Below, one piece after another: positions 1 to 64,000 of a DNA stretch of 64,000 nucleotides. The stretch lies in the NCBI GenBank assembly GCA_020073085.1, contig JAIQFV010000009.1, positions 124,162-188,161 on the forward strand. Reading direction: 5' to 3'. The notes beneath the pieces are model-generated. The model ran no database searches. It was not told where the DNA came from and saw only the letters and a list, made by a program, of their open reading frames with translations. The stretch comes from Terriglobia bacterium (lineage in GTDB: Bacteria > Acidobacteriota > Terriglobia > JAIQFV01). The stretch's first letter is position 1. Every line of letters begins with the position of its first letter. A program made the translations under genes and the position numbers.

Positions 1-710
1 CACCAGCACTACCGAAGCGGCATCAAACGAGACATAGCGGTGCAAGGCACGAAACAGGGAGCGAAACAACTCTTCCCGGTTGAGGTGTGACGCGATCGCA
101 TTGTTGACCTCGAGAATCAGCTGGTGCTGTCGTTCGAGGCGCACTTTTTCCTGCAAGGCAAAATTGTCTTGCTCGAGTTTTCGTGACACCCGTTTCAACT
201 GCTCATAAGTGGTCGCGTTGTCGTAGGCCAGGGCCACGATCCGAGACACCTCTTCAAACAACGTCCGGTCTTCAGGGGAATACGCATTCACACGACGGCT
301 GGCAATCGAAAGGATGCCCGCGACACGGTCCCTGACCACCAGGGGGACCGCACATCCCGAACGCAATCCGCCCTGCATCAGCTTCGTTGCACTCAGCGTG
401 AACTGCTCGGCTTTCCCAAAATCGGGGATCACTATGGATTCGCGGTGGTCATAAACCCAGCCGGCAATGCTCCCCTTGCGCGGGACCTTCACGTATCTGG
501 TCAACACCGCGCTAGGGGCATCGATCTCCAACATCTGAATCTGAAAGCCGTCTTCATCGGGATCCGGGATGAGCACCGCCGCATAATTGAGATCCACGAG
601 GCGACGCAGCGATTTGACCGCAGCATGAAACACGCCGTCCGGATCAAGTTTTGACACGGTGGCCGTTGTCATTTCGAGAAAAGCCCGGTATTTTTGTTCT
701 ACTGAACTCA
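1..710 (-). CDS. GAF domain-containing protein, N-terminal part (C-terminus lies beyond window start)
   Basis: Reverse-strand frame read by hand from ATG at 708-710: MSSVEQKYRAFLEMTTATV... runs to the window edge without a stop. It has the GAF-like pattern of regulatory sensor domains. It is absent from the ORF track because no stop falls inside the window. Confidence 0.5.
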
Positions 711-845
711 TATCATTCTGGTGACTGAAGATTGTTTCCCTGATTAAACCTGAAGGCAATCTCCACAAGCTTCCTTTGCGATCCTTGCACCTTCGTTGCG
801 GCCTTTGCGGTTACCTTTTCGTCCTCGGAAAATTCCCGAGCACCC

Positions 846-1799
846 TCAATCGAGAATCCTCTCCCCTATTTTCTGCTCCAGTGCCCTCTCATAGACTGTC
901 GCGCCGACGGCAAGATCTTCCAGCGCGATCCCGAGGGACTTAAAGAATGTAATCTCACCATTCGTTTCCCGGCCCTTTGATCTCCCGGTCACGACCCAGC
1001 CCAGTTCCCCCACCTTCTCCCAGTACATCAGACCGCGTTCCACGCATCTTTGGAATTCTCCTGCTTCCATTTTGGCCTGATCGAGGGAATCAACGACAAT
1101 CCGGTCCGATCGCAGGACCGTGGTTGTATCCACCTCAGCGCGAAGCGGGGAATTTCCCCCGATCACATTGAGATGCGCCCCCTCGCCGAGCCAGTCCCCG
1201 TCGAAGAGCGGTTCTGTTGCCATTGTGGCAGTAATGATGATGTCCGAACCCTCGACGACAGACCTCGCCTCAGTAACAGGCTGGACTTCAATTTTCAGCG
1301 CTGCCTCCATCGTCTTGCAGAAAGCCTGCCTTCGATCGGTCTTTCGGGAGAACGCCCTGACACGTCTGATTTTTCTTACAGCACATACGGCCTGCAATTG
1401 GGTTTGGGCCTGGTATCCCGTCCCGAAAATCCCGACGTTGGCGGCCTCTTCCCGTGCCATCCATTTCGTGGCAATCCCGCTGGCCGCGCCGGTCCGCATC
1501 TGCCCCATGCGGTCTGCCTCGATAATCGCCAGCAACTCACCGGTTTCTGAATGGTAGAGGTTGACCAGGAACTTTGAACCAGAAGTGAACCAGGTGTATG
1601 CCTTGAAACCGATGACTCCGAACGCGGGAAGTCCAGCCACCATCAGATTCAACCCGCCATGTTTTTGATGGATGCGGGCGCGGGGCAGATTCATGGCGCG
1701 GCCATGCCCCAACTCCACAAAGGCACGCTCCACCGAGGCCAGGGCCGTCGGCATGTCCAGCAATCGCTCCACATCGGATTCCCGCAAAAGCAGCGCCAC
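846..1799 (-). CDS. ornithine cyclodeaminase / mu-crystallin family protein
   Basis: 317 aa with a Rossmann-like GxGxxA region (GIFGTGYQAQTQL) and OCD/mu-crystallin family-like N-terminus (MALLLRESDVERLLDMP). Confidence 0.75.
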   Translation of the reverse strand: MALLLRESDVERLLDMPTALASVERAFVELGHGRAMNLPRARIHQKHGGLNLMVAGLPAFGVIGFKAYTWFTSGSKFLVNLYHSETGELLAIIEADRMGQMRTGAASGIATKWMAREEAANVGIFGTGYQAQTQLQAVCAVRKIRRVRAFSRKTDRRQAFCKTMEAALKIEVQPVTEARSVVEGSDIIITATMATEPLFDGDWLGEGAHLNVIGGNSPLRAEVDTTTVLRSDRIVVDSLDQAKMEAGEFQRCVERGLMYWEKVGELGWVVTGRSKGRETNGEITFFKSLGIALEDLAVGATVYERALEQKIGERILD

Positions 1800-1999
1800 A
1801 GTTTACCTGTCCCTGAAAATTGTTAAACTTGATACAACCACAGTGGTATAAAATGTGTCAATGCGAAACGAGCTTCGGCTCGTACTACGAAAATTCACGA
1901 TTGATGGGAAGGTCAGGGAGAGACACCTTTTCTTAGAACCTCTCGCGGGAATGTTAACAAAGCAGGTGTCTGTCCCTTTTTCCCGAAAATTCACAGTTA

Positions 2000-2227
2000 A
2001 TGGGAGATCCTATGGGAGAAGGCTTATTTCAGCCGATGCATTTGCTGGTTATCCTGGTCATTGCGATCTTCGTCTTTGGCCCCAAGAAATTACCGGAGTT
2101 GGGAAAGAGCCTGGGAGAAGGGATTAAGGGCTTCAAAGATGCAATGAACGGAGGGCTTTCCGCTGAAGATACGAAATACAAGGAAGCCCCCAAGCAGATT
2201 GAAGAGAAGTCGTCGGCGGAGAAATAG
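2000..2227 (+). CDS. tatA: twin-arginine translocase subunit TatA/E
   Basis: 75 aa: an N-terminal TM helix followed by [24 protein letters not shown], the hallmark TatA hinge/amphipathic helix motif. Start may be the second ATG at 2012. Confidence 0.8.
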
Positions 2228-2449
2228 GGATTCGGGTGTCGGGTCCCATCTCCCCGAAGGATGTTGAAGGTTGCAATCTTATAGCTCCGCTAGGAGTGGC
2301 ATATTTATAGGGGAAGGGGTCCTAAACGGCATTTGTCGAGCTCCAGCGGAGCGACATCGTACCTGGGGGAAATCGGGATAGAGGCCTTGGCTATAAGCAT
2401 ATCGCTCCTCTCGGAGACTTACTGAGAAATACGTGACTCTCACTATATT

Positions 2450-3208
2450 TCATTTGCCGATAAGGCGTCCAAAGTCTCGAATCATCATGTCGATAGTATC
2501 TTCGCCAACAAGGATAAATCGCTCTGGAGATCGAAATGTGCACGTGCGACGGATGAATGGAGGAAGGAGTTTGCCCAAAAAAAACATAAATGAAAATCCC
2601 AAAAATATGAACTTGTAGCGCCAGTAATTGCTGAGCTTCCCACCGTACGGAATGAAAACTGACGTCCAAAACTTTTCGGCTGGGACGATGCTCACCCAAA
2701 CAGCCGCATCACTTGGAAAGTTGACCTCGCCGAGAAGATACAAGCGCAGTTCCTCTTCATACCGCGATCCAAGGCTTGGGGTGAGAAGCAGATCTTTTCC
2801 TGACTTCCAAGCATGCGCTGAACCCCGCCACAAAACACTCGCCACGAAGTAAGTGAGCTTCCCGACGTCTATTTCAGCGATATTCGCCGAGGAATAAACC
2901 TTGAGCCGATTGCTAAGCAGAGGCTGAGTTCGATCGATCAGAGCTTTCAACTTGAACCCTTCGCCAACTCTGGAACAATAATCGAGAACCCATCGCTCCC
3001 CGTTCACATCGAATCGTTCTTCGCATTCCATGCAGAGCACGTAGTCTGTAATCTGCTCATTCTTTTGTATGATAACCGCTGGCTTGATAACCACAGGTGG
3101 GGCACCTTCGGATTGCTGTATGAGCTTGTACGCTGCCTTTGGTATAAAGTGGCTCCTGCATAGATCGCGATTCAAGTGACAGAGTTTGCATCTTCGGACT
3201 GGACCCAT
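2450..3208 (-). CDS. hypothetical Cys-rich protein in an AT-rich islet; possibly damaged at its C-terminus
   Basis: 252 aa with an N-terminal CxxCx7CxxH-like cluster (CKLCHLNRDLCRSH) and a second CMEC pair. Local GC drops sharply over 2400-3500. The C-terminal 50 aa are hydrophobic and low-complexity and read through an A-rich tract. Confidence 0.4.
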   Translation of the reverse strand: MGPVRRCKLCHLNRDLCRSHFIPKAAYKLIQQSEGAPPVVIKPAVIIQKNEQITDYVLCMECEERFDVNGERWVLDYCSRVGEGFKLKALIDRTQPLLSNRLKVYSSANIAEIDVGKLTYFVASVLWRGSAHAWKSGKDLLLTPSLGSRYEEELRLYLLGEVNFPSDAAVWVSIVPAEKFWTSVFIPYGGKLSNYWRYKFIFLGFSFMFFLGKLLPPFIRRTCTFRSPERFILVGEDTIDMMIRDFGRLIGK

Positions 3209-3391
3209 TGTTAATCCTGCATCCTTAGGTAACTTAGAGGATTTTATTCAACATGGCTCCGCAACTTGCCTTTCCTCTTCATCCTCCTCGCGGGCATACT
3301 GGACAAGATCTCAATCGTTGCGCCGAAATTCAATTGTCACAAAAGTTCCCCCTGAAGCGGGGATGTGATTACCCCATCTTAAACCATCAAT

Positions 3392-3460
3392 CGATGGTGC
3401 CTGGTCTCAACAATCAACGAATCACCTTGTTGAATTTTGAAACCTACCCCCTATTTCTTT
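3392..3460. promoter_or_regulatory. conserved about 65-bp upstream element, copy 1 (upstream of 2450..3208)
   Basis: cgatggtgcctggtctcaacaatcaacgaatcaccttgttgaattttgaaacctaccc is about 88% identical to the copy at 5181-5240. Contains inverted caacaa...ttgttg. Confidence 0.4.
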
Positions 3461-3552
3461 CTGCCCTAATTCTTTCGGTAATATAATAGTGAAGTGAAGC
3501 CAATCAACTTCGCCCGATACTCTCCGTATGATTGATCCAGGCGGTCAGCGCA

Positions 3553-5163
3553 TCAAGGCAGAACCACCTTCTGAAAGAACTTGTCGGCCGTCTTGGGATC
3601 GAGGGTTTTCAGCTTCTCGTAAACCTTGACGACATCCGATCGCTGGCCATTCTGATTGTAATAGAGGCCCAAGTTGTACCACGCCTCTGCATCGTCCGGT
3701 TTCAGCCGGATGGCGTCCTGAGTTGCGCTGATCGCCTTGTCGAATTGTCCAAGGCGGCGGTAGGCGGTACCCAAGTTCACCCATGCGTCTGCATGGTCTG
3801 GTTTCAACCGGATGGCTTCCCGCAAGGCGCTAACCTCCTTGTCGTATTGTCCATGGCTGCCGTAGGCAGTGCCCAAGTTGTACCACGTGTCTGCATGGTC
3901 CGGTTTCAACCGGATGGCTTCCTGCAAGGCGCTAACCTCCTCGTCGTATTGTCCAAGACTGCTGTAGAAAGTGCCCAGGTTGACCCACGGGTCTGCATCG
4001 TCCGGTTTCAGCCGGATGGCTTCCTGCAAGGCGCTGATCGCCTTCTCATATTGTCCAAGACTGCCGTAGAAAGTGCCCAGGTTGTACCACGCCTCTGCAT
4101 GGTCCGATTTTAACCGGATGGCTTCCTGCAAGGCATCAATTGCCTTGTCGTATTGTCTAAGGCGGCCGTAGGTAGTGCCCAAGTTGTACCACGCGTCTGC
4201 ATCGCCCGGTCTCAGGCGAATGGCTTCCTGCAAGGCGCTAATCGCCTTCTCATATTGTCCAAGGTTAAAGTAAGATACTCCCAAGTTATACCATTCCACT
4301 GCAAAGTCCGGTTTCAGTCGGATGGCTTCTCGGTAAGCGCTGACCGCCTCCTCGTATTTGCCCGCCTTTTGGGCTTCGTACCCCTTCACGAGCCACACGA
4401 AGCACTGGAAGGCGGGACTGTTACCGCGAGCGGCGGGCGCGGCGGTTGCAGGTTGGCGGTCGAGCGCCAGCGTCCACTCGCCCGGCAGGGCAAAATTCAA
4501 GCTCTGGCCCTCTTTAAGATAAAACGTGGTAATGCCTACCAGCTGTCCTTCAGCGTCAAACAGTCCGCCGCCACTTGATCCGGGGGAAATGGCGGCTGAA
4601 GTCTGAATCACCCGGTCTTTATCGAAATCTCGCAAGCCGGAAATCAGACCTTCTGAAATGGTCAGCTCCAGACCCTGCGGCGCGCCAATAGCATAAACCT
4701 TCTCACCCACAGCGAGCGTAGAAGAATCACGAACTTGAACAGCAGGGGCAGCGAGCCCAGCGACGGAAAGCTCCGCCAGGTCATGGTCGGCATCAACCTT
4801 CACGAGCCGGGCAGGCCACGTCTTTCCGGCATGACCGACCCTGAAGCTCACGCCATTCTCGATAACATGGCGGTTCGTCACAACGCGCCCCGTCGCGATA
4901 ATCACTCCGCTGCCGAAGGCCGCGACTGAACCCTTCGCTTCGAGCGACTCAACCACCATCACGGAAGGGGAGACACGCTTGAAGATTTCCTGCGGCGAGA
5001 GCGGCACAAGAGGACGCTGGCCTAGAGGCGTCTTAATACCTCGCACTTCGGGGACGTCTTGGTTGCGAACCTCCTGTGCTTGGAGAAAAACGACAAAAAG
5101 GAAGGATAAAATTGAGACTGTTACCAAAGAAGGTGAGAATCGACGCATCATAATAGCCTCCAT
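3553..5163 (-). CDS. trypsin-like (S1) serine protease with C-terminal TPR repeat array
   Basis: Signal peptide (MMRRFSPSLVTVSILSFLFVVFLQA). Protease motifs GSGVIIATGRVVTNRHV and SPGSSGGGLF. These are followed by about 8 near-identical 34-aa TPR units (AWYNLG..YGSLGQYEKAISALQEAIRLKPD). The ORF extends to 5202, but the likely start is at the signal peptide. Confidence 0.8.
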   Translation of the reverse strand: MEAIMMRRFSPSLVTVSILSFLFVVFLQAQEVRNQDVPEVRGIKTPLGQRPLVPLSPQEIFKRVSPSVMVVESLEAKGSVAAFGSGVIIATGRVVTNRHVIENGVSFRVGHAGKTWPARLVKVDADHDLAELSVAGLAAPAVQVRDSSTLAVGEKVYAIGAPQGLELTISEGLISGLRDFDKDRVIQTSAAISPGSSGGGLFDAEGQLVGITTFYLKEGQSLNFALPGEWTLALDRQPATAAPAARGNSPAFQCFVWLVKGYEAQKAGKYEEAVSAYREAIRLKPDFAVEWYNLGVSYFNLGQYEKAISALQEAIRLRPGDADAWYNLGTTYGRLRQYDKAIDALQEAIRLKSDHAEAWYNLGTFYGSLGQYEKAISALQEAIRLKPDDADPWVNLGTFYSSLGQYDEEVSALQEAIRLKPDHADTWYNLGTAYGSHGQYDKEVSALREAIRLKPDHADAWVNLGTAYRRLGQFDKAISATQDAIRLKPDDAEAWYNLGLYYNQNGQRSDVVKVYEKLKTLDPKTADKFFQKVVLP

Positions 5164-5180
5164 CGTGATGACTTCAAAAA

Positions 5181-5240
5181 CGATGGTGCCTAGTCTCAAC
5201 AATCAACGAGTCAGCTTGTTGAATTGTGAAACCTGCCCGT
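5181..5240. promoter_or_regulatory. conserved about 65-bp upstream element, copy 2 (immediately upstream of the S1-TPR protease start)
   Basis: cgatggtgcctagtctcaacaatcaacgagtcagcttgttgaattgtgaaacctgccc. Same orientation relative to its downstream minus-strand gene as copy 1. Confidence 0.4.
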
Positions 5241-5365
5241 CAGAAAATTTGATCAAGTGTCAAGAAAGTCGCTTGGAAAATTTGTCAATCCACGAAGGGC
5301 GAAGCCCTATAAATCTTCCGGGCTCGAACCGGTTGCCTTTGCCAACCGTGTCAGCAGACGAGGAA

Positions 5366-5554
5366 CTATCTCTTTAATTCAGGGGAAATTTCATCACGCT
5401 CAAGCCGGTCAGCCACCACGCGAAGGGCCAGGGCTTGCACTTTCGCACGAGCCTCTTGTGGAGTCCCACCATAGGCCAAGACGCCAGGGAGTTCTGCAAC
5501 CTCTGCTATCCAGCGTCCATCTTCCTCTTGTTCCAGCTCAACCAAAAAAGTCAT
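5366..5554 (-). CDS. HicB-like / UPF0150 family antitoxin-like protein
   Basis: 62 aa: MTFLVELEQEEDGRWIAEVAELPGVLAYGGTPQEARAKVQALA matches the HicB N-terminal RNase-H-like fold signature. No HicA-sized ORF is visible alongside. Confidence 0.6.
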   Translation of the reverse strand: MTFLVELEQEEDGRWIAEVAELPGVLAYGGTPQEARAKVQALALRVVADRLERDEISPELKR

Positions 5555-5744
5555 GCAATACTCCGCTTGTCCTATCTCCTGCGAATCGATTCTATCATAG
5601 TCCCTCCGAGTGAAAGAATTCCGCCTCAGACCTTACTAATTTCCAATCCAGGAAAAGAGCGGGTGCCGCAGACATGTCCGCCTGGGCGGACATGTCTGCG
5701 AAGAGTGATCCATGACGCCTCTACTCTCCCCGGCAAGGCCACCG

Positions 5745-5835
5745 GCAAATCCCCCAAGGGCCACGACCAGCCGCGGCCTTCAGGATTCTGGCAGACGCAG
5801 GCATGCACACAACGCATGCCTGCGGCACCCCGGCA
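5745..5835. repeat. REP-like palindromic repeat, copy 1
   Basis: ttctggcagacgcaggcatgcacacaacgcatgcctgcggcaccc forms a perfect 11-12-bp stem around a 7-nt loop, with about 45 bp of conserved 5' flank. Confidence 0.8.
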
Positions 5836-6209
5836 ACCCTATTCTTTTTCCTCAGGATTAGGCCGTGAATCACCCCTAACGCCAGAATTCTCATCCCACT
5901 ACCGGGAGGTGGTGGATCATTCAGATTCAGCCTACCTACGGACCGCGTCCGACTGGAAAATCCCTCCCGCGGAAGCTGGTGGATCGTTCAAATCCCGACT
6001 TTCACTAGGGCGGGGACTGACAACTTCCCCTGCTTTCCTGCCGTCGACTCAGAAATGGCCGTGATCCCTGGCAATGGAGTCACCAAGCTACTTCAGAAAG
6101 CATGGTGGTTTTGTTTTGATGGTAGGACTTGAATCATCCCCCAACCCCCGTTGGGGGAATTAAGATTTTCAGGTCCGACCTCTCCCACGGTAAAATGCTC
6201 GCCATTTTT

Positions 6210-6716
6210 TCATCGGCGCCTTCGCACTTCCTCGAGAGTGCGGCGCAGGAGGCCTAAAACTGCCTTGTCCTTGTCGCGGGCAAATTCGGCTTTCATCTCG
6301 ATCAGTTTCTCGAGGGTCAGAACGCGCACCTTCAGCCCGTTTGGGAGATTCAGTTCAGACGTGGCATTCAGCAGTTCTGCATACCCACGATCCAGATTCT
6401 TTCCAATCGCCCCGAGAAGGTCGAGTGGCCCATACTGCGTCATCAAAAGTTGATGTCCCGGGGACGACAGATGAGATCGGACGGGTTTGCTTCGACGAAT
6501 CCCCTGTTCGCGGAAGTATGCTTTAAGGGATTTCAAGGCGGCCATAAGCCGTTCAACGTTTTCGGGGTCCCGCGAATGCACCAGATCCAAATCAAAGGTG
6601 GAGATCGGCGCGCCATGCAAAACAGCACAAACACCCCCGACGATGATGAAATCAACCTTGTGCTTTCGAAGGGTCTGGAGAATGGAAAGGAAATCAGCCT
6701 TTGAAATTGTTTTCAC
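6210..6716 (-). CDS. Pol-beta-superfamily nucleotidyltransferase (toxin-antitoxin-associated type)
   Basis: 168 aa with hGG-x11-DhDh signature (FIIVGGVCAVLHGAPISTFDLDLV). Overlaps an upstream small ORF by 23 nt. Confidence 0.6.
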   Translation of the reverse strand: MKTISKADFLSILQTLRKHKVDFIIVGGVCAVLHGAPISTFDLDLVHSRDPENVERLMAALKSLKAYFREQGIRRSKPVRSHLSSPGHQLLMTQYGPLDLLGAIGKNLDRGYAELLNATSELNLPNGLKVRVLTLEKLIEMKAEFARDKDKAVLGLLRRTLEEVRRRR

Positions 6717-6906
6717 TGCGCAACCTCATCATTGCGCGCACATGATTTTGTAGAGTCTCGAGACGCTCGGCAGGGGTCAATGAAAGCATCCATCGAATGA
6801 GTGACACGTCGATCCCATCTTCGTTGTATGTCTCCCTCTTCCCGAAGGACTGGATCAGATCTTTCCCTGTTTTTCGACTGGCCACTGGTGTCATTCGCCG
6901 CTTCAT
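6694..6906 (-). CDS. small hypothetical protein, possible cognate partner of the nucleotidyltransferase
   Basis: 70-aa ORF overlapping the NTase start in an operonic arrangement. No recognisable domain. Confidence 0.3.
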   Translation of the reverse strand: MKRRMTPVASRKTGKDLIQSFGKRETYNEDGIDVSLIRWMLSLTPAERLETLQNHVRAMMRLRSENNFKG

Positions 6907-7177
6907 TTCAACTCCCCCACATGATGCAGTCTACCCGAAGGAATCAATAGAGGCCCACGGTCTGCCTCTTGACAGGCAGTAAGTTTTCAGCTGTTCAGGA
7001 TCACATATTATTCTTTTTCCAGGTGGCAGGTAAGAAAATCTACCCCTGTGTGAGTCCCCCTGCGCCTTTTCATGCCCGGAACGCTCAGGCATGTTCCGCT
7101 GTTCTTAAAGATTCAGATCGGCACTCCTGATGCGTTCACAATTTTCGTATCAGACCCTTCCAATCGGATGACATCCC

Positions 7178-7480
7178 TCATTGGTGAACGTTCGACAGCG
7201 GTTGAATGCGCCGCACATGGATTTGGTTCTCGCGTTTACGGGTTTGAGCGATGTCGTAAGAGGCTTGCATTCGCATGAGCGTGTCCATCTTCACTCCAAA
7301 GGCTTTCTCGATACGGAGTGCCATGTTCCCGGAAAGGTCAGCCTTGGCGTTGAGCAGGCTGGAGAGCGCGGGCCGGGAAACATGAAGCGCGGCCGCCGCC
7401 GCCGTCACCGAAAGCCCCGCGGGCTCGATAATCTCCGTCCGAATGAAATCTCCGGGATGGGGCGGGTTCTTCATAGGCAT
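7178..7480 (-). CDS. higA: HigA family antitoxin (XRE-type HTH)
   Basis: 100 aa: HPGDFIRTEIIEPAGLSVTAAAAALHVSRPALSSLLNAKADLSGNMALRIEKAF is a classic HigA/antidote HTH. Confidence 0.8.
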   Translation of the reverse strand: MPMKNPPHPGDFIRTEIIEPAGLSVTAAAAALHVSRPALSSLLNAKADLSGNMALRIEKAFGVKMDTLMRMQASYDIAQTRKRENQIHVRRIQPLSNVHQ

Positions 7481-7499
7481 GGCGTTTACTCCTCTTATC

Positions 7500-7790
7500 T
7501 TAGTGATAGTCTTCCAAATTCAAGTCGCAGATTTCGCGTTCTGCAATGTCGATCCGGAACGTTAAGCGGCGATTGCGGGTGACGCTGAGGCTCCATGTGT
7601 CCTTGCGGTCACCAGTAAGAGTGTGCACCTTCCACGCCGGCAGCGAGCGTAATTCCTGGGGGTCTTGCATGTCATCGAGAAACGCCAGCATCTTGCGAAG
7701 CTTTTCCACCGTATCGGTTGGAACGCTCCTGGCGCTGTCTTCCGCGTAGAGCCTCTTCAGGCCCTTATGGACAAAGTTCCGTATTTTCAC
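7500..7790 (-). CDS. higB: HigB toxin (RelE/ParE superfamily killer protein)
   Basis: IRNFVHKGLKRLYAED...AWKVHTLTGDRKDTWSLSVTRNRRLTFRI is a typical HigB. The track ORF (7500-7874) is over-extended at its 5' end. Likely GTG start near 7790, 20 nt upstream of higA. Confidence 0.7.
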   Translation of the reverse strand: MKIRNFVHKGLKRLYAEDSARSVPTDTVEKLRKMLAFLDDMQDPQELRSLPAWKVHTLTGDRKDTWSLSVTRNRRLTFRIDIAEREICDLNLEDYH

Positions 7791-7879
7791 CAGACCGACT
7801 GTAGCCCGTCGCTTAACACTTGTCAAGTGGGGTCCCTGAGTGCGCTGCACACCCCCCGGTGCAGCCACCCGCAAATTCC

Positions 7880-7960
7880 CCTAGGATAACGCCGTCGGCG
7901 GTCTTCAGGACTCTGGCAGACGCAGGCATGCACAAGACGCATGCCTGCGGCACCCGGGAA
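7880..7960. repeat. REP-like palindromic repeat, copy 2
   Basis: ctctggcagacgcaggcatgcacaagacgcatgcctgcggcaccc. Confidence 0.8.
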
Positions 7961-8094
7961 AAACAGTGAGTCTTGGGACCCTTTCGATTGCCACTCAAGG
8001 ACGGTCACGAATGCCGCAGACATGGGCTTTTTGCATTGCTGCGAAGGGCGGTACCTGGAGCCGCTACTCCCCCGAAGGAGGGCGCCCGCAGATC

Positions 8095-8175
8095 TTCAAA
8101 GGGGCGGGCCGACCGGCACTCTTCGAGACTCTGGCAGACGCAGGCATGCAAAAAATGCATGCCTGCGGCCCCCCG
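8095..8175. repeat. REP-like palindromic repeat, copy 3
   Basis: ctctggcagacgcaggcatgcaaaaaatgcatgcctgcggccccc with conserved 5' flank. Confidence 0.8.
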
Positions 8176-8281
8176 GGTACCTGCTCCCGTTTGACTCTCT
8201 AGTCTCCTCTGCCTATAATTGCCGTTACTTATTTACCGCCTCTTTCACGCATTCGCCCTCTCTCAGGGCAAGGAGTCATTC

Positions 8282-9469
8282 ATGAGCTCTGACGAACTTG
8301 CGCCCGTCATCATTTCAGGTGTCCGGACGCCCATCGGGCGATTCTTGGGCGGGTTGAAACCGCTCTCGGCAGTCGCGCTGGGCGCCATTGCTGTCAAGGC
8401 GGCAGTAGAGCGGGCGGGATTTGAACCCAAACAAATTGATGAGTGCATCATGGGGAATGTGGTGCAAGCCGGGCTCGGTCAAAATCCAGCACGCCAAGCC
8501 GCCCTCGGCGGCGGGCTGCTCCCCCAGGTCGGGGCCTTTACAGTCAACAAGGTTTGCGGCTCCGGACTGAAAGCGGTGGGACTTGCAGCGCAGGCCATCC
8601 AGTGCGAGGACCAGGAGATCGTCGTTGCGGGCGGGATGGAATCGATGTCCAACGCCCCTTACCTTATCCGCAAGCTTCGCGAGGGCTACCGGCTGGGAAA
8701 CGGTGAGGTCATTGATTCCATGATCCACGATGGGCTGTGGGATGCCTACGAGGACTACCACATGGGATTGACGGGCGAACTCGTCGCAGAAAAACACAAG
8801 GTCTCTCGCGAGGAAATGGACGAGTACGCGCTGAATTCCCATCAAAAGGCGATCCGGGCCATCAAAGAGTGCCATTTCGAATCCCAGGTTGTTCCTGTTG
8901 AAATTGCCTCCAGGAAGGGGACAACGGTCATCAAGGTTGACGAAGGACCGCGCGAAGATTCTTCGTTGGAGGCCCTGCGTGCACTCAAACCCGTATTCAA
9001 GAAGGACGGCACCGTCACTGCCGGCAACGCCCCCGGAATGAACGATGGGGCTGCGGCGCTGGTCGTCACTTCCCGTAAGAAGGCCGACGCGCTCGGCAAA
9101 AAGTCCCTGGCGCACATCGTCGGCCAAGCCACGGCCGGACTCGAACCGAAATGGGTCATGATGACCCCGGTGCCCGCAGTGCAAAAACTCTTGCCCAAGA
9201 TCGGTTGGAAAAAGGAAGATGTCGATCTCTGGGAATTGAACGAGGCGTTCGCGGTGCAATCGGTCGCCGTCGTCCGCGAGCTGGGGCTCGACCCCGAAAA
9301 GGTCAACGTGAATGGCGGAGCAGTGGCCCTGGGTCACCCCATCGGCGCGAGCGGCGCCCGGATCCTGGTGACCTTGCTCCACGAGATGATTCGACGGGAC
9401 TTGCACCGTGGCGTGGCCGCCCTTTGCATGGGCGGTGGCAACGGAATGGCCCTGGCCATCGAACGATGA
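8282..9469 (+). CDS. acetyl-CoA C-acetyltransferase (thiolase II)
   Basis: [36 protein letters not shown] (active-site Cys), and C-terminal [18 protein letters not shown]...CMGGGNGMA thiolase signatures. Confidence 0.9.
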
Positions 9470-9531
9470 AAATGGACTTCTGGCGGCGGTCTTTGGATCT
9501 CCCATTCGGCAAACATAAAGGAGCAATTGAC

Positions 9532-10311
9532 ATGAATATGAATCGTCGGATCCTGGCGGCAAAGCACCTCCTCGGAGTGACGATAGCCGCTCTTTTCCTG
9601 TGTTCAAGTGTCTTGGTTGCTGCGGATGTCAAAGGGGAAATGATCTCTTATAAGAGCGGCAACGAAACGATCAACGGCTATCTCGCCACTCCTTCCGGGG
9701 CCGGCCTTCATCCCGGCCTCGTTGTGATCCAGGAATGGTGGGGCCTGAATGACTGGATCAAGGAACAGGCCCGCAGTTTTGCCGCACAAGGTTATGTGGC
9801 CCTGGCGCCGGACCTGTACCGCGGCAAGGTCGCGACGGAACCGTCCATGGCTCACGAATTGAGCCGGGGCTTGCCCGACGATCGTGCGCTGCGCGACCTG
9901 AAAGCCTCTTTTGACTATCTGCAGTCACGAAAGGATGTCAAGAAATCCGCCATTGGCTCGGTGGGCTGGTGCATGGGCGGCGGACTCTCTCTCAAGCTGG
10001 CTCTCAATCAGCCCGAACTCAGGGCCTGCGTTGTGAACTACGGTGCCCTCCCCTCGGATGCCGCCACCATTGCCAAAATCACAGCCCCCGTGCTGGGAAA
10101 TTTCGGGGCCGAGGATCAGGGCATCCCCCCGGCCGCGGTGAACGCATTCGAAAAGGAGATGAGAACCCAGAAGAAATGGATCGATGTGAAGATTTATGCC
10201 GGTGCGGGCCATGCCTTTGAGAATCCGAATAACACTGCCGGTTACCGCCAGGAGGCCGCCAAAGACGCCTGGGAACGTATGATTAAGTTCCTCAATGAGA
10301 ATCTAAAGTAA
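9532..10311 (+). CDS. dienelactone hydrolase family protein (secreted)
   Basis: Signal peptide [31 protein letters not shown] preceded by AAGGAG. DLH-type core ([42 protein letters not shown] nucleophile elbow). Confidence 0.8.
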
Positions 10312-10317
10312 ACGTTC

Positions 10318-10600
10318 CTGAAGAGTCCCAAGTCCAAGGTCCCAAGTCCCAAGTCCAAAGTCCAAGGTCCCAAGTCGAGGGTTCCAAGTTCAGAGTTTCA
10401 AGTTCAAAGTTGAGAGCCCTCGAATCCACATTCAGAGATAATCCTCACCTTGTATCCGACGTCCGGTTCCTGAATTCGGACTTCTGACCTCGGACTTCTG
10501 ACTTCCGGCTCTCGACGTCCAGCACGCGACTTCCGCCCTCCGGCCTCTGGCTTCTCCCTCCCGGCTTCCCCTCCCCTCAACTATTCTCCCTCATTCTCTC
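10318..10600. repeat. low-complexity penta/hexamer-periodic intergenic repeat block with inverted symmetry
   Basis: ccaagtccaaggtcccaagtcc... followed by cggacttctgacctcggacttctgac... and ctccggcctctggcttc. Confidence 0.7.
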
Positions 10601-10668
10601 TTGAACCCTCCTTCCCACGCAGGTATCCTACCCTCGCACGTTCTTCACTCCACTGACCGGAGGCTTTT

Positions 10669-11527
10669 TATGTCACATCCCATTGAGACGATCGGCGTTA
10701 TCGGGGCTGGAACCATGGGAAATGGGATTGCCCAGGTGAGCGCCATCGCAGGGCTGCACGTTGTCCTCAAAGACATCAAAGACGAATTGTTGGACCGCGG
10801 TTTGAAAACCATTGAGAAATCCCTCGCAAAATTCGTTGAGAAAGGAAAGCTGACTTCGGAACAAAGAGCGGCCGCCCTCAAGAACATCGGCACGACGCTG
10901 ACTCCTCAAGCGCTTGCCCGCTGCGATTTTGTCATTGAAGCCGCCAGCGAAAACTATGAAGTCAAGAAGAAGATCCTTGAAGAGATGGACGCCATCTGCC
11001 CCCCGGAGGTGATCTTTGCAACCAATACCTCGTCCATTTCAATCACACGGCTCGCCGCTGAGACCCACCGCCCCGATAAATTCATTGGAATGCACTTTAT
11101 GAATCCGGTTCCTCTGATGGTCCTGGTCGAAATCATTCGCGGGATTGCGACCAGCGATGCCACCTTCGAGGCCACCCAACTGCTTTCGGAGAAGGTCGGA
11201 AAGGTCCCCTGCGAAGTGAACGACTATCCGGGATTTGTGTCCAACCGTGTGCTCATGCCGATGATCAATGAGGCGATATACTGCGTGATGGAAGGCGTGG
11301 GAAAGCCCGAATCGATCGACACCGTCATGAAGCTGGGGATGAACCATCCCATGGGCCCCCTGGCGCTGGCTGACCTGATCGGCCTGGATGTCTGTCTCGA
11401 CATCATGGAGGTGCTTTACAGCGGGTTTGCGGACTCGAAATACCGACCCTGTCCGCTCTTGAAGAAAATGGTCGCCGCCGGGAGGCTGGGGCGAAAAAGC
11501 GGGCAAGGGTTTTATAGTTATTCGTGA
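10669..11527 (+). CDS. hbd: 3-hydroxybutyryl-CoA dehydrogenase (3-hydroxyacyl-CoA dehydrogenase)
   Basis: [19 protein letters not shown]-binding fold and [21 protein letters not shown]. Co-located with the thiolase. Confidence 0.85.
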
Positions 11528-11634
11528 CCCCCGGAAGAGACTGAAGAGACCAACAATTTTGTTGCTTGGGTCGGGCGCGTCCTATATTATTTGATTGTTC
11601 GATCGTTGAACGCTGAGTGTGGGTAGTTTGACTT

Positions 11635-12732
11635 ATGATCCTTTGTCAAAAATGTGCCGCTGTGAACCAATTCGGGCAGGAGTTGTGTACCAAGTGCGGG
11701 ACACGGCTGATGATCACGGCACCGCAGTACGAGCAGGAACGGCCTTCGGTCCAGCCCCTCGAAGAACATCTCCTCGAACGCATTTCGACCTTGGAATATG
11801 AACATACCAAGCTGGGCGAGCGCATCGCTCAACTCACCGAAGTCGTCAACAAGCTGGTTTCGGGAAACTTCTACGATCACAAGATGATCGAAGCCATTTC
11901 CGTGGCGTTGCAGAAGGCGCGCGTCGTGGCGGGAAAGACCCTGGAAAACCTGTGGCGCGAGCGCGTACTCGATTACCGCGAAGAGAGCGCCCGCCGGGAT
12001 CACTTTTCCGCGCGGAAACCGCGGATCCTGCAACTCAGTCCTGAGAAGCATCGCCCCCGCGTCAAGATCAAGCTCAACGAAGCGGAGTCTCTGCTCTTTG
12101 GAGCGAACCACTCCAAGGAAGGCCTGCGATTGCTCAGGGGACTGATGCGCCGGGAACCGGAGAATTATGAGCTGGCTTTCCTCCTGAGTGAATATTTCTA
12201 CTCCATGAATCGCTTTGGCGAGGCGGCGCAGTATCTGAAAAAGGCGTTAACGACCAATCCTCAGCATTTCGACTCCATTCTTCTCTGGGGGGTGATGCTA
12301 ACCAACGGAGGACGTTACGCGGAGGCTGAGGATGTGTTGCGGACAGCGCTGGGATTGCGCGCGGATTCGCACATCGCCCACCTGACCCTGGGCGCGGTGT
12401 GCGCTTCCCAGGGACAACCGCAGAAAGCAAAACATCATCTCTCGAAAGCGGTAGGATTGGCCCCCTCTTCTTCCATGTATTTTACCGCCGGGGAGATTTC
12501 CGCCAACTTTGGTTGGCAAAAAGACGCGATCCACTTCTACAAGAAGGCCATCCAGATCGACCCGACGTTCGATGAGGCCTTCTACAAACTCGGTTTGATC
12601 TATCTCAAGAACCACCGCACGCGCGTCGCTGAGAAGTATTTGAGAACGGCCTATCAACTCAACCCCCAGGAATCGCGTTACCGGGATGCTCTGAAGGCGC
12701 ATTCAAAGCGGCAGGCACGGCAGCAATCGTGA
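11635..12732 (+). CDS. zinc-ribbon + TPR repeat protein
   Basis: N-terminal CQKC...CTKCG zinc ribbon and C-terminal TPR-like repeats (AFYKLGLIYLKNHRTRVAEKYLRTAYQLNP). Confidence 0.6.
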   Translation: MILCQKCAAVNQFGQELCTKCGTRLMITAPQYEQERPSVQPLEEHLLERISTLEYEHTKLGERIAQLTEVVNKLVSGNFYDHKMIEAISVALQKARVVAGKTLENLWRERVLDYREESARRDHFSARKPRILQLSPEKHRPRVKIKLNEAESLLFGANHSKEGLRLLRGLMRREPENYELAFLLSEYFYSMNRFGEAAQYLKKALTTNPQHFDSILLWGVMLTNGGRYAEAEDVLRTALGLRADSHIAHLTLGAVCASQGQPQKAKHHLSKAVGLAPSSSMYFTAGEISANFGWQKDAIHFYKKAIQIDPTFDEAFYKLGLIYLKNHRTRVAEKYLRTAYQLNPQESRYRDALKAHSKRQARQQS

Positions 12733-12862
12733 GTGTTGAGCCGTCAGCAGCTCTCTCCCCAGTTTCCTCCCCAATCCGCCCGAGGCGAACGGACGGGTGA
12801 ACAAAAACTGAAAGGGCGCGGCCACATTCAACCAGACACGATCAGGGTGAGAAGGAGTCATT

Positions 12863-13963
12863 ATGGCAGAGGAGCGAAATGAAGTTCGAGAAAACCGCGA
12901 TCGGGCAATTGAGGTCGCTCTCACTCAAATCGAGAAGCAGTTCGGAAAAGGCTCCATCATGCGCCTGGGAGTGAAAGAGGCGCTGGTGTCAGTCCCCGCC
13001 ATCCCGACCGGATGCCTCTCCTTTGATGCCGCCCTGGGTGTGGGTGGCTTCCCCCGCGGACGCGTCATTGAAGTGTTTGGCCCGGAATCCAGTGGCAAGA
13101 CGACCGTCGCGCTGCACGTGGTCGCGGAAGCTCAGAAACGGGGCGGGATGGCCGCCTTCATCGATGCTGAGCACGCCATGGATGCCAAATACGCAAAGAG
13201 ACTCGGGGTGGATGTTGACAATCTCCTCGTGTCCCAGCCCGACTCCGGGGAACAGGCCCTGGAGATTGCCGAGGTGTTGATTCGCAGCAGCGCGGTGGAC
13301 GTCGTTGTCGTCGATTCCGTCGCCGCCCTGGTTCCCCGGGCCGAACTTGAAGGGGAAATGGGAGATGCCCAGATGGGACTGCAGGCCCGCCTGATGTCAC
13401 AAGCCATGCGGAAGCTCAAGGGGATCGTTTCCAAGTCGAAGACCTGCCTGATTTTCATCAACCAGCTACGGGAAAAGATTGGTGTCATGTTCGGCAACCC
13501 GGAGACCACCACGGGTGGCCGCGCCCTCAAGTTCTATGCCGATATCCGGGTCGATATCCGGCGAGTCGGAGCCATCAAGGACGGCGATAACGTCGTGGGG
13601 AACCGCACCCGCGTCAAGATTGTGAAGAACAAGCTGGCTTCCCCCTTCCGGGAAGCCGAATTTGACATCCTTTACGGCGAAGGCATTTCGCGCGAGGGTG
13701 ACCTGATCGATCTTGCCGTTGAGAAAAACATCCTCGAAAAGAGCGGCGCCTGGTTCTCCTATCAAGGGGAGCGGATGGGCCAGGGACGTGAAAACGTAAA
13801 AGTGTTCCTCAAGGAGAATGCAGACATTACCAGCAAGATCGAAAGCGCCGTGAGGAAGGCCGTCGGCCTGGAGACGAAAACAGAGCCCTCACCCGCGCCG
13901 GCAACCCCGGCCGCCGGAACAGCGGCCGCCGCACCCGCTCGAGGTAAATCGGCGCGTTCTTAG
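12863..13963 (+). CDS. recA: recombinase RecA
   Basis: [18 protein letters not shown], Walker [10 protein letters not shown], and the [29 protein letters not shown] signature. Confidence 0.95.
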
Positions 13964-14148
13964 TCCTGAGCAGCCGCCGGGTTTCACCGGTCCGAGTAAA
14001 AAACCTGACTTTTGTGACCTTAGACACATCACAAGCGCTTGTTTTTGTGTTACATGATTGACCTGACCTTGTGTTATGATTCCGCCGCCTTTGGTGAAGT
14101 TGCGACAGCAAGGCGCCAACGAAAAATGAAGGAGAGGTTCCACGAGCT

Positions 14149-15351
14149 ATGAATCTAAAACTCGCGAGATATTTTTTCGGAGGACTTGTTGCCTTATGCT
14201 TGTTGTTTGAGCCTTTGTTAATGAGCTTCTCTGCAATCCGTACTACCCCTTCCACTTCCCCGACCACGAAACGCAAATCAAAAGCCAAACGTAAAACCTT
14301 GAAAAAGACCTTGGCCTCGACCGCAAAAGCGTCCAAAAAGACGGTTGCCAAGGGCCGCCGGGGCAGGATCCGGATGGTCGACCCAACCATCGGCGACACC
14401 GTGGAGGGTGAGGACCTCGCTGTGCGTCGCGCCTCCGTGGAGGCATTGGGACATATTGATGGCAGTGTGGTCGTGGCGGACCCCTCAAATGGGAGGATTC
14501 TCTCCATTGTGAACCAAAAGCTGGCCCTGACTGCTGCCTATCAGCCTTGCTCAACCTTCAAACTGCTCGTCTCCCTGGCCGGTCTGTCGGAAGGGGTTTT
14601 CAGCAAAGACTCGGAGTTCAAGTGCCCCACCCACCACCGTGGGTATCTCAATCTGACTGATGCGCTGGCGTATTCGTGTAACGAATATTTCCAGAATGTG
14701 GGCGAGCGCCTCGGGTTTGATCGGGTCAAGCGATACGCCCAGCAATTTGGATTCGGTGAGCTTGCCGGCCTCGATATCCAGGGGGAACGGCCCGGATTCT
14801 TCCCCAGTGAGATCGATGAGGAATGGGTCAGAAAGCTTTCCAGCCATGGCCAATTCATTGGGGCGACCCCGTTGGAAATGGCTGCCTTTGTATCCTCCCT
14901 GGCCAACGGCGGCACCCTCTATTACCTGCAATACCCACGCACCCCTGAAGAAATTGCCAGTTTTGAACCTAAAGTAAAGAGACAATTGGACATTTCCAAC
15001 TTGTTGCCGGACCTGAAGGAAGGGATGAGCGGATCGGTGACTTACGGTTCGGGCAAGCACGCCTACGACCCACTGGATCCGGTGTACGGCAAGACCGGCA
15101 GCTGCAGTGGACAGGGAACCCACCTGGGATGGTTTGTTTCCTATGCCGGCGATTCTGAACGCCAGCTCGTCATCGTGGTGTTGACTCGAGGGTCACTCCG
15201 CACGGAAGGACCCTTTGCCGCTGGAGTGGCTGGAAAGATTTATCGAGAACTCTCTCAGCAGAATTATTTCGCAAGACGGGAAGAAAAGTCGAACCCCACG
15301 GGCGTTGCCAACGACAATCTTTCTCCTAATAGCCGCATCAACGAGCGCTGA
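14149..15351 (+). CDS. penicillin-binding-protein transpeptidase / class-D beta-lactamase-fold protein
   Basis: SxxK (STFK), SxN (SCN) and KTG (KTGS) motifs in canonical order. Lys-rich low-complexity N-terminal segment after a signal/TM region. Confidence 0.65.
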   Translation: MNLKLARYFFGGLVALCLLFEPLLMSFSAIRTTPSTSPTTKRKSKAKRKTLKKTLASTAKASKKTVAKGRRGRIRMVDPTIGDTVEGEDLAVRRASVEALGHIDGSVVVADPSNGRILSIVNQKLALTAAYQPCSTFKLLVSLAGLSEGVFSKDSEFKCPTHHRGYLNLTDALAYSCNEYFQNVGERLGFDRVKRYAQQFGFGELAGLDIQGERPGFFPSEIDEEWVRKLSSHGQFIGATPLEMAAFVSSLANGGTLYYLQYPRTPEEIASFEPKVKRQLDISNLLPDLKEGMSGSVTYGSGKHAYDPLDPVYGKTGSCSGQGTHLGWFVSYAGDSERQLVIVVLTRGSLRTEGPFAAGVAGKIYRELSQQNYFARREEKSNPTGVANDNLSPNSRINER

Positions 15352-15713
15352 CGGAGGGTAGTTACAAACCGAATCGAATCAGAAACCGCCCTGAGAATCC
15401 GAGGTGATGAACCCGGGTCTCTCGGGGCGTTTTTGTTTGAAGCGGGGTTTATAAACCAAATTCCCATTCCATGAATCTGGTGACGCCTTTGGAGTGCGCA
15501 AGCTTGCTTGCACTTTGGCCCGGCCGCTTGCTGCGGCGGGGAAAGCCCCCGAAGCGAACTTCGCCCCGTGAAGGCGGCAGCAAGCTGCCGCACTCAAAAG
15601 GAGAAGCCCACAATTCCATGTTTTGGGGAACAGTTTTGCGGGTGTCAAATCCAACAACGAATTCCTCGGAGCCGAGGCTTCCGCTGGCTCACAAGGCCTC
15701 CACCCTGATTTTT

Positions 15714-15983
15714 CTAGGATTTTGGCTTTGCAGGCTCCTGACCTTGATGCTCAGCGCACCACTTTGAATTGATCTCAATGTACTTCTGATGTTGCTCCGG
15801 CAGTTCATCCAGTGGAAAAATGGCCTGGGGCGGGCACACCGGCTGACACGCCCCACAATCGATGCACTCGTCGGGATGAATCACCAACTGCTCTCCGGCA
15901 TCGTAGAAGCACTCCACAGGGCATACGGCCACGCAGGCGGTATCTTTCACCCCAATGCATGGCTCCGCTACAATATACGCCAT
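15714..15983 (-). CDS. fdxA: ferredoxin (7Fe / 2x Cys-cluster type)
   Basis: [27 protein letters not shown]...[12 protein letters not shown]. Confidence 0.85.
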
Positions 15984-16109
15984 AGACTCTCTCCTTTGAA
16001 ATTAAGTGGAGCGGGCTATCACACGCTCCCAGAAGCTCCCTCACGCGAAACTGTTAGATTAATTTCGCATCGAGCGGTTGTCAAGCTCTATGACTCAAGT
16101 CACTTGCAG

Positions 16110-16718
16110 CTAAGCGGCCGGACGATGCAGCCTGCTGACCAATCGCCAGCTGCCCGGCAAAAGCATCGCTGCCAGGACGATCTTATAGAGGTCCCCGATT
16201 AAAAATGGCCACATTCCCAATGTGACAGCCTGCCCCCAGTCCACTTGCATCACCCATTTCAGCCAAGGGACACCCACTGCTAAGATGGCGAGGTTACCCG
16301 AAAGGACCATCACTAAAGCGGAACCCAGTCGCTTTCCATAACCCCGGTCGGCCATCCATCCGACAATAGCGGCCGCCGCAACAAATCCCGCCAAATACCC
16401 TCCCGTGGGTCCGAGCAGCCGGGCGAACCCCCAGGTGGCTCCCGGGGCGAATACCGGCAGTCCCGCCAATCCCTGGGCGAGATAGAGCAGTTGAACTGAA
16501 ATTGCCATCCGCATCCCGAGGAGTCCTGAAAGCAGGAGAACCGCCAGGGTCTGGCCCGTCACTGGAACCGGCGTAAATGGCAGCGGCAAGGACAACCGGG
16601 ATGACAGGGCCATCAACCCGCTGCAGCCGAGTACGAGGAGCCCCTTCGTCAGTAAATTGACCTCTGGAAATACAAATTCGAAGAAGTTATTTCGCCGCAA
16701 AGTCAAGGTGGGGGTCAT
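16110..16718 (-). CDS. bioY: biotin transporter BioY (ECF S-component)
   Basis: TPVPVTGQTLAVLLLSGLLG...GPTGGYLAGF is BioY-like. Likely start MTPTLTL inside the longer track ORF. Confidence 0.7.
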   Translation of the reverse strand: MTPTLTLRRNNFFEFVFPEVNLLTKGLLVLGCSGLMALSSRLSLPLPFTPVPVTGQTLAVLLLSGLLGMRMAISVQLLYLAQGLAGLPVFAPGATWGFARLLGPTGGYLAGFVAAAAIVGWMADRGYGKRLGSALVMVLSGNLAILAVGVPWLKWVMQVDWGQAVTLGMWPFLIGDLYKIVLAAMLLPGSWRLVSRLHRPAA

Positions 16719-16955
16719 GAGAACCTCAAAGAATATCGCGAGACTTCGATTATCAACCATCCATTGAGACAAACTCGAAATTTTGCCACTCTGTGGTGAG
16801 CTAGCCCTCTTCACCCTTCAAGGAAGGAATCCGGATGATAGACCGAGGTCCTTGAATTTGCAACGGCTTTTCGGAGAAGCAGATGTCAGTGACCAGTGGC
16901 CAGTGGCTCATCTGAAACTTTGAACCTTGAACTTGGAACTTTGAACTCTTTCCTC

Positions 16956-17816
16956 TTACAAGAAGATCTTCAACGCTGTCTCCCGCAGGATCTTTCTCTT
17001 GGCTTCGACAGATATGGGCAGTTGCTTGAACTGGTCCAGCACAACCTTCATCGATGGGACGCCCGGGCCGGGCCAGTCGCTGCCATAGACCGTCTTGTTC
17101 GCAATTTCTTCAAGGCGTGGAAAATATTCCAGCAACTTCAACGGAGGGATTCCGGATACCTCCAGGAAAACGTTTTCAAACCGGCGCACCAGGAAAAAGG
17201 CTTCGTTCATATAGAGGGGCCGGCCTCCATGGGCAAGCAGGATCTTGAGCCGGGGAAAATCGTTGGCCACATCGTCGATATCCATCGGATTGGAGTATTT
17301 GTTCCGGGCCCCGGGAAAGATGGAAGTTCCCGTATGAATGGTGACGGGGACGCCAAAGGCCTCTGCTTTAGCGTAGATTGTCCGGAGCCTGTCCCCCTCA
17401 CGAGCGTAGTCATTGGCATGCATCAGCTGGTGCGGCGGATGGATTTTAATGGCGCGCACTCCCAGTTTCCCGCAGACATAATCCATCTCCGCGGCAACAT
17501 TCTCGGTGAAGCGCGGATGAACGGAACCGAACGGAATGAGGCGGTCGGGAAAACCCCGGCAATAACTGGCAACCCACTCATTGACCTCCCGGGTGAATCC
17601 CAGCAGATCAGGACTGACATAATTGATCAGACCCGCCTTCTCAATCCCGGCCTCATCCATCAGTTCAATGAATCGGCGGGGCTCACGACAGCAGGCCAGG
17701 GCCTCGTCAAATCCCTTCTGGGTCCGCCGCATGGTCTCGAGCATCTCCGGCTTCAGCATGCGCCAATCGGTGATGTGGACGTGAAGGTCAATAGCGAGTA
17801 AATCCATAATTTTCAA
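16956..17816 (-). CDS. amidohydrolase-2 family metal-dependent hydrolase (TIM barrel)
   Basis: IDLHVHI...HPPHQ...TIHTG...LAHGG metal-ligand pattern. Confidence 0.75.
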   Translation of the reverse strand: MKIMDLLAIDLHVHITDWRMLKPEMLETMRRTQKGFDEALACCREPRRFIELMDEAGIEKAGLINYVSPDLLGFTREVNEWVASYCRGFPDRLIPFGSVHPRFTENVAAEMDYVCGKLGVRAIKIHPPHQLMHANDYAREGDRLRTIYAKAEAFGVPVTIHTGTSIFPGARNKYSNPMDIDDVANDFPRLKILLAHGGRPLYMNEAFFLVRRFENVFLEVSGIPPLKLLEYFPRLEEIANKTVYGSDWPGPGVPSMKVVLDQFKQLPISVEAKRKILRETALKIFL

Positions 17817-17829
17817 CTTCCTTTAACAA

Positions 17830-17995
17830 TCAAAACTCCAAATCCCAATATCCAAAATCCAAATAAATTCCAAATTCCAGTGTCCAAATTCCAAACAAGC
17901 TCCCAGTGCCAAGCGCCAATGAGCCCAGCGAGTTTCTTTCTTGGAATTTGGTCTTTGGAGTTTATTTGGATTTTGGATATTGGAATTTGGGGTTT
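17830..17995. repeat. long inverted repeat of low-complexity sequence (about 50-bp arms)
   Basis: cccaatatccaaaatccaaataaattccaaattcca versus ttggaatttggtctttggagtttatttggattttggatattggaatttgg (reverse-complementary). Confidence 0.8.
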
Positions 17996-18010
17996 TCTTA
18001 TCAAGAGTGC

Positions 18011-18796
18011 TCATTTGCTCGAAAATGCCACGGCCAACCGATCGGCGAGGCGTGGGGCGAGGTGTTGAACGGCAGCGAGGAGCCATCCGGCCCGGGGAAT
18101 GACGATCTCCCTTTTGTGTGTCCAGACCCCCCGAACGACCGCCCGGGCGACGTCGTCAGGCGACAGGGCTCCCGCCGACCAGGACGAGTTTTGAACCGCT
18201 TTGTATTTAATGGCGTTGGGTTGGAACTCCGTCCGGACGCGGCCGGGACATACCGTGAGCACATCCACATGCTTCTCTTTCAACTCCATGCGCAGGGCAT
18301 TCGAAATTGAATTCAATGCGTGTTTGGTGGCGCAATAAGCGCCCATCCACGGAAAATCCACCTTTCCCAAAATCGAAGAGATGTTGACAATGACTCCTCT
18401 CCCCTGTCTCTCGAAATGCGGCATCGCGGATTGAACGGCCCATACCGGGGCCCAGAAATTGAGATTCATGACCTGCTCAAAGTCCTCGGTGGGGACGGTC
18501 GCCAGCGGAGCATAGAGGCCCCGCCCCGCGTTGTTCACCAGCACATCCAGGCGTCTAAAATGTGATGCCGTAGTGTCGACCGCCGCTTTCAAGGCCTCTC
18601 GTTGGGTGATGTCGCACGGCAGCGCAAGGGCCTCCACGCCGAGATCGCGCAGTTGTCCGGACAGCGCAGTCAACCGAGGGGCATCGCGCGCGACGGCAGC
18701 GACGTGGGCCCCTTCCCTTGCGAATTCGATCGCAAGCGCGCGTCCGATCCCGGACGAAGCGCCAGTGATGAATACCACTTTATTCTTAAACTTCAT
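18011..18796 (-). CDS. SDR family NAD(P)-dependent oxidoreductase
   Basis: VVFITGASSGIGRALA, NNAG, and YCATKHAL catalytic YxxxK. Confidence 0.85.
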   Translation of the reverse strand: MKFKNKVVFITGASSGIGRALAIEFAREGAHVAAVARDAPRLTALSGQLRDLGVEALALPCDITQREALKAAVDTTASHFRRLDVLVNNAGRGLYAPLATVPTEDFEQVMNLNFWAPVWAVQSAMPHFERQGRGVIVNISSILGKVDFPWMGAYCATKHALNSISNALRMELKEKHVDVLTVCPGRVRTEFQPNAIKYKAVQNSSWSAGALSPDDVARAVVRGVWTHKREIVIPRAGWLLAAVQHLAPRLADRLAVAFSSK

Positions 18797-19021
18797 CGTA
18801 GGATCTCCTCATCGGATCGCACCACGCGGTTCGTCCGATCCCCGGCTTCCCGGCCCCGGTGGAAGGTTTGCAGACCTCTATCCGCAGCACGAGTGGGAGA
18901 TTGAATGGGGTATCGTATGAAATCTTCAGGGGATTTGAAAGGAAAACCTGTGCACGGCTTCCTGTGAATTTCGCGCCTTCATGCGAGCTCAACAGAGTCG
19001 CCGTGCAGACTGAAATCGGGC

Positions 19022-19417
19022 CTAGCCCTCCACCTCTTTCGGTGAGGTCTGTTTCTTCGCCTTGGGCTTTTTGTTGACAGCGCCGAAGCTGGCAAGGGCC
19101 GCCTCTTCGTTATCAAAAACTTCAAAGACCTTGTCCAGCCGGGTGATCTTCAACACCTCGTACACGCGGGGGTTCGGCTTGAGGAGCTTGAAGGAGCCTC
19201 CCTCCTTGGACACGCCTGCCTGACTGCTGACCAAAAACCCGATCCCCGTGGAATCGACAAAGGGGACCTTGCTCATGTCCACCAGGATATTCCCCATCCC
19301 CATATTGAGGACGTCTTTCACTTTATCCTTCAAATAGACCGATTCGCCGCCCACTATAAACTTTCCCTCCAGCCGCAATACACAAATCTCTCCCACCACC
19401 TGCAAAGTAATCTTCAA
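19022..19417 (-). CDS. STAS domain protein (anti-sigma-factor antagonist-like)
   Basis: 131 aa: VLRLEGKFIVGGESVYLKDKVKDVL...VDMSKVPFVDSTGIGFLV SpoIIAA-like pattern. Confidence 0.7.
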   Translation of the reverse strand: MKITLQVVGEICVLRLEGKFIVGGESVYLKDKVKDVLNMGMGNILVDMSKVPFVDSTGIGFLVSSQAGVSKEGGSFKLLKPNPRVYEVLKITRLDKVFEVFDNEEAALASFGAVNKKPKAKKQTSPKEVEG

Positions 19418-19710
19418 AGGTCGGTCCTCCGAGAAAAATCGTTCAAGACGTCAGACGGGATAACCAAATTACTCTGCCCACCCGTCCCCGGTCAAGTATT
19501 TCCTGCAATAAGACAAGCCCTGCCTCAAGCCCGCCCCGAAAGTCAAGGTGGAATGGCCCCCGGACTCGCCGGAGCACAGGCCGGATACACCTCCCTCCCA
19601 GCGGACTTGCCGGAAGTCACCTCGGGGTTCCATTCCTCAGAGGGGATTTGGGACTCATTGTCGCTCCCCCCTCATTTCTCTCGCCCTCAACTCAAAGGTC
19701 CTTCCGAGTC

Positions 19711-20628
19711 TCATTTTTTCTTAAACTGCTTCATCATGGCATCGCAGTCTTTCTTCAGTTGAGCAGCTGCGTCGATCTTCTTCTTATCCCCTTTGGCTTT
19801 GAGCAGGTCGAGGCTTTCGGTGACCGTCGTATTGGTCCGATCGCAGAACATTCTAAAATTGGTCAGTTCATTCAACTGGAGCCGGTCAAACAAGACATCC
19901 TGCTCATGGAGAATCTTCGCGATGGCCAACAGGAATTCCCCTGTATCGACGGAGATCGGGCCCGCGGCAAACAGCGTTTTGGCTTTGGCCCGATCATCCG
20001 CCACTCCGGCCAGTTGCGTCAGCACGGTGAGCACCCCGTTCTTCAACTCCTCTTCCTCGTCCTTGCTTCGGTCCTCCTCGGCGATCGGCAGACCCTTTTT
20101 TACCTTTTCCAGGAAGATACGCGGCCCCGCCTCGATCTGCGGATAAACCCCCTGGTAGGATACGGGTTTGGTCTTATCCATTTTCTTGGAATAGGCATCG
20201 AACCCTTCCACGAAATTCAGGATATAGGCTTTCTGCCGCCGGTAGTAGTCAAAGGCGGTATTTCGAAAGTCATTCTTAATCCGCACATCGCGTGTCATCA
20301 TTCTGCCGTCAGCGTAGGTCTTTCCAAGCTGGCGGCAGCCTTCCGCCAACCCTCCATATATGGTCATCTGCATCAACGCCGCGCTGCCGGCGAGTTCATG
20401 GTTGGGAGTGTCGCGCAGGATTTTCGCGGTGTATTCAAGGGCTTTGTCATATTTTGCTATTGAGAAATTCTGTTTCGCCAGTTCAAATCGTCCTTCTGGC
20501 GTGGCTGGATTCGGCTGATTCGAAGTACCGGAACATGAAATTAAAAAGACAATGAACAATAGATTGATTACCAGGATGCATGCCCGCTTCTCGGCAAAAG
20601 GTTTCTCCAATTTCATCTTCGCCTCCAA
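19711..20628 (-). CDS. hypothetical lipoprotein
   Basis: Signal peptide plus lipobox (LISCSG). No recognisable domain. Confidence 0.5.
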   Translation of the reverse strand: MEAKMKLEKPFAEKRACILVINLLFIVFLISCSGTSNQPNPATPEGRFELAKQNFSIAKYDKALEYTAKILRDTPNHELAGSAALMQMTIYGGLAEGCRQLGKTYADGRMMTRDVRIKNDFRNTAFDYYRRQKAYILNFVEGFDAYSKKMDKTKPVSYQGVYPQIEAGPRIFLEKVKKGLPIAEEDRSKDEEEELKNGVLTVLTQLAGVADDRAKAKTLFAAGPISVDTGEFLLAIAKILHEQDVLFDRLQLNELTNFRMFCDRTNTTVTESLDLLKAKGDKKKIDAAAQLKKDCDAMMKQFKKK

Positions 20629-20791
20629 AACACTTCGCGTTTGTCCTCAAGGTTGAAAATGCTTTTCCAGATAGCATGGGATTGACGATCTAGGCAACCG
20701 CTCCAGCCAATCGGATGCAGGGATTAGACGGAGGGTTCAAATCCTGTTTCCGGCCTGTTCATTCCATCCAAGGCAATCGAGGTGGAGTCCT

Positions 20792-21211
20792 TCAGAGACT
20801 TGTGTCGATTGACTCCACCAACCTCTTGGCCTGAGCCCCTTTGGTATCCTTCAAATGACTGATGTACTTGTCAATTCGCTCGAGGGCACTGCGGACAGCC
20901 GCCTCGTCCTCCGCGGCCGCGAGTTGCTTGTAGTGATCCCCAATCTCACTCAACGAACCGGAAAGCAGGTTGAGATAGGTCAGGGCCTCCTTGTCATGAT
21001 AGTGCTTCTCGAACTCCTCGAGACTTTCCCCCTTCACCGTTTTCAAAAGTGCCTGCATGGATTCCTGGTAAGACTTCAAAATCTGGAAGTGAGTGGGACA
21101 GCATTCGTTCTTAACCGCTGAATAGAGTTGGAGCGAGAAACAAAGCAGAGCACAGACACCGATGAAAAGGACCAATCGTTTCATGGATACCTCCAGGTGG
21201 GACTCGCGCAT
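20792..21211 (-). CDS. hypothetical secreted protein
   Basis: Signal peptide MKRLVLFIGVCALLCFSLQLYSA. Confidence 0.45.
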   Translation of the reverse strand: MRESHLEVSMKRLVLFIGVCALLCFSLQLYSAVKNECCPTHFQILKSYQESMQALLKTVKGESLEEFEKHYHDKEALTYLNLLSGSLSEIGDHYKQLAAAEDEAAVRSALERIDKYISHLKDTKGAQAKRLVESIDTSL

Positions 21212-21284
21212 TCAGGAGTGCCTCCGCACTCGCTCTCCCAAGACGTGGTCTTATTATGAACTTTTCCGCAAGGAAAGTCGAGTG

Positions 21285-21450
21285 GAGGATAGGTGTCAGG
21301 TTCCTGGTGTCAGGTGTCAGGAAAGGCCATTAAAGACTCGCGATGTGACCAGGAAATGCTTCCTTTCTCTGACTTCAGGCCTCGCCATCAGTTCCAAGGT
21401 ATCCGAATTCGTCTTTCCGACACCTGAAACCCGACACCTGGCACCTCTCA
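21285..21450. repeat. inverted low-complexity repeat pair (tgtcagg / cctgaca arms)
   Basis: aggtgtcaggttcctggtgtcaggtgtcagg ... ccgacacctgaaacccgacacctggcacctc. Confidence 0.7.
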
Positions 21451-21672
21451 TAGCTTAAACGGATCGTACCGATAGGCGGGACATTGTTCCGCGCGCGTTT
21501 TGCCCCCACAGACGTGAAATTTCTGACGCTCTTCGATGGAAATCTCGACCGCATTACAAAAATCCGGCTCCTTGCCCAGATAAGGGTCGTCTTTGAAATG
21601 CCCTCGTCGAAATTCCTTCACGTGATGCGCGCAGTGCTCGCAGGAATACACTTGAGTCGCTACTTCAGCCAT
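21448..21672 (-). CDS. small Cys/His-rich hypothetical protein
   Basis: 74 aa: CEHCAHH...CGGK...C. Confidence 0.35.
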   Translation of the reverse strand: MAEVATQVYSCEHCAHHVKEFRRGHFKDDPYLGKEPDFCNAVEISIEERQKFHVCGGKTRAEQCPAYRYDPFKL

Positions 21673-22079
21673 GATCAGTCCGACATCCTTTTCCAGAAGA
21701 ATTGATCCTTAGCAGGAACAGAAAAGACCATATCCCTACACCAATTAAACCGCCTTCCTCTCCGGAATCTCCAATCGCCAGGGATCCATGGAGGGGCAAA
21801 CAGTCTAGCAGAATTGCGCAGTGCTCCGCATGAATTATTTGGGTCTTCCGGGAATCTGCGGGCGTCAGTGAAGGCAAAGTGTGTGCGAGGTGTTGTCCGC
21901 GGGCGCTGCTCTGAGCTATTGCGGGCCGACCTTCACGCGAAATGGCTCCTCGCAACTCCGCGGCTGCCATCGAGATTTCAAAGTGGGCCTCCGGGGTTTA
22001 AGGACGGTTGGGCTCGCCCTAAAATCAAGCCTGCCCAGGAACGACTCAGACCGTCCCCTGCCGATCCGAACCTCGCATT

Positions 22080-22376
22080 TCAGCCCTTGGGATCTCTTAC
22101 CATTACTTTCCATTGCTCCTCATCGAAGCCGAGATACAACTTCTTTCCGATCTGCACAATCGGACGCCTAATGAGATTGGGTTCCTGGACCATTAATTTC
22201 AGCGCCTCGTCAAATGCAGGCGGGGCGGTCTTCATATTCATCTTTCGAAACAACTCGTTCCTCGGATTCAGAAACAGCCGGTAATCCCGCTCGCCGATCA
22301 GTTCCCGCAGCTCTTCTGTGGAGAGCGGCTGTTTCCCCAAGTCGCGTTCAACCCTTTGCGCCTTCCTGTTTTGCAA
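22080..22376 (-). CDS. ArsC/Spx/YffB family protein
   Basis: 98 aa: ELRELIGER...LIRRPIVQIGKKLYLGFDEEQW C-terminal pattern of the ArsC-like thioredoxin-fold family. Confidence 0.65.
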   Translation of the reverse strand: MQNRKAQRVERDLGKQPLSTEELRELIGERDYRLFLNPRNELFRKMNMKTAPPAFDEALKLMVQEPNLIRRPIVQIGKKLYLGFDEEQWKVMVRDPKG

Positions 22377-22634
22377 GAAACTTCTTGCTTTTCGGCAGGT
22401 GGTTCAAGTCGACTTGAAGTAGAAGGTCATCTTTGCCATCGCATCCTCCAGGTCCGCGTGATTGAATGGTCGCCGACCTTGACCAGCCCCTCATGGTAGG
22501 CGAATTCATCCCCGGGGGCAAGTGAGGGCGGCCGGATCCCTTGGACTCTCCCCGCTCCGGCCGAATCGATTCTCATTTTCAAACCTCAATAAACTGTGTT
22601 AAATTTCTAGCCCTTTACGCGAAGCAGGGCTGGC

Positions 22635-23747
22635 ATGAGCACCCGAGCGACTCAGGCATCCACCACAAAAAACCGCCGCCTTTACATCGATTGGATGCGG
22701 GGCCTGGCCTGCCTGTTGATGTTTCAAACCCACGTCTATGATTCCTGGCTCTCGCCTTCAGCGCGCACCGGCATCTTCTTCGGGCTGTCCCAGCGGATCG
22801 GCGGCATGCCTGCTCCCATGTTCTTGTTCCTGGCGGGAGTTTCCATGGCCCTGCTCACGCAGTCCTTACGAAAGAAGGGACTGACCGTTGGAGCGAAGAT
22901 GGAAACCACGCTGAGGCGGGGCTTCAGGATTTTCCTGCTCGGCCTTGCGTTCCGGGCCCAGGAATTCATCCTCGGACTTCCCTGGGCGCCGTGGAAGGAC
23001 TTGCTCCGCGTCGATATCCTCAACACCATCGGATTGTCGCTCATGCTGATGGGGCTGGTGATTTCCATCTCCAGCACACGGAAGCAGGACTACTTATTGA
23101 CCGGCCTGGCGACGCTGGCAGTGGCGCTGGCCACTCCCCTGATCTGGTATGGCTCCTATCCCTCCTGGATCCCTTCTCTCTTCACAGACTATTTGCACGG
23201 GGGGCGCCGTCCGTGGTTCTTCCCGGTCTTTCCCTGGGTGGGATTTGCCTTCGCGGGGCTCTTTGTCGGGACCCTGATTATTTCCACCAATGAGAAATTC
23301 AAGGAATCGACGCTGACTCTCTGGTTCACGGCGGGCGGAGTGGTTTCGATCGCGGCGGGGATGATCATGGACCGTCTGCCGGTCCAACTTTATCCGGTGT
23401 ACGACTACTGGCACACTTCACCCAATTTCTTTGCGGTGAAGTTTGGGGTCTTGTTGTTGATGGTGGCGTTTTCCTACTGGTGGTGTGAATGGGTGGGGCA
23501 CCGTGGGTTCAGTTGGGTCGCCCAAATCGGTCAAACTTCATTGCTCGTGTATTGGGTGCACATCCCCTTTGTTTATGGAAGGTTCAAGTACTTCTCTCAC
23601 GACCTCTCCATCGGGGCAGCGAGCGTCGGCCTGGCGGCTGTCGCTGCATCCATGCTGCTGCTTTCGGTCCTGAAGACGCGTTACCGCGACACCGCCAGGA
23701 GCTGGGTCACGGCCACCAGGGCAAGACTAGGTGTCGCAATTCTTTAA
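22635..23747 (+). CDS. membrane acyltransferase-like protein (DUF1624 / heparan-glucosaminide N-acetyltransferase-like)
   Basis: RRLYIDWMRGLACLLMFQTHVYD N-terminus, then about 9 TM helices. Confidence 0.55.
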   Translation: MSTRATQASTTKNRRLYIDWMRGLACLLMFQTHVYDSWLSPSARTGIFFGLSQRIGGMPAPMFLFLAGVSMALLTQSLRKKGLTVGAKMETTLRRGFRIFLLGLAFRAQEFILGLPWAPWKDLLRVDILNTIGLSLMLMGLVISISSTRKQDYLLTGLATLAVALATPLIWYGSYPSWIPSLFTDYLHGGRRPWFFPVFPWVGFAFAGLFVGTLIISTNEKFKESTLTLWFTAGGVVSIAAGMIMDRLPVQLYPVYDYWHTSPNFFAVKFGVLLLMVAFSYWWCEWVGHRGFSWVAQIGQTSLLVYWVHIPFVYGRFKYFSHDLSIGAASVGLAAVAASMLLLSVLKTRYRDTARSWVTATRARLGVAIL

Positions 23748-24228
23748 ATTCCTTTTGCTCCTTTTCGCTTGGCGGCTTCAGTTCCGCTTTTCCGGTCAGA
23801 AAGGCGCTCTCATATCCCAGCGCCATGTAATAAATCGCCTTGTCGAAAAACTGGCTGACTCGATCGATTAATTCCAGGGCCTGAAACAGCTCGATGGCGT
23901 TGTCCCCAATCCCAGACCCTTTCACCTCTTTCCAAAGGTTCTCCTTCACCAGGATCAATGCGAAAATCACCTCATGCAGAGGCACTCCCTGTTCTGCGCG
24001 GCGCTCTCCAATGCCAAAGTTCTTCTTTCGGATTTCATCATCAGTCTTTTGCATGATGCAGTCGGAGAGATGTCGATAGATTTCATAGGCCCGGTCGTGC
24101 AACTCTTCCCGGGGGATGTTCTTGCAGAAAATCTGCGTGCGGGGATGTTCGTTAACAGCCTTAAGAAGACGGTCGGCCAGGACGTCAGCATTCTTCTCAA
24201 TCAGACGGACGAGTTTGAGCGCGATCAT
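23707..24228 (-). CDS. hypothetical protein
   Basis: 173-aa ORF with good coding statistics. No domain recognised. Confidence 0.45.
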   Translation of the reverse strand: MIALKLVRLIEKNADVLADRLLKAVNEHPRTQIFCKNIPREELHDRAYEIYRHLSDCIMQKTDDEIRKKNFGIGERRAEQGVPLHEVIFALILVKENLWKEVKGSGIGDNAIELFQALELIDRVSQFFDKAIYYMALGYESAFLTGKAELKPPSEKEQKEFKELRHLVLPWWP

Positions 24229-24543
24229 GGGGCCTCCTTTCGGGAGGGCTCAGCAGGTAATCGTTTCAATGAACAAATTCTCCTTTCTTGGCCTCAATTA
24301 TAAACCCTTGGGTCAGGCCAAATCAATGCGATGAATTCCAACACTCCTCGCCCCACCGCCTCATCACGTCCTCATTCAATCCGATGGGAGATAGAATTCA
24401 TCTTCCCGGAGGGCCCCCACGCTTGTTTGCCCAGGTGAACCAGGAGAACTCAAGTCTCAGGTCAAAGAGCCCACCTGCAAGGCCTGGTTCGAACGGTGTG
24501 ATCAACCGCAGTCCACCCATGAGCGTTGGGACCGGACTCCTCC

Positions 24544-25314
24544 TCAGTGGTAGGGAACGCACAATTTGAATTCCCCGTCACAGACGAAGGCCACGGACTC
24601 GATCGGTTGGTCGCTGCTGAGCACCATGCTCCCTCTCCAATCCTTCTTGTAATCCCCAATCTGAAACTGGGTCGCTTCACCGGGCTGAAGGGTCATTTCA
24701 TCGGCCGTCCATTTCTTCCCGGAGTAGTCCAGCATGTCGCAGATGACCTTGGCTTCCGCTGTCCCAATATTTCGAATAAAGATTCCAGTCTTGTTGGAGA
24801 GGGAGTCCACAACGAACGGATAACGCGCTTTCTCCGTCAGACCAGACGGCTTTATCGGGCCCTCAGTCACGACGAAGACGGGAATATTCGGATTGGCGAC
24901 GAGCGCCGGGGTGTTGAAGACGTGAACATCGACATAACCTATATCATCCTTGTTCAGGGTGGCTTTGGACAGATCCAGGGCCACCGTGAAGGTCAATTTC
25001 ATGGGCGTGGGCATCTGTGGAAGAGGGCAGGCAACCTGGTTGTCAATGAACTGGCAGGAGAGGGAGGTAACGCCCGACCAAACGGGATTCACGGTCATGA
25101 TCGAGACCTTGGTGAGGGGCGGGAAAAGCAACACCATCAGTGCGTTGGATGGGGGAATGAACACGCTGGTCGTCTCGACCTCGATCGGGTCGAGAACCAC
25201 CACTTGCCCCGCAGTGGCCGCAACACTCGAAGCTCTGACCGTAAACTGGTTCTGGGCGGTCAGGAGACCTGTCAAAAGGAGAAATGCAAGACAAAAATAG
25301 AGTCCTCTTTTCAT
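24544..25314 (-). CDS. hypothetical secreted protein
   Basis: Signal peptide MKRGLYFCLAFLLLTGLLTAQ. Confidence 0.5.
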   Translation of the reverse strand: MKRGLYFCLAFLLLTGLLTAQNQFTVRASSVAATAGQVVVLDPIEVETTSVFIPPSNALMVLLFPPLTKVSIMTVNPVWSGVTSLSCQFIDNQVACPLPQMPTPMKLTFTVALDLSKATLNKDDIGYVDVHVFNTPALVANPNIPVFVVTEGPIKPSGLTEKARYPFVVDSLSNKTGIFIRNIGTAEAKVICDMLDYSGKKWTADEMTLQPGEATQFQIGDYKKDWRGSMVLSSDQPIESVAFVCDGEFKLCVPYH

Positions 25315-25767
25315 AAAGCGCTCCTTAGGTGAAATGACTGAGTTTAGACCACAAGTTACATCAAATCGGATTTAGGACCTGGAAATTTGGGTGGCACTCC
25401 TCACGAAAGCCCCGGCATGGGCTGTGGTCTTCAGCGGGATAAGTCAACCTCACACAAGTTGGATATCAGGATTTGGGGAGCCCGCTTACTAGACACTTTC
25501 AACAAGCCTGCCACAAAAAAGGTCCCGGGCGAACAGTTCAACTGCGTATAGTTAACCACTATCGCCCCTCCAAAACAATAGAATTCTTGGAAGCTGTCGA
25601 GACTCTTTGATTATGATCTCACTTGGACTCTTTAGAAATGTCCTCTAGAGTAGGGCCTCCGAGGAGTCGATGCGACGGGGCATTTACTGATGAGCGAGAA
25701 AGAGCGATGGCAGGCAGTGGAGTTGAAGCAGATGAAAGAGAGGAAGAAATCGATCCTCCGTGGCAGG

Positions 25768-25985
25768 ATGCTCCGCGTTTGCTGCGAGGCGAGAGTGGGG
25801 GCAGCGGTGAGAGAAACCGTGATAGCCCCGCTGGCGGGGCACTCTGGTGGGGCCAGGATGGGAACAGAATCAGACCAGGCCCGGAGGGCTCAGAGAATGT
25901 AGCCCCACCTGATGCTCCGCGTTCTTTGCGGAGCGAGGGTGGGGTAGCGAGGAGAGAAAATATGAGAGCCCCGCTGGCGGAGCGA
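25768..25985. repeat. MITE-like about 115-bp structured repeat, two direct copies
   Basis: Two copies of gatgctccgcgtt..tgcgg.gcgag.gtgggg...gagagaaa..tgagagccccgctggcgg. The second copy has extended flank ggcccggagggctcagagaatgtagccccacctga. Confidence 0.75.
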
Positions 25986-26157
25986 AAGAATCCTCCGAGA
26001 CGGGCAAAATAATTCCCTGCTCTCATCATCTCTCCCGTGTATCCTCTCCGTATCGCCTTTCACAGCTCAATGCCGAATTGGCAACCATGGTGGGACTCTT
26101 TCCTTATTTACGTGGTCTTCTCAATTGGTACGCGTATATCTGGGCGTAAGGGGAATC

Positions 26158-26270
26158 CTGTCGCCCCGCAAGCGGGGCTGGGGTTTCTTCCCCGCATTCT
26201 GACCCCACCCTCCCTTCGCAAAGAACGCGAAGGTCAGGTGGGGCTACATTCTTCGGGCCCTCCGGGCCTA
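26158..26270. repeat. MITE-like about 115-bp structured repeat, inverted copy
   Basis: Its reverse complement aligns along the whole length with the 25875-25985 copy. Contains long hairpin ccccacc..gctccgc-gttctttgc-g.gagc..gggtgggg. Confidence 0.75.
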
Positions 26271-26334
26271 ACGTACCCCTTTAAATTCGTGAACGAGCTT
26301 CTATGAGGGGGATATCCTTTGAATCTGCGTACCG

Positions 26335-27351
26335 TTATCGGTTGGAAGCTTCCTGGGTATCGGAGGTGTCCCTCTTTTTAGCGCGAAGGTATTTGCCGAA
26401 AACACCATTCCAGGGCGGAATCACAATGGACACTGCGCCGTAAGCCTGGGCCTGGCAGGCCAGGCGGATGAGGGGCTTCGGCTCATCGCTATCAATGTAT
26501 CCGAATTCTCTGATCTGTTTTGATTCCCGGGGACCGACCGCAGAGAGTTTTTCCGCCCCCGCGAGGATTCCGACCCAGCATGATCCACAGGTCGCGGCAC
26601 GGCACTCGACCGGGATTGGACCTTCATCGGGAACACAGCGGGGATCGAGCGATCGATAGTCCCTCTTGTCGTTGGCTGCCGCCGTGGTAATCTGCTGAGA
26701 GGAAATCAATTTGAACTTCGCGCCTTTGTCGTTTTCGTTGAACGTGACGGTATACTCTTTTGCCTCACCGCGGAGAAAACCGAACAAGCCCTGGGAATCA
26801 TCCCGCGCCCGCGCCTTTAGAATCTTCCCCGGTTTCCTTTTGAGATGCCTCGGGCCGATCTGGACCGCTCCGGGCGCGGCACGGAAGGCGTCCATGCCCA
26901 CTTGCTGCAAGGTCATGAAAGCGACCGCGGTGATCCCGATGAGGAAAGATTCGTGGACCTTGACGCGTAGCGAAACATCTCGCGCGACATCGATGATCTG
27001 GGCCGCCAGTTCCAGGCTCTCGGGGGGTCTGCTGTCCTCGGCAAAGCCTTCCACTGCCTTCTTCACCTGTGGCCAGTATCGGTGGCCATAAAAGAATGCA
27101 TGGGACGAATCGATCTGGTCTTTCAATTCATTCCGCCCCGCCAACAAAAGCCTCTTGGCCAATTCGCCGGGGTTCTCTGCCTGTTGCATAGCTTGATGCA
27201 GCGAGAGCGGAAAAAACCTGAACCAGATCTGGGTGGCGGTTTTGTCGACAGGGTGAATTGAAGGTAGAAGCGCGGAAACAACCTCAGACCACGCCTCTTC
27301 ATCATGTTGATTCAAGAAGGCATCAAACAAGGGTTCGCTCTGTGTGTTCAT
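26335..27351 (-). CDS. hypothetical protein with C-terminal 2Fe-2S ferredoxin-like Cys motif
   Basis: CRAATCGSCWVG...LACQ CxxxxCxxC...C pattern near the C-terminus. Confidence 0.45.
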   Translation of the reverse strand: MNTQSEPLFDAFLNQHDEEAWSEVVSALLPSIHPVDKTATQIWFRFFPLSLHQAMQQAENPGELAKRLLLAGRNELKDQIDSSHAFFYGHRYWPQVKKAVEGFAEDSRPPESLELAAQIIDVARDVSLRVKVHESFLIGITAVAFMTLQQVGMDAFRAAPGAVQIGPRHLKRKPGKILKARARDDSQGLFGFLRGEAKEYTVTFNENDKGAKFKLISSQQITTAAANDKRDYRSLDPRCVPDEGPIPVECRAATCGSCWVGILAGAEKLSAVGPRESKQIREFGYIDSDEPKPLIRLACQAQAYGAVSIVIPPWNGVFGKYLRAKKRDTSDTQEASNR

Positions 27352-27473
27352 GGTTATGGGCCGGATTTTTCTTTTTCGTGTCTCTCCATCTTGAAGCGCG
27401 GATTCTCCGCCCCGGGCCTTTACCTTGAGAGCTGCGTTCTCCCCTCGGCCGGGTAAGGGGCCGGAAATATTCC

Positions 27474-27935
27474 TCAGCGCGCTTTCTTCAACAGGGCAAT
27501 CTGCCCCGCGTGATAAAGGTTATGTTGGACGGCACCGTGAAGCATAACATAGACGGTGTACCCCTTTCCAGCCACTGTTTCCTCAAGCCGCGCGTCCTCC
27601 AATTGGGAGATTTTCTGGCGCAAGCCCTGGTAACTGCCCTCCAGATCTTCGAGACACTTGGTCCATGCCTGTTTGCCGGTATCCCGGACCGCCGGCCAGT
27701 CCTCCTCAGGCGGCAGATCGGCGACGACCTCGCCTTCAAGCCGCCGCCGTACGACCTGCATCCAGGCGGATAGATGCAGCACGATTTCCCAGATGCTGTG
27801 CAATCCGCGAATAGGTTTGATGGCCGCCTTTTGGGCGGTGACTTCCGAAAGGATTTCTTTGAGCGCCGGCCCGTGCCAGGCATCCCCTTCAAACGCCCGT
27901 CTTAATTGATCGTCAATCCTCGATGTCTCAGTCAT
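27474..27935 (-). CDS. DinB-family (DinB_2 four-helix-bundle) protein
   Basis: AFEGDAWHGPALKEIL...IWEIVLHLSAWMQVV...HNLYHAGQIALL pattern. Confidence 0.7.
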   Translation of the reverse strand: MTETSRIDDQLRRAFEGDAWHGPALKEILSEVTAQKAAIKPIRGLHSIWEIVLHLSAWMQVVRRRLEGEVVADLPPEEDWPAVRDTGKQAWTKCLEDLEGSYQGLRQKISQLEDARLEETVAGKGYTVYVMLHGAVQHNLYHAGQIALLKKAR

Positions 27936-28022
27936 GCATCCCTCCTGTTTCCACATTCACCACGGCGACACAAATATGGCAGGAGCGTGCTAGGATATGC
28001 CAAATTTTCATCCGGAGGCCCT

Positions 28023-30662
28023 ATGACTCTCCCTCGTAGATTGTTGGTTGCGGTGATCGTTTCCATCATATCAGGAATGGTGCCGACTCATGCAAGTGAT
28101 AATTCAGCGGTCAAGCCGGCCCCCCGGGCAGCCCCTTCCCGGGATGCAAACGTCACCGCGTGGACACTGGCTAACGGTCTCGCGGTTGTTCACATCCGGA
28201 AGCCCTCTTCGAAAGTGCTGGCTTCGATTGTCACGATTAACGTCGGCTCCAAGGATGAAAAAAGTGAGACCAGCGGACTCTCGCATCTGCTCGAGCACAT
28301 GGTCTTCGACGGGACACAGCGGCGCAGCCGGGCTGAGATTAACGAGGGCTCCAAACGCTATGGAGGGTACGTCAACGCCACTACGCGGGCTGGATTCACG
28401 TGCTACCTCTCCATCTTCCCGTCCGAGTTCGCGGAGCTGTCACTTGACCTCCAGGGTGACATGCTCTTTCATTCCACGATTCCCTCGCAGGAACTGGAAA
28501 AGGAGCGCAAGGTTGTCATCGAGGAAATGAAGAAAGACCGCGATTCACCGGTCACCCGGGCCGCCGAATTCCACGACGAGCTGCTTTTTCAAGGGACAGC
28601 CTATGCCCGGCCCGTGCTGGGTTTTGAGCAGACCATCGCGTCGGTCCCCCGGTCGACGGTCCTCACCTACTATCAGCAGCACTATGTTCCCTCACGCATG
28701 AAAGCGATGATCATCAGCCCATTCCCGGCCTCCGAAGTCAAAAAGTGGATGGATAAGACATTTGGGACGGCCGGTTCTCCCGGCGCATCCGTGAAAGGAG
28801 CATCCCGGTGGACTTTTCCCACAGCCGGGGCGCCGCAGTACAAGGAAGAAGAGGTGCCCGCGGCCTACCTCGAGATATCCCTGCCCGCTCCAGCACTGGG
28901 GGACTCCGATTACTTCGCCTATGACCTGCTGTCGCGCTATCTCGCGGAGGGAGGGGCTTCCCCACTCCAACGGGCCCTCCGCATGGTGCGTCCGCCGCTG
29001 GTCGATAGCGTGAGCGCGGATTTGAACACGGAGGATACATTCTCAATCTGGAAAATTTCCATGGTCACACAACCCGGCCAGATTCCCGATGTGCTTGAAA
29101 GCTTGCGTCGCACCCTGCAAACCCTCGCCACCACCGGAATCCCTGCAGAGGAGATGCCCCGACTCCAGCGCCAGGTGCTTTCACAGGAAGCCATCCTGTC
29201 GGAGCAGGCCATGTACTACGGATTCCTCAAGGCGCCTTATATGAATGCCAAAGGGTACTCATTCGTCGCCACCTATCCCGAGCGGCTTCGCGGCGTCACA
29301 CCTGAGGCGGTGCGAAGAGTGGCAGAAAAATACTTCGCTAACCCGGTCTTCTTCATAACCGCCCTTGTTCCCAAGGGCAAGATTCCTCCTATCGAACCTG
29401 CAGGCGACGCCCATGCGTGGAAAAAGGAAACACTGCCCAACGGCGTGACGCTGATTGCGAAAGGGAGTGACGAATCCGATGTTTTTGCGATGAGCCTGTT
29501 CACGCGCCAGCGCTCCGCCCTCGAACCGCAGGATCTGGAAGGGATTTCTGATTTCGTTCAGCGCATGCTGCTCAAAGGCACAGCTTCCCGAAGCGAGGAG
29601 GCCATTCAAAAGGAACTGGACGATCTTTCGGCCCAAATTCAATTTGTCGACAACCCGTTCATTCCTTATGACGATGCCTGGACCACAAACCGCTTCAACT
29701 TCTTCCGCCTGGAAGCGCTGGATGAACTGCGGGGCCGTGCACTGGACTTGATGGGCGATGTGATTGCCAATGCCAACTTTCCCGACGCGCAAGTCGCCAA
29801 GGTGCGCGAGGAAATCGTCCGGCTTCAAACGCGGGAGGCCGACAATTCCTCGAAACGAGCCGTCCAGCGCCTCCATAATCTGCTCTTGGCTTCAACCCCG
29901 TACAGCCGGACGATTCTTGGAAGCGAGGGATCCATCCGAAAGATCAACCGCGAGTCGCTGATCGAACACTATAGACACATGTACGCCCCCTCCAATCTGG
30001 TGGTGATTGCCGCAGGCAAGGGAACTACCGCTGGGGTCCTGCGCGATCTCAGGTCGCGCTTCGAGAGTCTGAAGGGGGACGGTGTAAACCTTTCTGTGAC
30101 ACCTCCGACGCCTCGCACCAACTTTCTCTCGGAGAAAATTACCGTCAACAAGCAGCAGACCCAGATTGCAGCCGGGACGCTGGCGGCCGGTTGGAATTCA
30201 CCGGATGCGGCTGCCCTGCGCGTGTTGAATTCCGTCCTTTCGGAGCGGCTGGCGGTGGATCTGCGAGAAAAGCAGGGACTGGCTTACTCCGTAGGTTCGG
30301 ATCTACAGCAGGAACGCGACTACGGTTGGATCGAAGTTCGGATGGGCACGCGTGCCGAGGCCGCTGAACAAGCCCGCGAGGGGTTGCTGGCCGTGGTGCG
30401 TAAACTGGCGGGCGGCGAGATCTCGGCCGAGGAGCGCGAGCGGGCGATCAACGGCATGTGGGGCAGCCTCTTGCGCCAACGGTTGTCACGCATCGGCCAG
30501 ACTTTCTATCGCGGGATCGACGAAGTCCGCGGCTCGGGTTATGACGCCGAAGATCGATTATTGGCGTCATTGAAAGCCGTCACCCTGGAAGACCTGAGAC
30601 GCGTCGCGGGCGAGGCCTTGAATACCAATCGCTGGGTCATGGTGTCAGTGGGAAAGAATTGA
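28023..30662 (+). CDS. M16 (pitrilysin/insulinase) family zinc metallopeptidase, double-unit
   Basis: Signal peptide MTLPRRLLVAVIVSIISGMV. Inverted zinc motif HLLEHMVFDG. About 880 aa with two M16 + M16_C halves. Confidence 0.85.
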   Translation: MTLPRRLLVAVIVSIISGMVPTHASDNSAVKPAPRAAPSRDANVTAWTLANGLAVVHIRKPSSKVLASIVTINVGSKDEKSETSGLSHLLEHMVFDGTQRRSRAEINEGSKRYGGYVNATTRAGFTCYLSIFPSEFAELSLDLQGDMLFHSTIPSQELEKERKVVIEEMKKDRDSPVTRAAEFHDELLFQGTAYARPVLGFEQTIASVPRSTVLTYYQQHYVPSRMKAMIISPFPASEVKKWMDKTFGTAGSPGASVKGASRWTFPTAGAPQYKEEEVPAAYLEISLPAPALGDSDYFAYDLLSRYLAEGGASPLQRALRMVRPPLVDSVSADLNTEDTFSIWKISMVTQPGQIPDVLESLRRTLQTLATTGIPAEEMPRLQRQVLSQEAILSEQAMYYGFLKAPYMNAKGYSFVATYPERLRGVTPEAVRRVAEKYFANPVFFITALVPKGKIPPIEPAGDAHAWKKETLPNGVTLIAKGSDESDVFAMSLFTRQRSALEPQDLEGISDFVQRMLLKGTASRSEEAIQKELDDLSAQIQFVDNPFIPYDDAWTTNRFNFFRLEALDELRGRALDLMGDVIANANFPDAQVAKVREEIVRLQTREADNSSKRAVQRLHNLLLASTPYSRTILGSEGSIRKINRESLIEHYRHMYAPSNLVVIAAGKGTTAGVLRDLRSRFESLKGDGVNLSVTPPTPRTNFLSEKITVNKQQTQIAAGTLAAGWNSPDAAALRVLNSVLSERLAVDLREKQGLAYSVGSDLQQERDYGWIEVRMGTRAEAAEQAREGLLAVVRKLAGGEISAEERERAINGMWGSLLRQRLSRIGQTFYRGIDEVRGSGYDAEDRLLASLKAVTLEDLRRVAGEALNTNRWVMVSVGKN

Positions 30663-30667
30663 AGCTT

Positions 30668-30706
30668 TGGTAGCCCCGCCTGCGTTTTTTGCCGGCGGGG
30701 GCTCTT
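30668..30706 (+). terminator. GC hairpin downstream of the M16 peptidase gene
   Basis: gccccgcc-tgcgttttttgcc-ggcgggggc immediately after the stop codon. It is a truncated copy of the structured repeat family seen at 35-38 kb. Confidence 0.35.
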
Positions 30707-31192
30707 GGGCGAGGTTGGCAGAAGAAAACATGATCAAAGAGGTGGGACTCAGACATTGGCAATTTCAAGAATTAAGCATGAAGAAAAACACCTTGGGTTA
30801 GACTCGTCGAGGGACCAACTCCGAGACAAAATTTCAAATGAGAAGGTCTGTCACCGCAAATTCTAGACCCCTAGCAATGGAGAAGATGACGAGCTGGATT
30901 AAATTCGTGCGGATGCACGGAGCCCGACTCCTGCTGCTTGGCGTTCTTCTCACCGCTTGCTGGTTTATCGCGATCAAAGCGTTTGAAGGGTTGTTTATTT
31001 ATCTGTTTGCGATTAGCGACTCGGTTAGTCGGACACGGATAATGGTTAATCGTCACCCGAACGTTTTCAGAATTATCCTACGTCCTGGCCTGATGCCGAT
31101 TGCGTTTGACCAGCGGTTCCAGAGCCTGAGGGCCTAGCAGGAAGTTGTTCAACCGCGTCGTTCCCGGTGTCTAATCCCAGATCAAGGACTGT

Positions 31193-31735
31193 ATGCGCCA
31201 AGAAATCCAGTTTCGTAAGGTATTACCCATCGCGCAGACGATTCTGGCCTTGCTCTTTGCCGGGTTGGGTCTTTGGCAGCGGAACCAGATCCTAAGTCAC
31301 TCATGGTTTGGATGGAACTCCACCGCACGGTTTCACGTTTGGCCATGGCCATTCAAATATGCGGTGGTGTCAAATACACCTGCATTTCTGGCGGGCATGC
31401 TCCTTTCCTGGCCCGTCGATTCTTTGTGGCCGAGACTCCCCGAACCGATTCAAATCTCGCTCGCACTCCCCTTCATCCCGATCCTCTGGTATTGGGTCGG
31501 TTCGCGACTGGATCGAAAGTGGGGCGCTGTGGAGGGCACGAGGATATCGCGACGCCGTAGCCGATGGGTATTCATTTTGATCTTCACATTAGTCTGCATG
31601 ATGGGGGCCTATCTCCCATCTCGGTACTTGGGCTACGTGGGGTACCTGTATTACGGCATAGTTGTCTGGGTAGCTACGCCTCTCATCCTGCACCGTTTCT
31701 CAACAATTCGCCCGGACGGTTCATTAATAAACTGA
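31193..31735 (+). CDS. hypothetical membrane protein (AT-rich islet)
   Basis: 180 aa, multiple Trp-rich TM segments. Confidence 0.4.
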   Translation: MRQEIQFRKVLPIAQTILALLFAGLGLWQRNQILSHSWFGWNSTARFHVWPWPFKYAVVSNTPAFLAGMLLSWPVDSLWPRLPEPIQISLALPFIPILWYWVGSRLDRKWGAVEGTRISRRRSRWVFILIFTLVCMMGAYLPSRYLGYVGYLYYGIVVWVATPLILHRFSTIRPDGSLIN

Positions 31736-31774
31736 AGCTCGCCTGCGTCCTTATGGATGATTGATGTGAAAATA

Positions 31775-31845
31775 AAAGGGGCCACACCTGGACATAGGAC
31801 AGAAACGCAGAGAGCGAAGGGCGATTCCCTAAGCCGATTGACAAG
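31775..31845. repeat. direct repeat R1 in AT-rich islet
   Basis: ggccacacctggacataggacagaaacgcagagagcgaagggcgattccctaagccgattgacaagaa is about 75% identical to R2. Confidence 0.6.
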
Positions 31846-31848
31846 AAT

Positions 31849-32298
31849 GTGGAAGGCAACGCTGAAATACAAAATGCAAAGACACGACCCCAAAAAATTA
31901 TGGATCCCATAAAACAAGCTGATGGAATCATTCAATTCATGAATCAAAACGATTTCCTGATGAGGAATTATGTGGGATTTGTCACTTTAGGAGAAGCCGC
32001 GAGCGTTAATCGCTATTTTGATACAGGAAACCAAGTATCTTTCAAGCTTCTGCGCGATGCACACGACAAAGTAGTTGAACGACTCAATACAGTGAGGGCG
32101 TACTATATCAATGCCACTGTGAAGGGTAGTGCTGTTGTAGAAGAGGATTCAGAATTGCTTTTGGGTATTCAGGCTGCAGACATTTCGGTAGGAATTGCAT
32201 CGCGAATTTATGAGAGGCATCCTAAAAGCAGAATCGACGGAGCAAAAGCCGTTAAGGATGTATTCACAAGGGTGTTACTTAATGATCATTGGCTTTAA
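31849..32298 (+). CDS. hypothetical protein (AT-rich islet)
   Basis: 149-aa ORF directly after direct repeat R1. No recognisable domain. Confidence 0.35.
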   Translation: MEGNAEIQNAKTRPQKIMDPIKQADGIIQFMNQNDFLMRNYVGFVTLGEAASVNRYFDTGNQVSFKLLRDAHDKVVERLNTVRAYYINATVKGSAVVEEDSELLLGIQAADISVGIASRIYERHPKSRIDGAKAVKDVFTRVLLNDHWL

Positions 32299-32390
32299 CA
32301 TGATATTCGCTCGACTTCCCGCAATGCGAAGCATAGCCTTTTTTCTGGTTGCGTTGGCTTTAGATCCTGATCCCCCATCCCTATAGTGAG

Positions 32391-32801
32391 ATGCGCGTAA
32401 CAGTTCACTGGAAATCTCTTAAGGAAGGCGATGACGGCTGGGGACAGATCCGCTGCCTGTATGCGGTCCTCGGGCGCGGAAAAGAGATCCTCTACATAGG
32501 GAAGTGCTGGGGCAAGACTGTCCGCGAGCGGTGGACCCGGTCCGGAAAGCCAGACTTCTGGGATGAGATTGAGCAGGAACGGGGCATAAAAAAGCACGCT
32601 CTTCTGGTGGGCACCGTTGAGATGGATCGTTCGAGGAGGCTTACACACTGGCTCTTGATGGACATTGAAAGCCTGCTTATCATCTGCGAGCAGCCGTGGG
32701 GAAACAGGCAGAGCAAGAAATCAAGGATTCCAAGGCCGGGGCTAATTGTTAAGTGCGTCGGAACCTGGCCAAGCAAAACAAAGACATATCGGGACATCTG
32801 A
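32391..32801 (+). CDS. GIY-YIG nuclease-domain protein
   Basis: CLYAVLGRGKEILYIGKCWGKTVRERW: Y-x10-YIG-x7-R-x2-W spacing matches the GIY-YIG core. Downstream E (ICEQPW) and N are at the expected positions. Confidence 0.5.
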   Translation: MRVTVHWKSLKEGDDGWGQIRCLYAVLGRGKEILYIGKCWGKTVRERWTRSGKPDFWDEIEQERGIKKHALLVGTVEMDRSRRLTHWLLMDIESLLIICEQPWGNRQSKKSRIPRPGLIVKCVGTWPSKTKTYRDI

Positions 32802-32817
32802 AAATTTCATCAGGAAG

Positions 32818-32895
32818 ATAAAAGGCGTTACACCTGGGCATAGGACAGAGACGTGGCGAGCGGAGCGGCGATTTCCAAAGCGGATTGATGGCGAG
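32818..32895. repeat. direct repeat R2 in AT-rich islet
   Basis: cgttacacctgggcataggacagagacgtggcgagcggagcggcgatttccaaagcggattgatggcgag. Confidence 0.6.
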
Positions 32896-33084
32896 CGCCT
32901 TGGCCAAGAAAATCACCGCGGAGAGAGATAGTCCCGTGGGCAAGGGAATCCCTGGTTTTCAGGAACGGACAGACTCAGACCCTGCCCTGCGTGCGCTCTT
33001 GCAAAGGGCCAGCTCCACTTTGCCCTATGTCCAGGTGCGAGCCCATGTTCACCATGTTCAAGAACCGTATAAAGGAGAAAGACA

Positions 33085-33647
33085 TGAAATACACGAAGGC
33101 ATTTATCGCGGCAATTTGGTGCTGCAGTTTTCTCTCTTCCGTTGCTGGGATCATGGCTCAAGACAAACAGCTAGCTACGATTAAGAAGAAAGACGGACAA
33201 CAAATCGAAGGAGAGATAAAAGGTGTTATCGTCCAAAAGGAGACTATCAAAGAATGGACGGAGGGCTCCAAAAAGCACTACAACGTGCTCTACTACCTTA
33301 CCAACGGCAGTGACATCCGTGCCATCGATGAGAAGGGTGTCCACGTTCCCGAGGGGACTCAGATCCCAACACGCTTTGTCACGCAGAAAGGCAAGCCTCC
33401 AGATGATCTTGAGGTCTTGCAGGTTGCAGAAGACAAGAAGTCTTTAATACCAACAACAAAGGCGGGAGGCCAAGTACTAAGGGCTGGCATGGCAGCGACT
33501 GGTGTAAGCGCCGCAATGCTCCTCGGCGAACTGAGGACAAAAGATGGCAAAACAGGTCTAATTGGCGCCTTGGAGATCCAGACTACAAGCGGTCTGATTT
33601 CCATTCCGGTTGGCGAAATTATCGACTTCACACAAAAGGAAAAGTGA
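33085..33647 (+). CDS. hypothetical secreted protein
   Basis: Signal peptide MKYTKAFIAAIWCCSFLSSVAGIMA. Confidence 0.45.
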
Positions 33648-33736
33648 AGTATGAAAGGGGATAAGCAAGTAGGGTGAGACAATGTCGGTGCCCGACCCAA
33701 TCAATTGAAATAAAGCCGGACACAAGGAGGCAGACC

Positions 33737-34456
33737 ATGTCACTCAAAAAACTCGCTTTCATCATTCTCATGATTCTCCTGATGACGACAGTTTCCGCGG
33801 GCCAGACCGACATTCTTCAGCAACTCGGCCTCGGGAAAAAGCAGTCATTAAGCGATGCCAAGATTGGAGCGGGACTCAAGGAGGCACTTCAGGTCGGCAC
33901 AGGGAATGCCGTCAAGACCACCGGCCGCCTGGATGGTTACTTCAAGAACGAAGCCATCAAGATTCTGATGCCCAAGCAGCTTCAGACGATGGAAAAAGGA
34001 TTGCGCATGGTCGGCTACGGGCCGCAGCTGGATGAATTTGTTCTCAGCATGAATCGCGCCGCTGAGGCTGCTGCGCCTCAGGCGAAGGCCATTTTTCTCA
34101 ATGCCATCCGTAACATGACGCTTACTGATGTCCGGAAAATCTTCACCGGCGGTGACACCGCGGCCACGGAATATTTCAAAGAACAAACCACGGATCAACT
34201 GACTACCGCGTTTTCTCCGATCGTCCAAAAGTCCATGAACGAGGTGGGCGTCACCCGGCAGTACAAGGAGTTGATGGGACGATTTCAATCGATCCCCTTC
34301 GCCAGGACCCAGGCCTTTGACATTGACAAGTATGTTGTCGGAAAAGCCCTGGACGGACTGTTCTTCGTGGTCGGAGAAGAAGAGCGCAAAATTCGAAAAA
34401 ATCCCGCTGCCCAGGTGACGAGCCTGTTGCGAGAGGTATTCGGCAGGAAACAGTGA
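33737..34456 (+). CDS. secreted DUF4197-like protein
   Basis: Signal peptide [21 protein letters not shown]. Body resembles the DUF4197 family (weak recollection). Confidence 0.4.
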
Positions 34457-34669
34457 TTGATTTGCAGCAAGTGGGTTCAGACCGGGACAGTGGACAAATC
34501 CTCGCTTCTTCTGCGAAAAGGAGGATTCGGGTAAAGGTTTCTCACCAACCGTTTAGTTCCGGCGAGGACGAGTGGGGCGGTGACCCACGGACCATGGGTG
34601 TCCGTAGCCCGAGCGTGTGAGAATCGTTCAACGTCCCCCACCCTGAGCGGCTTAACCACCTGAAGCCCG

Positions 34670-34954
34670 TCATTTAATTGTTCGAAGCAAGTTCTCAAAT
34701 CCGACCCCGGCGCCGGCATAGAGCAGAGAAACGGGTTTTTCGTTTCTGAGAAGATCAATGACATTATGGAAGTCATCGAGATGGTAATACAGCGTGGGCT
34801 GGCCGCCCACCAGACCATCCTGAGGGAGCGCTGATCCATTGGGCATGAAGATGGCTTGGCCGATATATTTGCCTGCGGCCTTGAGCGCGATTTTCGGGTG
34901 ATAGGTGTTCGACGAATAGAATACTTCGTACGCGTCGATCTTCGTCAGTGGCAT
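34670..34954 (-). CDS. hypothetical protein
   Basis: 94-aa ORF. Confidence 0.35.
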   Translation of the reverse strand: MPLTKIDAYEVFYSSNTYHPKIALKAAGKYIGQAIFMPNGSALPQDGLVGGQPTLYYHLDDFHNVIDLLRNEKPVSLLYAGAGVGFENLLRTIK

Positions 34955-35114
34955 AAGTTATCTCCTTGGTCTTTGATGAACGAACAGAAGAAACACGGCC
35001 AGCCGCGGGGGATCTCAACGACATGGAGAAGGTCCGCGAGCTGTTGACCAAATCAATATGCCAGAAAACGGAATGAAACAGCTACCCAAACCTTCTTCGA
35101 GGGGGACGCGGGGT

Positions 35115-35520
35115 GGAAATGCCCCCGCCATAAAAACGTGCCGGGGCCACCCAAACCTTTCCGAAAAGCAATGTTTTGGTAGCCTCGCCGGCGCTTTCTG
35201 CCGGCGGGGGCTCTTCAGGATTGCGGCACCTTTGCTGATTCCTTCCCGACTGCGACCAACTGCCCCCGCCACAAAAACGTGGCGGGGCTACCAAACCTTT
35301 TCCGAAGGGCAATGTTTTGGTAGCCTCGCCGGCGCGTTTTGCCGGCGGGGGCTCTTCGGGTTTGCGTGAACCTAATCTGATCTTTGCCTGGTTGCTACGA
35401 ATTGCCCCCGCCACAAGAACGTGGCGGGGCTACCAAACCTTTTCCGAAGGGCAATGTTTTGGTAGCCTCGCCGGCGCGTTTTGCCGGCGGGGGCTTTTCG
35501 GGTTGGCGGGGCTACCAGAG
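35115..35520. repeat. tandem array 1 of structured palindromic repeat (3 units of about 140 bp, each containing 3 hairpins)
   Basis: Unit = tgcccccgccacaaaaacgtggcggggc (10-bp stem), then gctaccaaa...tttggtagc, then cgccggcgcgttttgccggcgg, closed by ggcgggggc. Three consecutive near-identical copies. Confidence 0.85.
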
Positions 35521-35531
35521 CTTCATCGAGA

Positions 35532-36059
35532 ATGGCCGTGGATAAAAAGAAGAAACATCTCCTTTGGGTGATTGCCTTTGTCGGGGGATTCATCATCCTG
35601 ACGGGAATTCTGAGTGTCGGCTACATCAAAACAGAAGCCGTCATGAAGCCCCACATGGATGAACTTCTCACCGTTCCTTCGATGAAGGCCAAGCCGGATG
35701 AGGAGCCATACATTAAAGGCAAACTTCTCCCCATCGACCGAAGGAAAAAGAAAATCGACAGTTATATTTGGAGCGCGCTCCCCTCAATGCAGCTCGCTCA
35801 CCGGTATGAAGAGGTCCAGACGGTCATCCTCCTGGAGTACGGAGAATCGCAGGTCGGAACCTACACGAACGGAACCGGCGCCTACGTAAGGACCTGTGCG
35901 GTCACGATTATCGACTACTCGCGCGGTGTTGTTCTGGCCGCGAGGATTTTTTCGGGCTCGGCTCCCCCGGCGACAACGTCGAGCCATACCGGGGCGTACG
36001 GATCCAATCCCCGCACCGAAGTGGTGCAGTATCTAAAGAAACTGCCCAGGGCGGGATAA
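35532..36059 (+). CDS. hypothetical membrane-anchored protein
   Basis: MAVDKKKKHLLWVIAFVGGFIILTG N-terminal TM anchor. Lies between repeat arrays. Confidence 0.4.
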   Translation: MAVDKKKKHLLWVIAFVGGFIILTGILSVGYIKTEAVMKPHMDELLTVPSMKAKPDEEPYIKGKLLPIDRRKKKIDSYIWSALPSMQLAHRYEEVQTVILLEYGESQVGTYTNGTGAYVRTCAVTIIDYSRGVVLAARIFSGSAPPATTSSHTGAYGSNPRTEVVQYLKKLPRAG

Positions 36060-36450
36060 GCCATTTTGAAACAACTTTGGGTGGTGTGCCCAGCGGACTT
36101 CTGCCGGCCGCGACGGAATGCCCCCGCATTCAGAATGCGGAGAGGCGACCCTCACATCAGGTTCTTGATCGGAGTATTATCGGGAAGGAAAACCGGATGA
36201 GGGGTTTGTCTGGGAACCATTTCTTTGGAAGTCAGACCCATGAAAATTGACTATAAGAAAGTGATCCCCTTCACCGGATGGGTAAGCGTTCTGCTTATCT
36301 TGTGTATCTCCAAGTTTACGTCTGTTACACGGGATGGTTTTGTCCAAAGCACTCTCCTTGCCTGTCCGAGCATTACTTAGCCCATCGGTCGCAAGTAAGC
36401 GAGGGATTTTCCACGATTTCGCCCACAATCGCTGATTCCTTCCCAACCTC

Positions 36451-36748
36451 AACGAAGTGCCCCCGCCACAAAAACGTGGGGGGGCTACCAAACCTTTCCA
36501 GAAGGCAAAACTCGGGTGGCCTGCAATGAAATGCCCCCGCCACTAAAACGTGGCGGGGCTACCAAACCTTTCCAGAAGGCAAAACTCGGGTGGCCCGCAA
36601 CGAAATGCCCCCGCCACTAAACCGTGGCGGGGCTACCAAACCTTTCCAGAAGGCAAAACTCGGGTGGCCTGCAACGAAATGCCCCCGCCACTAAACCGTG
36701 GCGGGGCTACCAGACCTTTCCAGAGGGCAAAACTCGGGTGGCCTGCAA
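36451..36748. repeat. tandem array 2 of structured palindromic repeat (4 units of about 72 bp)
   Basis: Four near-identical copies of gaaatgcccccgccactaaaacgtggcggggctaccaaacctttccagaaggcaaaactcgggtggcctgcaac. Confidence 0.9.
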
Positions 36749-36833
36749 AATTCACGGGGCCAAATTTTTTCAATTTTCATTGTGAGGATTCCCACCCCTC
36801 GCCAGAACCGGCCGAAAGGATGGGGCACTCGCT

Positions 36834-37598
36834 CTAGTGGAATGTCACAGTGGTGCGCTGTTCGGCGCTCTTGTAGCCTGGGCCGTTGGCCACGGAGAGG
36901 GTGAACTCGCAGGTCCCCGAGGCATGCGACCCTACCTGCGAAACGGTGGTGCGGATAATCGCGGTCTGGGGGTCCATCTGCTTGCTGACCCGCGTAAACT
37001 GTGCCCCGCGGACGCCGCCTCCGCCACAATCCAGCCCGTAGTTCACGCTCACCGGATCCCCGGGACCCAGCTTGCCGCCCTCATCCAGAACGACCAATTC
37101 GAGTTCCACCGCCGCGCCCGAGCTTGTCGCCGAGAGGATCTTGAAACTCTTGATCACAGGCACATAGGGAACCAGGACAATGGTCTCCGTCTTGGAATCG
37201 CCACCAGGCGTTTTCAGCAAGACGGAGCGCTCGCCGGCCGGGGTCCCTGGAGCCACCGTGAGCTGGAACTCCCACAGTTTGGCCCCTTTTCGGATCCGGC
37301 GGCCGGGTTCGAGAGCCTTCTCTCGAATGCCTTCGACCGTGAGGCCATCGGCAGGAGTAATGACAACACTCTGAAGAGGGCCGTGCGCGCCGAGCACTTC
37401 CAGGGGCGTCGTCTTGCCAATCACGGCCTGGGGCTTGTACCCGAAGAACGAAAGATCGTTGGAAGCAGCGGCGGCGCTTGCCGCCAGCAACCCCATCGCG
37501 ATCCATATCGAGGTAAACCAGAGGCCGAGCCGGGAGGGTCCTTGTTTCACGGCTTCATGACCCATTTGGGGGTGATGGGAAAGCGCAAGAATCTTCAT
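36834..37598 (-). CDS. secreted hypothetical protein, paralog A
   Basis: Signal peptide (MKILALSHH...WIAMGLLAASAAAAS). Shares a motif skeleton with paralog B (TPLEVLG..SVVITPADGLTVEGI / SVLLKTPGGDS / DCGGGG / SGTCEFTLSV). Confidence 0.5.
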   Translation of the reverse strand: MKILALSHHPQMGHEAVKQGPSRLGLWFTSIWIAMGLLAASAAAASNDLSFFGYKPQAVIGKTTPLEVLGAHGPLQSVVITPADGLTVEGIREKALEPGRRIRKGAKLWEFQLTVAPGTPAGERSVLLKTPGGDSKTETIVLVPYVPVIKSFKILSATSSGAAVELELVVLDEGGKLGPGDPVSVNYGLDCGGGGVRGAQFTRVSKQMDPQTAIIRTTVSQVGSHASGTCEFTLSVANGPGYKSAEQRTTVTFH

Positions 37599-37742
37599 TG
37601 GAATCTCCTTCTTGAGATTTGCTTCGTTCGTATCGCCCGTGACCAATTTCCACGCGCCAAAACTCCACTCCGAACAAACGAATGAGTAATGCCGTGCCAT
37701 CTTGGCAATTGCCGCCTTTCGAGATGAACTACCTTCCCAAGC

Positions 37743-37950
37743 GCAACGAAGTGCCCCCGCCACTAAAACGTGGCGGGGCTACCAAACCTTTCTAGAAGGC
37801 CAAACTCCGGTGGCCTGCAACGAAGTGCCCCCGCCACTAAAACGTGGCGGGGCTACCAAACCTTTCTAGAAGGCCAAACTCCGGCGGCCTGCAACGAAGT
37901 GCCCCCGCCACTAAAACGTGGCGGGGCTACCAAACCTTTCCGAAAGGTAA
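37743..37950. repeat. tandem array 3 of structured palindromic repeat (3 units of about 72 bp)
   Basis: Three near-identical copies of gcaacgaagtgcccccgccactaaaacgtggcggggctaccaaacctttctagaaggccaaactccggtggcct. Confidence 0.9.
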
Positions 37951-37952
37951 TG

Positions 37953-38693
37953 CTAGGGTAACTTCTCCGGCGCGAACTCAACGGGCACGGTGAGTTTGTT
38001 GCTTTCCGAAGTACTTCCCCCCTGATCATCATGGATCAGAAAAACCTCCAGGATGCATGTCCCGCTTGCGGAGACTTTCTGCAATTGACTTGAAAAGCTC
38101 TGCGTTGCATAGAAGACACTATTCTTGGGATCCTTCATGACAACCTTGTCCGGCTCGTGAAAACCGACTCCGTGACCGTCCCCGCATTGCAAGTGGTAAT
38201 TACACAGGGCAGCTTTTGGAGAGGTGATGTCACCCGCCGGGTCAAAGACTGAGAAACGAATCTTCAATCGCGCATCGACTGGTTCGGCTGAAAGAACAGT
38301 GAGGTTGCTGATGCGGGGAACATGGTCGGGAATATAGAGGGCCTTCGGATTCGAGCTTCCATCCGGGGTGATCACGGCAATTGACCGTTTCCCGGTATGA
38401 GCCCTCGGTTCGGCAAAGACCCGTACGGACCAGACCTTGATTCCCTCGCCCTGCTGTCTGCGATCATCGGGATCCGGTGTGCTCTCCTTGACATCACGAA
38501 CGGAAACACCTTCGGCAGGAGAGACTTCAACGGATGTCACTTGAAGATTTTTCCCAAAGCACTTGAACTCAGTCGTTTGTCCCCGTATCACCTGCAGATC
38601 GGAGTAGCCCGAGAATTGGACGTCAATTTTCTCGGCCTTCTGAACTCCTGTGATGAAAATCAATACGGCGATGGCCCACCCTACCCTTCTCAT
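37953..38693 (-). CDS. secreted hypothetical protein, paralog B
   Basis: Signal peptide MRRVGWAIAVLIFITGVQKA. Motifs TTEFKCFG..VTSVEVSPAEGVSVRDV / SIAVITPDGSS / QCGDGHG / SGTCILEVFL parallel paralog A. Confidence 0.5.
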   Translation of the reverse strand: MRRVGWAIAVLIFITGVQKAEKIDVQFSGYSDLQVIRGQTTEFKCFGKNLQVTSVEVSPAEGVSVRDVKESTPDPDDRRQQGEGIKVWSVRVFAEPRAHTGKRSIAVITPDGSSNPKALYIPDHVPRISNLTVLSAEPVDARLKIRFSVFDPAGDITSPKAALCNYHLQCGDGHGVGFHEPDKVVMKDPKNSVFYATQSFSSQLQKVSASGTCILEVFLIHDDQGGSTSESNKLTVPVEFAPEKLP

Positions 38694-38809
38694 GGTGACA
38701 CCTCCTTGACCGTCGGTTCCGAAGAAAAGGAACCGGATCGGGACTGCAGACAATTTCTAGGGTGCCCGTGCAAGGAACAAGGCCAGGGGGTGACCTTCTT
38801 TGAATTCTC

Positions 38810-39475
38810 CTATCTCGGCAGTCGAATCACTCGTCCATCCGGCGTCGTGACCGTGCCTTTTCCCCGGAGGTAAATATACCCCTTGTCTTTGTCGACCCTG
38901 AAGACCAGCGGCCAGCCGGGATCGCCCTCGAAGATGTGATCCTGGACCGTATGCCTTCCAATCCAGGTATGCTTCACGCCGTGAGCCCAAAGCACCGGAC
39001 GCAGTTGTCCATCGGGCCCCATACGAAAGGTGACGTTTCCTTCCAGGCGCGATCCGCCCCCAGGAATCGAACTGATCTGAATCTCTCCACGGTCAGGCTC
39101 AAGGTAACGGTCGATCAGCCGTTCATCCTGTAGCGCAAAACTCGGCTTCATTAAGACCGGAAGAAGCGCCGCCAACTGATGGGCGGTCTTTTGAGCGATT
39201 GTGCTCTGTGAGAGATTCACAAACATGAATAGAGCAAGCCACACCCCCAACACGGAGAAAAGCCCCCATTTCAGGGAGCGTATCACATTCGAATGCTGCG
39301 GTCGTGACTTCTCCGCCTTCCCTTCAGCCAGTTGCTGTGCTTGTCGCTGGAGCGCCAGTTTCTCTTCGTTCGGCAGCGCATCGAAACAGATCGTGCAGAT
39401 TAACGGACTCAGGTATCCATCTTCCTGAAAGTAGTAAATCGAAGGATAAACAGTGCCGCATCGCTCGCATTTCAT
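38810..39475 (-). CDS. zinc-ribbon / single-TM hypothetical protein
   Basis: MKCERCG...CTIC N-terminal zinc ribbon, central TM helix, C-terminal beta-rich domain. Confidence 0.5.
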   Translation of the reverse strand: MKCERCGTVYPSIYYFQEDGYLSPLICTICFDALPNEEKLALQRQAQQLAEGKAEKSRPQHSNVIRSLKWGLFSVLGVWLALFMFVNLSQSTIAQKTAHQLAALLPVLMKPSFALQDERLIDRYLEPDRGEIQISSIPGGGSRLEGNVTFRMGPDGQLRPVLWAHGVKHTWIGRHTVQDHIFEGDPGWPLVFRVDKDKGYIYLRGKGTVTTPDGRVIRLPR

Positions 39476-39664
39476 ACTTCGCCTCCTCCAGGGAAACGAG
39501 CACTACGGGTCTTCACATTTCAGTCCTACCCCAATCTTCACCAGGCAACACGGCCGTTTCAATCCGAGACCACCGGTGGATTCGAACCGCTCCGAACCGC
39601 AAGGCTCCCCTCTTGCATTCCGGGTGACGCCCTGGGCGGTTGCCGCAGTGAGGATTCAAATCTT

Positions 39665-40126
39665 CTACTCTTCCTGTTTTTCTTGACCCTCTCGAGCCGC
39701 AGGTGGCGGGCCGGTGTAACGGAACGCCTCCGACTTAACATAGAGCAGCTTGAACTCACCGCTGTGGGAGACGGTTTGACGGATCACCATCGCTCCATCT
39801 GCTCCCACGCGGCAGGCCTGCTTCTTCAATTCAGGCAAGGCCTCCTCAAAAACACCTTGTCGCCCGCGGGTTACCTTGTTCCGCCGCACGTAAACATCAA
39901 TTTGTGCCACAATCTCAAAAGGGCGTTCGGGCTTGACTTCCTGCAAGACTTCGATCTGGCAATCAGGAGGTTTGGCGGGCAGCGCGGGTCCGACCACCTT
40001 CACTTCACTTCGAACACCCGAAAAAAGTCCTCCCATCAGGAAGGCGAGATTGAGGAAGCCCGCGGCGAAGAAGAGCGTTGGGTTCCGATTAATAGAGGGG
40101 ATCATTTTCCACCCTTTAAAATGCAT
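39665..40126 (-). CDS. hypothetical membrane/secreted protein
   Basis: 153 aa, N-terminal hydrophobic segment. Confidence 0.45.
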   Translation of the reverse strand: MHFKGWKMIPSINRNPTLFFAAGFLNLAFLMGGLFSGVRSEVKVVGPALPAKPPDCQIEVLQEVKPERPFEIVAQIDVYVRRNKVTRGRQGVFEEALPELKKQACRVGADGAMVIRQTVSHSGEFKLLYVKSEAFRYTGPPPAAREGQEKQEE

Positions 40127-40599
40127 TCTGCCTGGTCCAGGACGGCATTGCTCCAGCTCTTCTGCCCGGCCCGCCCTACAAACCCCTTCTTGGTCTCTGC
40201 CGTGACCTTGGTGCCAGCCACATCACCATTCTTGGCCTCTTCCAGTTGAGCCACGACCGTCTCTCCGCCGGAACCCACGAACATCCCCATGTGATGCTTG
40301 CGGCTGGCTTCGATCGTTTTCCCGTCGTCTTTTTTGACCTCAAACTCAATGCCCTTCATGCCGTCGATCAGGGCTGCCTTGACCTTATCGATGGGATAAG
40401 GAAAAAAGCGCTCCTGTTTTCCTTTCTCCTTGCCTGCCTTGACTTCCAGGTTCTTACAGTCCAGCGGTCCGGCCGGCTGAGTCTTTTCGACCTTGCTTTT
40501 GTCCTTGTCCTTTCCAGCGCTGAAACTCCGGGTATTGCTGATCCCGGCGAGTCCGGCCATCAAAACAAACGTAAGAGCGAGAAATGATAAACGACGTCC
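40102..40599 (-). CDS. hypothetical secreted Lys-rich protein
   Basis: Signal peptide MGRRLSFLALTFVLMAGLAG. Confidence 0.45.
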   Translation of the reverse strand, partial: GRRLSFLALTFVLMAGLAGISNTRSFSAGKDKDKSKVEKTQPAGPLDCKNLEVKAGKEKGKQERFFPYPIDKVKAALIDGMKGIEFEVKKDDGKTIEASRKHHMGMFVGSGGETVVAQLEEAKNGDVAGTKVTAETKKGFVGRAGQKSWSNAVLDQAECILKGGK

Positions 40600-40704
40600 C
40601 ATAGCGTTTCTCCTTTTATGAGGTTGGTTGTGTTGACGCGCAGTTGTCCCGCTCTCGGGCACCACGCGAGCAAGATCTTCACTATCCCGGGATCGAACCC
40701 TCTC

Positions 40705-42555
40705 CTAATTCTTGGAGGCGGTCCAACTCGAGCTCCCCGAACCGCAGGGTGGATTTCCCGGGCTTCCATTGAGGATAAAATTCGCCGTTCCGCTGGCTTC
40801 AGAATTTGAACTGAACGATCCACTCAGCGAGAAGCTGACGGCAAACGGGGCGCTACTCGGACTGTTGACTGAAAAAGAGTTCCCTGAGATCGCGGCGCTC
40901 ATCGAGCTCATCGTCACGGTAAATTCGCCCGAACATCCGCCACCCGAGACTGCTCCGCCAAAGCCCAACGAGGTGATCCGATTGCCTGAAACCGTGAATG
41001 AAATCGACTTCCCCTGGCTCGTACTTCCCGACCAGCTTCCGTCCTTGGAGGTCCCTCCCGAATCGGTGATCGAGAAACTGAGCGTGTTGGAAGTCCCCGC
41101 CGGCGTAGTGACCGAGACCTGGCGACTCCCCGTCGAGGCGCCCGAAGCAATCGTCAGAAGGGCGGTGACCTGGGTTGCTGTCGACTGCAGATTGCTGAGG
41201 GAGAGTCCACTGGAAGGACTGAAATTGATGGCGCTGGTGTTACTCAGGTTTGAACCGAGGATGGTCAAACTGATCGCACCGCCCCGCTGACCATTATCCG
41301 GATCGACCACTGTTATCTGTGGCTGGCTGGGGGGGGCTGAACTGGTTGGAGCGCGGACATGGAGACGGTAGCTATATGCGGAACCCCCATCATGCCAGTA
41401 GTCCGCGACTCGAAGGTAGTAGGTCCCGTCTGCCGGCAGGACCACTTGAAGGAAAGAGTCGTTCTGCCAGATCAGTCCGTTCTGGTCGTTCTCCGTAATG
41501 ATCGTTCCATCGGCCTTTTCCAACCGCAGGACGGAATCCAGAGGGGAAGAACTGGACTGGGTATCGAGGAGAGCCGTCACGGTATCCCCTTGCCGCCCTG
41601 TAAACTTGAAATAGTCGACGTCGCCCGCCGCCCCAATCGATCCGGCCACAACGTTCGGACCGCTGAGGAAGAAGGCCAGACCGGTCGAATCATTAGGTTC
41701 GGATTCAGAGATCGGACCCTGGTTCAAATAGAAGGGGGCCAAGACGGGCCCTTGATCGACGGAGACCGTGCCATAAACACTTTGATCCACCCGCAAGGCC
41801 ACCACTCCGATGCTGGTAGCCGCTGAAACACTCACGGTCCCGCTGAAATTGTCCAAGCCGGGAAACAACTTGGACTCGTTCAAGAACTGCGCCATATGCC
41901 CTCCCGCAGGCAACGAGACCACGACGGTGTTCTGGAGGGTCCCATCGTTCCGGATCAGGTTCACCACAACTTTTTGCCCGGTGGTGGGGGGCGCATCAAA
42001 GGTGGGATTGGCGAAGGCGATCCCCGTGTTGATTCCAGCCGCGGTGTTCACCTCGGCGGGAAAGGAGAAGTGAAGGAAGGGGAATTGTTGCGCCACGCCC
42101 ATTTCGGTCACCACCGAGTTGCCCTGGGCATAACGGAAAACTTCCGACCCCCGGAGCGAGATCGCGTTGGGAGCGTGGAGGAGCGCATAACCCGCTCTCA
42201 GAGATCCCGTTGAGGCGACCCGCACAGTCTGAGTCCCGCCGGGATTTAAGTTGAAACTGAAGCTCGAACCGGTCCCCAGATTGGTCTCCACACTCAGCGG
42301 AGAACCATCGTCGCTGAAAAACGACAGGGTAATGTTGCCGGCTGCGCTCGTTCCCTGGTTCGTGATGAAAAGATCACTCGACCAGCCGCCACCGCCGGTG
42401 AATTGAGGGAAAACCGCATGCCATTCGGCATGAATCGGGAATGCGATCGCCAGCAGGGCAACGCAAAAAAAGGCGACCATGGGCCACATAAAACCTTTTT
42501 CCCTGCCATTCGCTCCAGCCCTCGGCCTAAAATGTGAGATTTGATATTTGATATT
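40705..42555 (-). CDS. large secreted protein with PPC (pre-peptidase C-terminal)-like domain and Ser-rich tail
   Basis: Signal peptide MWPMVAFFCVALLAIAFPIHA. SEPNDSTGLAFFLSGPNVVAGSIGAAGDVDYFKFTGRQGDTVTA resembles PPC/collagenase pre-peptidase domains. C-terminal poly-Ser/Gly region. Confidence 0.55.
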   Translation of the reverse strand, partial: NIKYQISHFRPRAGANGREKGFMWPMVAFFCVALLAIAFPIHAEWHAVFPQFTGGGGWSSDLFITNQGTSAAGNITLSFFSDDGSPLSVETNLGTGSSFSFNLNPGGTQTVRVASTGSLRAGYALLHAPNAISLRGSEVFRYAQGNSVVTEMGVAQQFPFLHFSFPAEVNTAAGINTGIAFANPTFDAPPTTGQKVVVNLIRNDGTLQNTVVVSLPAGGHMAQFLNESKLFPGLDNFSGTVSVSAATSIGVVALRVDQSVYGTVSVDQGPVLAPFYLNQGPISESEPNDSTGLAFFLSGPNVVAGSIGAAGDVDYFKFTGRQGDTVTALLDTQSSSSPLDSVLRLEKADGTIITENDQNGLIWQNDSFLQVVLPADGTYYLRVADYWHDGGSAYSYRLHVRAPTSSAPPSQPQITVVDPDNGQRGGAISLTILGSNLSNTSAINFSPSSGLSLSNLQSTATQVTALLTIASGASTGSRQVSVTTPAGTSNTLSFSITDSGGTSKDGSWSGSTSQGKSISFTVSGNRITSLGFGGAVSGGGCSGEFTVTMSSMSAAISGNSFSVNSPSSAPFAVSFSLSGSFSSNSEASGTANFILNGSPGNPPCGSGSSSWTASKN

Positions 42556-42660
42556 CATAGAGCCCCCTTTGACCTCCTTAAATGACAATAGTCATACATA
42601 GAATTGATTTGCCGCTCTTTGGGGATGTCAAGCCACGCGGCTTAAAGCATCTGTGGTACA

Positions 42661-42676
42661 GGCAACATCCCGGCCA
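42661..42676 (-). promoter_or_regulatory. candidate sigma-54 (-24/-12) promoter upstream of the secreted-protein gene cluster
   Basis: Minus-strand reading TGGCCG-GGATG-TTGCC has GG and GC at the canonical 10-nt spacing. It lies about 85-170 nt upstream of the possible start codons of the 40705..42555 gene, immediately downstream of a sigma-54 activator gene. Confidence 0.35.
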
Positions 42677-42947
42677 AAGCTGAGACTTTCACTGAACACC
42701 AAGCATCGCCCTTGAATTCAATGAAATGCATAGTTAAGGAGGGAGAACGGAGGGAGTCAACCCGTAGCAAGTCCCGCTACAGGACAAGGGCACAACTAAA
42801 CCCACTACACGGCTCGAAACCCAAGCAATCACGTGGACTGAGGACTATTTTCAATGGGGGTTCTGAGGCAAGAGTGTAGTTAGAGGTGCAACGCTCTGGG
42901 GACTGGGATGGTGGGATAAAGCTGAAGAGGAAGACCTTCTCGAATCT

Positions 42948-44759
42948 TCATACCGCATTTCGTTTTGACGATTTCTGGATGATGCGATGCAGTGTAACGC
43001 GGTGCATCCCGAGTCGCCGGGCCGCCTCGGATAGGTTGCCGCCGGCCTCTTTAATCACCCGCTCGGTGTATTGACGTTCCAACTCGGCGAATCTTCGCTT
43101 GGCTTGGCGCTTTCGATTCCGCAGGTCCTCAAGATCGACGACGGGCGTTTGCAGGACGTGATGGAAAACGTCCTTGGCCAGGCTGATCCGTTGCGAAGAG
43201 ATTTGCAGGATCTCTCGAGGCAAGTCCTCCGCCGCAAGCGTGTCTGCAGTGGCGAGGGCGACCATGCGATGAATCATGTTCTCGAGTTCCCTCACATTGC
43301 CCGGAAAGGGATACTCCCGCAGCCAGTCGTAGACTTCCCTTTCGACGCTCATCGACCGGCCGTAGAGGCGAGAGAATTTTTCAAGGAAATAATCAACGAG
43401 CAACGGGATATCGTCCCGGCGCTGACGCAGGGCGGGGACATGAACGGGAATGACATTCAGGCGGTAATAGAGAGCGTCCTGGAAGTTCCCCTTCTCCACC
43501 ATCTCTTTCAAGTCCTTGCTGGTCGCGGCCACCATACGCACATCCACTCGAAGGGTCTCTTTCCCGCCCAGCCTTTGAAGTTCGCTGGATTGCAGGAAGC
43601 GCAGCAACTTGGCTTGGAGTGGATACGCCAGTTCGCCCACCTCATCGAGAAAGATCGTGCCCCCTTCCGCTTGTTCGATTCGACCGATGTATTGTTCGGA
43701 AGCCCCGGTGAAAGCCCCCTTCTCATGGCCAAACAACTCCGACTCCATCAGATTTTCAGGGATGGCCGCACAACAAATCGCGGAAAAAGGACGATCCCGG
43801 CGCGCGCTTCGATAATGAAGGGCCCGGGCCACCAGTTCCTTTCCCGACCCGCTTTCCCCCTCAATCAGGATGGTGGCCGGAGAATCCGCCAGCCGCTCAA
43901 TTACTTCTAAAAGCTTCAGAATCGATGGATCCCTGCCGACGATTTCCTTCGAGGCCCTCGCATCATCAAAGAAGACTCGGGAACTGGATTTGAAGAGAAT
44001 GGGCAGAAGGCGGTAATGCCGCAGATAGGACAGTGCCAATCGGCTGACCGGCTCGAGCAAATCCAAGTCCTCCTGATCGAAGGCGCAAGGCACGGTATTG
44101 TTTTCCAGGTAAATGGCTCCGATGGCCCGGTGGTCCTCGATGAGGGGGGCAGCCAAGACCGATTTGAGGTGGAGCCCTGCGATGCTCTCCTCTTTGGCGA
44201 AATCCGGGTGATGAGATGCATCTTCAAGAAGCAATGGCCTCGCCCGCTCAAATACCTCCCGAAGCAGGGTGCGGCTGAAGCGGTACTCCCGGAGCGCGAG
44301 GTGGGTGGTATCGAAGTGGCGCGCCGCAATAACATCGGCTTCCGTGGATTCGGGAGAATAAAAGAGGATGAACCCGCGTTCGGCGCCGACCGCCTCAATG
44401 ACCCGGTCAAGCAACAGCTCACAGAACGCGCCCAAAGATGTGGCGGAAGCATCGAGCAATGCCGTCAGCAATGTCGCGAGTCGGCTTCCGGCTTGATCGC
44501 TCCTCAACATTTCCGCTTCCTGCCGGAGAGGCTTCAGAAAATCCCGATGCGCCAGCTCTTCGAGCAGGGCAAGGCGCTGATGGAGTTTCTTGAGCTGACC
44601 ACTGAGGCTCTGCAACCGGCGATCCGCCGTATCTCCCTGCAGGGTTCTCACCGATTCCAGCAGTGCAGAAACCGAGTGTTGACAGGATCGCGTTTCCTGC
44701 TCGAGCAGTGCCCTAAATGTCTCAGTGAGATTTATGATCCGATCGGCTTGGGAGTTCAT
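42948..44759 (-). CDS. sigma-54-dependent Fis-family transcriptional activator (GAF + AAA+ + HTH)
   Basis: [15 protein letters not shown] Walker [22 protein letters not shown] motif, C-terminal Fis-type HTH ([24 protein letters not shown]). N-terminal coiled-coil and GAF region. Confidence 0.9.
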
Positions 44760-44940
44760 GGGTGGTCAAGAGCTTCTCAGCGGTCAGCTATCAGCGGGCA
44801 GCCATCAACAATTGCAATTCGGAAATCTCAGACCTCTTAATTGAACCCGAAATGACCTAGCCTCCTTCAATTACCACCAAACTATAACAATATGTTTACA
44901 CTCCGTTGAATGCTAATTGCTGACCGCTGACAGCTCCTTT

Positions 44941-47900
44941 CTAATCCAGCCGATATCCCCACAGGGTGCGGTGTCGCGTGTAGAGGCGTAATGATTTGTC
45001 GTGTCCCCCCGCGGCCAATTGCCGACCGTCGGGGGAGAAGGCCACTGAAAGTACCGGGGCTGAATGGGTCCCGATTTGTGCTATCAGATGTCGCCGCTTT
45101 ACATCCCACAGGGAAATGGATTGGTCGTCGCCCGCGGAGGCCACTTGCCGACCATCTGGGGAGATTGCGATCGACTTGATGCGCGCCCCGTGCTGCCCCA
45201 GGATGCCGACCTGACGTAGCGGCCGGGTCTCCCAAAGCCGCACAAATCCCTGATCTTCTCCCGTCACCAGCCATTTCCCGTCCGGGGAGAAGCGTGCAGA
45301 TATCAATTGAATGCCCTTGAGATCCTCTTTTGCGACGATCTGCCAGCTTGTCGTATCCCAGATGACAAGGTACCCACGATCCGTGACGCACAGCAGCCAG
45401 CGTCCATCCTTGGAAAAATCCTCCCCGTAAATGTGGCCCAAATTCTCGGAGAAGAACAGCCTGTTTAAATCGATGACCAGCCGACCGTCGTTGGAATCGA
45501 AGACCGCCGATGAACCGCTCACCCAATGTCCGTCGGGAGAAACCTCGACGCAGTAACCGGGGAGACCGATTTCGGACTGATGTTTCAACGCCCGAAGTGG
45601 TTGGCCGCTATCGAGGCCCCAGAGAATGATGCCTCCATCCTGATCACTGGAGGCGACCCACTTCCCGTCCGGCGAAAAGGTGACCCCATCCACGCGTGTG
45701 TTATGCCCAACCAGTACGGCGACTTTCCCCCGTCTCCTGGCGTCCCAGATGATCACCGATCGGTCATCACTGGCGGAGGCGATCTGATTCCCGTCAGGCG
45801 AGAAGGCGACAGCGCGGACCGCGGCGCTGTGCTCATTCAAGTTGGCGACCCGTTCGTGCTCTGCCACATCCCACAGCAGAATCGCACCATCCCCATGCGT
45901 GGAGACCAGCCATCGTCCGTCGGGGGAAAAGGCAAGACTCCAAACGATCGCCGTGTGTTCAAAACGGGTGAGCTTTTTGTGCGTTAATGCGTCCCACAAC
46001 ACGATGTCTTCCGCCCCTGAGGCGACCCATCGTCCGTCGGGGGAGTACGCCACGGCGCGCCCATGATCATCGTGAACGTCCTCGAGGGCGACAAGCTTTC
46101 GGTGGGTCAAATCTCCTGTCAGACTCAATTCGTAAAAGGCAACCTCCCCAAGGCTCGTTACTGTGACCGCATGTCGGGCGTCGGGGGATAGCGCCGCCCA
46201 GTTTCCCGCGCGTTCGGGATGAAAACCGCTGGCCATGGGTTGACCCGTGAGGACGTCGAAAACCTCTCCCGAGGCGGCCATAAGTTGCCGGCTATCCGGC
46301 GAAAAAATCAGGGTGCCGTAACTCTGCTGCAAAGGTAACTCGCGGATCTTTTGCCACGGTCCGACGCTCCAGAGAATGGTCTGCTCTCCCGAACTCGCCA
46401 GCCATCTGCCATCGGGGGAAAAGGCAACCCCCTGCACCGGCCCGGTGTGTCCATGCAAGACAGCCGCTTTCTGAAGGCGGGTCGAGTCCCAGACCATGAC
46501 GGTCTTATCAGCCCCCCCGGTGGCGAACCAGCGTCCGTCCGGAGAGAATGCGACTGAAGTCACCCAGCCGGAATGATCCGTTAGCGTCGCAATCCGCAGT
46601 CGACGCGCAAAGTCCCAGACAATGACCTTGGAATCCTCACCACAGGAAACCAGCAAGCGTCCGTCCGGAGAAAAAGCAGCGCATCGGGCCGCCGCCTCAT
46701 GACCATCCCTCATCCGGAAGCCGTCCCACTCTTCCCGCACGGAAAGCGCCGCCGCCCCCAAAGTCGCACTCACGGCCAGAGTCACGGCCAGGACGCTCGA
46801 CTTGAAAAGTCCCAGGCGCAAGCTCCTCCGCAATAGCTCGCCTTCCCGTTTGCCCCGCTCCAGATCGGAGTGACGGCGAATGAGCAGTAGCTTGCTCAAG
46901 GGGATGCGCGTGTTTCGATCGACCGAGTAGTTGGAGAGATACTGCCGGAACAAACGGTTGGCTCGTTGTGTCGCGTCCATCACCTTGCCGGTCAACTGAT
47001 TGATCTTGTCAATGAGGTACTCGTGGGTCAACTCATACCTCCGGGAATCCTCATCCTGGATTTCACAGATCAGTCGCGACTCAACAAAGAGATTCAACAA
47101 CGGATCGACAATTCCCCGGCTCCGCTGGGTTCTTTTGACGATCTCATCGTGCGGGAGGTTCAAACGGGTGTTCTCGTCGGAAATCAAGCTGCGTAAGATG
47201 AGCGTGGCAGTCTGGTGGTCCCCCGAGGCCGCAATGACATCCTCCAGAAAGCTGAAGACCAGGGCCTCTTTTCTGCCCGCACGCCGATATTCCTCCAATG
47301 TGAAAATACGCCGGCGTTGCAACTGCTCGCCGACGATTTGGAGCTCGGAGGGTAAAACGTCGCCGTCCACGGCCAGGTCGTGCGCGATCTGCCGGCTCAA
47401 CCCGGTTTCGAAGGGCAGGTTGGCGTGTTCCACACAGGAGCTGATAATCTTTTCGGCCCGTGCCTCGTCAAAAGTGTGCAGGTGATAGAGCCTTCCACTC
47501 AATAACGGATTAGGAATACGATCGGCAAACTCCTCATTGATCCAATGGAGGAAATCGCTTCGCATGGAAAAGAGGAACTTCACGGGGAGATCGGCCGAGT
47601 GGTAGCACTCAGTAACGAAGGAGAGGAATGGCTCCCGATCCTTTTTCGCCCGGAAGTTAATGAAAAACTCTTCAAATTGATCGCAAATGATCAGGATCCC
47701 GGTGTCGAGCTCTCCAGCGATCCGGCGCAAGTAAGGGAGCGGCGGCTCAGTGGAATGGGGGGAGAGCTGGCTTCTCTTGCGGCACTCCTCCATCAGCGTC
47801 GTCAACGGGTCCTTGTAGGAACGACAGTAGATGGGAAATTGGCCTTCCTCCCACAGCTTTGGAATCAGCCCGGCTCTCAAGACCGATGTCTTCCCGCAAC

Positions 47901-49233
47901 CGGAGTCTCCGAACAATACTCCAAAGCGAAATTCGGGCTGCGAGACCCGCTCAAACAACGCGGCGGTATCCACCTCCCGACCGTGGAAGCGATCACGATC
48001 CGCCTCCTGGAACGGTAACAATCCTCTGAATGCGGCTCCCCTGGGAAGTGAAAGGATTGGCTTTCGAACCCGCCGTCGAAGGACAAGGTAGCCAATCAAG
48101 CCCAACGACGCCAAAAACAAGAACCCAAGGGCACGCCACGGCCCGTTCCGTTGAGGTTGAAAAATGAGCCAATCGATCCCCGGTGCCAGGGCCATCAGAA
48201 CGGAAAGAACCAGCAGCCCTCTGCGGGCCAAGCCTGAGAATCTTTCTTGAGCGTATGCATGCGTGCGGGGACCTTCCGCCGCAAAGTCTTCTGAAACGAT
48301 ATCAGCCAGCGGGTTTTCCAGCCCTGTCTCTTGTTGGAGCTGTTGTCTCAACTTCTTCAGGTCGAACAGCATTTCCTCGGCGGAACGGTACCGTTGGTCT
48401 CGATCTTTACTCATCGCCTTTCTGACGATGCTCTCCAACTCCAAGGGAACGTCCCTCCGAAAGGTGCTGAGCGGGGGGGCTTCCCGGGTGAGAATCGCAT
48501 GCAGGATTTCAGATGCATTTTCCCCTTCAAACGGCCTTCGGGCACTGACCGCCTGATAGATTACAACTCCCAGGGAGTAAATGTCGGTCCAGGTATTGGG
48601 TCGCTCGCCACGCGCCTGCTCCGGAGACATGAAACTGATTGTTCCGGAAATTCCATCGGCTTTGGGGGGAGGAACATCCGGTCGGGACTCGGCAGGGCGG
48701 ACATCCTTCGAGGCTGCTCCGCGATTTTCCCCCTTCATCCCCGCTGGCAGGGGCGCGGTGAGCATTGCCAGTCCGAAATCAAGGACCTTTACCCGATCCT
48801 CTCCTCCAAGCATGATGTTGGAGCTCTTCAGGTCGCAATGAACCATGCCGACGACGTGGGCTGCCTTCAAGGCTTCTGCCGTCTGGATCGCAATATTAAG
48901 GGTCCTGCCGATGTCGAGCGGTCCACTTTTCAATTCGCTGGCAAGAGTTCTTCCCTCGACATACTCCATCACAATGTAAGGCCGGCCTTCCTCCTGGCCG
49001 AATTCGTGAATGGTGGCGATGTTGGGGTGATTCAGAGCGGCTGCCCGGCGGGCTTCACTTATCAGGCCGTCTCTCGCCTCAGGGTCAGATAAACCATCCG
49101 AAGGAAGGAACTTCAGAGCGACCGTTCGCCCCAGACGCAGGTCTTCCGCCTTGTACACTTCACCCAAGCTGCCTAGACCCACGCGCTCCAGGATACGGAA
49201 ATGAGCGATCCTATGAACCATCATCATTTTCAC
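44941..49233 (-). CDS. Ser/Thr protein kinase - STAND P-loop NTPase - WD40 repeat multidomain protein
   Basis: N-terminal Hanks kinase (GLGSLGEVYKA...VALKFL, HCDLKSSNIML, DFGLA). TM segments. P-loop FGDSGCGKTSVLRAGL of a NACHT/AAA-like STAND module. At least 12 C-terminal WD40 blades (HSGWVTSVAFSPDGRW..WD). Confidence 0.9.
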   Translation of the reverse strand: MKMMMVHRIAHFRILERVGLGSLGEVYKAEDLRLGRTVALKFLPSDGLSDPEARDGLISEARRAAALNHPNIATIHEFGQEEGRPYIVMEYVEGRTLASELKSGPLDIGRTLNIAIQTAEALKAAHVVGMVHCDLKSSNIMLGGEDRVKVLDFGLAMLTAPLPAGMKGENRGAASKDVRPAESRPDVPPPKADGISGTISFMSPEQARGERPNTWTDIYSLGVVIYQAVSARRPFEGENASEILHAILTREAPPLSTFRRDVPLELESIVRKAMSKDRDQRYRSAEEMLFDLKKLRQQLQQETGLENPLADIVSEDFAAEGPRTHAYAQERFSGLARRGLLVLSVLMALAPGIDWLIFQPQRNGPWRALGFLFLASLGLIGYLVLRRRVRKPILSLPRGAAFRGLLPFQEADRDRFHGREVDTAALFERVSQPEFRFGVLFGDSGCGKTSVLRAGLIPKLWEEGQFPIYCRSYKDPLTTLMEECRKRSQLSPHSTEPPLPYLRRIAGELDTGILIICDQFEEFFINFRAKKDREPFLSFVTECYHSADLPVKFLFSMRSDFLHWINEEFADRIPNPLLSGRLYHLHTFDEARAEKIISSCVEHANLPFETGLSRQIAHDLAVDGDVLPSELQIVGEQLQRRRIFTLEEYRRAGRKEALVFSFLEDVIAASGDHQTATLILRSLISDENTRLNLPHDEIVKRTQRSRGIVDPLLNLFVESRLICEIQDEDSRRYELTHEYLIDKINQLTGKVMDATQRANRLFRQYLSNYSVDRNTRIPLSKLLLIRRHSDLERGKREGELLRRSLRLGLFKSSVLAVTLAVSATLGAAALSVREEWDGFRMRDGHEAAARCAAFSPDGRLLVSCGEDSKVIVWDFARRLRIATLTDHSGWVTSVAFSPDGRWFATGGADKTVMVWDSTRLQKAAVLHGHTGPVQGVAFSPDGRWLASSGEQTILWSVGPWQKIRELPLQQSYGTLIFSPDSRQLMAASGEVFDVLTGQPMASGFHPERAGNWAALSPDARHAVTVTSLGEVAFYELSLTGDLTHRKLVALEDVHDDHGRAVAYSPDGRWVASGAEDIVLWDALTHKKLTRFEHTAIVWSLAFSPDGRWLVSTHGDGAILLWDVAEHERVANLNEHSAAVRAVAFSPDGNQIASASDDRSVIIWDARRRGKVAVLVGHNTRVDGVTFSPDGKWVASSDQDGGIILWGLDSGQPLRALKHQSEIGLPGYCVEVSPDGHWVSGSSAVFDSNDGRLVIDLNRLFFSENLGHIYGEDFSKDGRWLLCVTDRGYLVIWDTTSWQIVAKEDLKGIQLISARFSPDGKWLVTGEDQGFVRLWETRPLRQVGILGQHGARIKSIAISPDGRQVASAGDDQSISLWDVKRRHLIAQIGTHSAPVLSVAFSPDGRQLAAGGHDKSLRLYTRHRTLWGYRLD

Positions 49234-49779
49234 GGGTGGTGACCTGCATTGAGATCAAGGACTTCCTTTGCGAGTAGAGAACAGCCTCCGAGATTCCTGC
49301 TAGAAGTGTAACACTGTATGCATCACTTTTGCACAAGAAGTGTGGTGTGAGCCCATTTCATCTGCTCCATCCTGCCCCAAAGAAAACCATAAGCCTCTAA
49401 CTTCGATCTCTGGTTTAGTGGATCGGGTTGACCACCATTCGAGCCACTTCAACTTGACTCCATTTCCTGCCTGTGTTCTCTTGACCCTTGGCAGTTCAAG
49501 CAAGGATTCGAGTTGCCATTCGTAACTTTTGGGAACCGGGCCTCGTCTCTAAGACCTTCACCTTCCGGCGGCTCAAACCATTACAATGGTGGATCTCTCT
49601 TACGAGGCCGGATTAGCCCTTTTACTTGAATTTCAAGAGCTCAAAATTCACGATTGATCCATCTTTCTCGATGACCCAATTCCTTCTAGGGCTTTTCGAT
49701 CAAAAGCCTTTCAAATTGCCGAACCCTTTCACCGAATGAATCCGATCCAACAGCTCTTCAATCCACGGAGGCATGACTC

Positions 49780-52056
49780 ATGAAGTTACTCAAAGGGATT
49801 GCTTTTATGATTATTTTACTCGGAGCGGCCTCAGTCCTCTACTTCGCCCAGGAAGCAGAAGACCGGACGCTTCTTCCCTGGTCGATCGTTCAGAAGATTG
49901 TGGACGAGGCCTCCGGGGACCGCGCCATGCATACAATGCTCGAAATCGCCCCCTATCCACGGCACCGGAGCAAGGAAGAATACGAGAACAAGTTTCTGGA
50001 GAGTGCCTACATTGAGCGAAGGGCCAGGGAAGCGGGGCTTGATGGAGTCGCCGTGGAACGCTTTCCAGCGGGAGGCGGTCCGGCGACAGGAAGAGGGGAT
50101 GCAGGAAACACACAAGCACCCGCAAATCCGTTCGCGGGCAAGACATGGGAGGGTTCGATCGGCCAGCTCTGGCTGGTGGAGCCCCGGCCCCATAAGCTAC
50201 TCGACTATGCGGATGTCCCGACCATGCTGTGCGCGAACAGCGCAAATGGCGACTGGACAGCCGAACTGATTGACGTCGGGAACGGGTCCCGCCCCGAAGA
50301 TTACAAGGACAGGGATGTCAAAGGGAAGATCGTTCTCGGGTCCGCCGCCCCCGGCGTGCTTCAGCGTATGGCCGTATTTGAGCGGGATGCGATCGGAGTG
50401 ATTTCATATAACTCCTTGCGACCGGAGTACGATGTCCAGCAGTCCCTCTGGGAAGGCATTCAGACTCAGCCTCCCAATCAACCCCGGTTTGCCGGGAAGA
50501 AAGCGGGATTCGGTTTCAAGCTCAATGCCGAGATGGGACGCGAACTGCGCGCGCAGTTGGATCGAGGGACTAAGGTAAAACTGCGTGCCGTCGTCCAGGC
50601 GGATTGGTATCCCAACACCATGGAAACCGTGTTTGCCCGGATCGCGGGGGACGGGTCGAGCGAACAGGAGATCATACTCTCTGCACATCTCTACGAAGGC
50701 TACTTGAAACAAGGCGCCAACGATGATGCCAGTGGCAGCGCTGCCATCCTCGAGGTCGCACGAACACTGAACGCCTTGATCCACAGTGGACAGCTCTCCC
50801 GACCCCGCCGGACCATCAATTTTCTGTGGGTGCCGGAAATCAGCGGTACCACGGCCTGGCTCCGCGCCCATGAGGAAATCCGCAAGAGACTCATCAATGA
50901 CATTAACATGGACATGGTGGGGGAAGGACTACAGAAGAACAACGCCTCCTTTGTGTTGAGCCGCACTCCCGATACGACGCCCAACTATCTGAACGACGTG
51001 ATGCAGAGCGTTTTCGAATTCCTTGGAAACACCAACCGGGAACGGGTCCGCTATCGCGCCGGCGGCTATGCCATGTCCTACCCGATCGTTTCTTCGATCG
51101 GTTCCGCCGAACCGTTCCACTTCAACATCGATAAGCATTATGGGGCCTCGGACCATGTGGTTTACCTCAACAATGGAATCCCGGCCACAATGATGGGCGT
51201 GTGGCCGGACATGTGGTATCACTCCTCCGGCGATACTCCCGACAAGGCGGATCCCACCCAGCTGAGGCGCGCGGTGGTGCTCAGCGCCATGGGGGCTTAT
51301 ATTGTCGCCTCCGCGGACGATGCCGGAGCCGCACGGATTGGGGCTGAGTCTCTGGCGAGAGGGGACGCCCGCATCGGCGACGCCCTTCGGAAAGGGCTTG
51401 CTTACCTTGCCGACTGGAACTCAGACCTGCTCCCCTCCGCGTTTAAGGAAGCCATCAATACAGTTCGTCATCAGGGAAGAATTGAAAAAGCCACGTTCGA
51501 ATCTGTGCAAACGCTGCTGCCGTCATCGATGACCGATGAAGCCAAGGAGAAAACGGTCGACCCGTTCCTTTCGATCATCGATGAAAGAACCTGGGTGGCA
51601 GAGAAACAGGTTACGGAGTTTTATGTCCTCCGGACAAAACGGGCTCCACCGGAGCTCATTTTGACTGCGGACGAGGCCAAGGCGGCACGGTTGATCCCGG
51701 AGCGAATCGGAGGTCAGGGAGGATTTGGGGGCGGGATCGCACGACTCCTCGAGCAACAACCGGAAGCCGACCGCAAAGCCCTCGAAGAGGCGTTGAGGAA
51801 GGTGCCCCAGCATATGACCGCGGAACTCAATGTAATGCTGGCCCGCAATGGAAACAAGGATGATCCCCGCAAGTATTCGGTTCTCGAGATCCGCGACTTT
51901 CTCTCGGGAGAATTTGAACCCATTACCCTGCAGGACATGACGGCGTACTTCAATGCCCAGGAAAGACTCAAGTCGATTCGATTGATCGAAAGAGCGGAGG
52001 AACCGGCGGCGGCGCCGAAAGGTCAGAAGTCGAAAGGTAAGAAGGGTGGAAGATAA
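49780..52056 (+). CDS. M28 family zinc peptidase with PA domain (secreted)
   Basis: Signal peptide. GANDDASGSAAILEVARTL and HSSGDTPD metal-ligand motifs typical of M28. Confidence 0.7.
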   Translation: MKLLKGIAFMIILLGAASVLYFAQEAEDRTLLPWSIVQKIVDEASGDRAMHTMLEIAPYPRHRSKEEYENKFLESAYIERRAREAGLDGVAVERFPAGGGPATGRGDAGNTQAPANPFAGKTWEGSIGQLWLVEPRPHKLLDYADVPTMLCANSANGDWTAELIDVGNGSRPEDYKDRDVKGKIVLGSAAPGVLQRMAVFERDAIGVISYNSLRPEYDVQQSLWEGIQTQPPNQPRFAGKKAGFGFKLNAEMGRELRAQLDRGTKVKLRAVVQADWYPNTMETVFARIAGDGSSEQEIILSAHLYEGYLKQGANDDASGSAAILEVARTLNALIHSGQLSRPRRTINFLWVPEISGTTAWLRAHEEIRKRLINDINMDMVGEGLQKNNASFVLSRTPDTTPNYLNDVMQSVFEFLGNTNRERVRYRAGGYAMSYPIVSSIGSAEPFHFNIDKHYGASDHVVYLNNGIPATMMGVWPDMWYHSSGDTPDKADPTQLRRAVVLSAMGAYIVASADDAGAARIGAESLARGDARIGDALRKGLAYLADWNSDLLPSAFKEAINTVRHQGRIEKATFESVQTLLPSSMTDEAKEKTVDPFLSIIDERTWVAEKQVTEFYVLRTKRAPPELILTADEAKAARLIPERIGGQGGFGGGIARLLEQQPEADRKALEEALRKVPQHMTAELNVMLARNGNKDDPRKYSVLEIRDFLSGEFEPITLQDMTAYFNAQERLKSIRLIERAEEPAAAPKGQKSKGKKGGR

Positions 52057-52203
52057 GCGCATGGGTGGTCCCTGTACAGACTTCAGGGTGAGCCTTTGCA
52101 TCGAGACTACTTTCCATAAGTCTGTCTCTTGTTGCGAAAGTATTATAGTTTATTTGAATTCACGAGGAGGGTGGGCTGTTCTTTAGCGGGAAGGGGTGTA
52201 CCT

Positions 52204-54000
52204 TCAGGGAGCGTTCACCGAAAATTGGGTTTCCGGGTTCACATCTACCGAGATGACGGGGAGAATAATTCTGAAGGTGGCGCCGCCTTTCAAGTTATTC
52301 TCGGCGGTGATCTTCCCGCCGTAATGCTGCAAGATCGAGTGTCCCACACTGAGTGCCATCCCGGTGCCCTTGCCCACTTCTTTCGTCGTATAGAAGGGCT
52401 CGAAGATCCGGTTGGGGTCTTTGACTCCGGGTCCGTCGTCAGAAATCGACACGAACGTGTTGTCGCCATCTATTCCTGTCGAGATGGCGATGGTCCCGCC
52501 ATCCTTTACATCGCGGATGGCCTCCATGGCGTTTTTCAGGATGCTTTGAATCACCTGAACGAGGCGATCCCGATTGACATTGACCCACATGGGATCATGC
52601 CCAAAGCGCAACTTCGTGTTGATATGACAGTCCTGAAAATCCTTTTCAAACGGACTTAAAGATTCCACGACGAGGTCGTTCAGCTCGATGGATTCCACTG
52701 CATGTTCGGGGACCCGGACGAAGCTTTGCAGACTCTCTACAATTTTCTTGGAGCGCGCCGCCGCCTGGAGGATGCGGTCGAATCGCTGACGCAATTTCGG
52801 ATCGAGCGCCTTATCCTGCAGCGAAAGCTCAGAAAACCCCATGACAGTAGTCAGCGGGTTATTCAACTCGTGGGCTGCCCCCGAAATCATCTGGCCGAGA
52901 GCCATGAGTTTCTCGGCATGCTGGAGTTGCCGTTCCATGGTCTTCATTTCGGTGACATTGCGCCCCACGGTCAGGACGCCGGTGACGTGGCTCTCGGCGT
53001 CATAGACAGGCGACATGGAGATTTGAAGAGTGCGGTAATTCTCCTGGGGCGCTTCCATCTGAATTTCCAGGGATTGGGGCTTGCCCTGAAAAACAGCAGT
53101 GGCCGCCTGTTCCACAAGGAATCGGTCTTTCCCCCGAATAAACTCGCGATAGCTTCTTCCCTTCAGCTCTTCGGAACTCAGGCCCAACCCCTCCTCACAC
53201 TTCTTGTTGGCCCATTGAAACTTGCCCTCTTGATCGGTGACAAAAATGGAATCGTTCGCATTGTCCACCAGGCTCTGGACAAACTCGCGGTGTTTCACGG
53301 CGTCATCCCGATGCTTCTGCACCCCGACTTTCTCGCGCTCGAACAAGTAAACGAACATACCCACCGCCGCAAAGAATCGGGGCAGGTCAAGGAATTGCAG
53401 AAGCAGTGGGGTGAGATACTCCCACCTCAGAACGATACCAAAACTCATGAGGCCGATTCCGCCCGCCGCAAAGCCGAAGATCAGCGTTTGGACCCCGATG
53501 GAATGCGGTCTCTCTCGAGAGCGGAAAAACACCCAGCCGGTGTATAGAAATACGAGACCGATCAACAGGCTAAACACGGAAAAGTGGTAAAACACCAGCA
53601 CCTTCCAAAAATAACCTGGGGTATTGGAGCGCGTGACATCGGGGGTCGCGGAGGCGGAATGATAGGCTTGCCAGTAGCTGAGGAGTGCAAACAGGAGGCC
53701 CAGACCGACAACCGGGGCGCGGGGCGTTCGCAAGCCAACAAAGGTCCGCGCACTGAGGCAGAACATGATGGCAGCAGCCGCCAGCAAGATCTCATCCAGA
53801 AGGAGTGCAAACTGTATGTTTCCCAGGCCGTTAATGACGGCTACCTGTGCCAAATATTGGAGCAGTAACAGCCCCCAGCCGAGTGTCCACAGCGTGAAAA
53901 ACCGCTCCCTCAACCCTCGCTTGGAGAAGACGAAGAAGATAACCGCGAACAGAGCGATGGTGAGAAATGTGGTCAATCCGTCGGCTAGATAAAAGTCCAT
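52204..54000 (-). CDS. membrane sensor histidine kinase (multi-TM + PAS + HisKA/HATPase)
   Basis: About 6 N-terminal TM helices, PAS region, H-box HELNNPLTTVMGF, G-boxes (GTGMALSV, GGKITAEN). Confidence 0.85.
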   Translation of the reverse strand: MDFYLADGLTTFLTIALFAVIFFVFSKRGLRERFFTLWTLGWGLLLLQYLAQVAVINGLGNIQFALLLDEILLAAAAIMFCLSARTFVGLRTPRAPVVGLGLLFALLSYWQAYHSASATPDVTRSNTPGYFWKVLVFYHFSVFSLLIGLVFLYTGWVFFRSRERPHSIGVQTLIFGFAAGGIGLMSFGIVLRWEYLTPLLLQFLDLPRFFAAVGMFVYLFEREKVGVQKHRDDAVKHREFVQSLVDNANDSIFVTDQEGKFQWANKKCEEGLGLSSEELKGRSYREFIRGKDRFLVEQAATAVFQGKPQSLEIQMEAPQENYRTLQISMSPVYDAESHVTGVLTVGRNVTEMKTMERQLQHAEKLMALGQMISGAAHELNNPLTTVMGFSELSLQDKALDPKLRQRFDRILQAAARSKKIVESLQSFVRVPEHAVESIELNDLVVESLSPFEKDFQDCHINTKLRFGHDPMWVNVNRDRLVQVIQSILKNAMEAIRDVKDGGTIAISTGIDGDNTFVSISDDGPGVKDPNRIFEPFYTTKEVGKGTGMALSVGHSILQHYGGKITAENNLKGGATFRIILPVISVDVNPETQFSVNAP

Positions 54001-54244
54001 GAGTGCTCCTGGCGAGAGAAGGTTCCTCGCCCGTGCTGCTTATTTTTTCGGCTAAAGGAGGGAAAACTTTAGAAAATAATGACCCGGAGGAGGAACTTCT
54101 CCCAAGGAACCCGCATGCGTCACTGTTCCATTGCCCCCCACCTGCGATTTCTTTATCATAAAGAGGAGTGGAAACTCCCTGTCCATGCTCAAGCGGGATC
54201 TGGCAATCCCACCGCTCAACTCAGGTCACGAAAGGAAATAAGGA

Positions 54245-55540
54245 ATGAAACCGCGATATTGGATCATCCCGGCGGCCATGATTGCCATCGCTGCCCTTCT
54301 TCTGAGCTTTTCGGCAAAGGCGAGCAACTCGCTGAGAAGTGCGATTCCCGCCTCAAGCCCCGAGGAAAAATCCCCGCCGTTCTTCAAGATCCGCGCCATT
54401 ACGGCGTTTGTCTCCATCGACCCCGGCCGGATCGAAGAGGCGGTCTCCGAGGCGGTTCAGTTCCTGGAGAAATCCCGGGACCGGTTTCAATCGGCCGGGT
54501 TCGAGGTCCAAACCATTCGGCTGGCCACCCAGCCCTTTCCGGAATATACGAAAAGCATGTCACACCGGGCGGCACTCGAACTGATCCAAAAACTGGATCG
54601 ATTGGCGGTGCAGCACCACCTCGATCTATCCATTGGACCGGGAATTCTCGAAGACCGCGACGATCCGGAAGCGGTGGCATTGATTACGGATATTCTGTCG
54701 CATACCCAGACCACCAATACCAGCGTGACGGTGGCTACTCCGGAACGCGGGGTTCAACCGAAAGTGGTTCGCGCGGCGGCACAGATCATGAAGAACCTTT
54801 CCACAGCCTCAAAGGGTGGCATCGGAAACTTCAGCTTTGCCGCGGCAGCAAACTGTCCTGCCGGGATTCCATTCTTCCCCACTGCTTACCACCTCGGAAC
54901 CCAAAAGCAATTTGCCCTGGCCATTCAGTGTGCCAGCCTGGTTCAGGAGGCCTTTGCGCATTCCCTCTCGCCTGCGGAAGCTCGTGTCAACCTGAAGAAG
55001 ATCTATGAAGCGCAATTGCATCCGGTTGAAGTCATCGCTCAGGGATTGTCGGAGGAGACCCGGTGGAATTATGAGGGGATGGATGTATCCACGGCTCCGT
55101 TAAAGGAAGTCTCAATCGGCGCAGCGATCGAAACCCTGTCGGGAGTCCCGTTTGGAGATCACGGCACGCTGACGGTTGCCGCCCTGATCACGGATGTCCT
55201 GAAGAGCTTGAACTTAAAGCGTGCTGGATATTCCGGACTGATGATTCCGGTCATGGAAGACGCGACCATTTCACGGCGGGCGGCCGAAGGAAGGTTGTCA
55301 CTCGACAAACTGCTCCTGTTCTCGTCGGTCTGCGCCACCGGCATTGACGTGGCGCCGATTCCGGGCGATACCCCGTCGGCTGAAATTGAAAGGGTCATCA
55401 TGGACGTGGCCTCCCAGTCCACCAAGCTGAAGAAACCTCTTGCCGTCCGACTCCTCGTGGTACCGGGGAAAAAGGAAGGGGCCATGACGGAATTTGAAGA
55501 TCCGTTCCTGGTCAATACGAAGGTGATGTCTGTGAAGTGA
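54245..55540 (+). CDS. DUF711 / UPF0210 family protein
   Basis: IRAITAFVSIDP near N-terminus. C-terminal LLLFSSVCATGIDVAPIPGDTPSAEIERVI...VRLLVVPGKKEGAMTEFEDPFL...VMSV matches the UPF0210 family C-terminal signature (recollection). Confidence 0.7.
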   Translation: MKPRYWIIPAAMIAIAALLLSFSAKASNSLRSAIPASSPEEKSPPFFKIRAITAFVSIDPGRIEEAVSEAVQFLEKSRDRFQSAGFEVQTIRLATQPFPEYTKSMSHRAALELIQKLDRLAVQHHLDLSIGPGILEDRDDPEAVALITDILSHTQTTNTSVTVATPERGVQPKVVRAAAQIMKNLSTASKGGIGNFSFAAAANCPAGIPFFPTAYHLGTQKQFALAIQCASLVQEAFAHSLSPAEARVNLKKIYEAQLHPVEVIAQGLSEETRWNYEGMDVSTAPLKEVSIGAAIETLSGVPFGDHGTLTVAALITDVLKSLNLKRAGYSGLMIPVMEDATISRRAAEGRLSLDKLLLFSSVCATGIDVAPIPGDTPSAEIERVIMDVASQSTKLKKPLAVRLLVVPGKKEGAMTEFEDPFLVNTKVMSVK

Positions 55541-55606
55541 GCAGCGTGATCCCGGCCTGGCGGGATCACGCCTTTCATCTTGATTCTTTTCACACGCACT
55601 CTGCTC

Positions 55607-55930
55607 TTACCGGGTCTGTCCATCGTGCTTTTGCCGATAAATGCCCCGGCTGGTGCGATTCAATTCACGATTCAACTGGCGCCGCTCGGCCGGGGTCACC
55701 TTCCCATCCGACTTGGCGAACAATTTGTCGGCTTGAATCTTTCCTTCGCGAGACTCAAGGCCACGGGCTTCCCGGTAAGTTAATTGCCCACTCCGGATTC
55801 CCTGGTTGATTCGTGCCTGCTGGCGGGCCTGGCGTTGATTGATGCCGGGGGTCCGTGTCCCGGCAAGAATCGGGAGCGTGAGGGCGAAAAGGAACACACC
55901 GCACGCAAGAAAACCCATCAACTTTTTCAT
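55607..55930 (-). CDS. hypothetical secreted basic protein
   Basis: Signal peptide MKKLMGFLACGVFLFALTLPILA. Gln/Arg-rich body. Confidence 0.4.
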   Translation of the reverse strand: MKKLMGFLACGVFLFALTLPILAGTRTPGINQRQARQQARINQGIRSGQLTYREARGLESREGKIQADKLFAKSDGKVTPAERRQLNRELNRTSRGIYRQKHDGQTR

Positions 55931-56130
55931 GACATCCTCCTGTTCATCTGGAATTCCGGAGGGCCCTCCGTTTTTCAATCTCTTGGACAATTGAGGATCT
56001 CAAGAAGTTTAATCGATGGGACGCGCAGAAAAACGGACCGTGCGGAGCTCTAACTATGAATTCGTGTCATCCGTGTCGTCTGTGTAATCAGCGTCCATGA
56101 TTTATTGAAGATCTCTCGGGGCGGGGGAGC

Positions 56131-57129
56131 TCATTCCGGATTGCGAAGCTCATTCAGGGCTTGTTCGACGTAAGGGCGAACCATTTGCTTGCGCCAGTAC
56201 ATGAGGAAATCGGTGTTGTCGAGGGGTTTGGCCACGGCATGCGCAGCGGCCGCGGCGGCGCGAATGCTGCTCTCACCCAAGGGGCGACCAATTAAGAGTT
56301 TCTGCGCTTCAGTGACTTCCATCGCATGCGGGGCGATGGCGCCCAGGATGAGTTTCGCGTCCCGGACAGTCGCGTGATCCTCTTCAAACCAGACACAGGC
56401 CGCGACGCCAAGCACCGGAAAGTCGAACGCCCCGCGACGCCTCAGTTTTGCGTAGCTGGCGCGCCATCCATTGGCCGGAGGAAGCAGGATTTCGGTCAAC
56501 AGTTCGTTGTGCTGTTTTGTTAAATAGTGAATTCCATCAAACCTGGAATAGAGTTGAGCGATGGGAATCACCCGCTCTCCCCCGGGAGAAACCAGTTTGA
56601 CCCGAGCACCCAACGCGATCAGGACTGGCACTTCATCCGCCGATTGAACGGCCCAGCAAACTTTCGATCCCGGCGCCACCCAACAGGTATCGCCGTCTTT
56701 CTTCAGGCAGAAGTGAACTCCTTTGCGCCATTCGTAATTCTGGTCATAGTAATTGCAGCGCGTATCGAGGAGCAGATTGCCGCCGAGGGTTCCCATATTC
56801 TGCAGGACCGGGGTCGAGATCAGTCTCGCTGCATGAGCGATGACGGGGTAATATTTTTGAATGGTCCGATTCTCAATCAATTCAGTCAGGGTCACGGCAG
56901 CTCCGACGCTCACACCCGTGGTTGAAGGAGCACCTGTGATTTTTTTTAGAGCGGCAATACGCTGCAAACCAATCACGACCTTGGGGGTCTGCTGGCGGCG
57001 CTTCATGTTGGGATACAGATCCGTTCCCCCCGCGACGAATTGTCCCTCGGCGCCGGCTTCCGCCATCAGCTTCACGGCATCTGCAATCTTCCGTGGGGCA
57101 TGATACTCAAACTTTGGGAGTCGCATCAT
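56131..57129 (-). CDS. hcrB: FAD-binding subunit of a xanthine-dehydrogenase-family molybdoenzyme, HcrB-like with [4Fe-4S] insertion loop
   Basis: FVAGGTDLYPNMK FAD fold plus an inserted loop TRC-x15-C-x7-C-x8-C (CNYYDQNYEWRKGVHFCLKKDGDTCWVAPGSKVC). Cys spacing 16/8/9 is identical to that described for the cluster-binding loop of 4-hydroxybenzoyl-CoA reductase beta subunit. Confidence 0.7.
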   Translation of the reverse strand: MMRLPKFEYHAPRKIADAVKLMAEAGAEGQFVAGGTDLYPNMKRRQQTPKVVIGLQRIAALKKITGAPSTTGVSVGAAVTLTELIENRTIQKYYPVIAHAARLISTPVLQNMGTLGGNLLLDTRCNYYDQNYEWRKGVHFCLKKDGDTCWVAPGSKVCWAVQSADEVPVLIALGARVKLVSPGGERVIPIAQLYSRFDGIHYLTKQHNELLTEILLPPANGWRASYAKLRRRGAFDFPVLGVAACVWFEEDHATVRDAKLILGAIAPHAMEVTEAQKLLIGRPLGESSIRAAAAAAHAVAKPLDNTDFLMYWRKQMVRPYVEQALNELRNPE

Positions 57130-57144
57130 CGGGAGACCCGTTCG

Positions 57145-58125
57145 TTATTTCTTAAATGGCAAATGATCCAGATCCACATTCCCGCCCGACAAGATAATCC
57201 CAATCCTCCGGTTCGCGAATCCCGCGATCTTCTTAAAGATCGCCGCCGCGACCGCCACGGCGCCGGAGGGCTCAACGACGATCTTCATCCGTTCCCAGAT
57301 ATGCCGCATCGCCTCGATGATCTCATCCTCGCTGACGGTCACAATTTCGTCCACCAGCTTATGGATAACCGGAAACGTCTTCTCTCCCAGGGATGAGCGG
57401 AGGCCATCCGCGATGGTCTGCGGATGAGCTTGCAGGATGATCTTTCCGGCTTGCTTCGATTGAAACGCATCATCAGCACCCTTGGGTTCACATCCAATGA
57501 TCCAGGTTTCGGGGGAAAGACTTTTCATGGCAAGCGCGGTCCCGCTGATTAATCCCCCACCGCCGACCGGGGCCAACAGAAAATCGAGCCCTTCTTCCAC
57601 CTGCTCGTGGAACTCCACGGCGCAGGTTCCCTGTCCGGCAATGACGCGGTAATTATTGTAAGGATGGATGAGGACGGCGCCTGTTCTGGCCATGAGTTCA
57701 TCCGTCATCGACTCCCGCGCCTCCAGGGTGGGTTTGCAGAAGGTGATCTCTCCTCCATAGTTTCGGATCGCTCCGACCTTTGGCGCCGGGGCATTTGAAG
57801 GCACCACGATGTATGCCTTTATGCCTCGAATCCTGGCAGCCATCGAGAGCGCGGCCCCATGGTTGCCGGAAGAGTGAGTGATCACCCCCTTCGCGGCTTC
57901 CGCATCATCCAGCGACAAGACGGCATTGATGGCCCCTCGCGCCTTGAAGGCGCCTCCCTTTTGCAGGTTCTCGCACTTAAAGAAGACCTGGGCGCCGGCC
58001 ATCTCGTTCATCGTCCGGCTCGTCATGACGGGGGTTCGATGGATGTGCGGCCGTATTCGCTGGAGAGCTTCCCGAATCGTCTCCAGTCCTGGCTGAGTCT
58101 CAGCGTTTATGGTTGGAGTTGTCAT
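57145..58125 (-). CDS. PLP-dependent threonine/serine dehydratase family enzyme
   Basis: FFKCENLQKGGAFKARGAINAV (PLP-Lys motif), GNHGAALSMAA, tetraglycine loop region. 326 aa without ACT domains (catabolic/serine-racemase-like type). Confidence 0.8.
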   Translation of the reverse strand: MTTPTINAETQPGLETIREALQRIRPHIHRTPVMTSRTMNEMAGAQVFFKCENLQKGGAFKARGAINAVLSLDDAEAAKGVITHSSGNHGAALSMAARIRGIKAYIVVPSNAPAPKVGAIRNYGGEITFCKPTLEARESMTDELMARTGAVLIHPYNNYRVIAGQGTCAVEFHEQVEEGLDFLLAPVGGGGLISGTALAMKSLSPETWIIGCEPKGADDAFQSKQAGKIILQAHPQTIADGLRSSLGEKTFPVIHKLVDEIVTVSEDEIIEAMRHIWERMKIVVEPSGAVAVAAAIFKKIAGFANRRIGIILSGGNVDLDHLPFKK

Positions 58126-58340
58126 AAGAATTCAATCACACTTTCTTTAGGTGTTTCTGAGTTTTGGTAACCCCGGTCCGCCGCGGCATCCGCCATTATT
58201 GCCGGCGGATCGCCGGCGGATTTTCGGGTTTTGGCAGCCCCGGCGAGCCCGCCGCGGCGGGCCGGGGGATAATCACGCGGTCTCACGGAAGCCCCGGTTT
58301 GCCATGGCGGACATCTGGTCAACTCGGTACCGAACATTCC

Positions 58341-60965
58341 TCACTCTCTTGCATGGACGGCTTCACGTGACATTTCCTTTCCCGTCCCGCCCTCCCAGGG
58401 AGGCTTAACACGGACGGGTTCCGGCCAATCCACCTCAGGAACGGACTTGGGCCCATAACGGTGCGGTTCTTCGACCCCCCGGGTAATGCCTGTTCCTCTG
58501 CTGTCGGTCGATTCCACGTCATCTTCCTGTCTTTCGGCCCCCTTCTGAATCGCAGACAAAACCTTGTCGGGAGTGATGGGGACCTCATCAATGCGCACCT
58601 GGACCGCATCATAAACCGCGTTGGCAATGGCGGGCGGGACCGGCAGCAAGGGTCCCTGTCCGACTTCCTTGGCGCCGAAAGGGCCGTTGGGATCCGGATC
58701 TTCAATCAGAAATGTCTTCACGTCGCACATTTCCAGCGTCGTGGGCGATTTGTATTCGAGGAGGCTGGGGAATTTGTGCACGACATTCCGATTCGCCCGG
58801 TAACTCATTTCTTCCATCAGAGCCTCACCCAATCCCATGTAGACCGACCCCTCCACCTGTCCCAAGGTCAAGGCCGGATTAATGGCGCGTCCGATATCGT
58901 GCGCCATCCAGATTCGCTCCACCCGCACAATCCCGGTGCGCGGGTCCACCTCGACCTCGGCGACCGCCGCATCGTAACTGTATGCCGGAGAGGGACCGAC
59001 ACCCGCTCCCTTGTATCTTCCCGCTGAGGGAGGCGGCGTATAACTGCCGACGGTCCCAATCGTTCCGAACCTGGCCTCGGCGATTTGAACCGCCTCGGCG
59101 AATGAGATGGACGTCTCGGGATTCTCCACATCGAATAACCGGCCCCCGGAAAAGGAAAGATGAGTGGCGGGAATGTTCATTTTTTCCGAAACCGCGCGGA
59201 CGAGAAGGTCCCGGGCGCGTTCAGCTGCCTCCAGCGCCGCATTCCCCGTCATCAGCGTCACCCGGGAGGAATAACTCCCAAGATCAACAGGAGTGAGATC
59301 AGTGTCCGCCGTGAGGACTCGAATGTCGAAGGGATCAATCCCGAATACCTCGGCAACAAGGTAGGCGAGGATCGAATCGGAACCCTGTCCAATGTCGATC
59401 GATCCACACATCACGCACACACCGCCTTGACGGTCCAGCCGGAGCTGCACCCCGGAATGCGGCATGTGATTCCAATAAATGGGAAGTCCGGCGCCACTCA
59501 GGTAGGACGCACAGGCCAGCCCTATGCCTTTTCCGTAAGGGAGGTTTCGGAATTTGTTCTTAAAGTCGCTCGCCGTGACCACCTTGTCGAGACACGCGGC
59601 CAGCCCCATCGAGCCAACCCTCAAGTAATTTGCGGTAAGCGAATGGGGCTCCACCAGATGGTTCTTGCGAATTGCCACTGGATCGAGCCGCAACTGCTCC
59701 GCAATCTTGTCGAGATGAATCTCGAGGGCATAGCGGGGTTGCGGCGTTCCGTGGCCGCGCTTGGGTCCGCAGGGCGGCTTGTTGGTAAACACACGGACGC
59801 CTTCGAACTTGTAATTCGGAATTTTGTAGGTCACCGTCTGCAACGCCCCCGTGTAATAGGTGGAGGCAACCCCATAACTGCCGTAAGCCCCGCCGTCGAG
59901 GAAGGAGCGGAAATGCATCGCCGTGATCGCGCCGTCCTTCTTTGCCCCCGTCTTCACCCACATGAGCACGGGATGTCGTCCCCGGTGGCAATAAAACACC
60001 TCTTCCCGCGTGAGGGTTACTTTCACGGGGCGGCCCGTTATCATGGCAAGTTTTGAGACAATCATCTCGTGGGGAAATGGGTCACTCTTGCCGCCAAAGC
60101 CGCCTCCATTGGGCGTGGCGATGACCCGGATACGGCTGGCAGGCATTTCCAGTACTTTTGCGAGCGCCCGGTGGACATAATGCGGGGTCTGCGTGGAGCT
60201 CCATAAACAGAGCTTGCCGTCGCCGTCCACCTGGGCCACGGCGGCGTGCTGCTCCATGGGAAGGTGCGTATTGCCTTCGTAAAAGAATACATCTTCCCGA
60301 ACCAAATCGGCCTGTTTGAATCCTTCTTCCACGTCGCCAAACTCCAAGGCCACCATCTTGTGAACATTGCCGTGATCCCCATAGCTGTGGATGCGCCAGG
60401 CCTCTTTGCACTCTCCGGGATTCTCGGAGCCGCCGGTCTTTGAAAGTCCATCTCCGGTGCGCAGAGATTCAGGATTTCTCAATGCATCCTGTATCGAGGA
60501 AACGACAGGCAGAGGTTCGTATTCCACTTCGATGGCGTTCATGGCTTCAAACGCCGAATCCTCGTCGATGGCAGCAACAGCGGCAACCGGATCACCAATC
60601 ATGCGGACCTTCTCGAGGCACAGCGCGTGCTCGTCCTGGCTGACCGGTAATATGCCGTAGGGGAGGGGGAGGGACTTCCCCGTAATGACCGCGACCACAC
60701 CGGGCATCGCCTCAGCCTTCGACGTGTCAATTTTTCGAATCAGGGCATGGGGGACGTGACTGCGCAGGATTTTACAGTAGAGCATCCGCGGCAACACGAT
60801 GTCGTCGGCAAATTTCGTTTGCCCGGTTACCTTGGCCGAGGCATCGATCTTGCGAAGCGGCTTGCCGACAACGTTGAGATGTTTTGAGCTTCCGTTCTTC
60901 ATGAGATAAACCGCAAAAGGTTTGGTAGCCGTGATCCCGTTCTTTAGGATCGCGGGCTTTTCCAC
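58341..60965 (-). CDS. hcrA: molybdopterin-binding large subunit of xanthine-dehydrogenase-family enzyme (HcrA/CoxL-like)
   Basis: VGKPLRKIDASAKVTGQTKFADD N-terminus, aldehyde oxidase/xanthine dehydrogenase a/b hammerhead and MoCo-binding body. Alternative start MKNGSS at 60902. About 70-aa unusual C-terminal extension. Confidence 0.85.
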   Translation of the reverse strand: MEKPAILKNGITATKPFAVYLMKNGSSKHLNVVGKPLRKIDASAKVTGQTKFADDIVLPRMLYCKILRSHVPHALIRKIDTSKAEAMPGVVAVITGKSLPLPYGILPVSQDEHALCLEKVRMIGDPVAAVAAIDEDSAFEAMNAIEVEYEPLPVVSSIQDALRNPESLRTGDGLSKTGGSENPGECKEAWRIHSYGDHGNVHKMVALEFGDVEEGFKQADLVREDVFFYEGNTHLPMEQHAAVAQVDGDGKLCLWSSTQTPHYVHRALAKVLEMPASRIRVIATPNGGGFGGKSDPFPHEMIVSKLAMITGRPVKVTLTREEVFYCHRGRHPVLMWVKTGAKKDGAITAMHFRSFLDGGAYGSYGVASTYYTGALQTVTYKIPNYKFEGVRVFTNKPPCGPKRGHGTPQPRYALEIHLDKIAEQLRLDPVAIRKNHLVEPHSLTANYLRVGSMGLAACLDKVVTASDFKNKFRNLPYGKGIGLACASYLSGAGLPIYWNHMPHSGVQLRLDRQGGVCVMCGSIDIGQGSDSILAYLVAEVFGIDPFDIRVLTADTDLTPVDLGSYSSRVTLMTGNAALEAAERARDLLVRAVSEKMNIPATHLSFSGGRLFDVENPETSISFAEAVQIAEARFGTIGTVGSYTPPPSAGRYKGAGVGPSPAYSYDAAVAEVEVDPRTGIVRVERIWMAHDIGRAINPALTLGQVEGSVYMGLGEALMEEMSYRANRNVVHKFPSLLEYKSPTTLEMCDVKTFLIEDPDPNGPFGAKEVGQGPLLPVPPAIANAVYDAVQVRIDEVPITPDKVLSAIQKGAERQEDDVESTDSRGTGITRGVEEPHRYGPKSVPEVDWPEPVRVKPPWEGGTGKEMSREAVHARE

Positions 60966-61022
60966 GCAGGTCGCAAGAGCTCGAGGGCTAAAGCCCTCCT
61001 TGACTTAAATCAACGTGATCAA

Positions 61023-61178
61023 GGCCTGGCTAAAGCCAGACCCTTACAAGGCCCTGTCTCTTCAATCCGTACACAACTTCCTCGGAGATACTGATTCAAA
61101 TCCACATGCTCATGATTTGGCTGAAGCCAGGCCCTTACAAGGGCTTTTCACTTCAATCCGTACACAACTTCCTCGCGG
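61023..61178. repeat. about 92-bp tandem duplication spanning the hcrC 3' end and the hcrC-hcrA spacer
   Basis: ggct(a/g)aagccag(a/g)cccttacaagg(c/g)c...cttcaatccgtacacaacttcctcg occurs twice. The second copy encodes the last 8 codons (EEVVYGLK*) of hcrC. Confidence 0.8.
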
Positions 61179-61714
61179 ACCTCTGCCTTTTCCCCGCGCA
61201 TACGGGCCGCCGCCAATTCGACCGCCTCGTAAATCTTGATGTAGCCCGTGCAACGGCACAGGTTGCCCGACAGCGCCTGGGCAATCTCTTCACGGCTCGG
61301 CTTCGGATTCTTTTCCAGCAACTCCTGGGCCGTCAGCAAAAATCCCGGCGTACAGTAGCCGCATTGGGCGGCCCCAAGATCGGCGAAGGTTTCCTGCAGC
61401 GGGTGCAACCGGCCATCCGATAGTTGCATTCCCTCCACCGTCATCACCTCGTGTCCTTCGACATCGAGGCCCAGGACGAGGCACGAGAGAACCGGTTTGC
61501 CGTCCAGCAGCACCGTGCAGGTCCCACATTCGCCCAGCTCACACCCGTGCTTGGTCCCGGTGAGATTCAGATCTTCGCGCAAAACCTCAAGCAGGGTCTT
61601 ATGAGGTGCAAATGCAACCTCGCAAGGCTCCCCGTTCAGGACGAACGCAATGTGCGCTTTTTGCTTCCGACTTTTCGCCCTGGGATTCATCGTCTTCTTA
61701 ATTCCGGACTTCAT
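61148..61714 (-). CDS. hcrC: (2Fe-2S)-binding small subunit of xanthine-dehydrogenase-family enzyme (HcrC/CoxS-like)
   Basis: CELGECGTCTVLLDGKPVLSC plant-type cluster motif and CRCTGY second-cluster motif. Confidence 0.85.
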   Translation of the reverse strand: MKSGIKKTMNPRAKSRKQKAHIAFVLNGEPCEVAFAPHKTLLEVLREDLNLTGTKHGCELGECGTCTVLLDGKPVLSCLVLGLDVEGHEVMTVEGMQLSDGRLHPLQETFADLGAAQCGYCTPGFLLTAQELLEKNPKPSREEIAQALSGNLCRCTGYIKIYEAVELAAARMRGEKAEVREEVVYGLK

Positions 61715-61729
61715 CGCACTCTGCTCTCT

Positions 61730-63148
61730 TCATAACCGGACATACTCAAAATCGAACGGCTTTCCGCCAACACCGCTTTTGGGTGGCGCAATCCAGTTGG
61801 CGATCTTTCCCGGGTCAGTGACGGGTTTCATCAACTCGCGCACATAAGCCCGATCCTCTTGCCCGGGCAGCCAGAAGGGGGCCCTTGATTCGAACTCTTC
61901 CTTCGAAACCAGGTTGCCTTCAAGATCGAAGCAGTGGTTCGCGAATTCACCCTGATGGCGATGAAAACGGGTGGAGGGAAGGACCAGCCTCGTGGAGATA
62001 CCCTCTTCCTCCAGCGCTTTGTTCCACCTTGCCAGACCGCGCTCGCAATCCTTGACATACTCGCCACGCAGCACTTCGTTCAACGCATTCCGGAGCGGGG
62101 CCTCTTTCGTGGTGAGCCTTCCGTTCTCGATCACGGTCAGCGAATAGGTGGTGTCACTGATCACATGGTCTTCATACTTTTTCTGCTCGAGATAGCGCCC
62201 TTTCAAGCCCGCCGAGAAGAAGTCCGCTGCATTGGAAGAAATCTCGCCACCGAAAAGATCAAGCGAATAGCTGTACCAGAAATTGATGTAGCGCTGGATG
62301 ATGGAGAGGGGGATGCCGCTGAGCGCCCTCACCTCGTTGTCGCCCTGATTCTTTGTCTGCTTCATCAGCTCCGCGGTGCGTTTCACGATGCGCTCCAGGC
62401 CCGACTCTCCCACAAACATGTGGTGCGCTTCCTCGGTCAGCATGAACTGGCAGGTGCGCGCCAGCGGCTCGAAACCCGACTCGGCCAGGGACGCGAGCTG
62501 ATATTTTCCATCGCGGTCCGTGAACATGGTAAATGCGTAAAAGTTGAGCCAGTCATCACACGGCTGGTTGAAGGCGCCCAGGATGCGCGGCTTGTCGGTG
62601 TCGCCGCTCCGCCGCTGAAGCAGCTCCTCGGCCTCCTCACGGCCGTCGCGTCCGAAGTATTTTTGGAGGATGTACACCATCGCCCACAAGTGTCTCCCCT
62701 CTTCCACATTCACCTGGAACAGGTTTCGCAGGTCGTACATCGAAGGGCAGGTGGCGCCCAGGCTCCGCTGCTGTTCGACGGAGGCCGGCTCGGTATCGCC
62801 CTGGGTCACGACAATGCGGCGCAGTGCGTTGCGAAACTCCCCGGGAACCTCCTGGTAGGCCGGGTTGCCGCAACCATCTCCAAACCCGATGGTGGCGTTT
62901 TCTTTGGAAGGGTTCAGGAAGATCCCCCAGCGATATTCCGGCATCTTGACATAATCAAAATGGGCCCAGCCCTCGGGCTCTACCGACACGGCGGTCCGAA
63001 GGTAAACATCGCGCCCCTGGAACCCCTCCGGTCCCATTTCGTTCCACCAGGACAGGAAATTCGGAAGCCATTTCTCCAGCGCGCGCTGAAGCTGGGGATC
63101 GTTGCTGAGATCGACATTGTTGGGAATTTTATCGAAGACGCTCATCAA
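61730..63148 (-). CDS. boxB: benzoyl-CoA oxygenase component B (BoxB)-like di-iron protein
   Basis: 472 aa (BoxB is about 473 aa). N-terminus MMSVFDKIPNNVDLSNDPQLQRALEKWLPNFLSWWNEMGPEGF agrees with recollection of BoxB N-termini. Multiple E/H candidates for a di-iron site (EEAHHMF). Confidence 0.5.
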   Translation of the reverse strand: MMSVFDKIPNNVDLSNDPQLQRALEKWLPNFLSWWNEMGPEGFQGRDVYLRTAVSVEPEGWAHFDYVKMPEYRWGIFLNPSKENATIGFGDGCGNPAYQEVPGEFRNALRRIVVTQGDTEPASVEQQRSLGATCPSMYDLRNLFQVNVEEGRHLWAMVYILQKYFGRDGREEAEELLQRRSGDTDKPRILGAFNQPCDDWLNFYAFTMFTDRDGKYQLASLAESGFEPLARTCQFMLTEEAHHMFVGESGLERIVKRTAELMKQTKNQGDNEVRALSGIPLSIIQRYINFWYSYSLDLFGGEISSNAADFFSAGLKGRYLEQKKYEDHVISDTTYSLTVIENGRLTTKEAPLRNALNEVLRGEYVKDCERGLARWNKALEEEGISTRLVLPSTRFHRHQGEFANHCFDLEGNLVSKEEFESRAPFWLPGQEDRAYVRELMKPVTDPGKIANWIAPPKSGVGGKPFDFEYVRL

Positions 63149-63189
63149 TTGTCCTTTGGCGAGAATCTTGAGTCGTGAAACGGAGTAGC

Positions 63190-63310
63190 CGTCTTGATAC
63201 CGAAGCCAGAAGCGAGAAGCCGGACGCCAGAGGTCGGAAGTCAGAAGTCAGAGCTCAGAAATGAGACCACTAGGATCACAGTCTCTGGCTTCTGGCATCC
63301 GGCTTCTGGC
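63190..63310. repeat. inverted low-complexity repeat (gaagccagaagc / gcttctggcttc arms) between boxC-like and boxB-like
   Basis: gaagccagaagcgagaagccggacgccagaggtcggaagtcagaag ... ctctggcttctggcatccggcttctggcgtcc. Confidence 0.8.
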
Positions 63311-63325
63311 GTCCATTGAATACCT

Positions 63326-64000
63326 TCATGTCCTTCGAAAGTCAAACTTCGCCTTCGTCGGCTTCCCGTAATTCGTCAGCGCTCCGTGTTCGCCGACGGC
63401 GTTGGGCCGCTGGAAGATCCAGTTCTGCCAGGCGGTGAGGCGTCCATAGATCTTGGTGTCGGTGGTTTCCGGGCCGGCGAATCGCAACGAGGCCTCCATG
63501 CCGGTCAGGGCGTCTGGGGACAGCGAAGTCCGCTCTTCGATGGCCACGCGGATCTCATCGTCCCAGTCCAGCCCGTCGGGCACCAGGGTGACAAGGCCAG
63601 CTTCGAGCGCGGGGTCGGCTGAGAAATGAGCGGGAGGTTTCAAAGCAGCCTCGACCCGGGCGGTATCGTTGAGAAAGCGGGATTCCAGGCGCGAGAGGCC
63701 GTTTGACATCGGCAGTGCGCCGGCGTTCATCGAATTAGTAACAATTCTAATCGCTTGATCCGGGTCGTTTCGCATGTAGATGCGATCCGAAGCGAGTGCA
63801 AGTTCCAGGAGATTCCCCGCGAAGCAACTTCCCTCTTCAATCAAAGTAAAGAAACTCTTGGCGGTATGATCCATCCGGCGCAGAACGCGACCCATATGGA
63901 GAATGATCTCCCGCACCAATCCATGGTTCCGGTGGTTTGAGAGTATTTCATCGATCCGGAGGATGGCGTCCAATTCGCCGTGAGTGCGGACACACACCAA
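63326..64000 (-). CDS. C-terminal part of a crotonase-fold protein, possibly BoxC-like benzoyl-CoA-dihydrodiol lyase (N-terminus beyond window)
   Basis: 224 aa, open to the window edge. Lies immediately upstream of boxB-like on the same strand. Assignment rests on context plus vague C-terminal resemblance only. Confidence 0.35.
   Translation of the reverse strand: MVCVRTHGELDAILRIDEILSNHRNHGLVREIILHMGRVLRRMDHTAKSFFTLIEEGSCFAGNLLELALASDRIYMRNDPDQAIRIVTNSMNAGALPMSNGLSRLESRFLNDTARVEAALKPPAHFSADPALEAGLVTLVPDGLDWDDEIRVAIEERTSLSPDALTGMEASLRFAGPETTDTKIYGRLTAWQNWIFQRPNAVGEHGALTNYGKPTKAKFDFRRT

Follow-up and report, generated by a model that had tools for sequence, protein, structure and literature searches.

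The interval between a 180-aa membrane-protein gene and a 187-aa secreted-protein gene in the Terriglobia bacterium analyzed here is probably genomic debris, in which TIRtron-MITE copies incidentally flank an intact nuclease gene and a gene fragment, and no repeat-bounded mobile cassette is present. The whole stretch of DNA that was analyzed, 64 kb in length, is referred to as the window, and all positions are those of the window unless another stretch is named. The following features were assigned in the interval.

31768-31842, plus strand: R1, a truncated solo A-arm of a TIRtron-derived MITE, with the TIR core at 31769-31804.
31843-31899, no strand: junction, 57 nt that separate the broken MITE arm from the truncated gene.
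31900-32298, plus strand: DUF3800-like remnant, 5'-truncated, 132 codons of a ~330-aa gene; AT-rich, of foreign composition.
32391-32801, plus strand: predicted GIY-YIG-fold nuclease gene, intact, 136 aa; an unannotated ~140-aa family, with host-like GC.
32815-33049, plus strand: MITE-like element, complete, 235 bp; an internal-deletion derivative of a TIRYT (Y1 transposase) element.

The first-pass annotation had described R1 and R2 as a pair of direct repeats, each lying just 5' of an ORF. The direct repeats are real: positions 31768-31819 align with 32814-32865 at 81% identity over 52 gap-free nt, ~75 nt can be aligned with one indel, and a 24-nt core is present twice, against 0 copies expected from shuffles. 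The period from R1 to R2 is 1046 bp. The two copies are not the only ones, however, as the window contains exactly three cores, and the third, an inverted copy at 33017-33049 (R3), had been overlooked. R2 spans 32815-32895 and belongs to the 235-bp MITE, which consists of an A-arm (R2, 32815 to ~32945) fused to a B-arm (~32946-33049). The A-arm is the left end, located upstream of the transposase gene in full elements. The B-arm contains a remnant of the transposase C terminus (QERTDS...LPYVQV), comprising the last ~29 codons, followed by the inverted TIR core R3, and the element carries TIRs at both ends. The ORF that follows R2 (32885-33184) is a read-through of this transposase-gene remnant within the MITE, and the description of the repeats as lying just 5' of an ORF thus holds for R1 and not for R2.

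Comparison with other metagenome-assembled genomes (MAGs) distinguished the two copies further. R2 is closer to the copy in L014, from another MAG (87% over 95 nt), than to R1 (81%). The segment 32831-33049 aligned with positions 6685-6900 of stretch L029 at 78.5% identity over 219 nt, and the two were also aligned end to end; the R2-R3 unit is collinear with the MITE in both L029 and L028. R1 leaves the sequence of all other A-arms after GATTGACA, and unrelated sequence follows.

We investigated the distribution of the repeat by scanning GTDB genomes with a 19-position core pattern (18 specified bases), which returned 17 stretches. Nine copies in eight of the 17 stretches share the extended ATAAAAGGGGTCA head and come from four Terriglobia/Acidobacteriota MAGs, and the remaining core-pattern matches were from unrelated phyla and had no flank similarity. 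Copies were found beside unrelated genes in other Terriglobia MAGs, in both orientations, adjoining IMPDH, MsrA, methyltransferase, AraC, Fic and IS4 genes. Among the representative GTDB genomes, the core scan did not return any locus in which two copies on one strand are spaced by 1046 bp.

A Y1 (IS200-like/RAYT-like) transposase element has the family core, ATAAAAGGGGTCACACCTGGACATAGGACAGA, as its terminal inverted repeat, and the reverse complement of the core encodes ...LSYVQV* plus TGACCCCTTTTAT. In L022, a stretch of a related MAG outside the window, ...LSYVQV* closes a 363-codon ORF that matches Pfam Y1_Tnp (PF01797, E = 1e-11) and, below threshold, NCBIfam REP_Tyr_transpos and the DnaA C terminus. 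Inverted cores at L022 positions 519-553 (plus) and 1701-1735 (minus) flank this gene, and the autonomous element measures 1217 bp. The TIRYT/TIRtron class, as published, includes a group specific to Acidobacteria and has TIRs with the motif GGGGWSAS that overlap the gene at its 3' end (2013, PMC3733652), and TIRtron subclass 2.1 (TnpA_REP-like) has a Bac_DnaA_C domain (Quentin et al. 2018, PMC6006769). The family resembles this class in its TIR consensus, GGGGTCAC, which fits the published GGGGWSAS, in the position of the L022 Y1_Tnp gene between inverted TIRs, one of which overlaps the 3' end of the gene, in the DnaA-C-like HTH tail of the L022 transposase, in its host phylum, the Acidobacteria, and in the occurrence of its TIR copies as singles, dimers and clusters. 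It differs in that the window contains only non-autonomous derivatives without a transposase, no TIRYT gene being found within the 64 kb, that the 235-bp copy retains transposase codons and is thus MITE-like rather than a bare TIR dimer, and that the TIR motif is degenerate in the window copies (GGGGCCAC in R1, GGCGTTAC in R2 and GGGCTCGC in R3). The family is also similar to REP/REPIN-RAYT systems, with short dispersed intergenic repeats tied to a domesticated-looking Y1/HUH transposase and with inverted doublets, as seen in L020, but the R core lacks a GTAG (or CGTC) tag, is non-palindromic and folds no better than shuffles. A separate, GTAG-tagged true REP family was observed in the window at 30668-30700, 35116-35509 and 36450-36748.

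Two other explanations of the repeats were considered. It is improbable that R1 and R2 are exapted promoter/5'-UTR modules that drive or jointly regulate the genes downstream of them, namely the pair formed by the 132-codon ORF and the GIY-YIG gene, and the 187-aa secreted-protein gene. Both arms do face downstream plus-strand genes, full elements place the A-arm upstream of the transposase start, and -35-like hexamers can be recognized by eye (TTGACA in R1 and TTGATG-17-GAAAAT in R2). However, the promoter scan was blank in both arms and the regional site count equaled the shuffle expectation, R1 is cut directly after its -35-like box, and the family lies beside unrelated genes whichever way it is oriented. 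In addition, R1 and R2 fold no better than shuffled sequence on either strand (z between -0.38 and 1.01), and the window gave zero Rfam matches at gathering thresholds. A riboswitch or sRNA reading of R1/R2 was dropped on the blank Rfam result and the single-strand folds. For the core, a sigma-70 reading was rejected after the scan found nothing in the arms, and a sigma-54 reading after inspection revealed no fit to TGGCAC-N5-TTGC.

We regard as quite improbable a composite in which R1 through R3 (31768-33049) form one 1282-bp TIR-bounded unit, with cargo (the gene fragment, the nuclease gene and an extra internal arm) in place of the transposase, movable by a TIRYT transposase. Such a unit would have correctly inverted outer cores (R1 and R3), both outer TIRs retain their heads, and the span of 1282 bp is near that of the autonomous L022 element. 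The R2-R3 segment alone, however, is already complete and collinear with MITEs elsewhere, whereas R1 is broken at 75 nt, and the cargo would include a dead gene fragment of discordant GC. Moreover, an R1/R2-type repeat was present in none of the 69 nuclease-homologue loci checked for flanks (0/69). Exact-protein look-ups of the nuclease and of its 187-aa neighbor returned an identical arrangement in all 16-23 population contigs, the exact GIY-YIG protein occurring in a single context across 23 contigs. From these sequence comparisons, R1 and R2 appear to be ends of a dispersed Terriglobia TIRtron/MITE family, with R2 as one half of the 235-bp MITE and R1 as a truncated copy, and not the boundaries of the two-gene cassette that had been proposed.

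The GC drop noted earlier for the interval is real but narrower than described. GC content averaged 55.5% over the 64 kb (sd 3.7%, 400-nt windows), and the value of 41.8% at 31900 is the global minimum. Strong deviation was confined to the ORF at 31900-32298 (GC 41.6%, GC3 37.6%), whereas the GIY-YIG gene (GC 54.5%, GC3 66.4%) is host-like, resembling the M16 peptidase gene (GC3 67%) and the DUF4197 gene (65%). Because a 29-point GC3 gap separates the DUF3800-like fragment from the GIY-YIG gene and one of the two is a fragment, the two genes are unlikely to be a co-transferred functional unit.

The AT-rich ORF, which had been read as an unknown 149-aa protein, is revised to a 132-aa C-terminal part of ~330-aa DUF3800-like proteins. 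In a phmmer search of 1.8 billion representatives, query residues 17-149 aligned to residues ~197-329 of ~330-aa proteins, and database homology begins at the ATG at 31900, leaving 132 aa that correspond to the 3' 40% of a DUF3800-like gene. The Pfam DUF3800 match, covering model positions 63-148, was below the cut-off (E = 0.004). An N-terminal trace of the DUF3800-like gene was absent from the window by tblastn, and the 57-nt junction resembled neither the MITE family nor the N-terminal portion of DUF3800-like proteins. Judged by these alignments and its GC3, the 132-codon ORF appears to be a dead fragment of a foreign gene; some of its database relatives are only ~130-150 aa themselves, and a functional short form may exist.

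We next consider the intact gene. Its 136-aa product is supported as a GIY-YIG-fold nuclease because of a match of the predicted fold and a set of invariant residues, which bear out the earlier motif-based call. Foldseek searches with an AlphaFold2 model (pLDDT 90) returned UvrC GIY-YIG domains as the top six PDB matches (probability 0.90-0.97, target TM-score 0.52-0.62) and I-TevI at rank 13, and the BFVD matches were mostly phage GIY-YIG endonucleases (best E = 7e-4). Seventy homologues were identified (41-63% identity), and 41 sequences show no variation at Y24, Y35, G37, K38, R47, K53, E93 and N105. The motifs read CLYAV...ILYIGK, with Y24 and Y35-I-G37 on model strands 21-27 and 33-40, and R47, E93 and N105 lie on helices 44-51, 86-100 and 103-108, their catalytic roles being assigned by motif order and not by residue-level superposition. 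The predicted catalytic set would comprise Tyr24 and Tyr35 (on the GIY and YIG strands), Arg47, Lys53, Glu93 (the metal ligand) and Asn105, and the protein most likely cleaves DNA by the usual one-metal GIY-YIG mechanism. Since it has no separate DNA-binding domain, it probably works as an oligomer.

In profile searches, no Pfam model reached threshold. The window protein gave no Pfam GIY-YIG match (PF01541 or PF20815); of 41 relatives, seven match PF20815 and two match PF01541, all below the cut-off (best E = 0.013, PF20815). A profile search of the PDB with the 136-aa protein found no relevant matches, and hhalign against E. coli UvrC aligned the YIGKA motif alone (probability 7.5%). No Pfam, NCBIfam, PADLOC or PHROG model represents the ~140-aa family.

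The predicted fold matches that of the UvrC N-terminal domain, the I-TevI catalytic domain and small nucleases of the phage T4 endonuclease II type, and the protein is similar in size to phage EndoII-type single-domain enzymes. As in the GIY-YIG superfamily, the GIY and YIG tyrosines are 11 residues apart, and the first-helix Arg and the 'E..LI...P.GN' segment with its Glu and Asn are invariant. The ~140-aa family differs from the superfamily in having its own N-terminal strand (2-10) and C-terminal beta-hairpin (119-134) and several invariant Trp/Arg residues special to it, in lacking fused DNA-binding, UvrC or MutS-type domains, and in falling below the threshold of every Pfam/NCBIfam GIY-YIG model, and phage homologues are lacking at the sequence level.

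The family of the nuclease gene moves horizontally, as a lone gene. Its patchy distribution, changing neighborhoods, defense neighbors and attC-like flanks in other lineages are as expected of a horizontally mobile single-gene cassette. There was no recurrent neighbor among 181 flanking ORFs, and DUF3800-like proteins never adjoin the homologues; a fixed two-gene system was dropped, the upstream and downstream ORFs of about 55 homologue loci having no common family. Homologues are frequently found beside defense genes of the restriction, toxin-antitoxin, pAgo, GmrSD and OLD types, and their neighbors include MazF, AbiEii, Eco57I/N6 MTase, NotI, GmrSD, OLD, pAgo, AriA and LmuB. In about eight of 69 homologue loci (~12%), attC-like hairpins called by a simple home-made hairpin scan, not by IntegronFinder, directly adjoin the gene, on both sides in L087 and on one side in L001, L031, L077, L080, L092 and L096. 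Contigs of the Proteobacteria type often have such hairpins flanking the gene. These flanks suggest that some homologues are integron cassettes, which they resemble in being single ORFs with attC-like hairpins only a few nt away and from which they differ in that the window has no attC and the fetched homologue flanks contain no integrase. When ten other homologue loci were inspected, flanking repeats were seen in Alcanivorax alone, consisting of attC-like sites and a different ~110-nt repeat. A study of defense cassettes in sedentary chromosomal integrons mentions GIY-YIG 0 times (bioRxiv 10.1101/2024.07.02.601686). Relatives were absent from 2.9 million IMG/VR viral contigs, INPHARED phages and PLSDB plasmids, and with zero matches in these collections a phage or plasmid origin of the nuclease was dropped.

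Because the family travels alone and is often lodged beside defense genes, a putative role in defense or inter-element conflict is tentatively favored as its most likely function. It is conceivable, if rather doubtful, that the ~140-aa family represents an undescribed stand-alone defense/conflict nuclease, a one-gene module that would circulate in apparent integron cassettes of Proteobacteria and in loose islets of Acidobacteria and would act with no dedicated partner.

The homing-endonuclease-like character suggested by the first-pass annotation found no support. It is very unlikely that this small protein acts as a free-standing homing endonuclease in the manner of I-TevI or the phage T4 seg genes, spreading through the cleavage of cognate empty sites, and that the repeats are repair scars. 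Its GIY-YIG fold, the presence of I-TevI and phage homing/intron-associated endonucleases among the structural matches, and its occurrence as a lone gene with different neighbors everywhere are consistent with such an enzyme. However, the protein is a single compact domain without a linker or DNA-binding domain, intron or intein context is absent, and the viral, phage and plasmid collections hold no relatives by sequence; the repeats are independently accounted for as TIRtron MITEs, and attC-like sites instead explain mobility in several loci. Barely credible is a reading of the segment itself as a cassette of the integron type or of another site-specific recombination system, in which R1 and R2 would be the attC- or att-like sites: homologues elsewhere do adjoin attC-like hairpins, and the genes lie between R1 and R2 with their spacing of 1046 bp, but the repeats lack RYYYAAC...GTTRRRY ends, have hairpin z-scores of 0.15 and 0.63 and are accounted for as TIRtron ends, and the attC scan of the window gene's flanks was negative.

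We favor a history in which the interval is a small accretion zone rather than a unit element. A non-autonomous derivative of an acidobacterial TIRtron would have inserted at least twice, the parent having carried ~36-bp TIRs with the consensus given above and a gene for a Y1/HUH tyrosine transposase that ends in a DnaA-C-like HTH tail. One copy would have stayed intact (32815-33049) and the other would have been reduced to its first ~75 nt (R1), and the elements presumably depend for their movement on a TIRYT transposase that is encoded at another site in the genome and acts in trans. A foreign DUF3800-like gene would have lost its 5' ~590 nt, with its break 57 nt from that of R1. The 57-nt junction probably marks a deletion, and a single deletion probably took away both the 5' portion of the gene and whatever lay beyond R1 in that MITE copy. 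The 136-aa gene would be an intact single-gene module, independently acquired or long resident. As integration targets, no tRNA or tmRNA genes were found in the window. We infer this order of events because the searches returned no relative close enough to reveal an empty site, the DUF4197 relatives (<=75% identity) being too distant and non-syntenic. What stands of the proposal that the interval was horizontally acquired or mobile is the foreign AT-rich fragment and the mobility of the nuclease family elsewhere, and not a mobile unit at this locus.

These results suggest that paired look-alike repeats around small Terriglobia genes should be tested against the TIRtron/MITE and REP families of the lineage before a cassette is called, as TIRYT-derived MITEs that keep the last codons of the transposase give rise to spurious ORFs and to 5' motifs that only seem to be shared. 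A by-product of greater use is a conserved family of small GIY-YIG proteins that is missed by current domain and defense databases. With a complete catalytic signature, some attC-like flanks and frequent defense neighbors, this ~140-aa family would be a cheap candidate for defense and nuclease screens.

The interval between the M16 peptidase gene and the DUF4197 gene contains all three repeat cores found in the 64-kb window.

Features of the interval, in order (repeat cores located with the nhmmer core model)
ends 30662: M16 peptidase gene, left border
30668-30700: GTAG-tagged REP palindrome, first after the M16 peptidase gene
between this palindrome and R1: two hypothetical genes
31769-31804, + strand: repeat core, in R1
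after R1: 132/149-codon ORF, then 136-codon ORF, then R2
32816-32851, + strand: repeat core, in R2
33017-33049, - strand: third, inverted copy of the core, then the gene of a 187-aa signal-peptide protein
starts 33737: DUF4197 gene (Pfam E 1.6e-77), right border

The first-pass annotation had described an AT-rich islet here. The GC trough is real, as the lowest 400-nt window (41.8%, compared with 55.5% for the whole 64 kb) started at 31900, but it is narrow, and deviant codon composition was limited to the 31900-32298 ORF (GC3, 37.6%). GC3 of the 136-aa gene (66.4%) was similar to that of the M16 (67%) and DUF4197 (65%) genes. The 187-aa protein (33084-33647), which has no family assignment, had a somewhat low GC3 of 53.7%.

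The direct repeats R1 and R2 proved genuine, with 81% identity over 52 nt ungapped (~75 nt with one indel) and a 24-nt core that occurred twice in the sequence and never in 100 shuffles; the core CACCTGGNCATAGG also occurred inverted at 33024-33037. An RNA motif was ruled out, since the repeats had no Rfam match and folded no better than shuffles on either strand. When one genome per GTDB species was scanned with the core pattern, 17 stretches matched, roughly as many as chance would give. Eight of the 17 carried nine copies from four Terriglobia/Acidobacteriota MAGs, and the extended head ATAAAAGGGGTCA preceded the pattern in these copies alone. The complementary strand of the core is a gene end, reading ...SxLSYVQV, stop, CCCCTTTTAT. 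In one of these stretches (L022), the ORF ending in the core was open for 363 codons, matched Pfam Y1_Tnp (E 1.1e-11) and, below threshold, the NCBIfam REP-associated tyrosine transposase and a DnaA C-terminus, and was flanked by inverted cores at 519-553(+) and 1701-1735(-). The nhmmer core model also picked up clustered copies in L025 and, in L029, two inverted copies spanning 236 bp. At L020 4470-4545, a TIR copy and a partial copy in inverted orientation ~50 nt further on (GGGTCACACCTGGACATA ... TATGTCCAGGCCTGACCC) made up a REPIN-like TIR doublet.

This architecture is that of the published TIRtron/TIRYT elements, and the repeat system is thus already in the literature. TIRtrons are Y1 transposases between terminal inverted repeats that share GGGGWSAS; the TIRs can run into the gene's 3' end and occur as single, dimeric or clustered repeat families, and the class includes a sharply delimited Acidobacteria group (PMC3733652). 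The counterpart of GGGGWSAS here is GGGGTCAC. Subclass 2.1 transposases have a Bac_DnaA_C-like tail (PMC6006769).

R2 and the inverted core are both ends of a single 235-bp element, which aligned over its full length with the copies in L029 and L028 (32831-33049 versus L029 6685-6900, 78.5% over 219 nt). Its right half encodes ...QERTDSDPALRALLQRASSTLPYVQV, homologous to the L022/L025 transposase C-terminus. The retained C-terminus and these alignments make it an internal-deletion, MITE-like derivative, which accounts for the spurious ORF 32885-33184. In three MAGs, TIRtron MITE copies (window 32946-33049, L029 6685-6790 and L028 3825-3950) retained an in-frame mini-ORF joining a start codon to the last ~29 transposase codons (MTRSQERTDS...LSYVQV); its stop was mutated in some copies, giving read-through ORFs. 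In the window, the right TIR of the MITE stops 35 nt upstream of the start codon of the 187-aa protein.

R1 resembles the A-arm, the left end of the full element, only as far as GATTGACA (~31842), and the A-arms of R2, L014, L028 and L029 stayed alike for ~55 nt beyond this break. L014 holds a further A-arm near which no partner TIR could be detected. R2 resembled this L014 copy, from another MAG, more closely (87% over 95 nt) than it did R1, and copies elsewhere lay beside other genes (IMPDH, MsrA, methyltransferase, AraC regulator, Fic and IS4 transposase). R1 and R2 thus belong independently to one dispersed family and are incidental TIRtron-derived MITE ends rather than borders of the DNA between them, as had been proposed.

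The ORF annotated as a 149-aa protein retrieved only its own 132-aa cluster in a word-indexed search, and an exhaustive phmmer search of 1.84 billion representatives found 81 relatives, which are marginal DUF3800 members. Most were 320-340 aa, and query residues 17-149 corresponded to their residues ~197-329 (40-45% identity). Homology began exactly at 31900 by tblastn, and nowhere in the window did it find a trace of the relatives' first ~197 residues. Because these residues are absent, the 31900-32298 ORF is most likely what is left of a foreign gene truncated at its 5' end. A short functional form is formally possible, as a few database entries are ~130-150 aa. The gene break (at or before 31899) lies 57 nt from that of R1 (~31842), which suggests that a single deletion may have caused both. 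We infer the order of events at the locus, because no empty site was found among contigs with the nuclease or 187-aa protein and DUF4197 relatives.

On balance, the first-pass observation was confirmed in part and its interpretation supported in part. The repeats, the GIY-YIG nuclease and the foreign DNA stood, and the two-gene cassette bounded by repeats did not: the repeats bracket the genes only incidentally, one gene is most likely a fragment, and in composition the pair is discordant.

Two other repeat families were observed. One, distinct from the TIRtron repeats, is a classical REP family with a GTAG tag (TGGTAGCCCCGCC-loop-GGCGGGG). It occupied 30668-30700, 35116-35509, 36117-36151 and 36450-36748, as a single copy 6 nt past the M16 peptidase stop and as tandem, BIME-like clusters of 2.8 units of 142 bp and 4 units of 74 bp, which generate the many spurious 'APPRFCGGG' ORFs of the window. 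A third palindromic family (CGCAGGCATGC-loop-GCATGCCTGCG) lay at 5796-5824, 7921-7949 and 8139-8167, within 148-nt repeats (5691-5838 / 8034-8181), and at L014 3111-3358 and L029 282-326, and it is shared with another Terriglobia MAG. Its array there, a 71-bp tandem with 94% identity, is a REP cluster, and a CRISPR was ruled out.

The 136-aa gene is intact. Its product is a member of a conserved family, with 70 matches (41-63% identity) in Alcanivorax and beta- and gammaproteobacterial MAGs and at least 132 further relatives in JGI metagenomes. No model for it exists in Pfam, NCBIfam, PHROGs or PADLOC. The GIY-YIG signature lay in invariant residues: Y24 (GIY), Y35-I-G37-K38 (YIG), R47, K53, E93 within "ESLLI", and P102-W-G-N105. 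A few members matched PF20815 or PF01541 with the register correct and scores below threshold; no informative match came from PDB sequences searched with a profile or from E. coli UvrC aligned with hhalign. The AlphaFold2 model was confident (pLDDT 90, pTM 0.85). Foldseek against PDB ranked UvrC GIY-YIG domains 1-6 (probability 0.90-0.97) and I-TevI 13, and BFVD matches were mostly phage GIY-YIG endonucleases, EndoII-type among them (best E 7e-4). We therefore accept the protein as a GIY-YIG superfamily member by predicted fold and catalytic residues, although curated profiles stay below threshold. It is one domain with an additional N-terminal strand and a C-terminal hairpin, and a DNA-binding module is absent. 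Within this well-known superfamily, the nuclease represents a new, unannotated family.

Among 181 ORFs flanking ~55 homologues, no neighbour family recurred beyond duplicated contigs, and DUF3800-like genes were never adjacent. Adjoining genes included MazF, AbiEii-type ATPases, Eco57I/N6 and N4/N6 methylases, NotI, GmrSD+HEPN, OLD-TOPRIM, pAgo, AriA and LmuB. Immediate neighbours recurred only as one pair of ~550-aa genes, in two metagenome contigs (L038 4048-6206 and L052 5001-7161), each lying ~110 nt downstream of the homologue and followed by a shared ~310-aa gene; PADLOC pAgo models (best E 7e-184) hit two scanned neighbours, probably these ~550-aa genes.

In Alcanivorax sp. S71-1-4 (L001), which has the closest homologue (63% identity), the nuclease gene begins 12 nt past an attC-like site (..TAAC...GTTA..). 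L001 3900-7900 is an apparent integron cassette array, with attC-like sites (3916-3993 and 4911-4988), a distinct repeat of ~110 nt whose ends are GGGACACGCA...TGCGTGTCCC (4056-4167, 4710-4811, 5476-5577, 7401-7499 and 7798-7892), and GmrSD and HEPN genes next. Canonical RYYYAAC...GTTRRRY sites, called by a simple hairpin scan, lay 6-24 nt from the gene in L031, L077, L080, L087 (both sides), L092 and L096. The same scan found no attC at the window's nuclease gene, whose GC is host-like, and IMG/VR, INPHARED and PLSDB held no relatives. Because neighbours vary, defence genes adjoin and attC-like sites flank homologues, the nuclease family has the behaviour of a single-gene module that moves horizontally and belongs to the defence/accessory pool.

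Follow-up and report, generated by a model that had tools for sequence, protein, structure and literature searches.

To our knowledge, REP and REPIN systems have been studied almost entirely in Proteobacteria. The BIMEs in which some REPs are combined bind IHF, gyrase and Pol I. GTAG-tagged REPs have stems of 5–13 bp, the spacers of their inverted dimers measure 20–100 bp, and the head-to-tail arrangement, which is that of two arrays described here, is rare among REP dimers (Di Nocera, De Gregorio & Rocco, 2013; PMC3733652). A survey described GTAG REPs from Proteobacteria, Cyanobacteria, Chloroflexi and the PVC group, and for Acidobacteria only TIR-flanked Y1 transposases (PMC3733652).

We analysed a 64-kb stretch of DNA (64,000 nucleotides in all, hereafter the window) from an uncultured soil acidobacterium of the Terriglobia (Acidobacteriota), and we put at about three in four the probability that its three tandem arrays are clusters of a GTAG-tagged REP family, a known kind of element that has apparently not been catalogued in Acidobacteriota before. 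The REP/BIME-like reading, one of several proposed in the initial annotation, is supported by an invariant GGTAG tag beside a covarying stem-loop, by the occurrence of singletons, inverted doublets and tandem clusters, by extragenic positions, and by variability between relatives. TRF located the three arrays of one repeat family where they had first been placed (Table 1), with periods of 142 and 74 bp instead of the earlier approximations of 140 and 72 bp. With up to three mismatches allowed, the core GCCCCCGCCAC-N6-GTGGCGGGGC occurs 10 times in the window, always on the plus strand, against 0.02 occurrences expected by chance.

Table 1. REP copies, tandem arrays and neighbouring genes in the window, by position
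Feature	Position	Strand	Evidence or context
Singleton REP, second palindrome type	30661..30709	+	Best model match in window, 64.6 bits, E 5.6e-14
Conserved 94-aa protein gene, function unknown	34670..34954	-	ORF; array 1 lies 128-160 nt upstream of start
Degenerate REP head ggtttGGGTAGc	35082..35094	-	Weak model match 35062-35094, 9.7 bits
REP1 copies, array 1	35114-35159 (degenerate, 33 bits), 35255-35300, 35397-35442	-	Model matches
Array 1	35116-35509	.	TRF: period 142 bp, 2.8 copies, 87% matches
REP2 copies, array 1	35170-35218, 35311-35359, 35453-35501	+	Model matches
Half REP1 (3' arm + head, GGCGGGGCTACCAGAGC), closes array 1	35504..35524	-	Sequence; weak model match 35466-35524, 14.6 bits
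175-aa membrane-anchored hypothetical protein gene	35532..36059	+	ORF; gene call in L123; directly downstream of array 1
Array 2	36450-36748	-	TRF: period 74 bp, 4.0 copies, 95% matches
REP1 copies, array 2	36452-36497, 36526-36571, 36600-36645, 36674-36719	-	Model, 58.7-62.9 bits
254-aa secreted hypothetical protein (NCBI LAO21_11565)	36834..37598	-	Array 3 upstream, array 2 downstream
Array 3	37743-37940	-	TRF: period 74 bp, 2.7 copies, 99% matches
REP1 copies, array 3	37746-37791, 37820-37865, 37894-37939	-	Model, 61.7 bits
266-aa paralog of 254-aa protein	37953..38753	-	ORF; array 3 after stop codon
Possible diverged REP family member, intergenic	58225..58276	+	Weak model match only, 10.3 bits, E 0.74
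Singleton REP	60916..60964	+	Model match, 53.7 bits

Read on the opposite strand, each core begins with GGTAG and continues as a GC stem-loop of 9–10 bp, which is the signature of GTAG-tagged REPs. The basic module of about 45 nt comprises a fixed head, (T/C)T(T/C)TGGTAGCC, a GC-rich stem of 9–11 bp, a T-rich loop of 4–9 nt and then GGGGGC(T/A). Two stem types occur in the arrays of the window, REP1 (CCCCGCCAC) and REP2 (CCTCGCCGGCG); the core stem, first described as 10 bp long, was recovered with a paired length of 9–10 bp, CCCCGCCAC(G)/(T)GTGGCGGGG. A tRNA-like minihelix, with a stem followed by ...CTACCA, was also considered and rejected: ARAGORN found no tRNA or tmRNA, and GGTAG on the opposite strand is the better reading of this motif.

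Twenty distinct copies, taken from the window, the Terriglobia MAG SRVP_39 and metagenome contigs, were aligned. The GGTAGCC head is invariant (20/20), and 94% of the cells of the 10-bp stem are paired, compared with 49–64% in slid controls. The covariance analysis suggested earlier revealed compensatory changes on both sides in seven of the 10 stem pairs, a number reached by none of 500 shuffles. A covariance model (R1) was built for the REP and used to scan the window and related loci in place of a simpler GGTAG-plus-hairpin pattern, which was too lax (16 matches versus 13 in shuffles). In the window it found 15 strong copies, distributed over five loci that are each situated between called genes, with none in positions 1–30,600 and no further REP copy in the extra flank (the adjoining 7.5 kb on the left and 2.5 kb on the right). 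Copy density in the window is modest and clumped.

Stable hairpins and a covarying stem would also be found in a hairpin selected as RNA, either as tandem small structured RNA genes or as a cis-regulatory RNA repeated in 3' or 5' UTRs, and transcription of the upstream paralogs would include arrays 2 and 3 in sense orientation. However, covariation is equally expected of DNA hairpins, and the invariant part of the module is its unpaired GGTAG head, as is typical of a DNA recognition site. There are no Rfam matches at gathering scores in the whole window, nor any at E<=1 in 30000–39000; promoter-like sites are unenriched, and none lies ahead of any unit. In addition, the copies face either way with respect to genes, some lie in a divergent promoter region, and the unit number varies between near-identical genomes, with arrays missing beside orthologous genes. 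The tandem structured sRNAs envisaged in the initial annotation thus find no support (no Rfam match, no promoter enrichment, mixed orientation and unstable unit number), and we regard selection of the hairpin as RNA as very unlikely; the REP hairpins imply no separate RNA gene.

The internal structure of array 1 is that of a REP cluster. Each 142-bp unit runs from REP1 (GTAG strand minus) through a 27-nt spacer, the ends of which are mutually complementary, to REP2 (GTAG strand plus), followed by a variable linker of 43 nt, so that REP1 and REP2, with their different stem sequences, alternate in inverted orientation. The additional stems reported for the long unit are real, as its first ~95 nt are predicted to form one long hairpin (RNA fold, -66.7 kcal/mol, z -4.4; DNA fold, -37.7 kcal/mol, z -5.1). 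Any neighbouring REP pair in array 1 is able to fold in this way, and single long hairpins were obtained as DNA for both the GTAG-inside doublet (105 nt, -35.8 kcal/mol, z -6.4) and the GTAG-outside doublet (132 nt, -36.2 kcal/mol, z -5.9). An identity above 90% over the whole unit, as claimed for all arrays, does not apply to array 1, in which the palindrome-bearing ~100 nt are 86–97% identical and the 43-nt linkers 66%; conserved palindromes among diverged linkers are the mosaic pattern of REP clusters.

The 74-bp unit of arrays 2 and 3 lacks REP2 and the linker but otherwise aligns to both ends of the 142-bp unit. It contains REP1, the spacer and a stub of REP2, which in array 2 is a degenerate head, GGTGGCC; the two arrays are a REP1-only derivative. 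They have no spacers and consist of same-orientation head-to-tail repeats, and the linkers of array 1 share homology among themselves and with the sequences that flank arrays 2 and 3 and a locus in MAG SRVP_39 (L002), so the reported absence of unique spacers stands. A CRISPR array was rejected on the spacer-free structure of arrays 2 and 3, the homology of the array 1 linkers and the lack of cas-like domains in the neighbour genes.

Outside the arrays, complete singletons occupy two of the five loci in the window. The family is organised as singletons (30661, 60916), inverted heterodimers and tandem clusters (arrays 1–3). The first singleton, ctttGGTAG-CCCCGCCTGCG-ttttt-TGCCGGCGGGG-GCTCTTGGG, had been taken for a truncated copy at 30668–30706 and is in fact complete and of the second palindrome type; its GGTAG head lies 6 nt past the TGA stop (30660–30662), on the sense strand, of a peptidase gene in which a domain search found M16 domains. 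The second has the same 15-nt head (AAAGGTTTGGTAGCC) with a different compensated stem, CCGTGATCC/GGATCGCGG, and belongs to a xanthine/CO-dehydrogenase-type operon, where it separates the Fer2 gene from the molybdopterin subunit gene and is antisense to both. This full copy had been overlooked before, as had the weak one at 58225–58276 (ttttGGCAG-CCCCGGCGAGCCCGCC-GCG-GCGGGCCGGGGG).

The arrays differ in their genic context. Array 1 is placed between divergently transcribed genes, the products of which have no Pfam match; homologs of the 94-aa protein, 60–68% identical, occur in several phyla. The degenerate head upstream of this gene marks the junction between its conserved promoter region and the repeat cluster, and homology to a repeat-free ortholog locus (L154) stops exactly there. 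Array 2 lies between convergent genes and ends 86 nt past the stop of the 254-aa gene (36834), on its sense strand; array 3 ends 12 nt past the stop of the 266-aa gene (37953), likewise in sense, with the 254-aa gene ~145 nt downstream. The two secreted proteins are 29% identical in amino acids (E 6e-25), in agreement with the earlier statement that arrays 2 and 3 each sit 3' of one of two paralogous genes.

With three loci beginning 6–86 nt past a stop codon in sense orientation, and with three array-2 hairpins passing a lax terminator scan on the minus strand, the copies might be ordinary terminators or attenuators duplicated in place, immobile and unrelated to REP systems. However, they have no real U-tract (tails GCTCTTGGG, GCACTTCGTT), and the number of terminator-like sites (12) equals that in shuffles (12.0). 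Array 1 separates two divergent gene starts, and the 60916 copy is located within an operon on the antisense strand. As unlinked sites and other genomes contain the same module of head and stem, with compensated changes in the stem, duplication in place is inadequate, and we consider such an origin highly improbable.

The REP family is present at several unlinked intergenic sites of the window and in related genomes. A strict scan for the core pattern gave one match among 185,579 species representatives, a related Terriglobia MAG. REP copies were also found in loci L001 and L002 of the Terriglobia MAG SRVP_39: model R1 detected at least nine copies in 8 kb of L001, complete single palindromes included, and this more distant MAG has a single doublet at nearly the site of array 1, upstream of the 94-aa gene. 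A metagenome scan with the loose pattern GGTAGCCYCGCC-N8-16-GGCGGGGG was dominated by an unrelated conserved gut-type locus and chance matches; among the matches listed, only four soil metagenome contigs (L018, L058, L061 and L092) belong to the family, and viral contigs gave no match. Doublets, all of them inverted heterodimers, were seen only at array 1, L002 and L092.

Unit numbers vary among contigs that are 99.5–100% identical elsewhere, with two, three or four units in array 1, two, at least three or four in array 2, and one, two or three in array 3, all in short-read population contigs, in the assembly of which tandem repeats can collapse. Array 1 is the break point of many short-read contigs. 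No REP copy was found near the 254-aa gene's orthologs (88%, 83% and 69% identical), or upstream of a 90% ortholog of the 94-aa gene, so that the presence/absence comparison proposed at the outset yielded both arrays absent beside close orthologs and unit numbers differing between near-identical contigs. In two relatives (L139 and L142), the sequence on either side of the 254-aa gene is rearranged, with homology ending at positions 36777 and 37633 of the window, so that neither offers a clean empty site for arrays 2 and 3. The arrays had been described as far less diverged than the paralogs, and this is confirmed by units 88–99% identical versus 29% amino acid identity; together with the absence of arrays at the 88%, 83% and 69% orthologs, these values support the view that the arrays formed long after the paralogs were duplicated.

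Differences in presence and absence among relatives are compatible with a MITE, which the initial annotation had proposed with a target preference for terminators. In its classical form, the doublet would be a non-autonomous cut-and-paste element with TIRs that depends on a DDE transposase and inserts close to terminators. The GTAG-outside doublets (35311–35442 in the window, 495–629 in L092) of ~130 bp indeed end in inverted repeats of 12–16 bp, TTTGGTAGCCYCGCC. However, no direct target-site duplications were found at the doublets or singletons examined, the flanks being inverted complements of each other, and complete single palindromes, which have one 'end', are dispersed alone (30661, 60916 and L001). 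The conserved end is GTAG plus a hairpin, a hallmark of HUH/Y1 substrates and not of DDE ends; no transposase gene of any kind lies near the REP copies in the window; and, of the five loci in the window, just three are placed 3' of a gene in sense orientation, which does not support a preference for terminators. We judge a MITE origin to be quite unlikely.

Scans for HUH...Y-x-NP motifs detected no RAYT/Y1 transposase in the window, in the ~10 kb of added flanking sequence or in the loci of the lineage, and tblastn against plasmids gave no acidobacterial match. The one RAYT that the scans did find, in L034, is Verrucomicrobia-like and unrelated; GTAGCC palindromes follow it, which is not evidence for the lineage studied here. 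Its homologs comprise 3763 RAYT-like proteins, none attributable to this lineage. Since the search was limited to the window, its flanks and the lineage loci, a RAYT-type enzyme mobilising the GGTAG palindromes is something that we infer.

For the GTAG-tagged REP family, we propose that the palindromes were dispersed as single-stranded DNA hairpins by a RAYT-type HUH/Y1 tyrosine transposase, which would recognise the GTAG tag and the stem, and that the clusters may then grow and shrink locally by unequal recombination or replication slippage between units. Where the GTAG strand is the sense strand of the upstream gene, read-through would give transcripts with one to four very stable hairpins on their 3' side, a situation that would fit the M16 gene and both paralogs. 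These hairpins could, by analogy with the REPs of enterobacteria, shield the upstream mRNA from 3' exonucleases or attenuate read-through. Alternatively, the REP system may be independent of a classical RAYT, being either mobilised by the Acidobacteria-specific TIR-associated Y1 transposases or kept by the host as tunable 3'-hairpin arrays, in which unit number might set the expression of lineage-specific secreted proteins. We think this unlikely; if true, it would make the Terriglobia elements a distinct REP branch and not one more family.

The arrays leave the current understanding of REP elements unchallenged. A clean GTAG-tagged family with doublets and unstable clusters would extend the documented range of REPs to a major soil phylum, and the REP covariance model is ready to be used for finding the partner transposase in acidobacterial MAGs. 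In practical terms, the clusters fragment short-read assemblies and coincide with breaks in synteny, which makes them relevant to MAG quality and to the typing of strains in the lineage.

The closest described system is the superfamily of GTAG-tagged REPs (Nunvar et al., 2010; PMC3733652), with which the Terriglobia family shares an unpaired GTAG tag beside a GC-rich stem with a short loop, subfamilies set apart by compensated stem changes, and extragenic positions, often just past stop codons. Also shared is the organisation as singletons, inverted dimers foldable as one hairpin, and tandem clusters reiterated with flanking DNA. It differs in its new consensus, with the longer conserved head TTTGGTAGCC, and in that no linked transposase was found in the window, flanks or lineage loci. 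Like the REPINs of Pseudomonas fluorescens SBW25 (Bertels & Rainey, 2011; PMC3116915), the Terriglobia doublets consist of two inverted REPs with a short spacer that form one long hairpin, and copies persist at the orthologous site in a diverged relative (here L002). However, the Terriglobia doublet is a heterodimer that combines two stem types, most of the arrays repeat a shortened unit head to tail, and no cognate single-copy RAYT was found in the window, flanks or lineage loci. By sequence, the family is not an enterobacterial REP (Y/Z), as blastn of the 145-nt unit against 5,426 E. coli genomes gave no match. A further difference from E. coli BIME-2 is that the repeats of arrays 2 and 3 share one orientation. 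In contrast, array 1 resembles BIME-2 in that two REP types alternate in orientation with two kinds of linker, in tandem clusters the unit number of which is variable between strains.

Three tandem arrays of the hairpin repeat were delineated in the window with Tandem Repeats Finder, and the core GCCCCCGCCAC-N6-GTGGCGGGGC occurs 10 times, on the + strand only, compared with 0.02 expected from shuffled sequences. The array periods and this enrichment bear out the arrays described in the initial annotation, subject to four corrections: periods of 142 and 74 bp replace 140 and 72 bp; identity above 90% throughout the units does not hold for array 1, in which about 100 nt with the palindromes are 86-97% identical and the 43-nt linkers 66%; the copy after the M16 peptidase gene, described as truncated, is a complete singleton under a covariance model; and a further full copy at 60916 had been missed. 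The model was built from an alignment of 20 distinct copies, and an unfiltered search of the window returned 15 strong matches. All strong copies and weak remnants lie between called genes, and no copy was detected by the model in the flanks of the window (7.5 kb left, 2.5 kb right).

Repeats and associated genes in the window (TRF, Tandem Repeats Finder; CM, covariance model; L-numbers, contigs from other samples or metagenomes)
Feature	Position	Strand	Description	Units per contig	Setting	GTAG strand
TPR-coding tandem repeat	3667-4358		102 bp x 6.8
Heptamer array	10324-10505		degenerate		intergenic
Heptamer array	16887-16947		degenerate		intergenic
Heptamer array	17828-17990		degenerate		intergenic
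Singleton	30661-30709	+	strong copy (CM)		GGTAG starts 6 nt past M16 peptidase gene stop	sense
94-aa gene	34670-34954	-
Weak remnant	35062-35094		CM
Array 1	35116-35509		period 142, 2.8 copies, 87% matches (TRF)	2: L127, L146, L147; 3: window; 4: L123	between starts of divergent 94-aa (-) and 175-aa (+) genes	not applicable
Weak remnant	35466-35524		CM
Array 2	36450-36748		period 74, 4.0 copies, 95% matches (TRF)	2: L123, L145-L147; at least 3: L149; 4: window	between convergent genes, 86 nt past stop of 254-aa gene	sense
254-aa gene	36834-37598	-	secreted paralog
Array 3	37743-37940		period 74, 2.7 copies, 99% matches (TRF)	1: L148; 2: L145; 3: window	12 nt past 266-aa paralog stop, ~145 nt before 254-aa gene start	sense
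266-aa gene	37953-38753	-	secreted paralog
REP1 copies in arrays		-	10 (CM)
REP2 copies in arrays		+	3 (CM)
Weak remnant	58225-58276		CM
Copy 60916	60916-60964	+	strong copy (CM)		within dehydrogenase operon	antisense
Direct repeat, ~45 nt	61025-61075, 61118-61160		ggctaaagccagacccttacaaggcc...tcttcaatccg		same intergenic region as copy 60916
Heptamer array	63202-63314		degenerate		intergenic

On the minus strand, all cores read as one repetitive extragenic palindrome, REP1 (aaaggtttGGTAG-CCCCGCCAC-gttttt-GTGGCGGGG-GCA), in which an unpaired GGTAG precedes a GC-rich stem-loop. REP2, the other hairpin in the 142-bp unit, has the same form in its plus-strand sequence (aatgttttGGTAG-CCTCGCCGGCG-cgttt-TGCCGGCGGGG-GCTCTTC). 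The unit therefore consists of REP1 (-) and REP2 (+), separated by 27 nt of spacer whose ends are complementary, followed by a 43-nt linker. The additional stems reported for this unit (gctaccaaa/tttggtagc and an outer closing stem) arise because the inverted REP1 and REP2 pair together, and the first ~95 nt form a single hairpin both as RNA (-66.7 kcal/mol, z -4.4) and as DNA (-37.7 kcal/mol, z -5.1). The alternative doublet, REP2-linker-REP1, has its GTAG tags on the outside and likewise forms one hairpin (-36.2 kcal/mol, z -5.9). In alignment, the 74-bp unit covers the two ends of the 142-bp unit (first ~57 nt, last ~12 nt); a stub, GGTGGCC, is what remains of REP2, and the linker is mostly missing.

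The hairpin repeat is a family and not a local oddity. A strict core-pattern scan of one genome per species matched only the Terriglobia MAG SRVP_39, of which one locus (L002) has the conserved 94-aa gene in common with the window (84.5% nucleotide identity) and carries one REP2-linker-REP1 doublet upstream of it, at nearly the same position. Another SRVP_39 locus (L001) holds nine or more copies, whose stems are of several kinds, and additional variants came from four metagenome contigs among the matches listed. Head (GGTAGCC) and tail (GGGC) are invariant in the 20 aligned copies, while 94% of cells in the 10-bp stem form standard pairs. Both sides have changed in 7 of the 10 pairs (e.g., GCCAC/GTGGC, GCCGGC/GCCGGC, GCTCCG/CGGAGC and GTGATCC/GGATCGC), values reached in none of 500 shuffles, and slid controls were 49-64% paired; the covariance analysis suggested initially thus found compensatory changes.

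Other identities were also considered. Rfam gave no match at gathering scores, nor at E<=1 over 30-39 kb, and no tRNA or tmRNA was predicted. Promoter-like and terminator-like sites were no more frequent than in shuffles, with a lax terminator rule passed only by three array 2 hairpins. A CRISPR-like array was rejected, as unique spacers are lacking, in agreement with the initial annotation, and cas-like neighbours are absent. No target-site direct duplications were observed beside the copies.

The window matches the NCBI MAG 'Acidobacteriia bacterium' (locus tag LAO21_11565), and outside the repeats the window sequence is 99.5-100% identical to contigs of other samples, with whole-unit differences within the repeats. 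L123 has one array 1 unit more, a recombinant between units 1 and 2, and array 1 is the end point of many short-read contigs. As short-read assemblers can collapse tandem repeats, real unit-number differences between these population contigs are suggested rather than proven. More robust is the absence of arrays in relatives, revealed by the comparison that the initial annotation had proposed: no copy whatsoever was found in contigs with orthologs of the 254-aa gene (L139, 88%; L144, 83%; L142, 69% identity), whose homology to the window ends at 36777 (~30 nt or less from array 2) and 37633 (~110 nt before array 3). Similarly, L154, with a 90% ortholog of the 94-aa gene, has no copy across 260 nt upstream, and its homology stops precisely at the start of a degenerate REP head (35081/35082, aacagc|tacccaaacc). 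The clusters are located at synteny breakpoints, and the unit-number differences and absences together indicate that they come and go over short evolutionary times. At the place of array 3, the close relative L139 carries a different short dispersed intergenic repeat (GGTCTGACCCC with flanks; 60-250 and 1050-1160).

The secreted paralogs are, as noted initially, more diverged than the repeats (29% identity, E 6e-25, vs 88-99% between units of arrays 2 and 3), so the arrays arose long after the gene duplication. The final few codons and TAG stop of the 266-aa gene (37950-37958) fall within a degenerate spacer/REP2-head remnant of the last array 3 unit, so this open reading frame may owe its end to the repeat. 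The paralog family is extremely narrow: a database of 5.8 billion proteins contains only 7 clusters that match the 254-aa protein, all apparently from close relatives. The 94-aa protein, strongly conserved and without a Pfam family, has counterparts of ~102 aa in MAGs of Geobacter, Casimicrobiaceae and Poribacteria, at 60-68% identity. In L001 (3007-6842), four tandem ORF6N/KilA-N-like paralogs alternate with REP copies and heptamer repeats and adjoin a HigB-like toxin-antitoxin pair.

The heptamer arrays (AGTCCCA/AGTTCAA, GAACTTT, AAATCCA and GAAGCCA types) are a second repeat family, common to the related MAG (L001, e.g., 2100-2130, 2470-2510 and 4360-4410). They are often paired in inverted orientation and could form a long hairpin (17828-17903 vs 17941-17990; 63202-63252 vs 63284-63314). 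The 102-bp repeat encodes TPR repeats of 34 residues in a Trypsin_2/TPR protein (L133 gene call).

The element is modular, a GGTAG with a hairpin of covarying stem, occurs singly, as inverted pairs and in tandem, is dispersed to unlinked intergenic sites and related genomes, and is gained and lost among relatives. By analogy with GTAG REPs (PMC3733652, PMC3116915, PMC6006769), we propose that a RAYT-type HUH/Y1 transposase would recognise GTAG plus hairpin on single-stranded DNA and disperse the module, that recombination or slippage among neighbouring units would then alter cluster length, and that sense-orientation copies, once transcribed, would form 3' hairpins on the upstream mRNA. The weak part of this scheme is the transposase, none having been found in the DNA of this lineage examined (window and loci). 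The sole RAYT encountered lies on an unrelated metagenome contig (L034, 1-600), Verrucomicrobia-like by homologs, followed by two GTAGCCGGCCGCGGTGAGGCCGGC palindromes (GTAGCC), a textbook REPtron end; it illustrates the expected arrangement and is no evidence for the Terriglobia genome of the window.

A specialist would be unsurprised by this family, and its value lies in offering an acidobacterial example that is tractable and in the effect that the clusters have on assemblies in practice. The repeat unit has no similarity in E. coli genomes and left viral contigs unmatched. The REP/BIME-like reading of the initial annotation holds structurally, in that the element conforms to the GTAG-tagged REP superfamily and to REPIN-like doublets; array 1 works like E. 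coli BIME-2, although a sequence relationship is absent. In a survey of tagged REPs from 2013 (PMC3733652), GTAG families were described for Proteobacteria, Cyanobacteria, Chloroflexi and the PVC group, and for Acidobacteria only TIR-flanked Y1 transposases; the present family therefore appears to be a new one of an already known type, in an under-sampled phylum.

Follow-up and report, generated by a model that had tools for sequence, protein, structure and literature searches.

A probable receptor kinase and sigma-54 activator cassette with lineage-specific exported cargo in Acidobacteriota

Layout of the locus

The window, by which we mean the whole 64-kb stretch of DNA that was analyzed, contains a group of genes that all lie on the minus strand. 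In the order of transcription, the first gene encodes a kinase-nSTAND1-WD40 protein (44941..49233), the second encodes a sigma-54 activator (42948..44759), and the third element is a cluster of genes for exported or membrane proteins (36834-42558), which we call the cargo. The preliminary description of this DNA had placed the activator gene before the kinase gene and had counted seven genes in the cluster. The order of the pair is the reverse, and the gene calls of the source contig between 36834 and 42558 number six (617, 166, 146, 221, 246, and 254 aa). A 390-bp intergenic region that holds palindromes and a candidate promoter separates the activator gene from the cargo. The genes around the cassette are ordinary chromosomal genes.

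The sigma-54 activator

The activator is a protein of 603 aa, in which a family-specific N-terminal segment of about 105 aa is followed by a GAF domain (residues 107-242), an AAA+ domain (273-439), a lid, and a Fis-type HTH (558-592). In Pfam, Sigma54_activat (PF00158) matched with 225 bits against a cut-off of 20 and HTH_8 with 37 bits against a cut-off of 22; GAF and AAA_lid_14 were matched as well, and the GAFTGA loop is present in the translation (EKGAFTGA). A Sigma54_activat domain with GAFTGA and a C-terminal HTH suggest an enhancer-binding protein, and the preliminary description of this gene as a GAF/AAA+/Fis sigma-54 activator agrees with these matches. The N-terminal and GAF regions belong to a small family, for which 21 representatives were obtained at E<=1e-30 from a set of 1.84 billion proteins. 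The best solved relative is the Nif-specific regulatory protein 9qq6.

The activator stayed below the NCBIfam equivalog cut-offs of NifA, NorR, NtrC, and PrsR. An assignment to NifA was rejected, as TIGR01817 gave 374 bits against a cut-off of 529 and no nif genes were found in the window. An assignment to PrsR was rejected in the same way (TIGR02915, 321 bits against 503).

The kinase-nSTAND1-WD40 protein

The first gene encodes 1430 aa, or 1428 aa in the gene call of the source contig. Its kinase-STAND-WD40 arrangement, which had been noticed earlier, was confirmed by Pfam. The Hanks Ser/Thr kinase domain occupies residues 13-286 (Pkinase PF00069, 130 bits; cut-off 32), the nSTAND1 NTPase occupies residues 402-757 (PF20703, 153 bits; cut-off 27), and about 600 aa of WD40 repeats form two propellers (Pfam WD40, 303 bits). 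We compared 16 kinase orthologues, and the catalytic Lys (VALK), the HCD motif with the catalytic-loop Asp (HCDLK), and DFG of a Hanks-type kinase are conserved in them, as are the Walker A (GxSGxGKTS) and Walker B (DQFEEF) motifs of the NTPase. The kinase domain is a non-RD kinase.

Two hydrophobic segments are located at about residues 340-385 and a third at about 814-832. Most of the orthologues share the three segments; in four of the 16, the second is below threshold. Because of these conserved segments, the WD40 propellers are predicted to lie outside the cytoplasm, and the kinase and nSTAND1 domains inside it. With an extracytoplasmic WD40 region, a receptor kinase therefore fits better than a cytosolic NLR-like immune sensor. 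The mean pairwise identity among the orthologues was 52-54% in the WD40 region and 50% in the kinase domain. That is, the WD40 region is about as conserved as the kinase domain, and thus it is not hypervariable.

Pairing of the kinase and activator genes

In 28 of the 30 loci with enough upstream DNA, the activator gene is directly preceded by the kinase gene on the same strand. This count overstates the independent observations because the related loci, all from uncultured MAGs, are not phylogenetically independent. The pair was found in soil Acidobacteriota of two classes, Terriglobia and Blastocatellia. The upstream kinase genes are full-length and colinear, with identities of 74-82% in Terriglobia and 50-57% in Blastocatellia. 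The gap between the two genes is 9-220 nt and widens to about 650-960 nt in loci with inserted PDDEXK genes.

It is conceivable, but we think rather unlikely, that the activator works independently of the kinase. That is, its GAF domain would sense a small molecule, as in NifA, NorR, and FhlA, and the kinase would be a co-inherited neighbor with other substrates. GAF domains are classical ligand sensors, and neither FHA nor any other known phospho-recognition domain was found in the activator by Pfam. Moreover, the lineage of loci L037 and L038 keeps the activator, the palindrome, and the promoter with no kinase within 10 kb upstream, and thus the activator can exist without an adjacent kinase. 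Against this stands the adjacency of the two genes on one strand in both classes, which persists even though the proteins are only about 50% identical and the flanking genes on either side are exchanged. In addition, a distant member of the activator family (L042, 44% identity) adjoins a Ser/Thr kinase gene in a different, divergent orientation. We therefore prefer a link between the two proteins. A point against this view is that the GAF domain could take a small-molecule signal instead of, or besides, the signal of the kinase.

The cargo genes

Cargo gene 1 (40705..42558) encodes an exported protein of 617 aa with its ATG at 42558, rather than the approximately 580 aa reported before; the PPC domain ascribed to it was found by Pfam. 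Its AlphaFold2 model (pLDDT 89.9) consists of five beta-sandwich domains, namely two novel N-terminal domains, the PPC domain, an IPT/TIG-like domain, and a C-terminal domain. In this predicted structure, the PPC domain matches the collagen-binding domains of ColG/ColH with TM values of 0.76-0.85, and the other structural matches of the model are Ig-chain proteins.

Cargo gene 2 (40102..40602) encodes 166 aa with a signal peptide, and no known domain was found in it in Pfam, NCBIfam, PADLOC, or PHROGs. It is present in L007 and L016 and absent in L010. Cargo gene 3 (39665..40105), which overlaps cargo gene 2 by 4 nt, encodes 146 aa with an N-terminal membrane or signal segment and no known domain in Pfam or NCBIfam. 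The 221-aa product of cargo gene 4 (38810..39475), as judged from its sequence, carries a CxxC...CxxC zinc ribbon at the N-terminus and a beta-rich domain at the C-terminus, along with one membrane helix; its family comprises only 6 clusters, all from Terriglobia. Structure prediction, which had been proposed for the secreted proteins, was informative for cargo gene 1, but the model of cargo gene 4 was unusable (pLDDT 46). Cargo genes 5 (37953..38693, 246 aa) and 6 (36834..37598, 254 aa) encode exported proteins that are paralogous (BLASTP, 30% identity, E = 4e-25). A 74-bp hairpin repeat, present in 2.7 copies, lies between the two genes, and their co-transcription is therefore uncertain.

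Judged from the sequences, all six products begin with a signal peptide or a membrane segment, in accordance with the earlier view that the cluster encodes exported or membrane proteins. We rejected a PEP-CTERM regulon, because the C-termini of the cargo carry no PEP-CTERM tail.

From one lineage to another, different genes follow the promoter, and the products of most of them have signal peptides. The first of these genes is on the same strand and has a signal peptide in nearly all loci, but it belongs to unrelated families. The domains seen across the loci include PPC/Ig, beta-helix, Kelch/PD40/HYR, laminin-G, collagen, DUF2846, GNA1162-like, CarboxypepD_reg, and DUF7453, and lectin-like proteins also occur. 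In Blastocatellia, the cargo lies between the activator gene and a conserved CHAD / Mo-oxidoreductase / MerR flank. The first cargo gene of L036 encodes a radical SAM enzyme, and thus the cargo is not always an exported structural protein.

The preliminary description had also pointed to NLR-like antiviral systems. In a reading of this kind, the kinase-nSTAND1-WD40 protein would sense invaders, and the variable cargo would serve as effectors or surface decoys of a defense or conflict system. nSTAND1 was indeed defined in predicted counter-invader systems with kinases among the effector domains (PMC8195603, PMC10907252), and the combination of a conserved core and quickly changing cargo at one constant place in the chromosome is reminiscent of defense islands. 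The PADLOC matches, however, were limited to generic kinase (PD-T4-6, mad6) and AAA+ (RtcR) profiles. Among known anti-phage systems (MADS, PD-T4-6, and BREX PglW), no system-specific model was matched at full length and no partner genes were found; MADS6 (score 108, cut-off 460) and PglW (score 59, cut-off 990) matched the kinase domain only. The cargo gave no match in PADLOC or PHROGs and has no recognizable toxin, nuclease, or peptidase domain, and the neighboring genes are ordinary chromosomal ones. The WD40 region is, moreover, predicted to be periplasmic, and it varies no more than the kinase domain. We consequently regard a role in defense as improbable.

The control region after the activator gene

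We compared the region between the activator gene and the cargo with that of 27 related Acidobacteriota loci. The proximal palindrome TGTAGCGGGACTTGCTACG (42763..42781), which we propose as the binding site (UAS) of the activator, is the only match to TGTAGC-N7-GCTACA in the 64-kb window, and it is invariant in a three-lineage alignment. A degenerate distal palindrome, CGTTGCACCTCTAACTACA (42875..42893), lies 112 bp upstream of it. This is a weak call with 3 mismatches to the same motif; the corresponding site of L010 shows 2, and most Blastocatellia loci have a clear distal palindrome 100-118 bp upstream of the proximal copy. Over the 28 loci, which again are not phylogenetically independent so that their counts overstate the independent observations, the motif was matched 38 times in the 12.6 kb just after the activator genes and 2 times in 416 kb elsewhere, an enrichment of about 630-fold. 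One or two copies follow the activator gene, and in 27 of the 28 loci at least one lies within 450 nt after it. The half-sites are conserved, the spacer varies, and the changes in the arms are not compensatory, a pattern more in keeping with a site for protein binding than with an RNA hairpin.

The candidate -24/-12 promoter TGGCCGGGATGTTGCC (42661..42676, minus strand) starts 105 nt after the start of the proximal palindrome and precedes the ATG at 42558 by about 100 nt. It has the GG-N10-GC of a putative sigma-54 promoter and resembles TGGCAC-N5-TTGC, although the match is imperfect (TGGCCG, TTGCC). The position given for this motif on the coding strand in the preliminary description held, but the motif alone carries no significance, because the window has 3 occurrences of TGGC-N7-TTGC where 3.2 are expected. 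Support for the motif comes instead from the conservation of its position and of the neighboring elements in the related loci. The orthologous positions read TGGCATGCGCTTTGCT in L007 and TGGTTGGGATGTTGCC in L010, and the consensus over 23 loci is tGGCACg-N3-gTTG; in many Blastocatellia loci the -12 element is TTGA or TTGT, not the canonical TTGC. GG-N9-TG was found 103-108 nt after a palindrome in 25 of the 28 loci, compared to 0-1 of 28 at control offsets. Together with the palindrome and the promoter, the RBS and start codon of cargo gene 1 are conserved in the three-lineage alignment.

It is very improbable that the -24/-12 match arose by chance and that transcription of the cluster depends on an unrecognized promoter of the sigma-70 type or on read-through out of the activator gene: the chance frequency of the motif and the poor knowledge of promoters of Acidobacteria would allow this, but the motif keeps its position while the flanks diverge, its spacing to the palindrome is fixed, the adjoining gene encodes a sigma-54 activator, and the 390 bp between the activator gene and the cargo contained no sigma-70-like site. 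Sequence comparison thus lends good support to the control region as a real, conserved element. The comparative evidence likewise favors the earlier proposal that the secreted proteins may be under signal-transduction control from this promoter.

Proposed mechanism

From the domains, the gene pair, the geometry of palindrome and promoter, and the variable exported cargo that the loci contain, we think it probable that the window holds one copy of an undescribed regulatory cassette of Acidobacteriota, in which a receptor kinase acts through a sigma-54 activator on lineage-specific exported cargo. The receptor would span the membrane, with the kinase and nSTAND1 NTPase in the cytoplasm and the double WD40 propeller of about 600 aa in the periplasm. 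An extracytoplasmic signal may cause the receptor to activate the sigma-54 activator, most likely by Ser/Thr phosphorylation. The activator would then bind the TGTAGC-N7-GCTACA palindromes, of which there are one or two (at a distance of about 112 bp), and switch on the genes behind the -24/-12 promoter located about 105 bp after the proximal palindrome. The cargo is swapped from lineage to lineage and consists mostly of exported, non-enzymatic, beta-rich proteins of a binding type. In the window, it comprises a five-domain Ig/PPC protein, a membrane protein with a zinc ribbon, and four small orphan proteins that are exported or membrane-anchored. The outcome would probably be an inducible remodeling of the cell surface or matrix.

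A further reading, which we offer only tentatively, is that of an undescribed "plug-in" cassette, in which a three-pass receptor feeds a dedicated sigma-54 activator and a fixed slot, made up of the binding sites and promoter of this activator, repeatedly gains new exported proteins. If this were true, it would be the first case in which a STAND NTPase is linked to transcription by way of sigma-54, and it would give soil Acidobacteriota a general means of bringing the surface or matrix proteins of each lineage under the control of one conserved environmental signal.

Comparison with known systems

Kaur et al. 2021 (PMC8195603) list an N-terminal kinase with a C-terminal repeat array among the layouts of nSTAND1 conflict systems and do not mention sigma-54. 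The protein studied here shares the central NTPase, the N-terminal kinase, and the C-terminal repeats with these systems. In contrast to them, it is predicted to cross the membrane three times and to expose the WD40 region on the outside. It is also strictly paired with a transcription activator, contains no death-like, TIR, caspase, or other effector-associated domain, and has a repeat region that is not hypervariable.

PrsK/PrsR, linked to the PEP-CTERM box, resembles the present system in that a sigma-54 activator is proposed to control exported proteins in soil bacteria, and the PrsR model is among the better NCBIfam matches of our activator. Our activator, however, has neither a receiver domain nor a histidine kinase partner, and its cargo lacks the PEP-CTERM tail.

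A Hanks-type kinase that feeds a sigma-54 activator is, as a concept, also known from the Ser/Thr-kinase-linked FHA-domain enhancer-binding proteins of Myxococcus xanthus, reportedly described by Jelsbak, Givskov and Kaiser in 2005. In the present case, which concerns another phylum, the activator lacks FHA and its sensor would be the family-specific N-terminal segment with GAF. The kinase shares its polypeptide with a STAND NTPase and WD40 propellers, and its gene is the one immediately upstream.

PknD of M. tuberculosis is a receptor Hanks kinase with an N-terminal PknB-like kinase and a C-terminal beta-propeller sensor. The same order of kinase and propeller is seen in PkwA of Thermomonospora, whose WD40 domain (5yzv) is among the best solved relatives, and in our protein. 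Our protein differs from both in having a STAND NTPase and a membrane hairpin placed after the kinase and before the last membrane segment, in its two propellers, and in its proposed output, a dedicated sigma-54 activator.

The upstream activating sequence of NifA is TGT-N10-ACA. Our activator has the same order of GAF, AAA+ with GAFTGA, and Fis-type HTH as NifA, and a TGT...ACA-type inverted repeat likewise lies about 100 bp upstream of the candidate -24/-12 promoter. It differs from NifA in the additional N-terminal segment of about 105 aa, in the palindrome, which is TGTAGC-N7-GCTACA (TGT-N13-ACA) and often occurs in two copies about 112 bp apart, in its proposed targets, which are exported proteins, and in its pairing with a Hanks kinase.

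Results

Control region behind the activator gene

The sigma-54 activator gene (42948-44759, minus strand) encodes a protein of 603 aa, in which domain matches revealed GAF and AAA+ domains, the latter bearing the GAFTGA loop, and further a lid and an HTH of the Fis type. The protein scored under the curated cut-offs for NifA, NorR, NtrC, PrsR and all other named activators. Its N-terminal and GAF region defines a small family: a search of 1.84 billion proteins gave 21 representatives at E<=1e-30, and also more distant activator relatives at 31-47% identity. A genome scan gave 22 activator loci in MAGs of Terriglobia, Blastocatellia and Pyrinomonadaceae, and further loci came from contig look-ups and a metagenome scan. 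An alignment of the N-termini of 11 distant activators proved too divergent to serve as a metagenome query; a scan with four N-terminal sequences returned mostly generic GAF proteins, and only L036-L043 were informative. Here, L-numbers denote related loci and contigs compared with the window, and cargo means the genes behind the candidate -24/-12 promoter, which form a cassette with the activator gene, the control region and a kinase gene.

The gap between the activator gene and the first cargo gene is 390 bp. The candidate promoter TGGCCGGGATGTTGCC (42661-42676, coding strand minus) has the correct GG-N10-GC spacing and lies about 100 nt before the ATG at 42558. The motif alone was not significant, as TGGC-N7-TTGC was observed 3 times in the window against 3.2 expected. 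The spacer between activator and cargo was then aligned for three lineages, which share 75-81% identity in their first cargo proteins. The spacer has largely diverged, but four islands in it are conserved, namely a palindrome, a short CATTGAATTCA block, the -24/-12 element (TGGCATGCGCTTTGCT in locus L007 and TGGTTGGGATGTTGCC in locus L010) and the RBS/start.

The palindrome TGTAGC-N7-GCTACA has a single match in the 64-kb window (42763-42781), and a degenerate distal copy (42875-42893) lies 112 bp upstream of it. With one mismatch at most, at least one palindrome was present within 450 nt past the activator stop codon in 27 of 28 loci, and many loci had two copies, 100-118 bp apart. In these 28 loci, 38 matches fell in the 12.6 kb past the activator genes and 2 in the other 416 kb, an enrichment of about 630-fold. 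Its half-sites keep their sequence and its spacer is free to vary, and changes in either arm go uncompensated in the other. This pattern fits a site bound by protein, and neither an RNA hairpin nor a terminator. The palindrome is most likely the site at which the adjacent activator binds. A role as terminator of the activator gene was also considered and rejected: there is no T-run, two copies stand about 112 bp apart, and the conserved half-sites lack compensatory changes.

The sequence GG-N9-TG was found 103-108 nt past the palindrome start in 25 of the 28 loci, as compared to 0-1 of 28 at six control offsets. The promoter consensus over the loci was tGGCACg-N3-gTTG, with a canonical -24 half. 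The -12 half calls for some caution, being TTGC in Terriglobia but, in Blastocatellia, often TTGA or TTGT. No sigma-70-like site was found in the window's activator-to-cargo spacer. The preliminary description had proposed the -24/-12 motif, and its conservation in related loci at a set spacing from the palindrome bears this out at the level of sequence. We regard the motif at 42661-42676, judged by this comparison, as a real, conserved promoter of the sigma-54 type. It seems highly probable that the promoter and the palindrome are functional and belong to this activator.

Pairing of the activator with a putative receptor kinase

The gene at 44941-49233 (minus strand), read before the activator gene, encodes a protein of 1430 aa, which domain matches divide into a Hanks kinase (residues 13-286), an nSTAND1 NTPase (402-757) and WD40 repeats of about 600 aa. 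Among the 30 loci with enough upstream DNA to be informative, 28 carried a full-length, colinear orthologue directly upstream of the activator gene on the same strand, and the between-class identity of these orthologues was only about 50%. The genes further upstream vary, being an M28 peptidase in the window and MacB/FtsX in locus L012. The kinase-activator gap is mostly 9-220 nt and reaches about 650-960 nt in the L007/L015/L016 lineage; in L007 the gap (3920-4774) holds two tandem 123-aa PDDEXK_3 genes, and in L015 and L016 it is enlarged much as in L007. In L015 and L016, a near-palindrome, TGAAGC-N7-GCTACA, precedes the kinase start by about 100 nt. The sole exception to the pairing was the L037/L038 lineage, in which the activator, palindrome and promoter are present, an FtsX permease lies upstream and the kinase is absent within 10 kb upstream. 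Beside a more distant activator (L042, 44% identity), a Ser/Thr kinase gene adjoins in divergent orientation.

The catalytic Lys, HCD and DFG motifs and the Walker A/B motifs are kept in the orthologues. Hydrophobic segments at about 340-358, 367-385 and 814-832 recur in the 16 orthologues compared, the second being sub-threshold in four. Since ATP for both the kinase and the NTPase has to come from the cytoplasm and the number of membrane passes is odd, hydropathy would place the WD40 propellers outside the cytoplasm. Mean pairwise identity within the orthologues was 67% for nSTAND1, the most conserved part, 52-54% for WD40 and 50% for the kinase domain. That is, the WD40 part is conserved about as well as the kinase domain, and the sensor is therefore not hypervariable. 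For an immune receptor, diversifying selection would be expected to give a different picture.

Just upstream of the kinase gene we also observed the M28 peptidase gene (49780-52056, plus strand), which is present in the 81% relative L010 as well, and a gene for a PAS/HisKA/HATPase histidine kinase (52204-54000, minus strand). In the more distant loci, neither gene showed a link to the cassette.

Cargo genes of the window

The window genome is a Terriglobia (Acidobacteriota) MAG, and the genes around the cassette are ordinary chromosomal genes. Gene calls on identical metagenome contigs placed six cargo genes after the gap, all on the minus strand, and not the seven first counted. They encode proteins of 617 aa (40705-42558), 166 aa (40102-40602), 146 aa (39665-40105), 221 aa (38810-39475), 246 aa (37953-38693) and 254 aa (36834-37598). 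The first had been put at about 580 aa, and the last two are paralogues. A signal peptide or membrane segment opens all six proteins, in agreement with the exported or membrane character ascribed to them earlier. The PPC-like domain noted in the first protein was recovered as a Pfam PPC match, which was the only one; Pfam gave no match in the other five proteins, and PADLOC, PHROGs and NCBIfam gave none for any of the six.

The AlphaFold2 model of the 617-aa protein was confident (pLDDT 89.9) and consists of a signal helix followed by five beta-sandwich domains. In this model, the PPC domain matches the fold of the collagen-binding domains found in clostridial collagenases (TM 0.76-0.85), the remaining structural matches are multi-Ig proteins, and a catalytic domain is absent. 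The model of the 221-aa zinc-ribbon protein, made from a six-sequence alignment, had a pLDDT of 46 and was unusable; the family of this protein comprises six clusters only, all from Terriglobia.

Homologues of the 617-aa protein are common in Acidobacteriota and occur in several genomic contexts. In L008 and L011 the homologues (66-67% identity) have no adjacent activator; neither an activator nor a kinase was found nearby, nor a sigma-54 match upstream. Proteins of this cargo family thus need not belong to the cassette, which is in line with a slot that captures genes. The context of the homologue in these two loci is itself conserved, with an M49 peptidase, hypothetical proteins of 311-314 aa, NAD synthase and IleRS.

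Exchange of cargo across lineages

In nearly all loci, the gene that comes first past the promoter is encoded on the same strand; it starts about 270-660 nt after the activator stop codon. The first cargo genes of different loci belong to unrelated families: the PPC/Ig family in the Terriglobia group, a 358-aa family in L012, L023 and L032, beta-helix/NosD proteins in L013 and L026, a laminin-G protein in L024, a Kelch/PD40/HYR protein of 1758 aa in L021, a collagen-repeat protein in L025, small DUF2846 and GNA1162-like lipoproteins in L027 and L034, CarboxypepD_reg proteins in L038 and DUF7453 in L022. Several first cargo proteins of other loci had no domain match. Nearly all first cargo proteins have signal peptides. 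The metagenome locus L036 is an exception, where a radical SAM enzyme (470 aa; 2847-4259) is the first gene past the palindrome and promoter, about 270 nt after the promoter. The gap between them could hold a small peptide gene, and the cargo of this locus may be of the RiPP type. A WD40 protein gene comes after the radical SAM gene.

Cargo also differs between close relatives: L010 lacks the 166-aa and 146-aa genes, and L007 and L016 have extra genes. In Blastocatellia, one to few cargo genes lie between the activator and a conserved CHAD/Mo-oxidoreductase/MerR flank.

Some cargo proteins share C-terminal tails. Those of L013 (five paralogues past the activator), L024, L026 and L033 end in ...GPKKTIDVFVDRAVGGNPFKPFGTWSKTF despite their differing N-terminal domains (beta-helix, laminin-G and others), and the 358-aa family ends in ...GANAFCANPANVSGTSNCALCPKP. 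These tails could be sorting or docking signals. Neither tail was found in the window cargo.

Hairpin repeats around the last cargo gene

Tandem arrays of a 74-bp unit lie at 36450-36748, 37743-37940 and 35116-35509, the third with a 142-bp period. They flank the last cargo gene and part it from the preceding gene. Each array carries a strong GC hairpin, CCCCGCCAC-N6-GTGGCGGGG, with ten copies in the window, all at 35.1-37.9 kb, where none would be expected by chance. Outside contigs of the same species the repeats were not found; past the last cargo gene, the contig L001 had fewer matches to the hairpin than the window has there. They may be terminators, RNA-stabilising elements or recombination sites. 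A CRISPR array was rejected, because the entire unit repeats at 95-99% identity and unique spacers are absent. Scanning the window against Rfam and for tRNAs gave no match. Each unit upstream of the last cargo gene also contains GGGGCACTTCGTTGCA (first base of the match at 37757, 37831 and 37905, minus strand), a weak sigma-54-like match with GG-N10-GC spacing and a TTGCA -12 half, which overlaps the hairpin 3' arm. No palindrome accompanies these sites, and the match is probably coincidental.

Discussion

The aligned loci establish the parts of the cassette, their conservation and their geometry as features of sequence. For their action we propose the following. An extracytoplasmic signal would be sensed via the WD40 propellers of the receptor, a topology that we infer, and the STAND NTPase would serve as a switch or oligomerisation module. 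The kinase may then modify, presumably by phosphorylation, the N-terminal/GAF region specific to this activator family, in which Thr44, Ser138/Thr139 and Ser162/Thr164, conserved in an alignment, are candidate phosphosites. The activator, presumed to be bound at the palindrome, would contact the sigma-54 holoenzyme at the promoter about 105 bp off (ten helical turns), and lineage-specific exported proteins would be made, perhaps with a role at the cell surface or in the matrix. We lean only slightly toward control of the activator by the kinase, and we put little confidence in any particular function of the cargo.

In soil, Acidobacteriota rank among the most abundant bacteria, and to our knowledge almost nothing is known of their gene regulation. 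The analysis yields a candidate site, TGTAGC-N7-GCTACA, for one activator family, a promoter at a fixed distance from it and a proposed partner receptor, all of which can be tested. Furthermore, conserved regulators with exchangeable exported cargo mark a set of orphan secreted proteins whose production probably occurs under a single shared condition, and this condition is a starting point for finding their roles.

STAND/WD40 proteins are mostly discussed as immune or cell-death switches, and sigma-54 activators usually take their input from two-component systems or small ligands. The cassette joins these two kinds of signalling, so far treated apart; should the activator indeed be under the control of the kinase, STAND NTPases would gain a transcriptional output.

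The activator works in the manner of GAF activators of the NifA type, but it does not reach the NifA model cut-off and its site (TGT-N13-ACA) differs. The FHA-domain activators of Myxococcus are a precedent for signalling from a kinase to an activator, although the window activator has no FHA domain. The nSTAND1 domain was defined in predicted counter-invader systems (PMC8195603), in a paper where sigma-54 goes unmentioned, and literature searches turned up no report that connects nSTAND1 or kinase-WD40 proteins with sigma-54 activators. We therefore rate the cassette as the known regulation by a sigma-54 activator, to which an unusual receptor partner and an exchangeable target slot are the new additions.

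Follow-up and report, generated by a model that had tools for sequence, protein, structure and literature searches.

Why would a relative of the 'anaerobic' 4-hydroxybenzoyl-CoA reductase (HCR) be encoded beside the oxygen-dependent enzymes BoxB and BoxC, apparently in one operon of a soil acidobacterium? The two are paired repeatedly in Acidobacteria that are abundant in soil, suggesting that phenolic acids are broken down by a mixed route not yet described. We analyzed a 64-kb stretch of DNA (the window) from a Terriglobia (Acidobacteriota) bacterium, at one end of which all six open reading frames of the original prediction were found where it had placed them. All are on the minus strand. 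First comes boxC, truncated where the window stops, then boxB, and after it the genes for a small subunit with two [2Fe-2S] clusters, for a Mo subunit, for a PLP enzyme and for an FAD subunit. Their features are as follows.

63326..64000, minus strand: boxC (2,3-epoxybenzoyl-CoA dihydrolase), 3' part only, truncated where the window stops; TIGR03222 positions 321-547, 283 bits
61730..63148, minus strand: boxB, di-iron benzoyl-CoA 2,3-epoxidase; TIGR03225, 749 bits, cut-off 499
61148..61714, minus strand: small subunit, two [2Fe-2S] clusters; Pfam Fer2 and Fer2_2
58341..60965, minus strand: molybdopterin large subunit, HCR-like; TIGR03194, 810 bits, cut-off 995 (994.55)
60375..60482, minus strand: low-complexity insertion, large-subunit residues 162-197, specific to this Terriglobia clade
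58344..58460, minus strand: conserved C-terminal tail, large-subunit residues 836-874, RYGPKSVPEVDWPEPVRVKPPWEGGTGKE..., from alignment and motif search
58126..58340, minus strand: 215-nt spacer from the large-subunit gene to the PLP gene, with two copies of a dispersed GC-rich repeat
57145..58125, minus strand: fold-type II PLP enzyme of the serine-racemase / 3-hydroxyaspartate-dehydratase type; NF045641 (BhcB), 453 bits, cut-off 550
56131..57129, minus strand: FAD subunit; TIGR03195, 246 bits, cut-off 405 (404.55)
56632..56772, minus strand: insertion loop, FAD-subunit residues 120-166, with C125, C141, C149 and C158 as predicted ligands of an extra [4Fe-4S] cluster, from the HcrB alignment

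The best explanation of this layout is one catabolic operon, boxC-boxB-small-large-PLP-FAD. Only 15 nt separate the boxB stop from the start of the small-subunit gene, and again the PLP stop from the start of the FAD-subunit gene, and no terminator-like site was found in any intergenic gap on this strand, suggesting that the genes are co-transcribed. They are adjacent, not fused as had been claimed. By their Pfam and NCBIfam domains, the products of 61148-61714 (two [2Fe-2S]), 58341-60965 (Mo) and 56131-57129 (FAD) are subunits of a xanthine-oxidase (XO) family enzyme, and their order is, as predicted, the gamma-alpha-beta order of hcrCAB, with the PLP gene splitting the alpha-beta pair.

The two proteins that had been called BoxB-like and BoxC-like are genuine members of their families. 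The boxB product, well above the TIGR03225 cut-off, aligns end to end with BoxB of Azoarcus evansii (3PER; 605 bits, 56% identity) and has the same di-iron motifs, EEGRH and TEEAHH. The boxC fragment, upstream on the same strand, encodes the C-terminal 224 residues. Its product shares 91% identity with residues 342-565 of BoxC in the related locus L004, a full-length orthologue that scores 787 bits against a TIGR03222 cut-off of 712. A search of the flanks for a regulator had also been proposed. One was found outside the window, in the relatives L004, L006 and L008, where a BoxR/BzdR-type protein (HTH plus shikimate-kinase-like domain; PRK08154, 290 bits, cut-off 204) is encoded divergently, upstream of boxC.

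The search for boxA and a ligase, by contrast, gave nothing in the window or the closest relatives. Within the 64-kb window there was no tblastn match to BoxA and no open reading frame with two 4Fe-4S motifs, and boxA (TIGR03224) is absent from all 13 loci that pair boxB with HCR-like genes. Searches of the 64-kb window and of the flanks of L004, L006 and L008 gave no CoA ligase homologue, and neither a 4-hydroxybenzoate-CoA ligase nor a low-potential ferredoxin lies in the window or the flanks of its closest relatives. Compared with the Box clusters of Azoarcus evansii and Burkholderia (boxABC, boxD, bclA, boxR), the locus therefore shares BoxB, BoxC and the BoxR/BzdR-type regulator above family cut-offs (full-length BoxC and the regulator from relatives), but boxA, boxD and a ligase are missing from the window's operon and flanks, and the Mo-enzyme genes take the place after boxB that boxA holds in the canonical loci sampled.

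HCR is also where the large subunit points. In a PDB search its best match was HcrA of Thauera (1RM6_A, 574 bits, 40% identity), and the next match scored 263. A neighbour-joining tree without support values, in which HcrA and its 50%-cluster representative P0140 are the only characterised HCR, puts it in the HcrA superclade, on a separate deep branch that is not sister to HcrA. The typical Mo active-site residues Q259 and E767 and the GGGFGGK motif are invariant in all 35 family members aligned, indicating that the Mo site is under selection and is not a relic. The GTG start at 60965 is uncertain, and orthologues are better matched by an ATG at 60902 (residue 22). In the alignment, Pyrinomonadaceae and Acidoferrales orthologues lack the insertion at residues 162-197, as does HcrA.

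The large subunit had further been credited with an acidic C-terminal extension of about 70 residues. The length is right (about 68 residues past the end of HcrA), but only a short variable linker is acidic, and the last ~38 residues are rich in Pro and Trp and kept across the whole family. The motif of this tail occurs in 66 of 66 family members (64 fit the search pattern and two differ at one position, with W-Q-E-P in place of W-P-x-P), compared with only 2 of the best-scoring 150 50%-cluster representatives; HcrA and PaoC do not have it. The extension is a conserved feature of the family and not a one-off acidic tail.

The FAD subunit, too, has its HCR counterpart as best PDB match (1RM6_B, HcrB; 178 bits, 40% identity; next 117), and the four-Cys insertion foreseen in it aligns in register: C125-x15-C141-x7-C149-x8-C158 matches C122, C138, C146 and C155 of Thauera HcrB without gaps. 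The alignment of the CO-dehydrogenase subunit CutM breaks in two and leaves out residues 120-166, so the motif is part of a genuine insertion, and its spacing (16/8/9), invariant in 83 of 83 orthologues, reflects conservation and not chance. The loop would thus be expected to bind an extra [4Fe-4S] cluster. It had been taken as a unique signature of inverted electron flow, and this we cannot uphold: PaoB, from an E. coli enzyme that oxidises aldehydes, has four Cys inserted at this very site, though differently spaced, and works oxidatively, so that the direction of the reaction cannot be read from the loop.

PaoABC (PDB 5G5G) resembles the window enzyme in being a heterotrimer of the XO family whose insertion starts at the same 'TRC' position. 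The two are only 28-29% identical, however, the PaoB spacing is C-x9-C-x8-C-x18-C, the window subunits fall far below the PaoA and PaoC NCBIfam cut-offs, and PaoABC is an aldehyde oxidase without a CoA-ester context. PaoABC resides in the periplasm, and its PaoA subunit carries a Tat signal; the translated small subunit of the window has no Tat signal. This small subunit is generic within the XO family, with nicotinate dehydrogenase as its best PDB match and HcrC sixth, and it scores 174 (173.8) bits against the HCR gamma family TIGR03193 (cut-off 258, 257.8).

The enzyme thus has the same three subunits, in the order gamma, alpha, beta, as HcrCAB of Thauera aromatica (PDB 1RM6/1SB3) and HbaBCD of Rhodopseudomonas palustris, and HcrCAB is the best structural match of its Mo and FAD subunits, including the ~40-residue FAD insertion. 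It differs from them in that all three subunits lie under the equivalog cut-offs (TIGR03194, TIGR03195, TIGR03193), and it adjoins O2-dependent box genes in presumed aerobes, not anaerobic benzoyl-CoA reductase genes, in an operon with no ligase or ferredoxin gene. Judged by sequence, it is a member of a distinct Acidobacteriota-wide family in the HCR superclade, not a demonstrable Hcr. The original reading is partly supported, and none of the three observations named beforehand as refuting it was made.

This family is present in hundreds of Acidobacteriota species genomes. Its genes lie beside boxR-boxC-boxB in 13 loci from two Terriglobia lineages, the BoxB proteins of which are only ~60% identical, and never beside boxA. 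Four further loci of the window's clade have the identical gene order, and nine in Ca. Acidoferrum/Acidoferrales have boxD(-), then boxR boxC boxB ... TetR small large FAD. With a dedicated TetR gene directly before the Mo-enzyme genes, and benzoate/4-hydroxybenzoate-type CoA ligase genes in some of the loci, the Acidoferrales arrangement is the one usually seen where a peripheral funnel module is attached to a central pathway. Some loci of this group hold ligase, boxD, boxR, boxC and boxB, and only boxA is missing.

In Pyrinomonadaceae the setting is another one. There, ~70 loci have the Mo enzyme with no box gene within 10 kb; it is flanked by folK-panB-panC and mocA, and its other neighbours (maf, gatCA) are likewise housekeeping-like. 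In about one third of the Pyrinomonadaceae loci the enzyme lies two genes upstream of a cluster with aromatic-pathway NCBIfam matches, which suggest a Trp-to-anthranilate, aryl-CoA hybrid pathway and would again point to aryl-CoA substrates. Across classes, the Mo enzyme is 72-76% identical.

We propose, with a probability of about 0.5, that the Mo enzyme is a reductive funnel, converting 4-hydroxy- or other ortho/para-substituted benzoyl-CoA to benzoyl-CoA for BoxB and BoxC. The cofactors of the three-subunit enzyme would be Mo-pterin, FAD, two [2Fe-2S] clusters and the predicted extra [4Fe-4S] cluster. Electrons would enter by the [4Fe-4S] cluster at the surface and travel by way of FAD and the two [2Fe-2S] clusters to the Mo site, which would reductively strip a para (possibly ortho) hydroxyl or amino group off an aryl-CoA, with 4-hydroxybenzoyl-CoA as the default candidate. 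The product, benzoyl-CoA, would serve both as effector of BoxR and as substrate of BoxB, to be epoxidised with O2 and then cleaved by BoxC, and a BoxR/BzdR-type benzoyl-CoA regulator would be transcribed divergently just upstream, as in close relatives.

Several observations argue for the reductive funnel, among them the invariant Mo-site residues, the funnel-type layout in Acidoferrales, the aryl-CoA cluster near the enzyme in Pyrinomonadaceae and the short gaps without terminators. Among characterised enzymes, HCR is nearest to the Mo and FAD subunits, far ahead of the CO, xanthine and aldehyde dehydrogenases; the loop has the exact HcrB spacing in every orthologue; the linkage to box genes recurs in two Terriglobia lineages; and benzoyl-CoA is the sole metabolite that logically links an HCR-type enzyme to both BoxB and BoxR. 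Against it stand the 40% identity to HcrA and HcrB and the scores of all three subunits below the HCR cut-offs, as well as the position outside a sister relationship with HcrA, since substrate specificity in this enzyme family often shifts at such distances. The Pyrinomonadaceae loci without nearby box genes and the cross-class identity, unusually high for a peripheral catabolic enzyme, also speak against it, as do the missing 4-hydroxybenzoate-CoA ligase, low-potential ferredoxin and boxA in the window and its closest relatives' flanks. Finally, HCR chemistry depends on strongly reducing electrons, and these organisms are presumably aerobic.

Several of these points would suit an enzyme that runs in the oxidative direction of the XO family, as a hydroxylase or dehydrogenase of an aryl-CoA, heteroaryl-CoA or aldehyde, with the [4Fe-4S] cluster as electron exit as in PaoABC. 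Adjacency to the box genes would then reflect shared regulation or CoA-ester chemistry and not the supply of benzoyl-CoA. The invariant E767, the catalytic Glu that acts as base in hydroxylases, is in keeping with such an enzyme, PaoB demonstrates that an enzyme may carry an extra Fe-S loop here and still turn over oxidatively, and presumably aerobic hosts (Terriglobia, Pyrinomonadaceae), strong conservation in Pyrinomonadaceae without box neighbours and a position at 40% identity outside the HcrA clade would all be expected. We nevertheless consider oxidative turnover rather unlikely. No oxidative substrate accounts for the repeated location directly downstream of boxB under a benzoyl-CoA-type regulator, and the presence of BoxD in the Acidoferrales loci means that the Mo enzyme is not needed there to oxidise the pathway semialdehyde. 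Moreover, the Cys spacing is of the HcrB and not the PaoB type, and the small subunit lacks the Tat signal of periplasmic PaoA.

The absence of boxA from these loci raises the question whether the Mo-FeS-flavoprotein replaces BoxA as redox partner of BoxB, perhaps an obligatory one, its surface [4Fe-4S] cluster feeding the di-iron centre with electrons that the Mo site might gain by oxidising a pathway compound; if so, the epoxidase system would be NADPH-independent and self-contained. BoxA (TIGR03224) is itself an FAD and [4Fe-4S] protein, the HCR-like genes of the window start at the canonical boxA position, 15 nt after boxB, and some Acidoferrales loci are complete except for boxA. Of the 51 boxB loci that have 3 kb or more of downstream sequence, 6 contain boxA and 9 contain HCR-like genes, and none contains both; however, the remaining 36 have neither, so that boxB without adjacent boxA is the norm in this sample. 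In two Acidoferrales loci with HCR-like genes (L148 and L169), boxB is followed immediately by genes for a [2Fe-2S] ferredoxin and for a ferredoxin reductase, so that another donor exists there, and in Acidoferrales a TetR gene separates boxB from the Mo-enzyme genes. A pure electron carrier would not retain an 850-residue Mo subunit with invariant active-site residues, nor would the family be kept in Pyrinomonadaceae loci without box genes. A substitution for BoxA is thus improbable. In a related, likewise improbable variant, with which the separate occurrence of boxA and HCR-like genes is also compatible, the Mo enzyme would serve in repair, reducing back to benzoyl-CoA the hydroxybenzoyl-CoA that arises when the 2,3-epoxide aromatises spontaneously.

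That the genes are side by side without any functional reason, the Mo enzyme having a general role in Acidobacteriota unrelated to benzoyl-CoA and being a chance neighbour of box genes in some Terriglobia, would agree with its housekeeping-like surroundings in Pyrinomonadaceae, its very high cross-class conservation and the plastic gene order implied by unrelated cargo at the large-to-FAD junction, but is improbable given the tight, same-strand linkage to boxB in 13 loci of two lineages with completely different surroundings, and a nearest characterised relative that acts on a benzoyl-CoA derivative.

The PLP dehydratase-family gene noticed between the Mo and FAD genes was confirmed. Its product has a PALP domain with PLP-lysine and Gly-rich loop motifs, and its top PDB matches are serine racemases. 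It shares this fold-type II domain with serine racemase, threo-3-hydroxyaspartate ammonia-lyase and BhcB, but misses the equivalog cut-off of NF005454 (threo-3-hydroxy-L-aspartate ammonia-lyase; 383 bits, cut-off 452) as well as that of BhcB. Orthologues inside the operon are confined to this clade. The relatives at 61-65% identity are stand-alone genes from many phyla, for which a setting between two Mo-enzyme subunit genes is not seen, and other loci have other cargo genes at the large-to-FAD junction. The PLP gene, widespread as a stand-alone gene, has been inserted into the operon in this clade only. It does not belong to the conserved system and is most likely passenger cargo. The spacer before it (58126..58340) has no Rfam family match and no terminator-like site on this strand; the core of its repeat has 14 matches in the window, compared with 0.14 expected. 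In L007 and L008, the large-to-PLP junction measures only ~10-50 nt.

The minus strand of the window at 56131-64000 carries a head-to-tail series of six genes:

63326-64000, minus strand: last 224 residues of BoxC, the gene being truncated by the window end
61730-63148, minus strand: BoxB, 472 aa
61148-61714, minus strand: small subunit, 188 aa
58341-60965, minus strand: Mo (large) subunit, 874 aa counted from the GTG
57145-58125, minus strand: PLP enzyme, 326 aa
56131-57129, minus strand: FAD subunit, 332 aa

The boxB-small and PLP-FAD gaps measure 15 nt each, and no intergenic gap of the operon holds a terminator-like site on the minus strand or a match to an Rfam family. The GTG start (window 60902-60965) gives the Mo subunit a 21-residue N-terminal extension that is not conserved in L007 and L008, which are more distant orthologues. 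A better fit to the orthologues, and the more likely start, is the ATG at 60902 (MKNGSSKHL...), 21 codons past the GTG. Exact protein look-up returned no record for the BoxB product and, for the PLP product, only short contigs of the same organism.

Overall, we found the original prediction's observations on the window to be correct throughout. The product of 61730-63148, described there as a BoxB-like di-iron oxygenase, is a genuine BoxB: it scores 749 bits against TIGR03225 (cut-off 499), its residues 2-471 align with the crystallised BoxB of Azoarcus evansii (3PER; 605 bits, 56% identity), and its di-iron motifs EEGRH and TEEAHH are identical to those of 3PER. The crotonase fragment upstream of it matches the C-terminal part of BoxC, as predicted, and the full-length BoxC orthologue in the closest related genome scores 787 (cut-off 712). 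The window contains no homologue of boxA, boxD, tetR, mocA or a ligase gene, and no open reading frame with two 4Fe-4S motifs.

Pfam searches found all three canonical subunits of a xanthine-oxidase-family enzyme, and the gene positions bear out the order small-Mo-FAD. Of the solved structures, HcrA of Thauera 4-hydroxybenzoyl-CoA reductase (HCR) is the best match to the large subunit (574 bits, with CoxL of CO dehydrogenase next at 263) and HcrB to the FAD subunit (178 bits, with CutM next at 117); the small subunit is generic, HcrC being its sixth-best match. Alignment of the FAD subunit with HcrB and CO dehydrogenase upheld the predicted four-cysteine insertion. C125, C141, C149 and C158 align without gaps to HcrB C122, C138, C146 and C155, the reported ligands of the [4Fe-4S] cluster in HcrB. 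CutM aligns in two blocks that skip residues 120-166, indicating that the loop is a genuine insertion, placed as in HcrB, and the C-x15-C-x7-C-x8-C spacing is unchanged in 83 of 83 orthologues. Within the large subunit, Q259, GGGFGGK and E767 are invariant in 35 aligned family members, which argues that the Mo site is under selection.

The enzyme nevertheless stands apart from HCR. Its subunits are 40% identical to Thauera HcrA and to HcrB, and all three miss the NCBIfam HCR equivalog cut-offs (810 vs 995, 246 vs 405 and 174 vs 258). We built a tree of the large subunit from full-length hits of a search of 1.84 billion 50%-identity cluster representatives, plus HcrA and PaoC of the E. coli aldehyde oxidoreductase. 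In this neighbour-joining tree, which carries no support values and includes one characterised HCR sequence, the window protein, its Terriglobia relatives and the Pyrinomonadaceae and Acidoferrales orthologues form one clade (representative P0121). That clade shares a superclade with HcrA, whose own cluster representative (P0140) is 61% identical to it, but is not the sister of HcrA. These comparisons bear out a likeness to HCR more than the predicted Hcr identity itself. The acidic C-terminal extension of about 70 aa predicted for the Mo subunit is real, but its acidic part is a short variable linker, found with a low-complexity insertion at residues 162-197 in the window's own clade only; what is conserved across the family is a tail of about 38 residues, R[FY]GPxxxPxxxWPxPxxVxxPxEGGxGxE. 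All 66 family members have the tail (64 fit the search pattern and two deviate at one position), as do 2 among the 150 representatives with the best scores; HcrA and PaoC lack it, and it is the family's own marker. An AlphaFold2 model of the large subunit from the 35-sequence family alignment (mean pLDDT 52, tail <50) was too poor for reading the tail or for a fold search.

With the FAD subunit as query, a scan covering a single genome for each GTDB species yielded at least 560 relatives, of which the 80 best were essentially all from Acidobacteriota; the nearest, in a Terriglobia MAG, is 94% identical, which places the window in Terriglobia. The loci of the window's clade (L004, L006, L007 and L008) show 70-94% amino-acid identity and an identical boxC-boxB-small-large-PLP-FAD order. 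Where the sequence reaches far enough, a divergent BoxR/BzdR-type regulator lies upstream (PRK08154, 290 bits, cut-off 204), and the flanks contain no boxA, boxD or ligase gene; of the partners sought, these relatives have the regulator, and boxA and the ligase were absent within their flanks.

Two further settings were found, with gene order in high-GC metagenome loci obtained by mapping reference proteins with tblastn. In Ca. Acidoferrum/Acidoferrales (large subunit 61-62% and BoxB about 60% identical to those of the window), nine loci (L144, L148, L154, L158, L162, L165, L167, L168 and L169) carry the Mo-enzyme genes beside boxR, boxC and boxB, and none of them has boxA. Contigs of sufficient reach read boxD(-) / boxR boxC boxB, then variable genes, then TetR, small, large, FAD, except that L154 and L162 have the Mo-enzyme genes on the upstream side of boxC. 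Among the variable genes are one of the Amidohydro_2 family, one for an enoyl-CoA hydratase and, in two of the loci, those for a [2Fe-2S] ferredoxin and its reductase; some loci have a benzoate-CoA-ligase-family gene. About 70 Pyrinomonadaceae/Blastocatellia loci have the order folK-panB-panC-small-large-(variable small genes)-FAD-mocA followed by a thioredoxin-like gene, with no box gene within 10 kb.

Downstream of that thioredoxin-like gene come either maf/gatCA or a putative aryl-CoA cluster, which lies two genes after FAD-mocA in about one third of the Pyrinomonadaceae loci (L027, L029, L037, L042, L044, L045, L047, L049 and others). It encodes tryptophan 2,3-dioxygenase, kynureninase, a benzoate-CoA-ligase-family protein, acyl-CoA dehydrogenase, enoyl-CoA hydratase, RidA and a salicylyl-/2-aminobenzoyl-CoA monooxygenase-reductase split into separate FAD and OYE genes. 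Most of the best NCBIfam hits fall below curated cut-offs; the gene content suggests a tryptophan-to-anthranilate, aryl-CoA hybrid pathway. In related Blastocatellia-type genomes boxC-boxB-tetR-ech-ech-sdr occupies the same position upstream of maf, so that the site directly upstream of maf holds either an HCR-like cluster (L010-L079) or a boxC-boxB cluster (L087-L097) in related Pyrinomonadaceae/Blastocatellia. GatA proteins from a locus of each kind are 72-74% identical, which falls inside the 69-85% span among the HCR-like loci themselves.

No metabolite but benzoyl-CoA connects an HCR-type enzyme with both BoxB and BoxR. The most economical reading, to which we assign a probability of about 0.5, is a peripheral reductive funnel in which the HCR-like enzyme supplies benzoyl-CoA to BoxB and BoxC. 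An aryl-CoA with a para (possibly ortho) hydroxyl or amino group, by default 4-hydroxybenzoyl-CoA, would be reduced at the Mo site by electrons entering through the [4Fe-4S] cluster and passing to the FAD and then the two [2Fe-2S] clusters. The product, benzoyl-CoA, would induce the operon via BoxR, and BoxB and BoxC would dearomatise and then cleave it. This funnel agrees with the dedicated TetR gene that precedes the Mo-enzyme genes in Acidoferrales, and with the ligases of some loci. Gene identities, motifs, family structure and synteny are results of the analysis; substrate, direction, electron donor and co-transcription are inferred. Against it stand the 40% identity to HCR and the missed equivalog cut-offs, the very high conservation in the box-less Pyrinomonadaceae setting, the lack of a ferredoxin or ligase gene accompanying the window operon, and hosts that are presumed aerobes.

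The original prediction had read the four-cysteine loop as the signature of inverted electron flow, and this did not survive comparison with PaoB, the FAD subunit of the aldehyde-oxidising PaoABC of E. coli. PaoB aligns to the window FAD subunit as a single block through the loop region and has four cysteines, differently spaced, in an insertion starting at the same 'TRC' position. The Fe-S loop is thus a shared option within the xanthine-oxidase family and no proof of reductive chemistry or of a direction of electron flow, although its spacing here is still of the HcrB type. With PaoB as its precedent, an oxidative role of the HCR-like enzyme is conceivable, and we consider it unlikely.

More doubtful still is that the Mo enzyme replaces BoxA as redox partner of BoxB. 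This reading is kept alive by the mutual exclusion of boxA and the HCR-like genes: in a sample of 51 boxB loci (from the metagenome loci L084-L163 around boxB) for which 3 kb or more is available downstream, boxA directly follows boxB in six, HCR-like genes are present in nine and both in none. However, 36 of the 51 have neither, so that boxB without an adjacent boxA is common in the sample, and two Acidoferrales loci with the Mo enzyme (L148 and L169) also have genes for a [2Fe-2S] ferredoxin and for a ferredoxin-NAD(P) reductase straight after boxB, which are likely to offer BoxB another source of electrons. The boxA-less majority of the sampled box clusters raises the question of the BoxB electron donor in these bacteria. 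A role as substitute for BoxD was rejected, BoxD being present in Acidoferrales loci. That adjacency to the box genes carries no meaning is about as improbable as the replacement of BoxA.

The presence of HCR is read as a sign of strictly anaerobic aromatic degradation. Soil metagenome homologues annotated '4-hydroxybenzoyl-CoA reductase' are very many (at least 8000 candidates per search), and their hosts are abundant, presumably aerobic soil Acidobacteriota (Ca. Acidoferrum, Pyrinomonadaceae and other Terriglobia). In Terriglobia the HCR-like family appears, from gene content and order, to be wired to the Box pathway, which depends on O2. Conclusions about anaerobic aromatic catabolism drawn from metagenomes may therefore be wrong where they rest on this label, and the finding bears on how the HCR annotation is read in soil surveys. 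If the funnel is true, it would be an undescribed route for lignin-derived phenolic acids that bypasses protocatechuate, with reductive dehydroxylation followed by O2-dependent epoxidation of the CoA ester, and would suit soils with fluctuating oxygen. Full-text literature searches returned no description of a box-linked HCR-type enzyme or of the HCR-like family in Acidobacteriota. The parts belong to known families; what appears to be new is that the family is distinct, has a tail of its own, spans the phylum and is hard-wired to an oxygen-dependent pathway. With two clear markers, the unique C-terminal tail and the Fe-S loop of HcrB type, the family makes a well-defined target for biochemistry.

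The PLP gene, singled out in the original prediction as unexpected between the Mo and FAD genes, does lie there, and its product is an intact enzyme of fold type II. BhcB and threo-3-hydroxyaspartate ammonia-lyase, the families which that product matches best, both score below cut-off, and its best structural matches are serine racemases. Orthologues with at least 69% identity occur in the window's clade only, those checked occupying the same junction; the next relatives (61-65% identity) are spread over many phyla and, where checked, occur as single genes in unrelated surroundings. The gene is missing from the locus in Acidoferrales and Pyrinomonadaceae, and with the nearest outside relatives standing alone this disfavours an integral pathway step. 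The large-to-FAD junction of the Pyrinomonadaceae loci (L009-L083) is between 0 and about 2 kb long and contains small genes of unrelated kinds, of which we take one, by eye, to be BrnT-like (toxin) and one retropepsin-like, the others having no obvious identity. This variable cargo marks the position of the PLP gene as an insertion hotspot, and we concluded that the gene is clade-specific cargo there; it is probably co-transcribed with the operon and gives no sign of a pathway role.

The spacer before the PLP gene is about 215-265 nt long in the window, L004 and L006, where it contains dispersed-repeat copies (two in the 215-nt window spacer), and about 10-50 nt in L007 and L008. A regulatory RNA or terminator in the 215-nt spacer was rejected (no Rfam hit, no same-strand terminator-like site, fold z-score -2.0, absent in L007/L008). 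The GC-rich hairpin repeat, with the core CCCCCGCCAC-loop-GTGGCGGGGCTACCAAACC, occurs at window 35087-38033 and also at 30664 and 58161-58243, and is arranged in tandem arrays, with repeat units of 74 and 141-142 nt, that flank the ORF 36834-37763. It looks REP/BIME-like. The repeats at 36.4-38.0 kb, with their 74-nt period, were considered as a CRISPR array, a reading discarded because what lies between the cores is itself repeated.

Downstream of the operon, window 44941-55540 holds genes unrelated to aromatic catabolism, in an order kept in L004, L006 and L008. A family-library scan identified a PRK05313-like protein of unknown function on the plus strand at 54245-55540. The others we read by eye as presumably a sensor histidine kinase (598-aa membrane protein, 52204-54000), a peptidase (758-aa secreted protein, 49780-52056) and a protein whose N-terminus is Ser/Thr kinase-like (1430 aa, 44941-49233).
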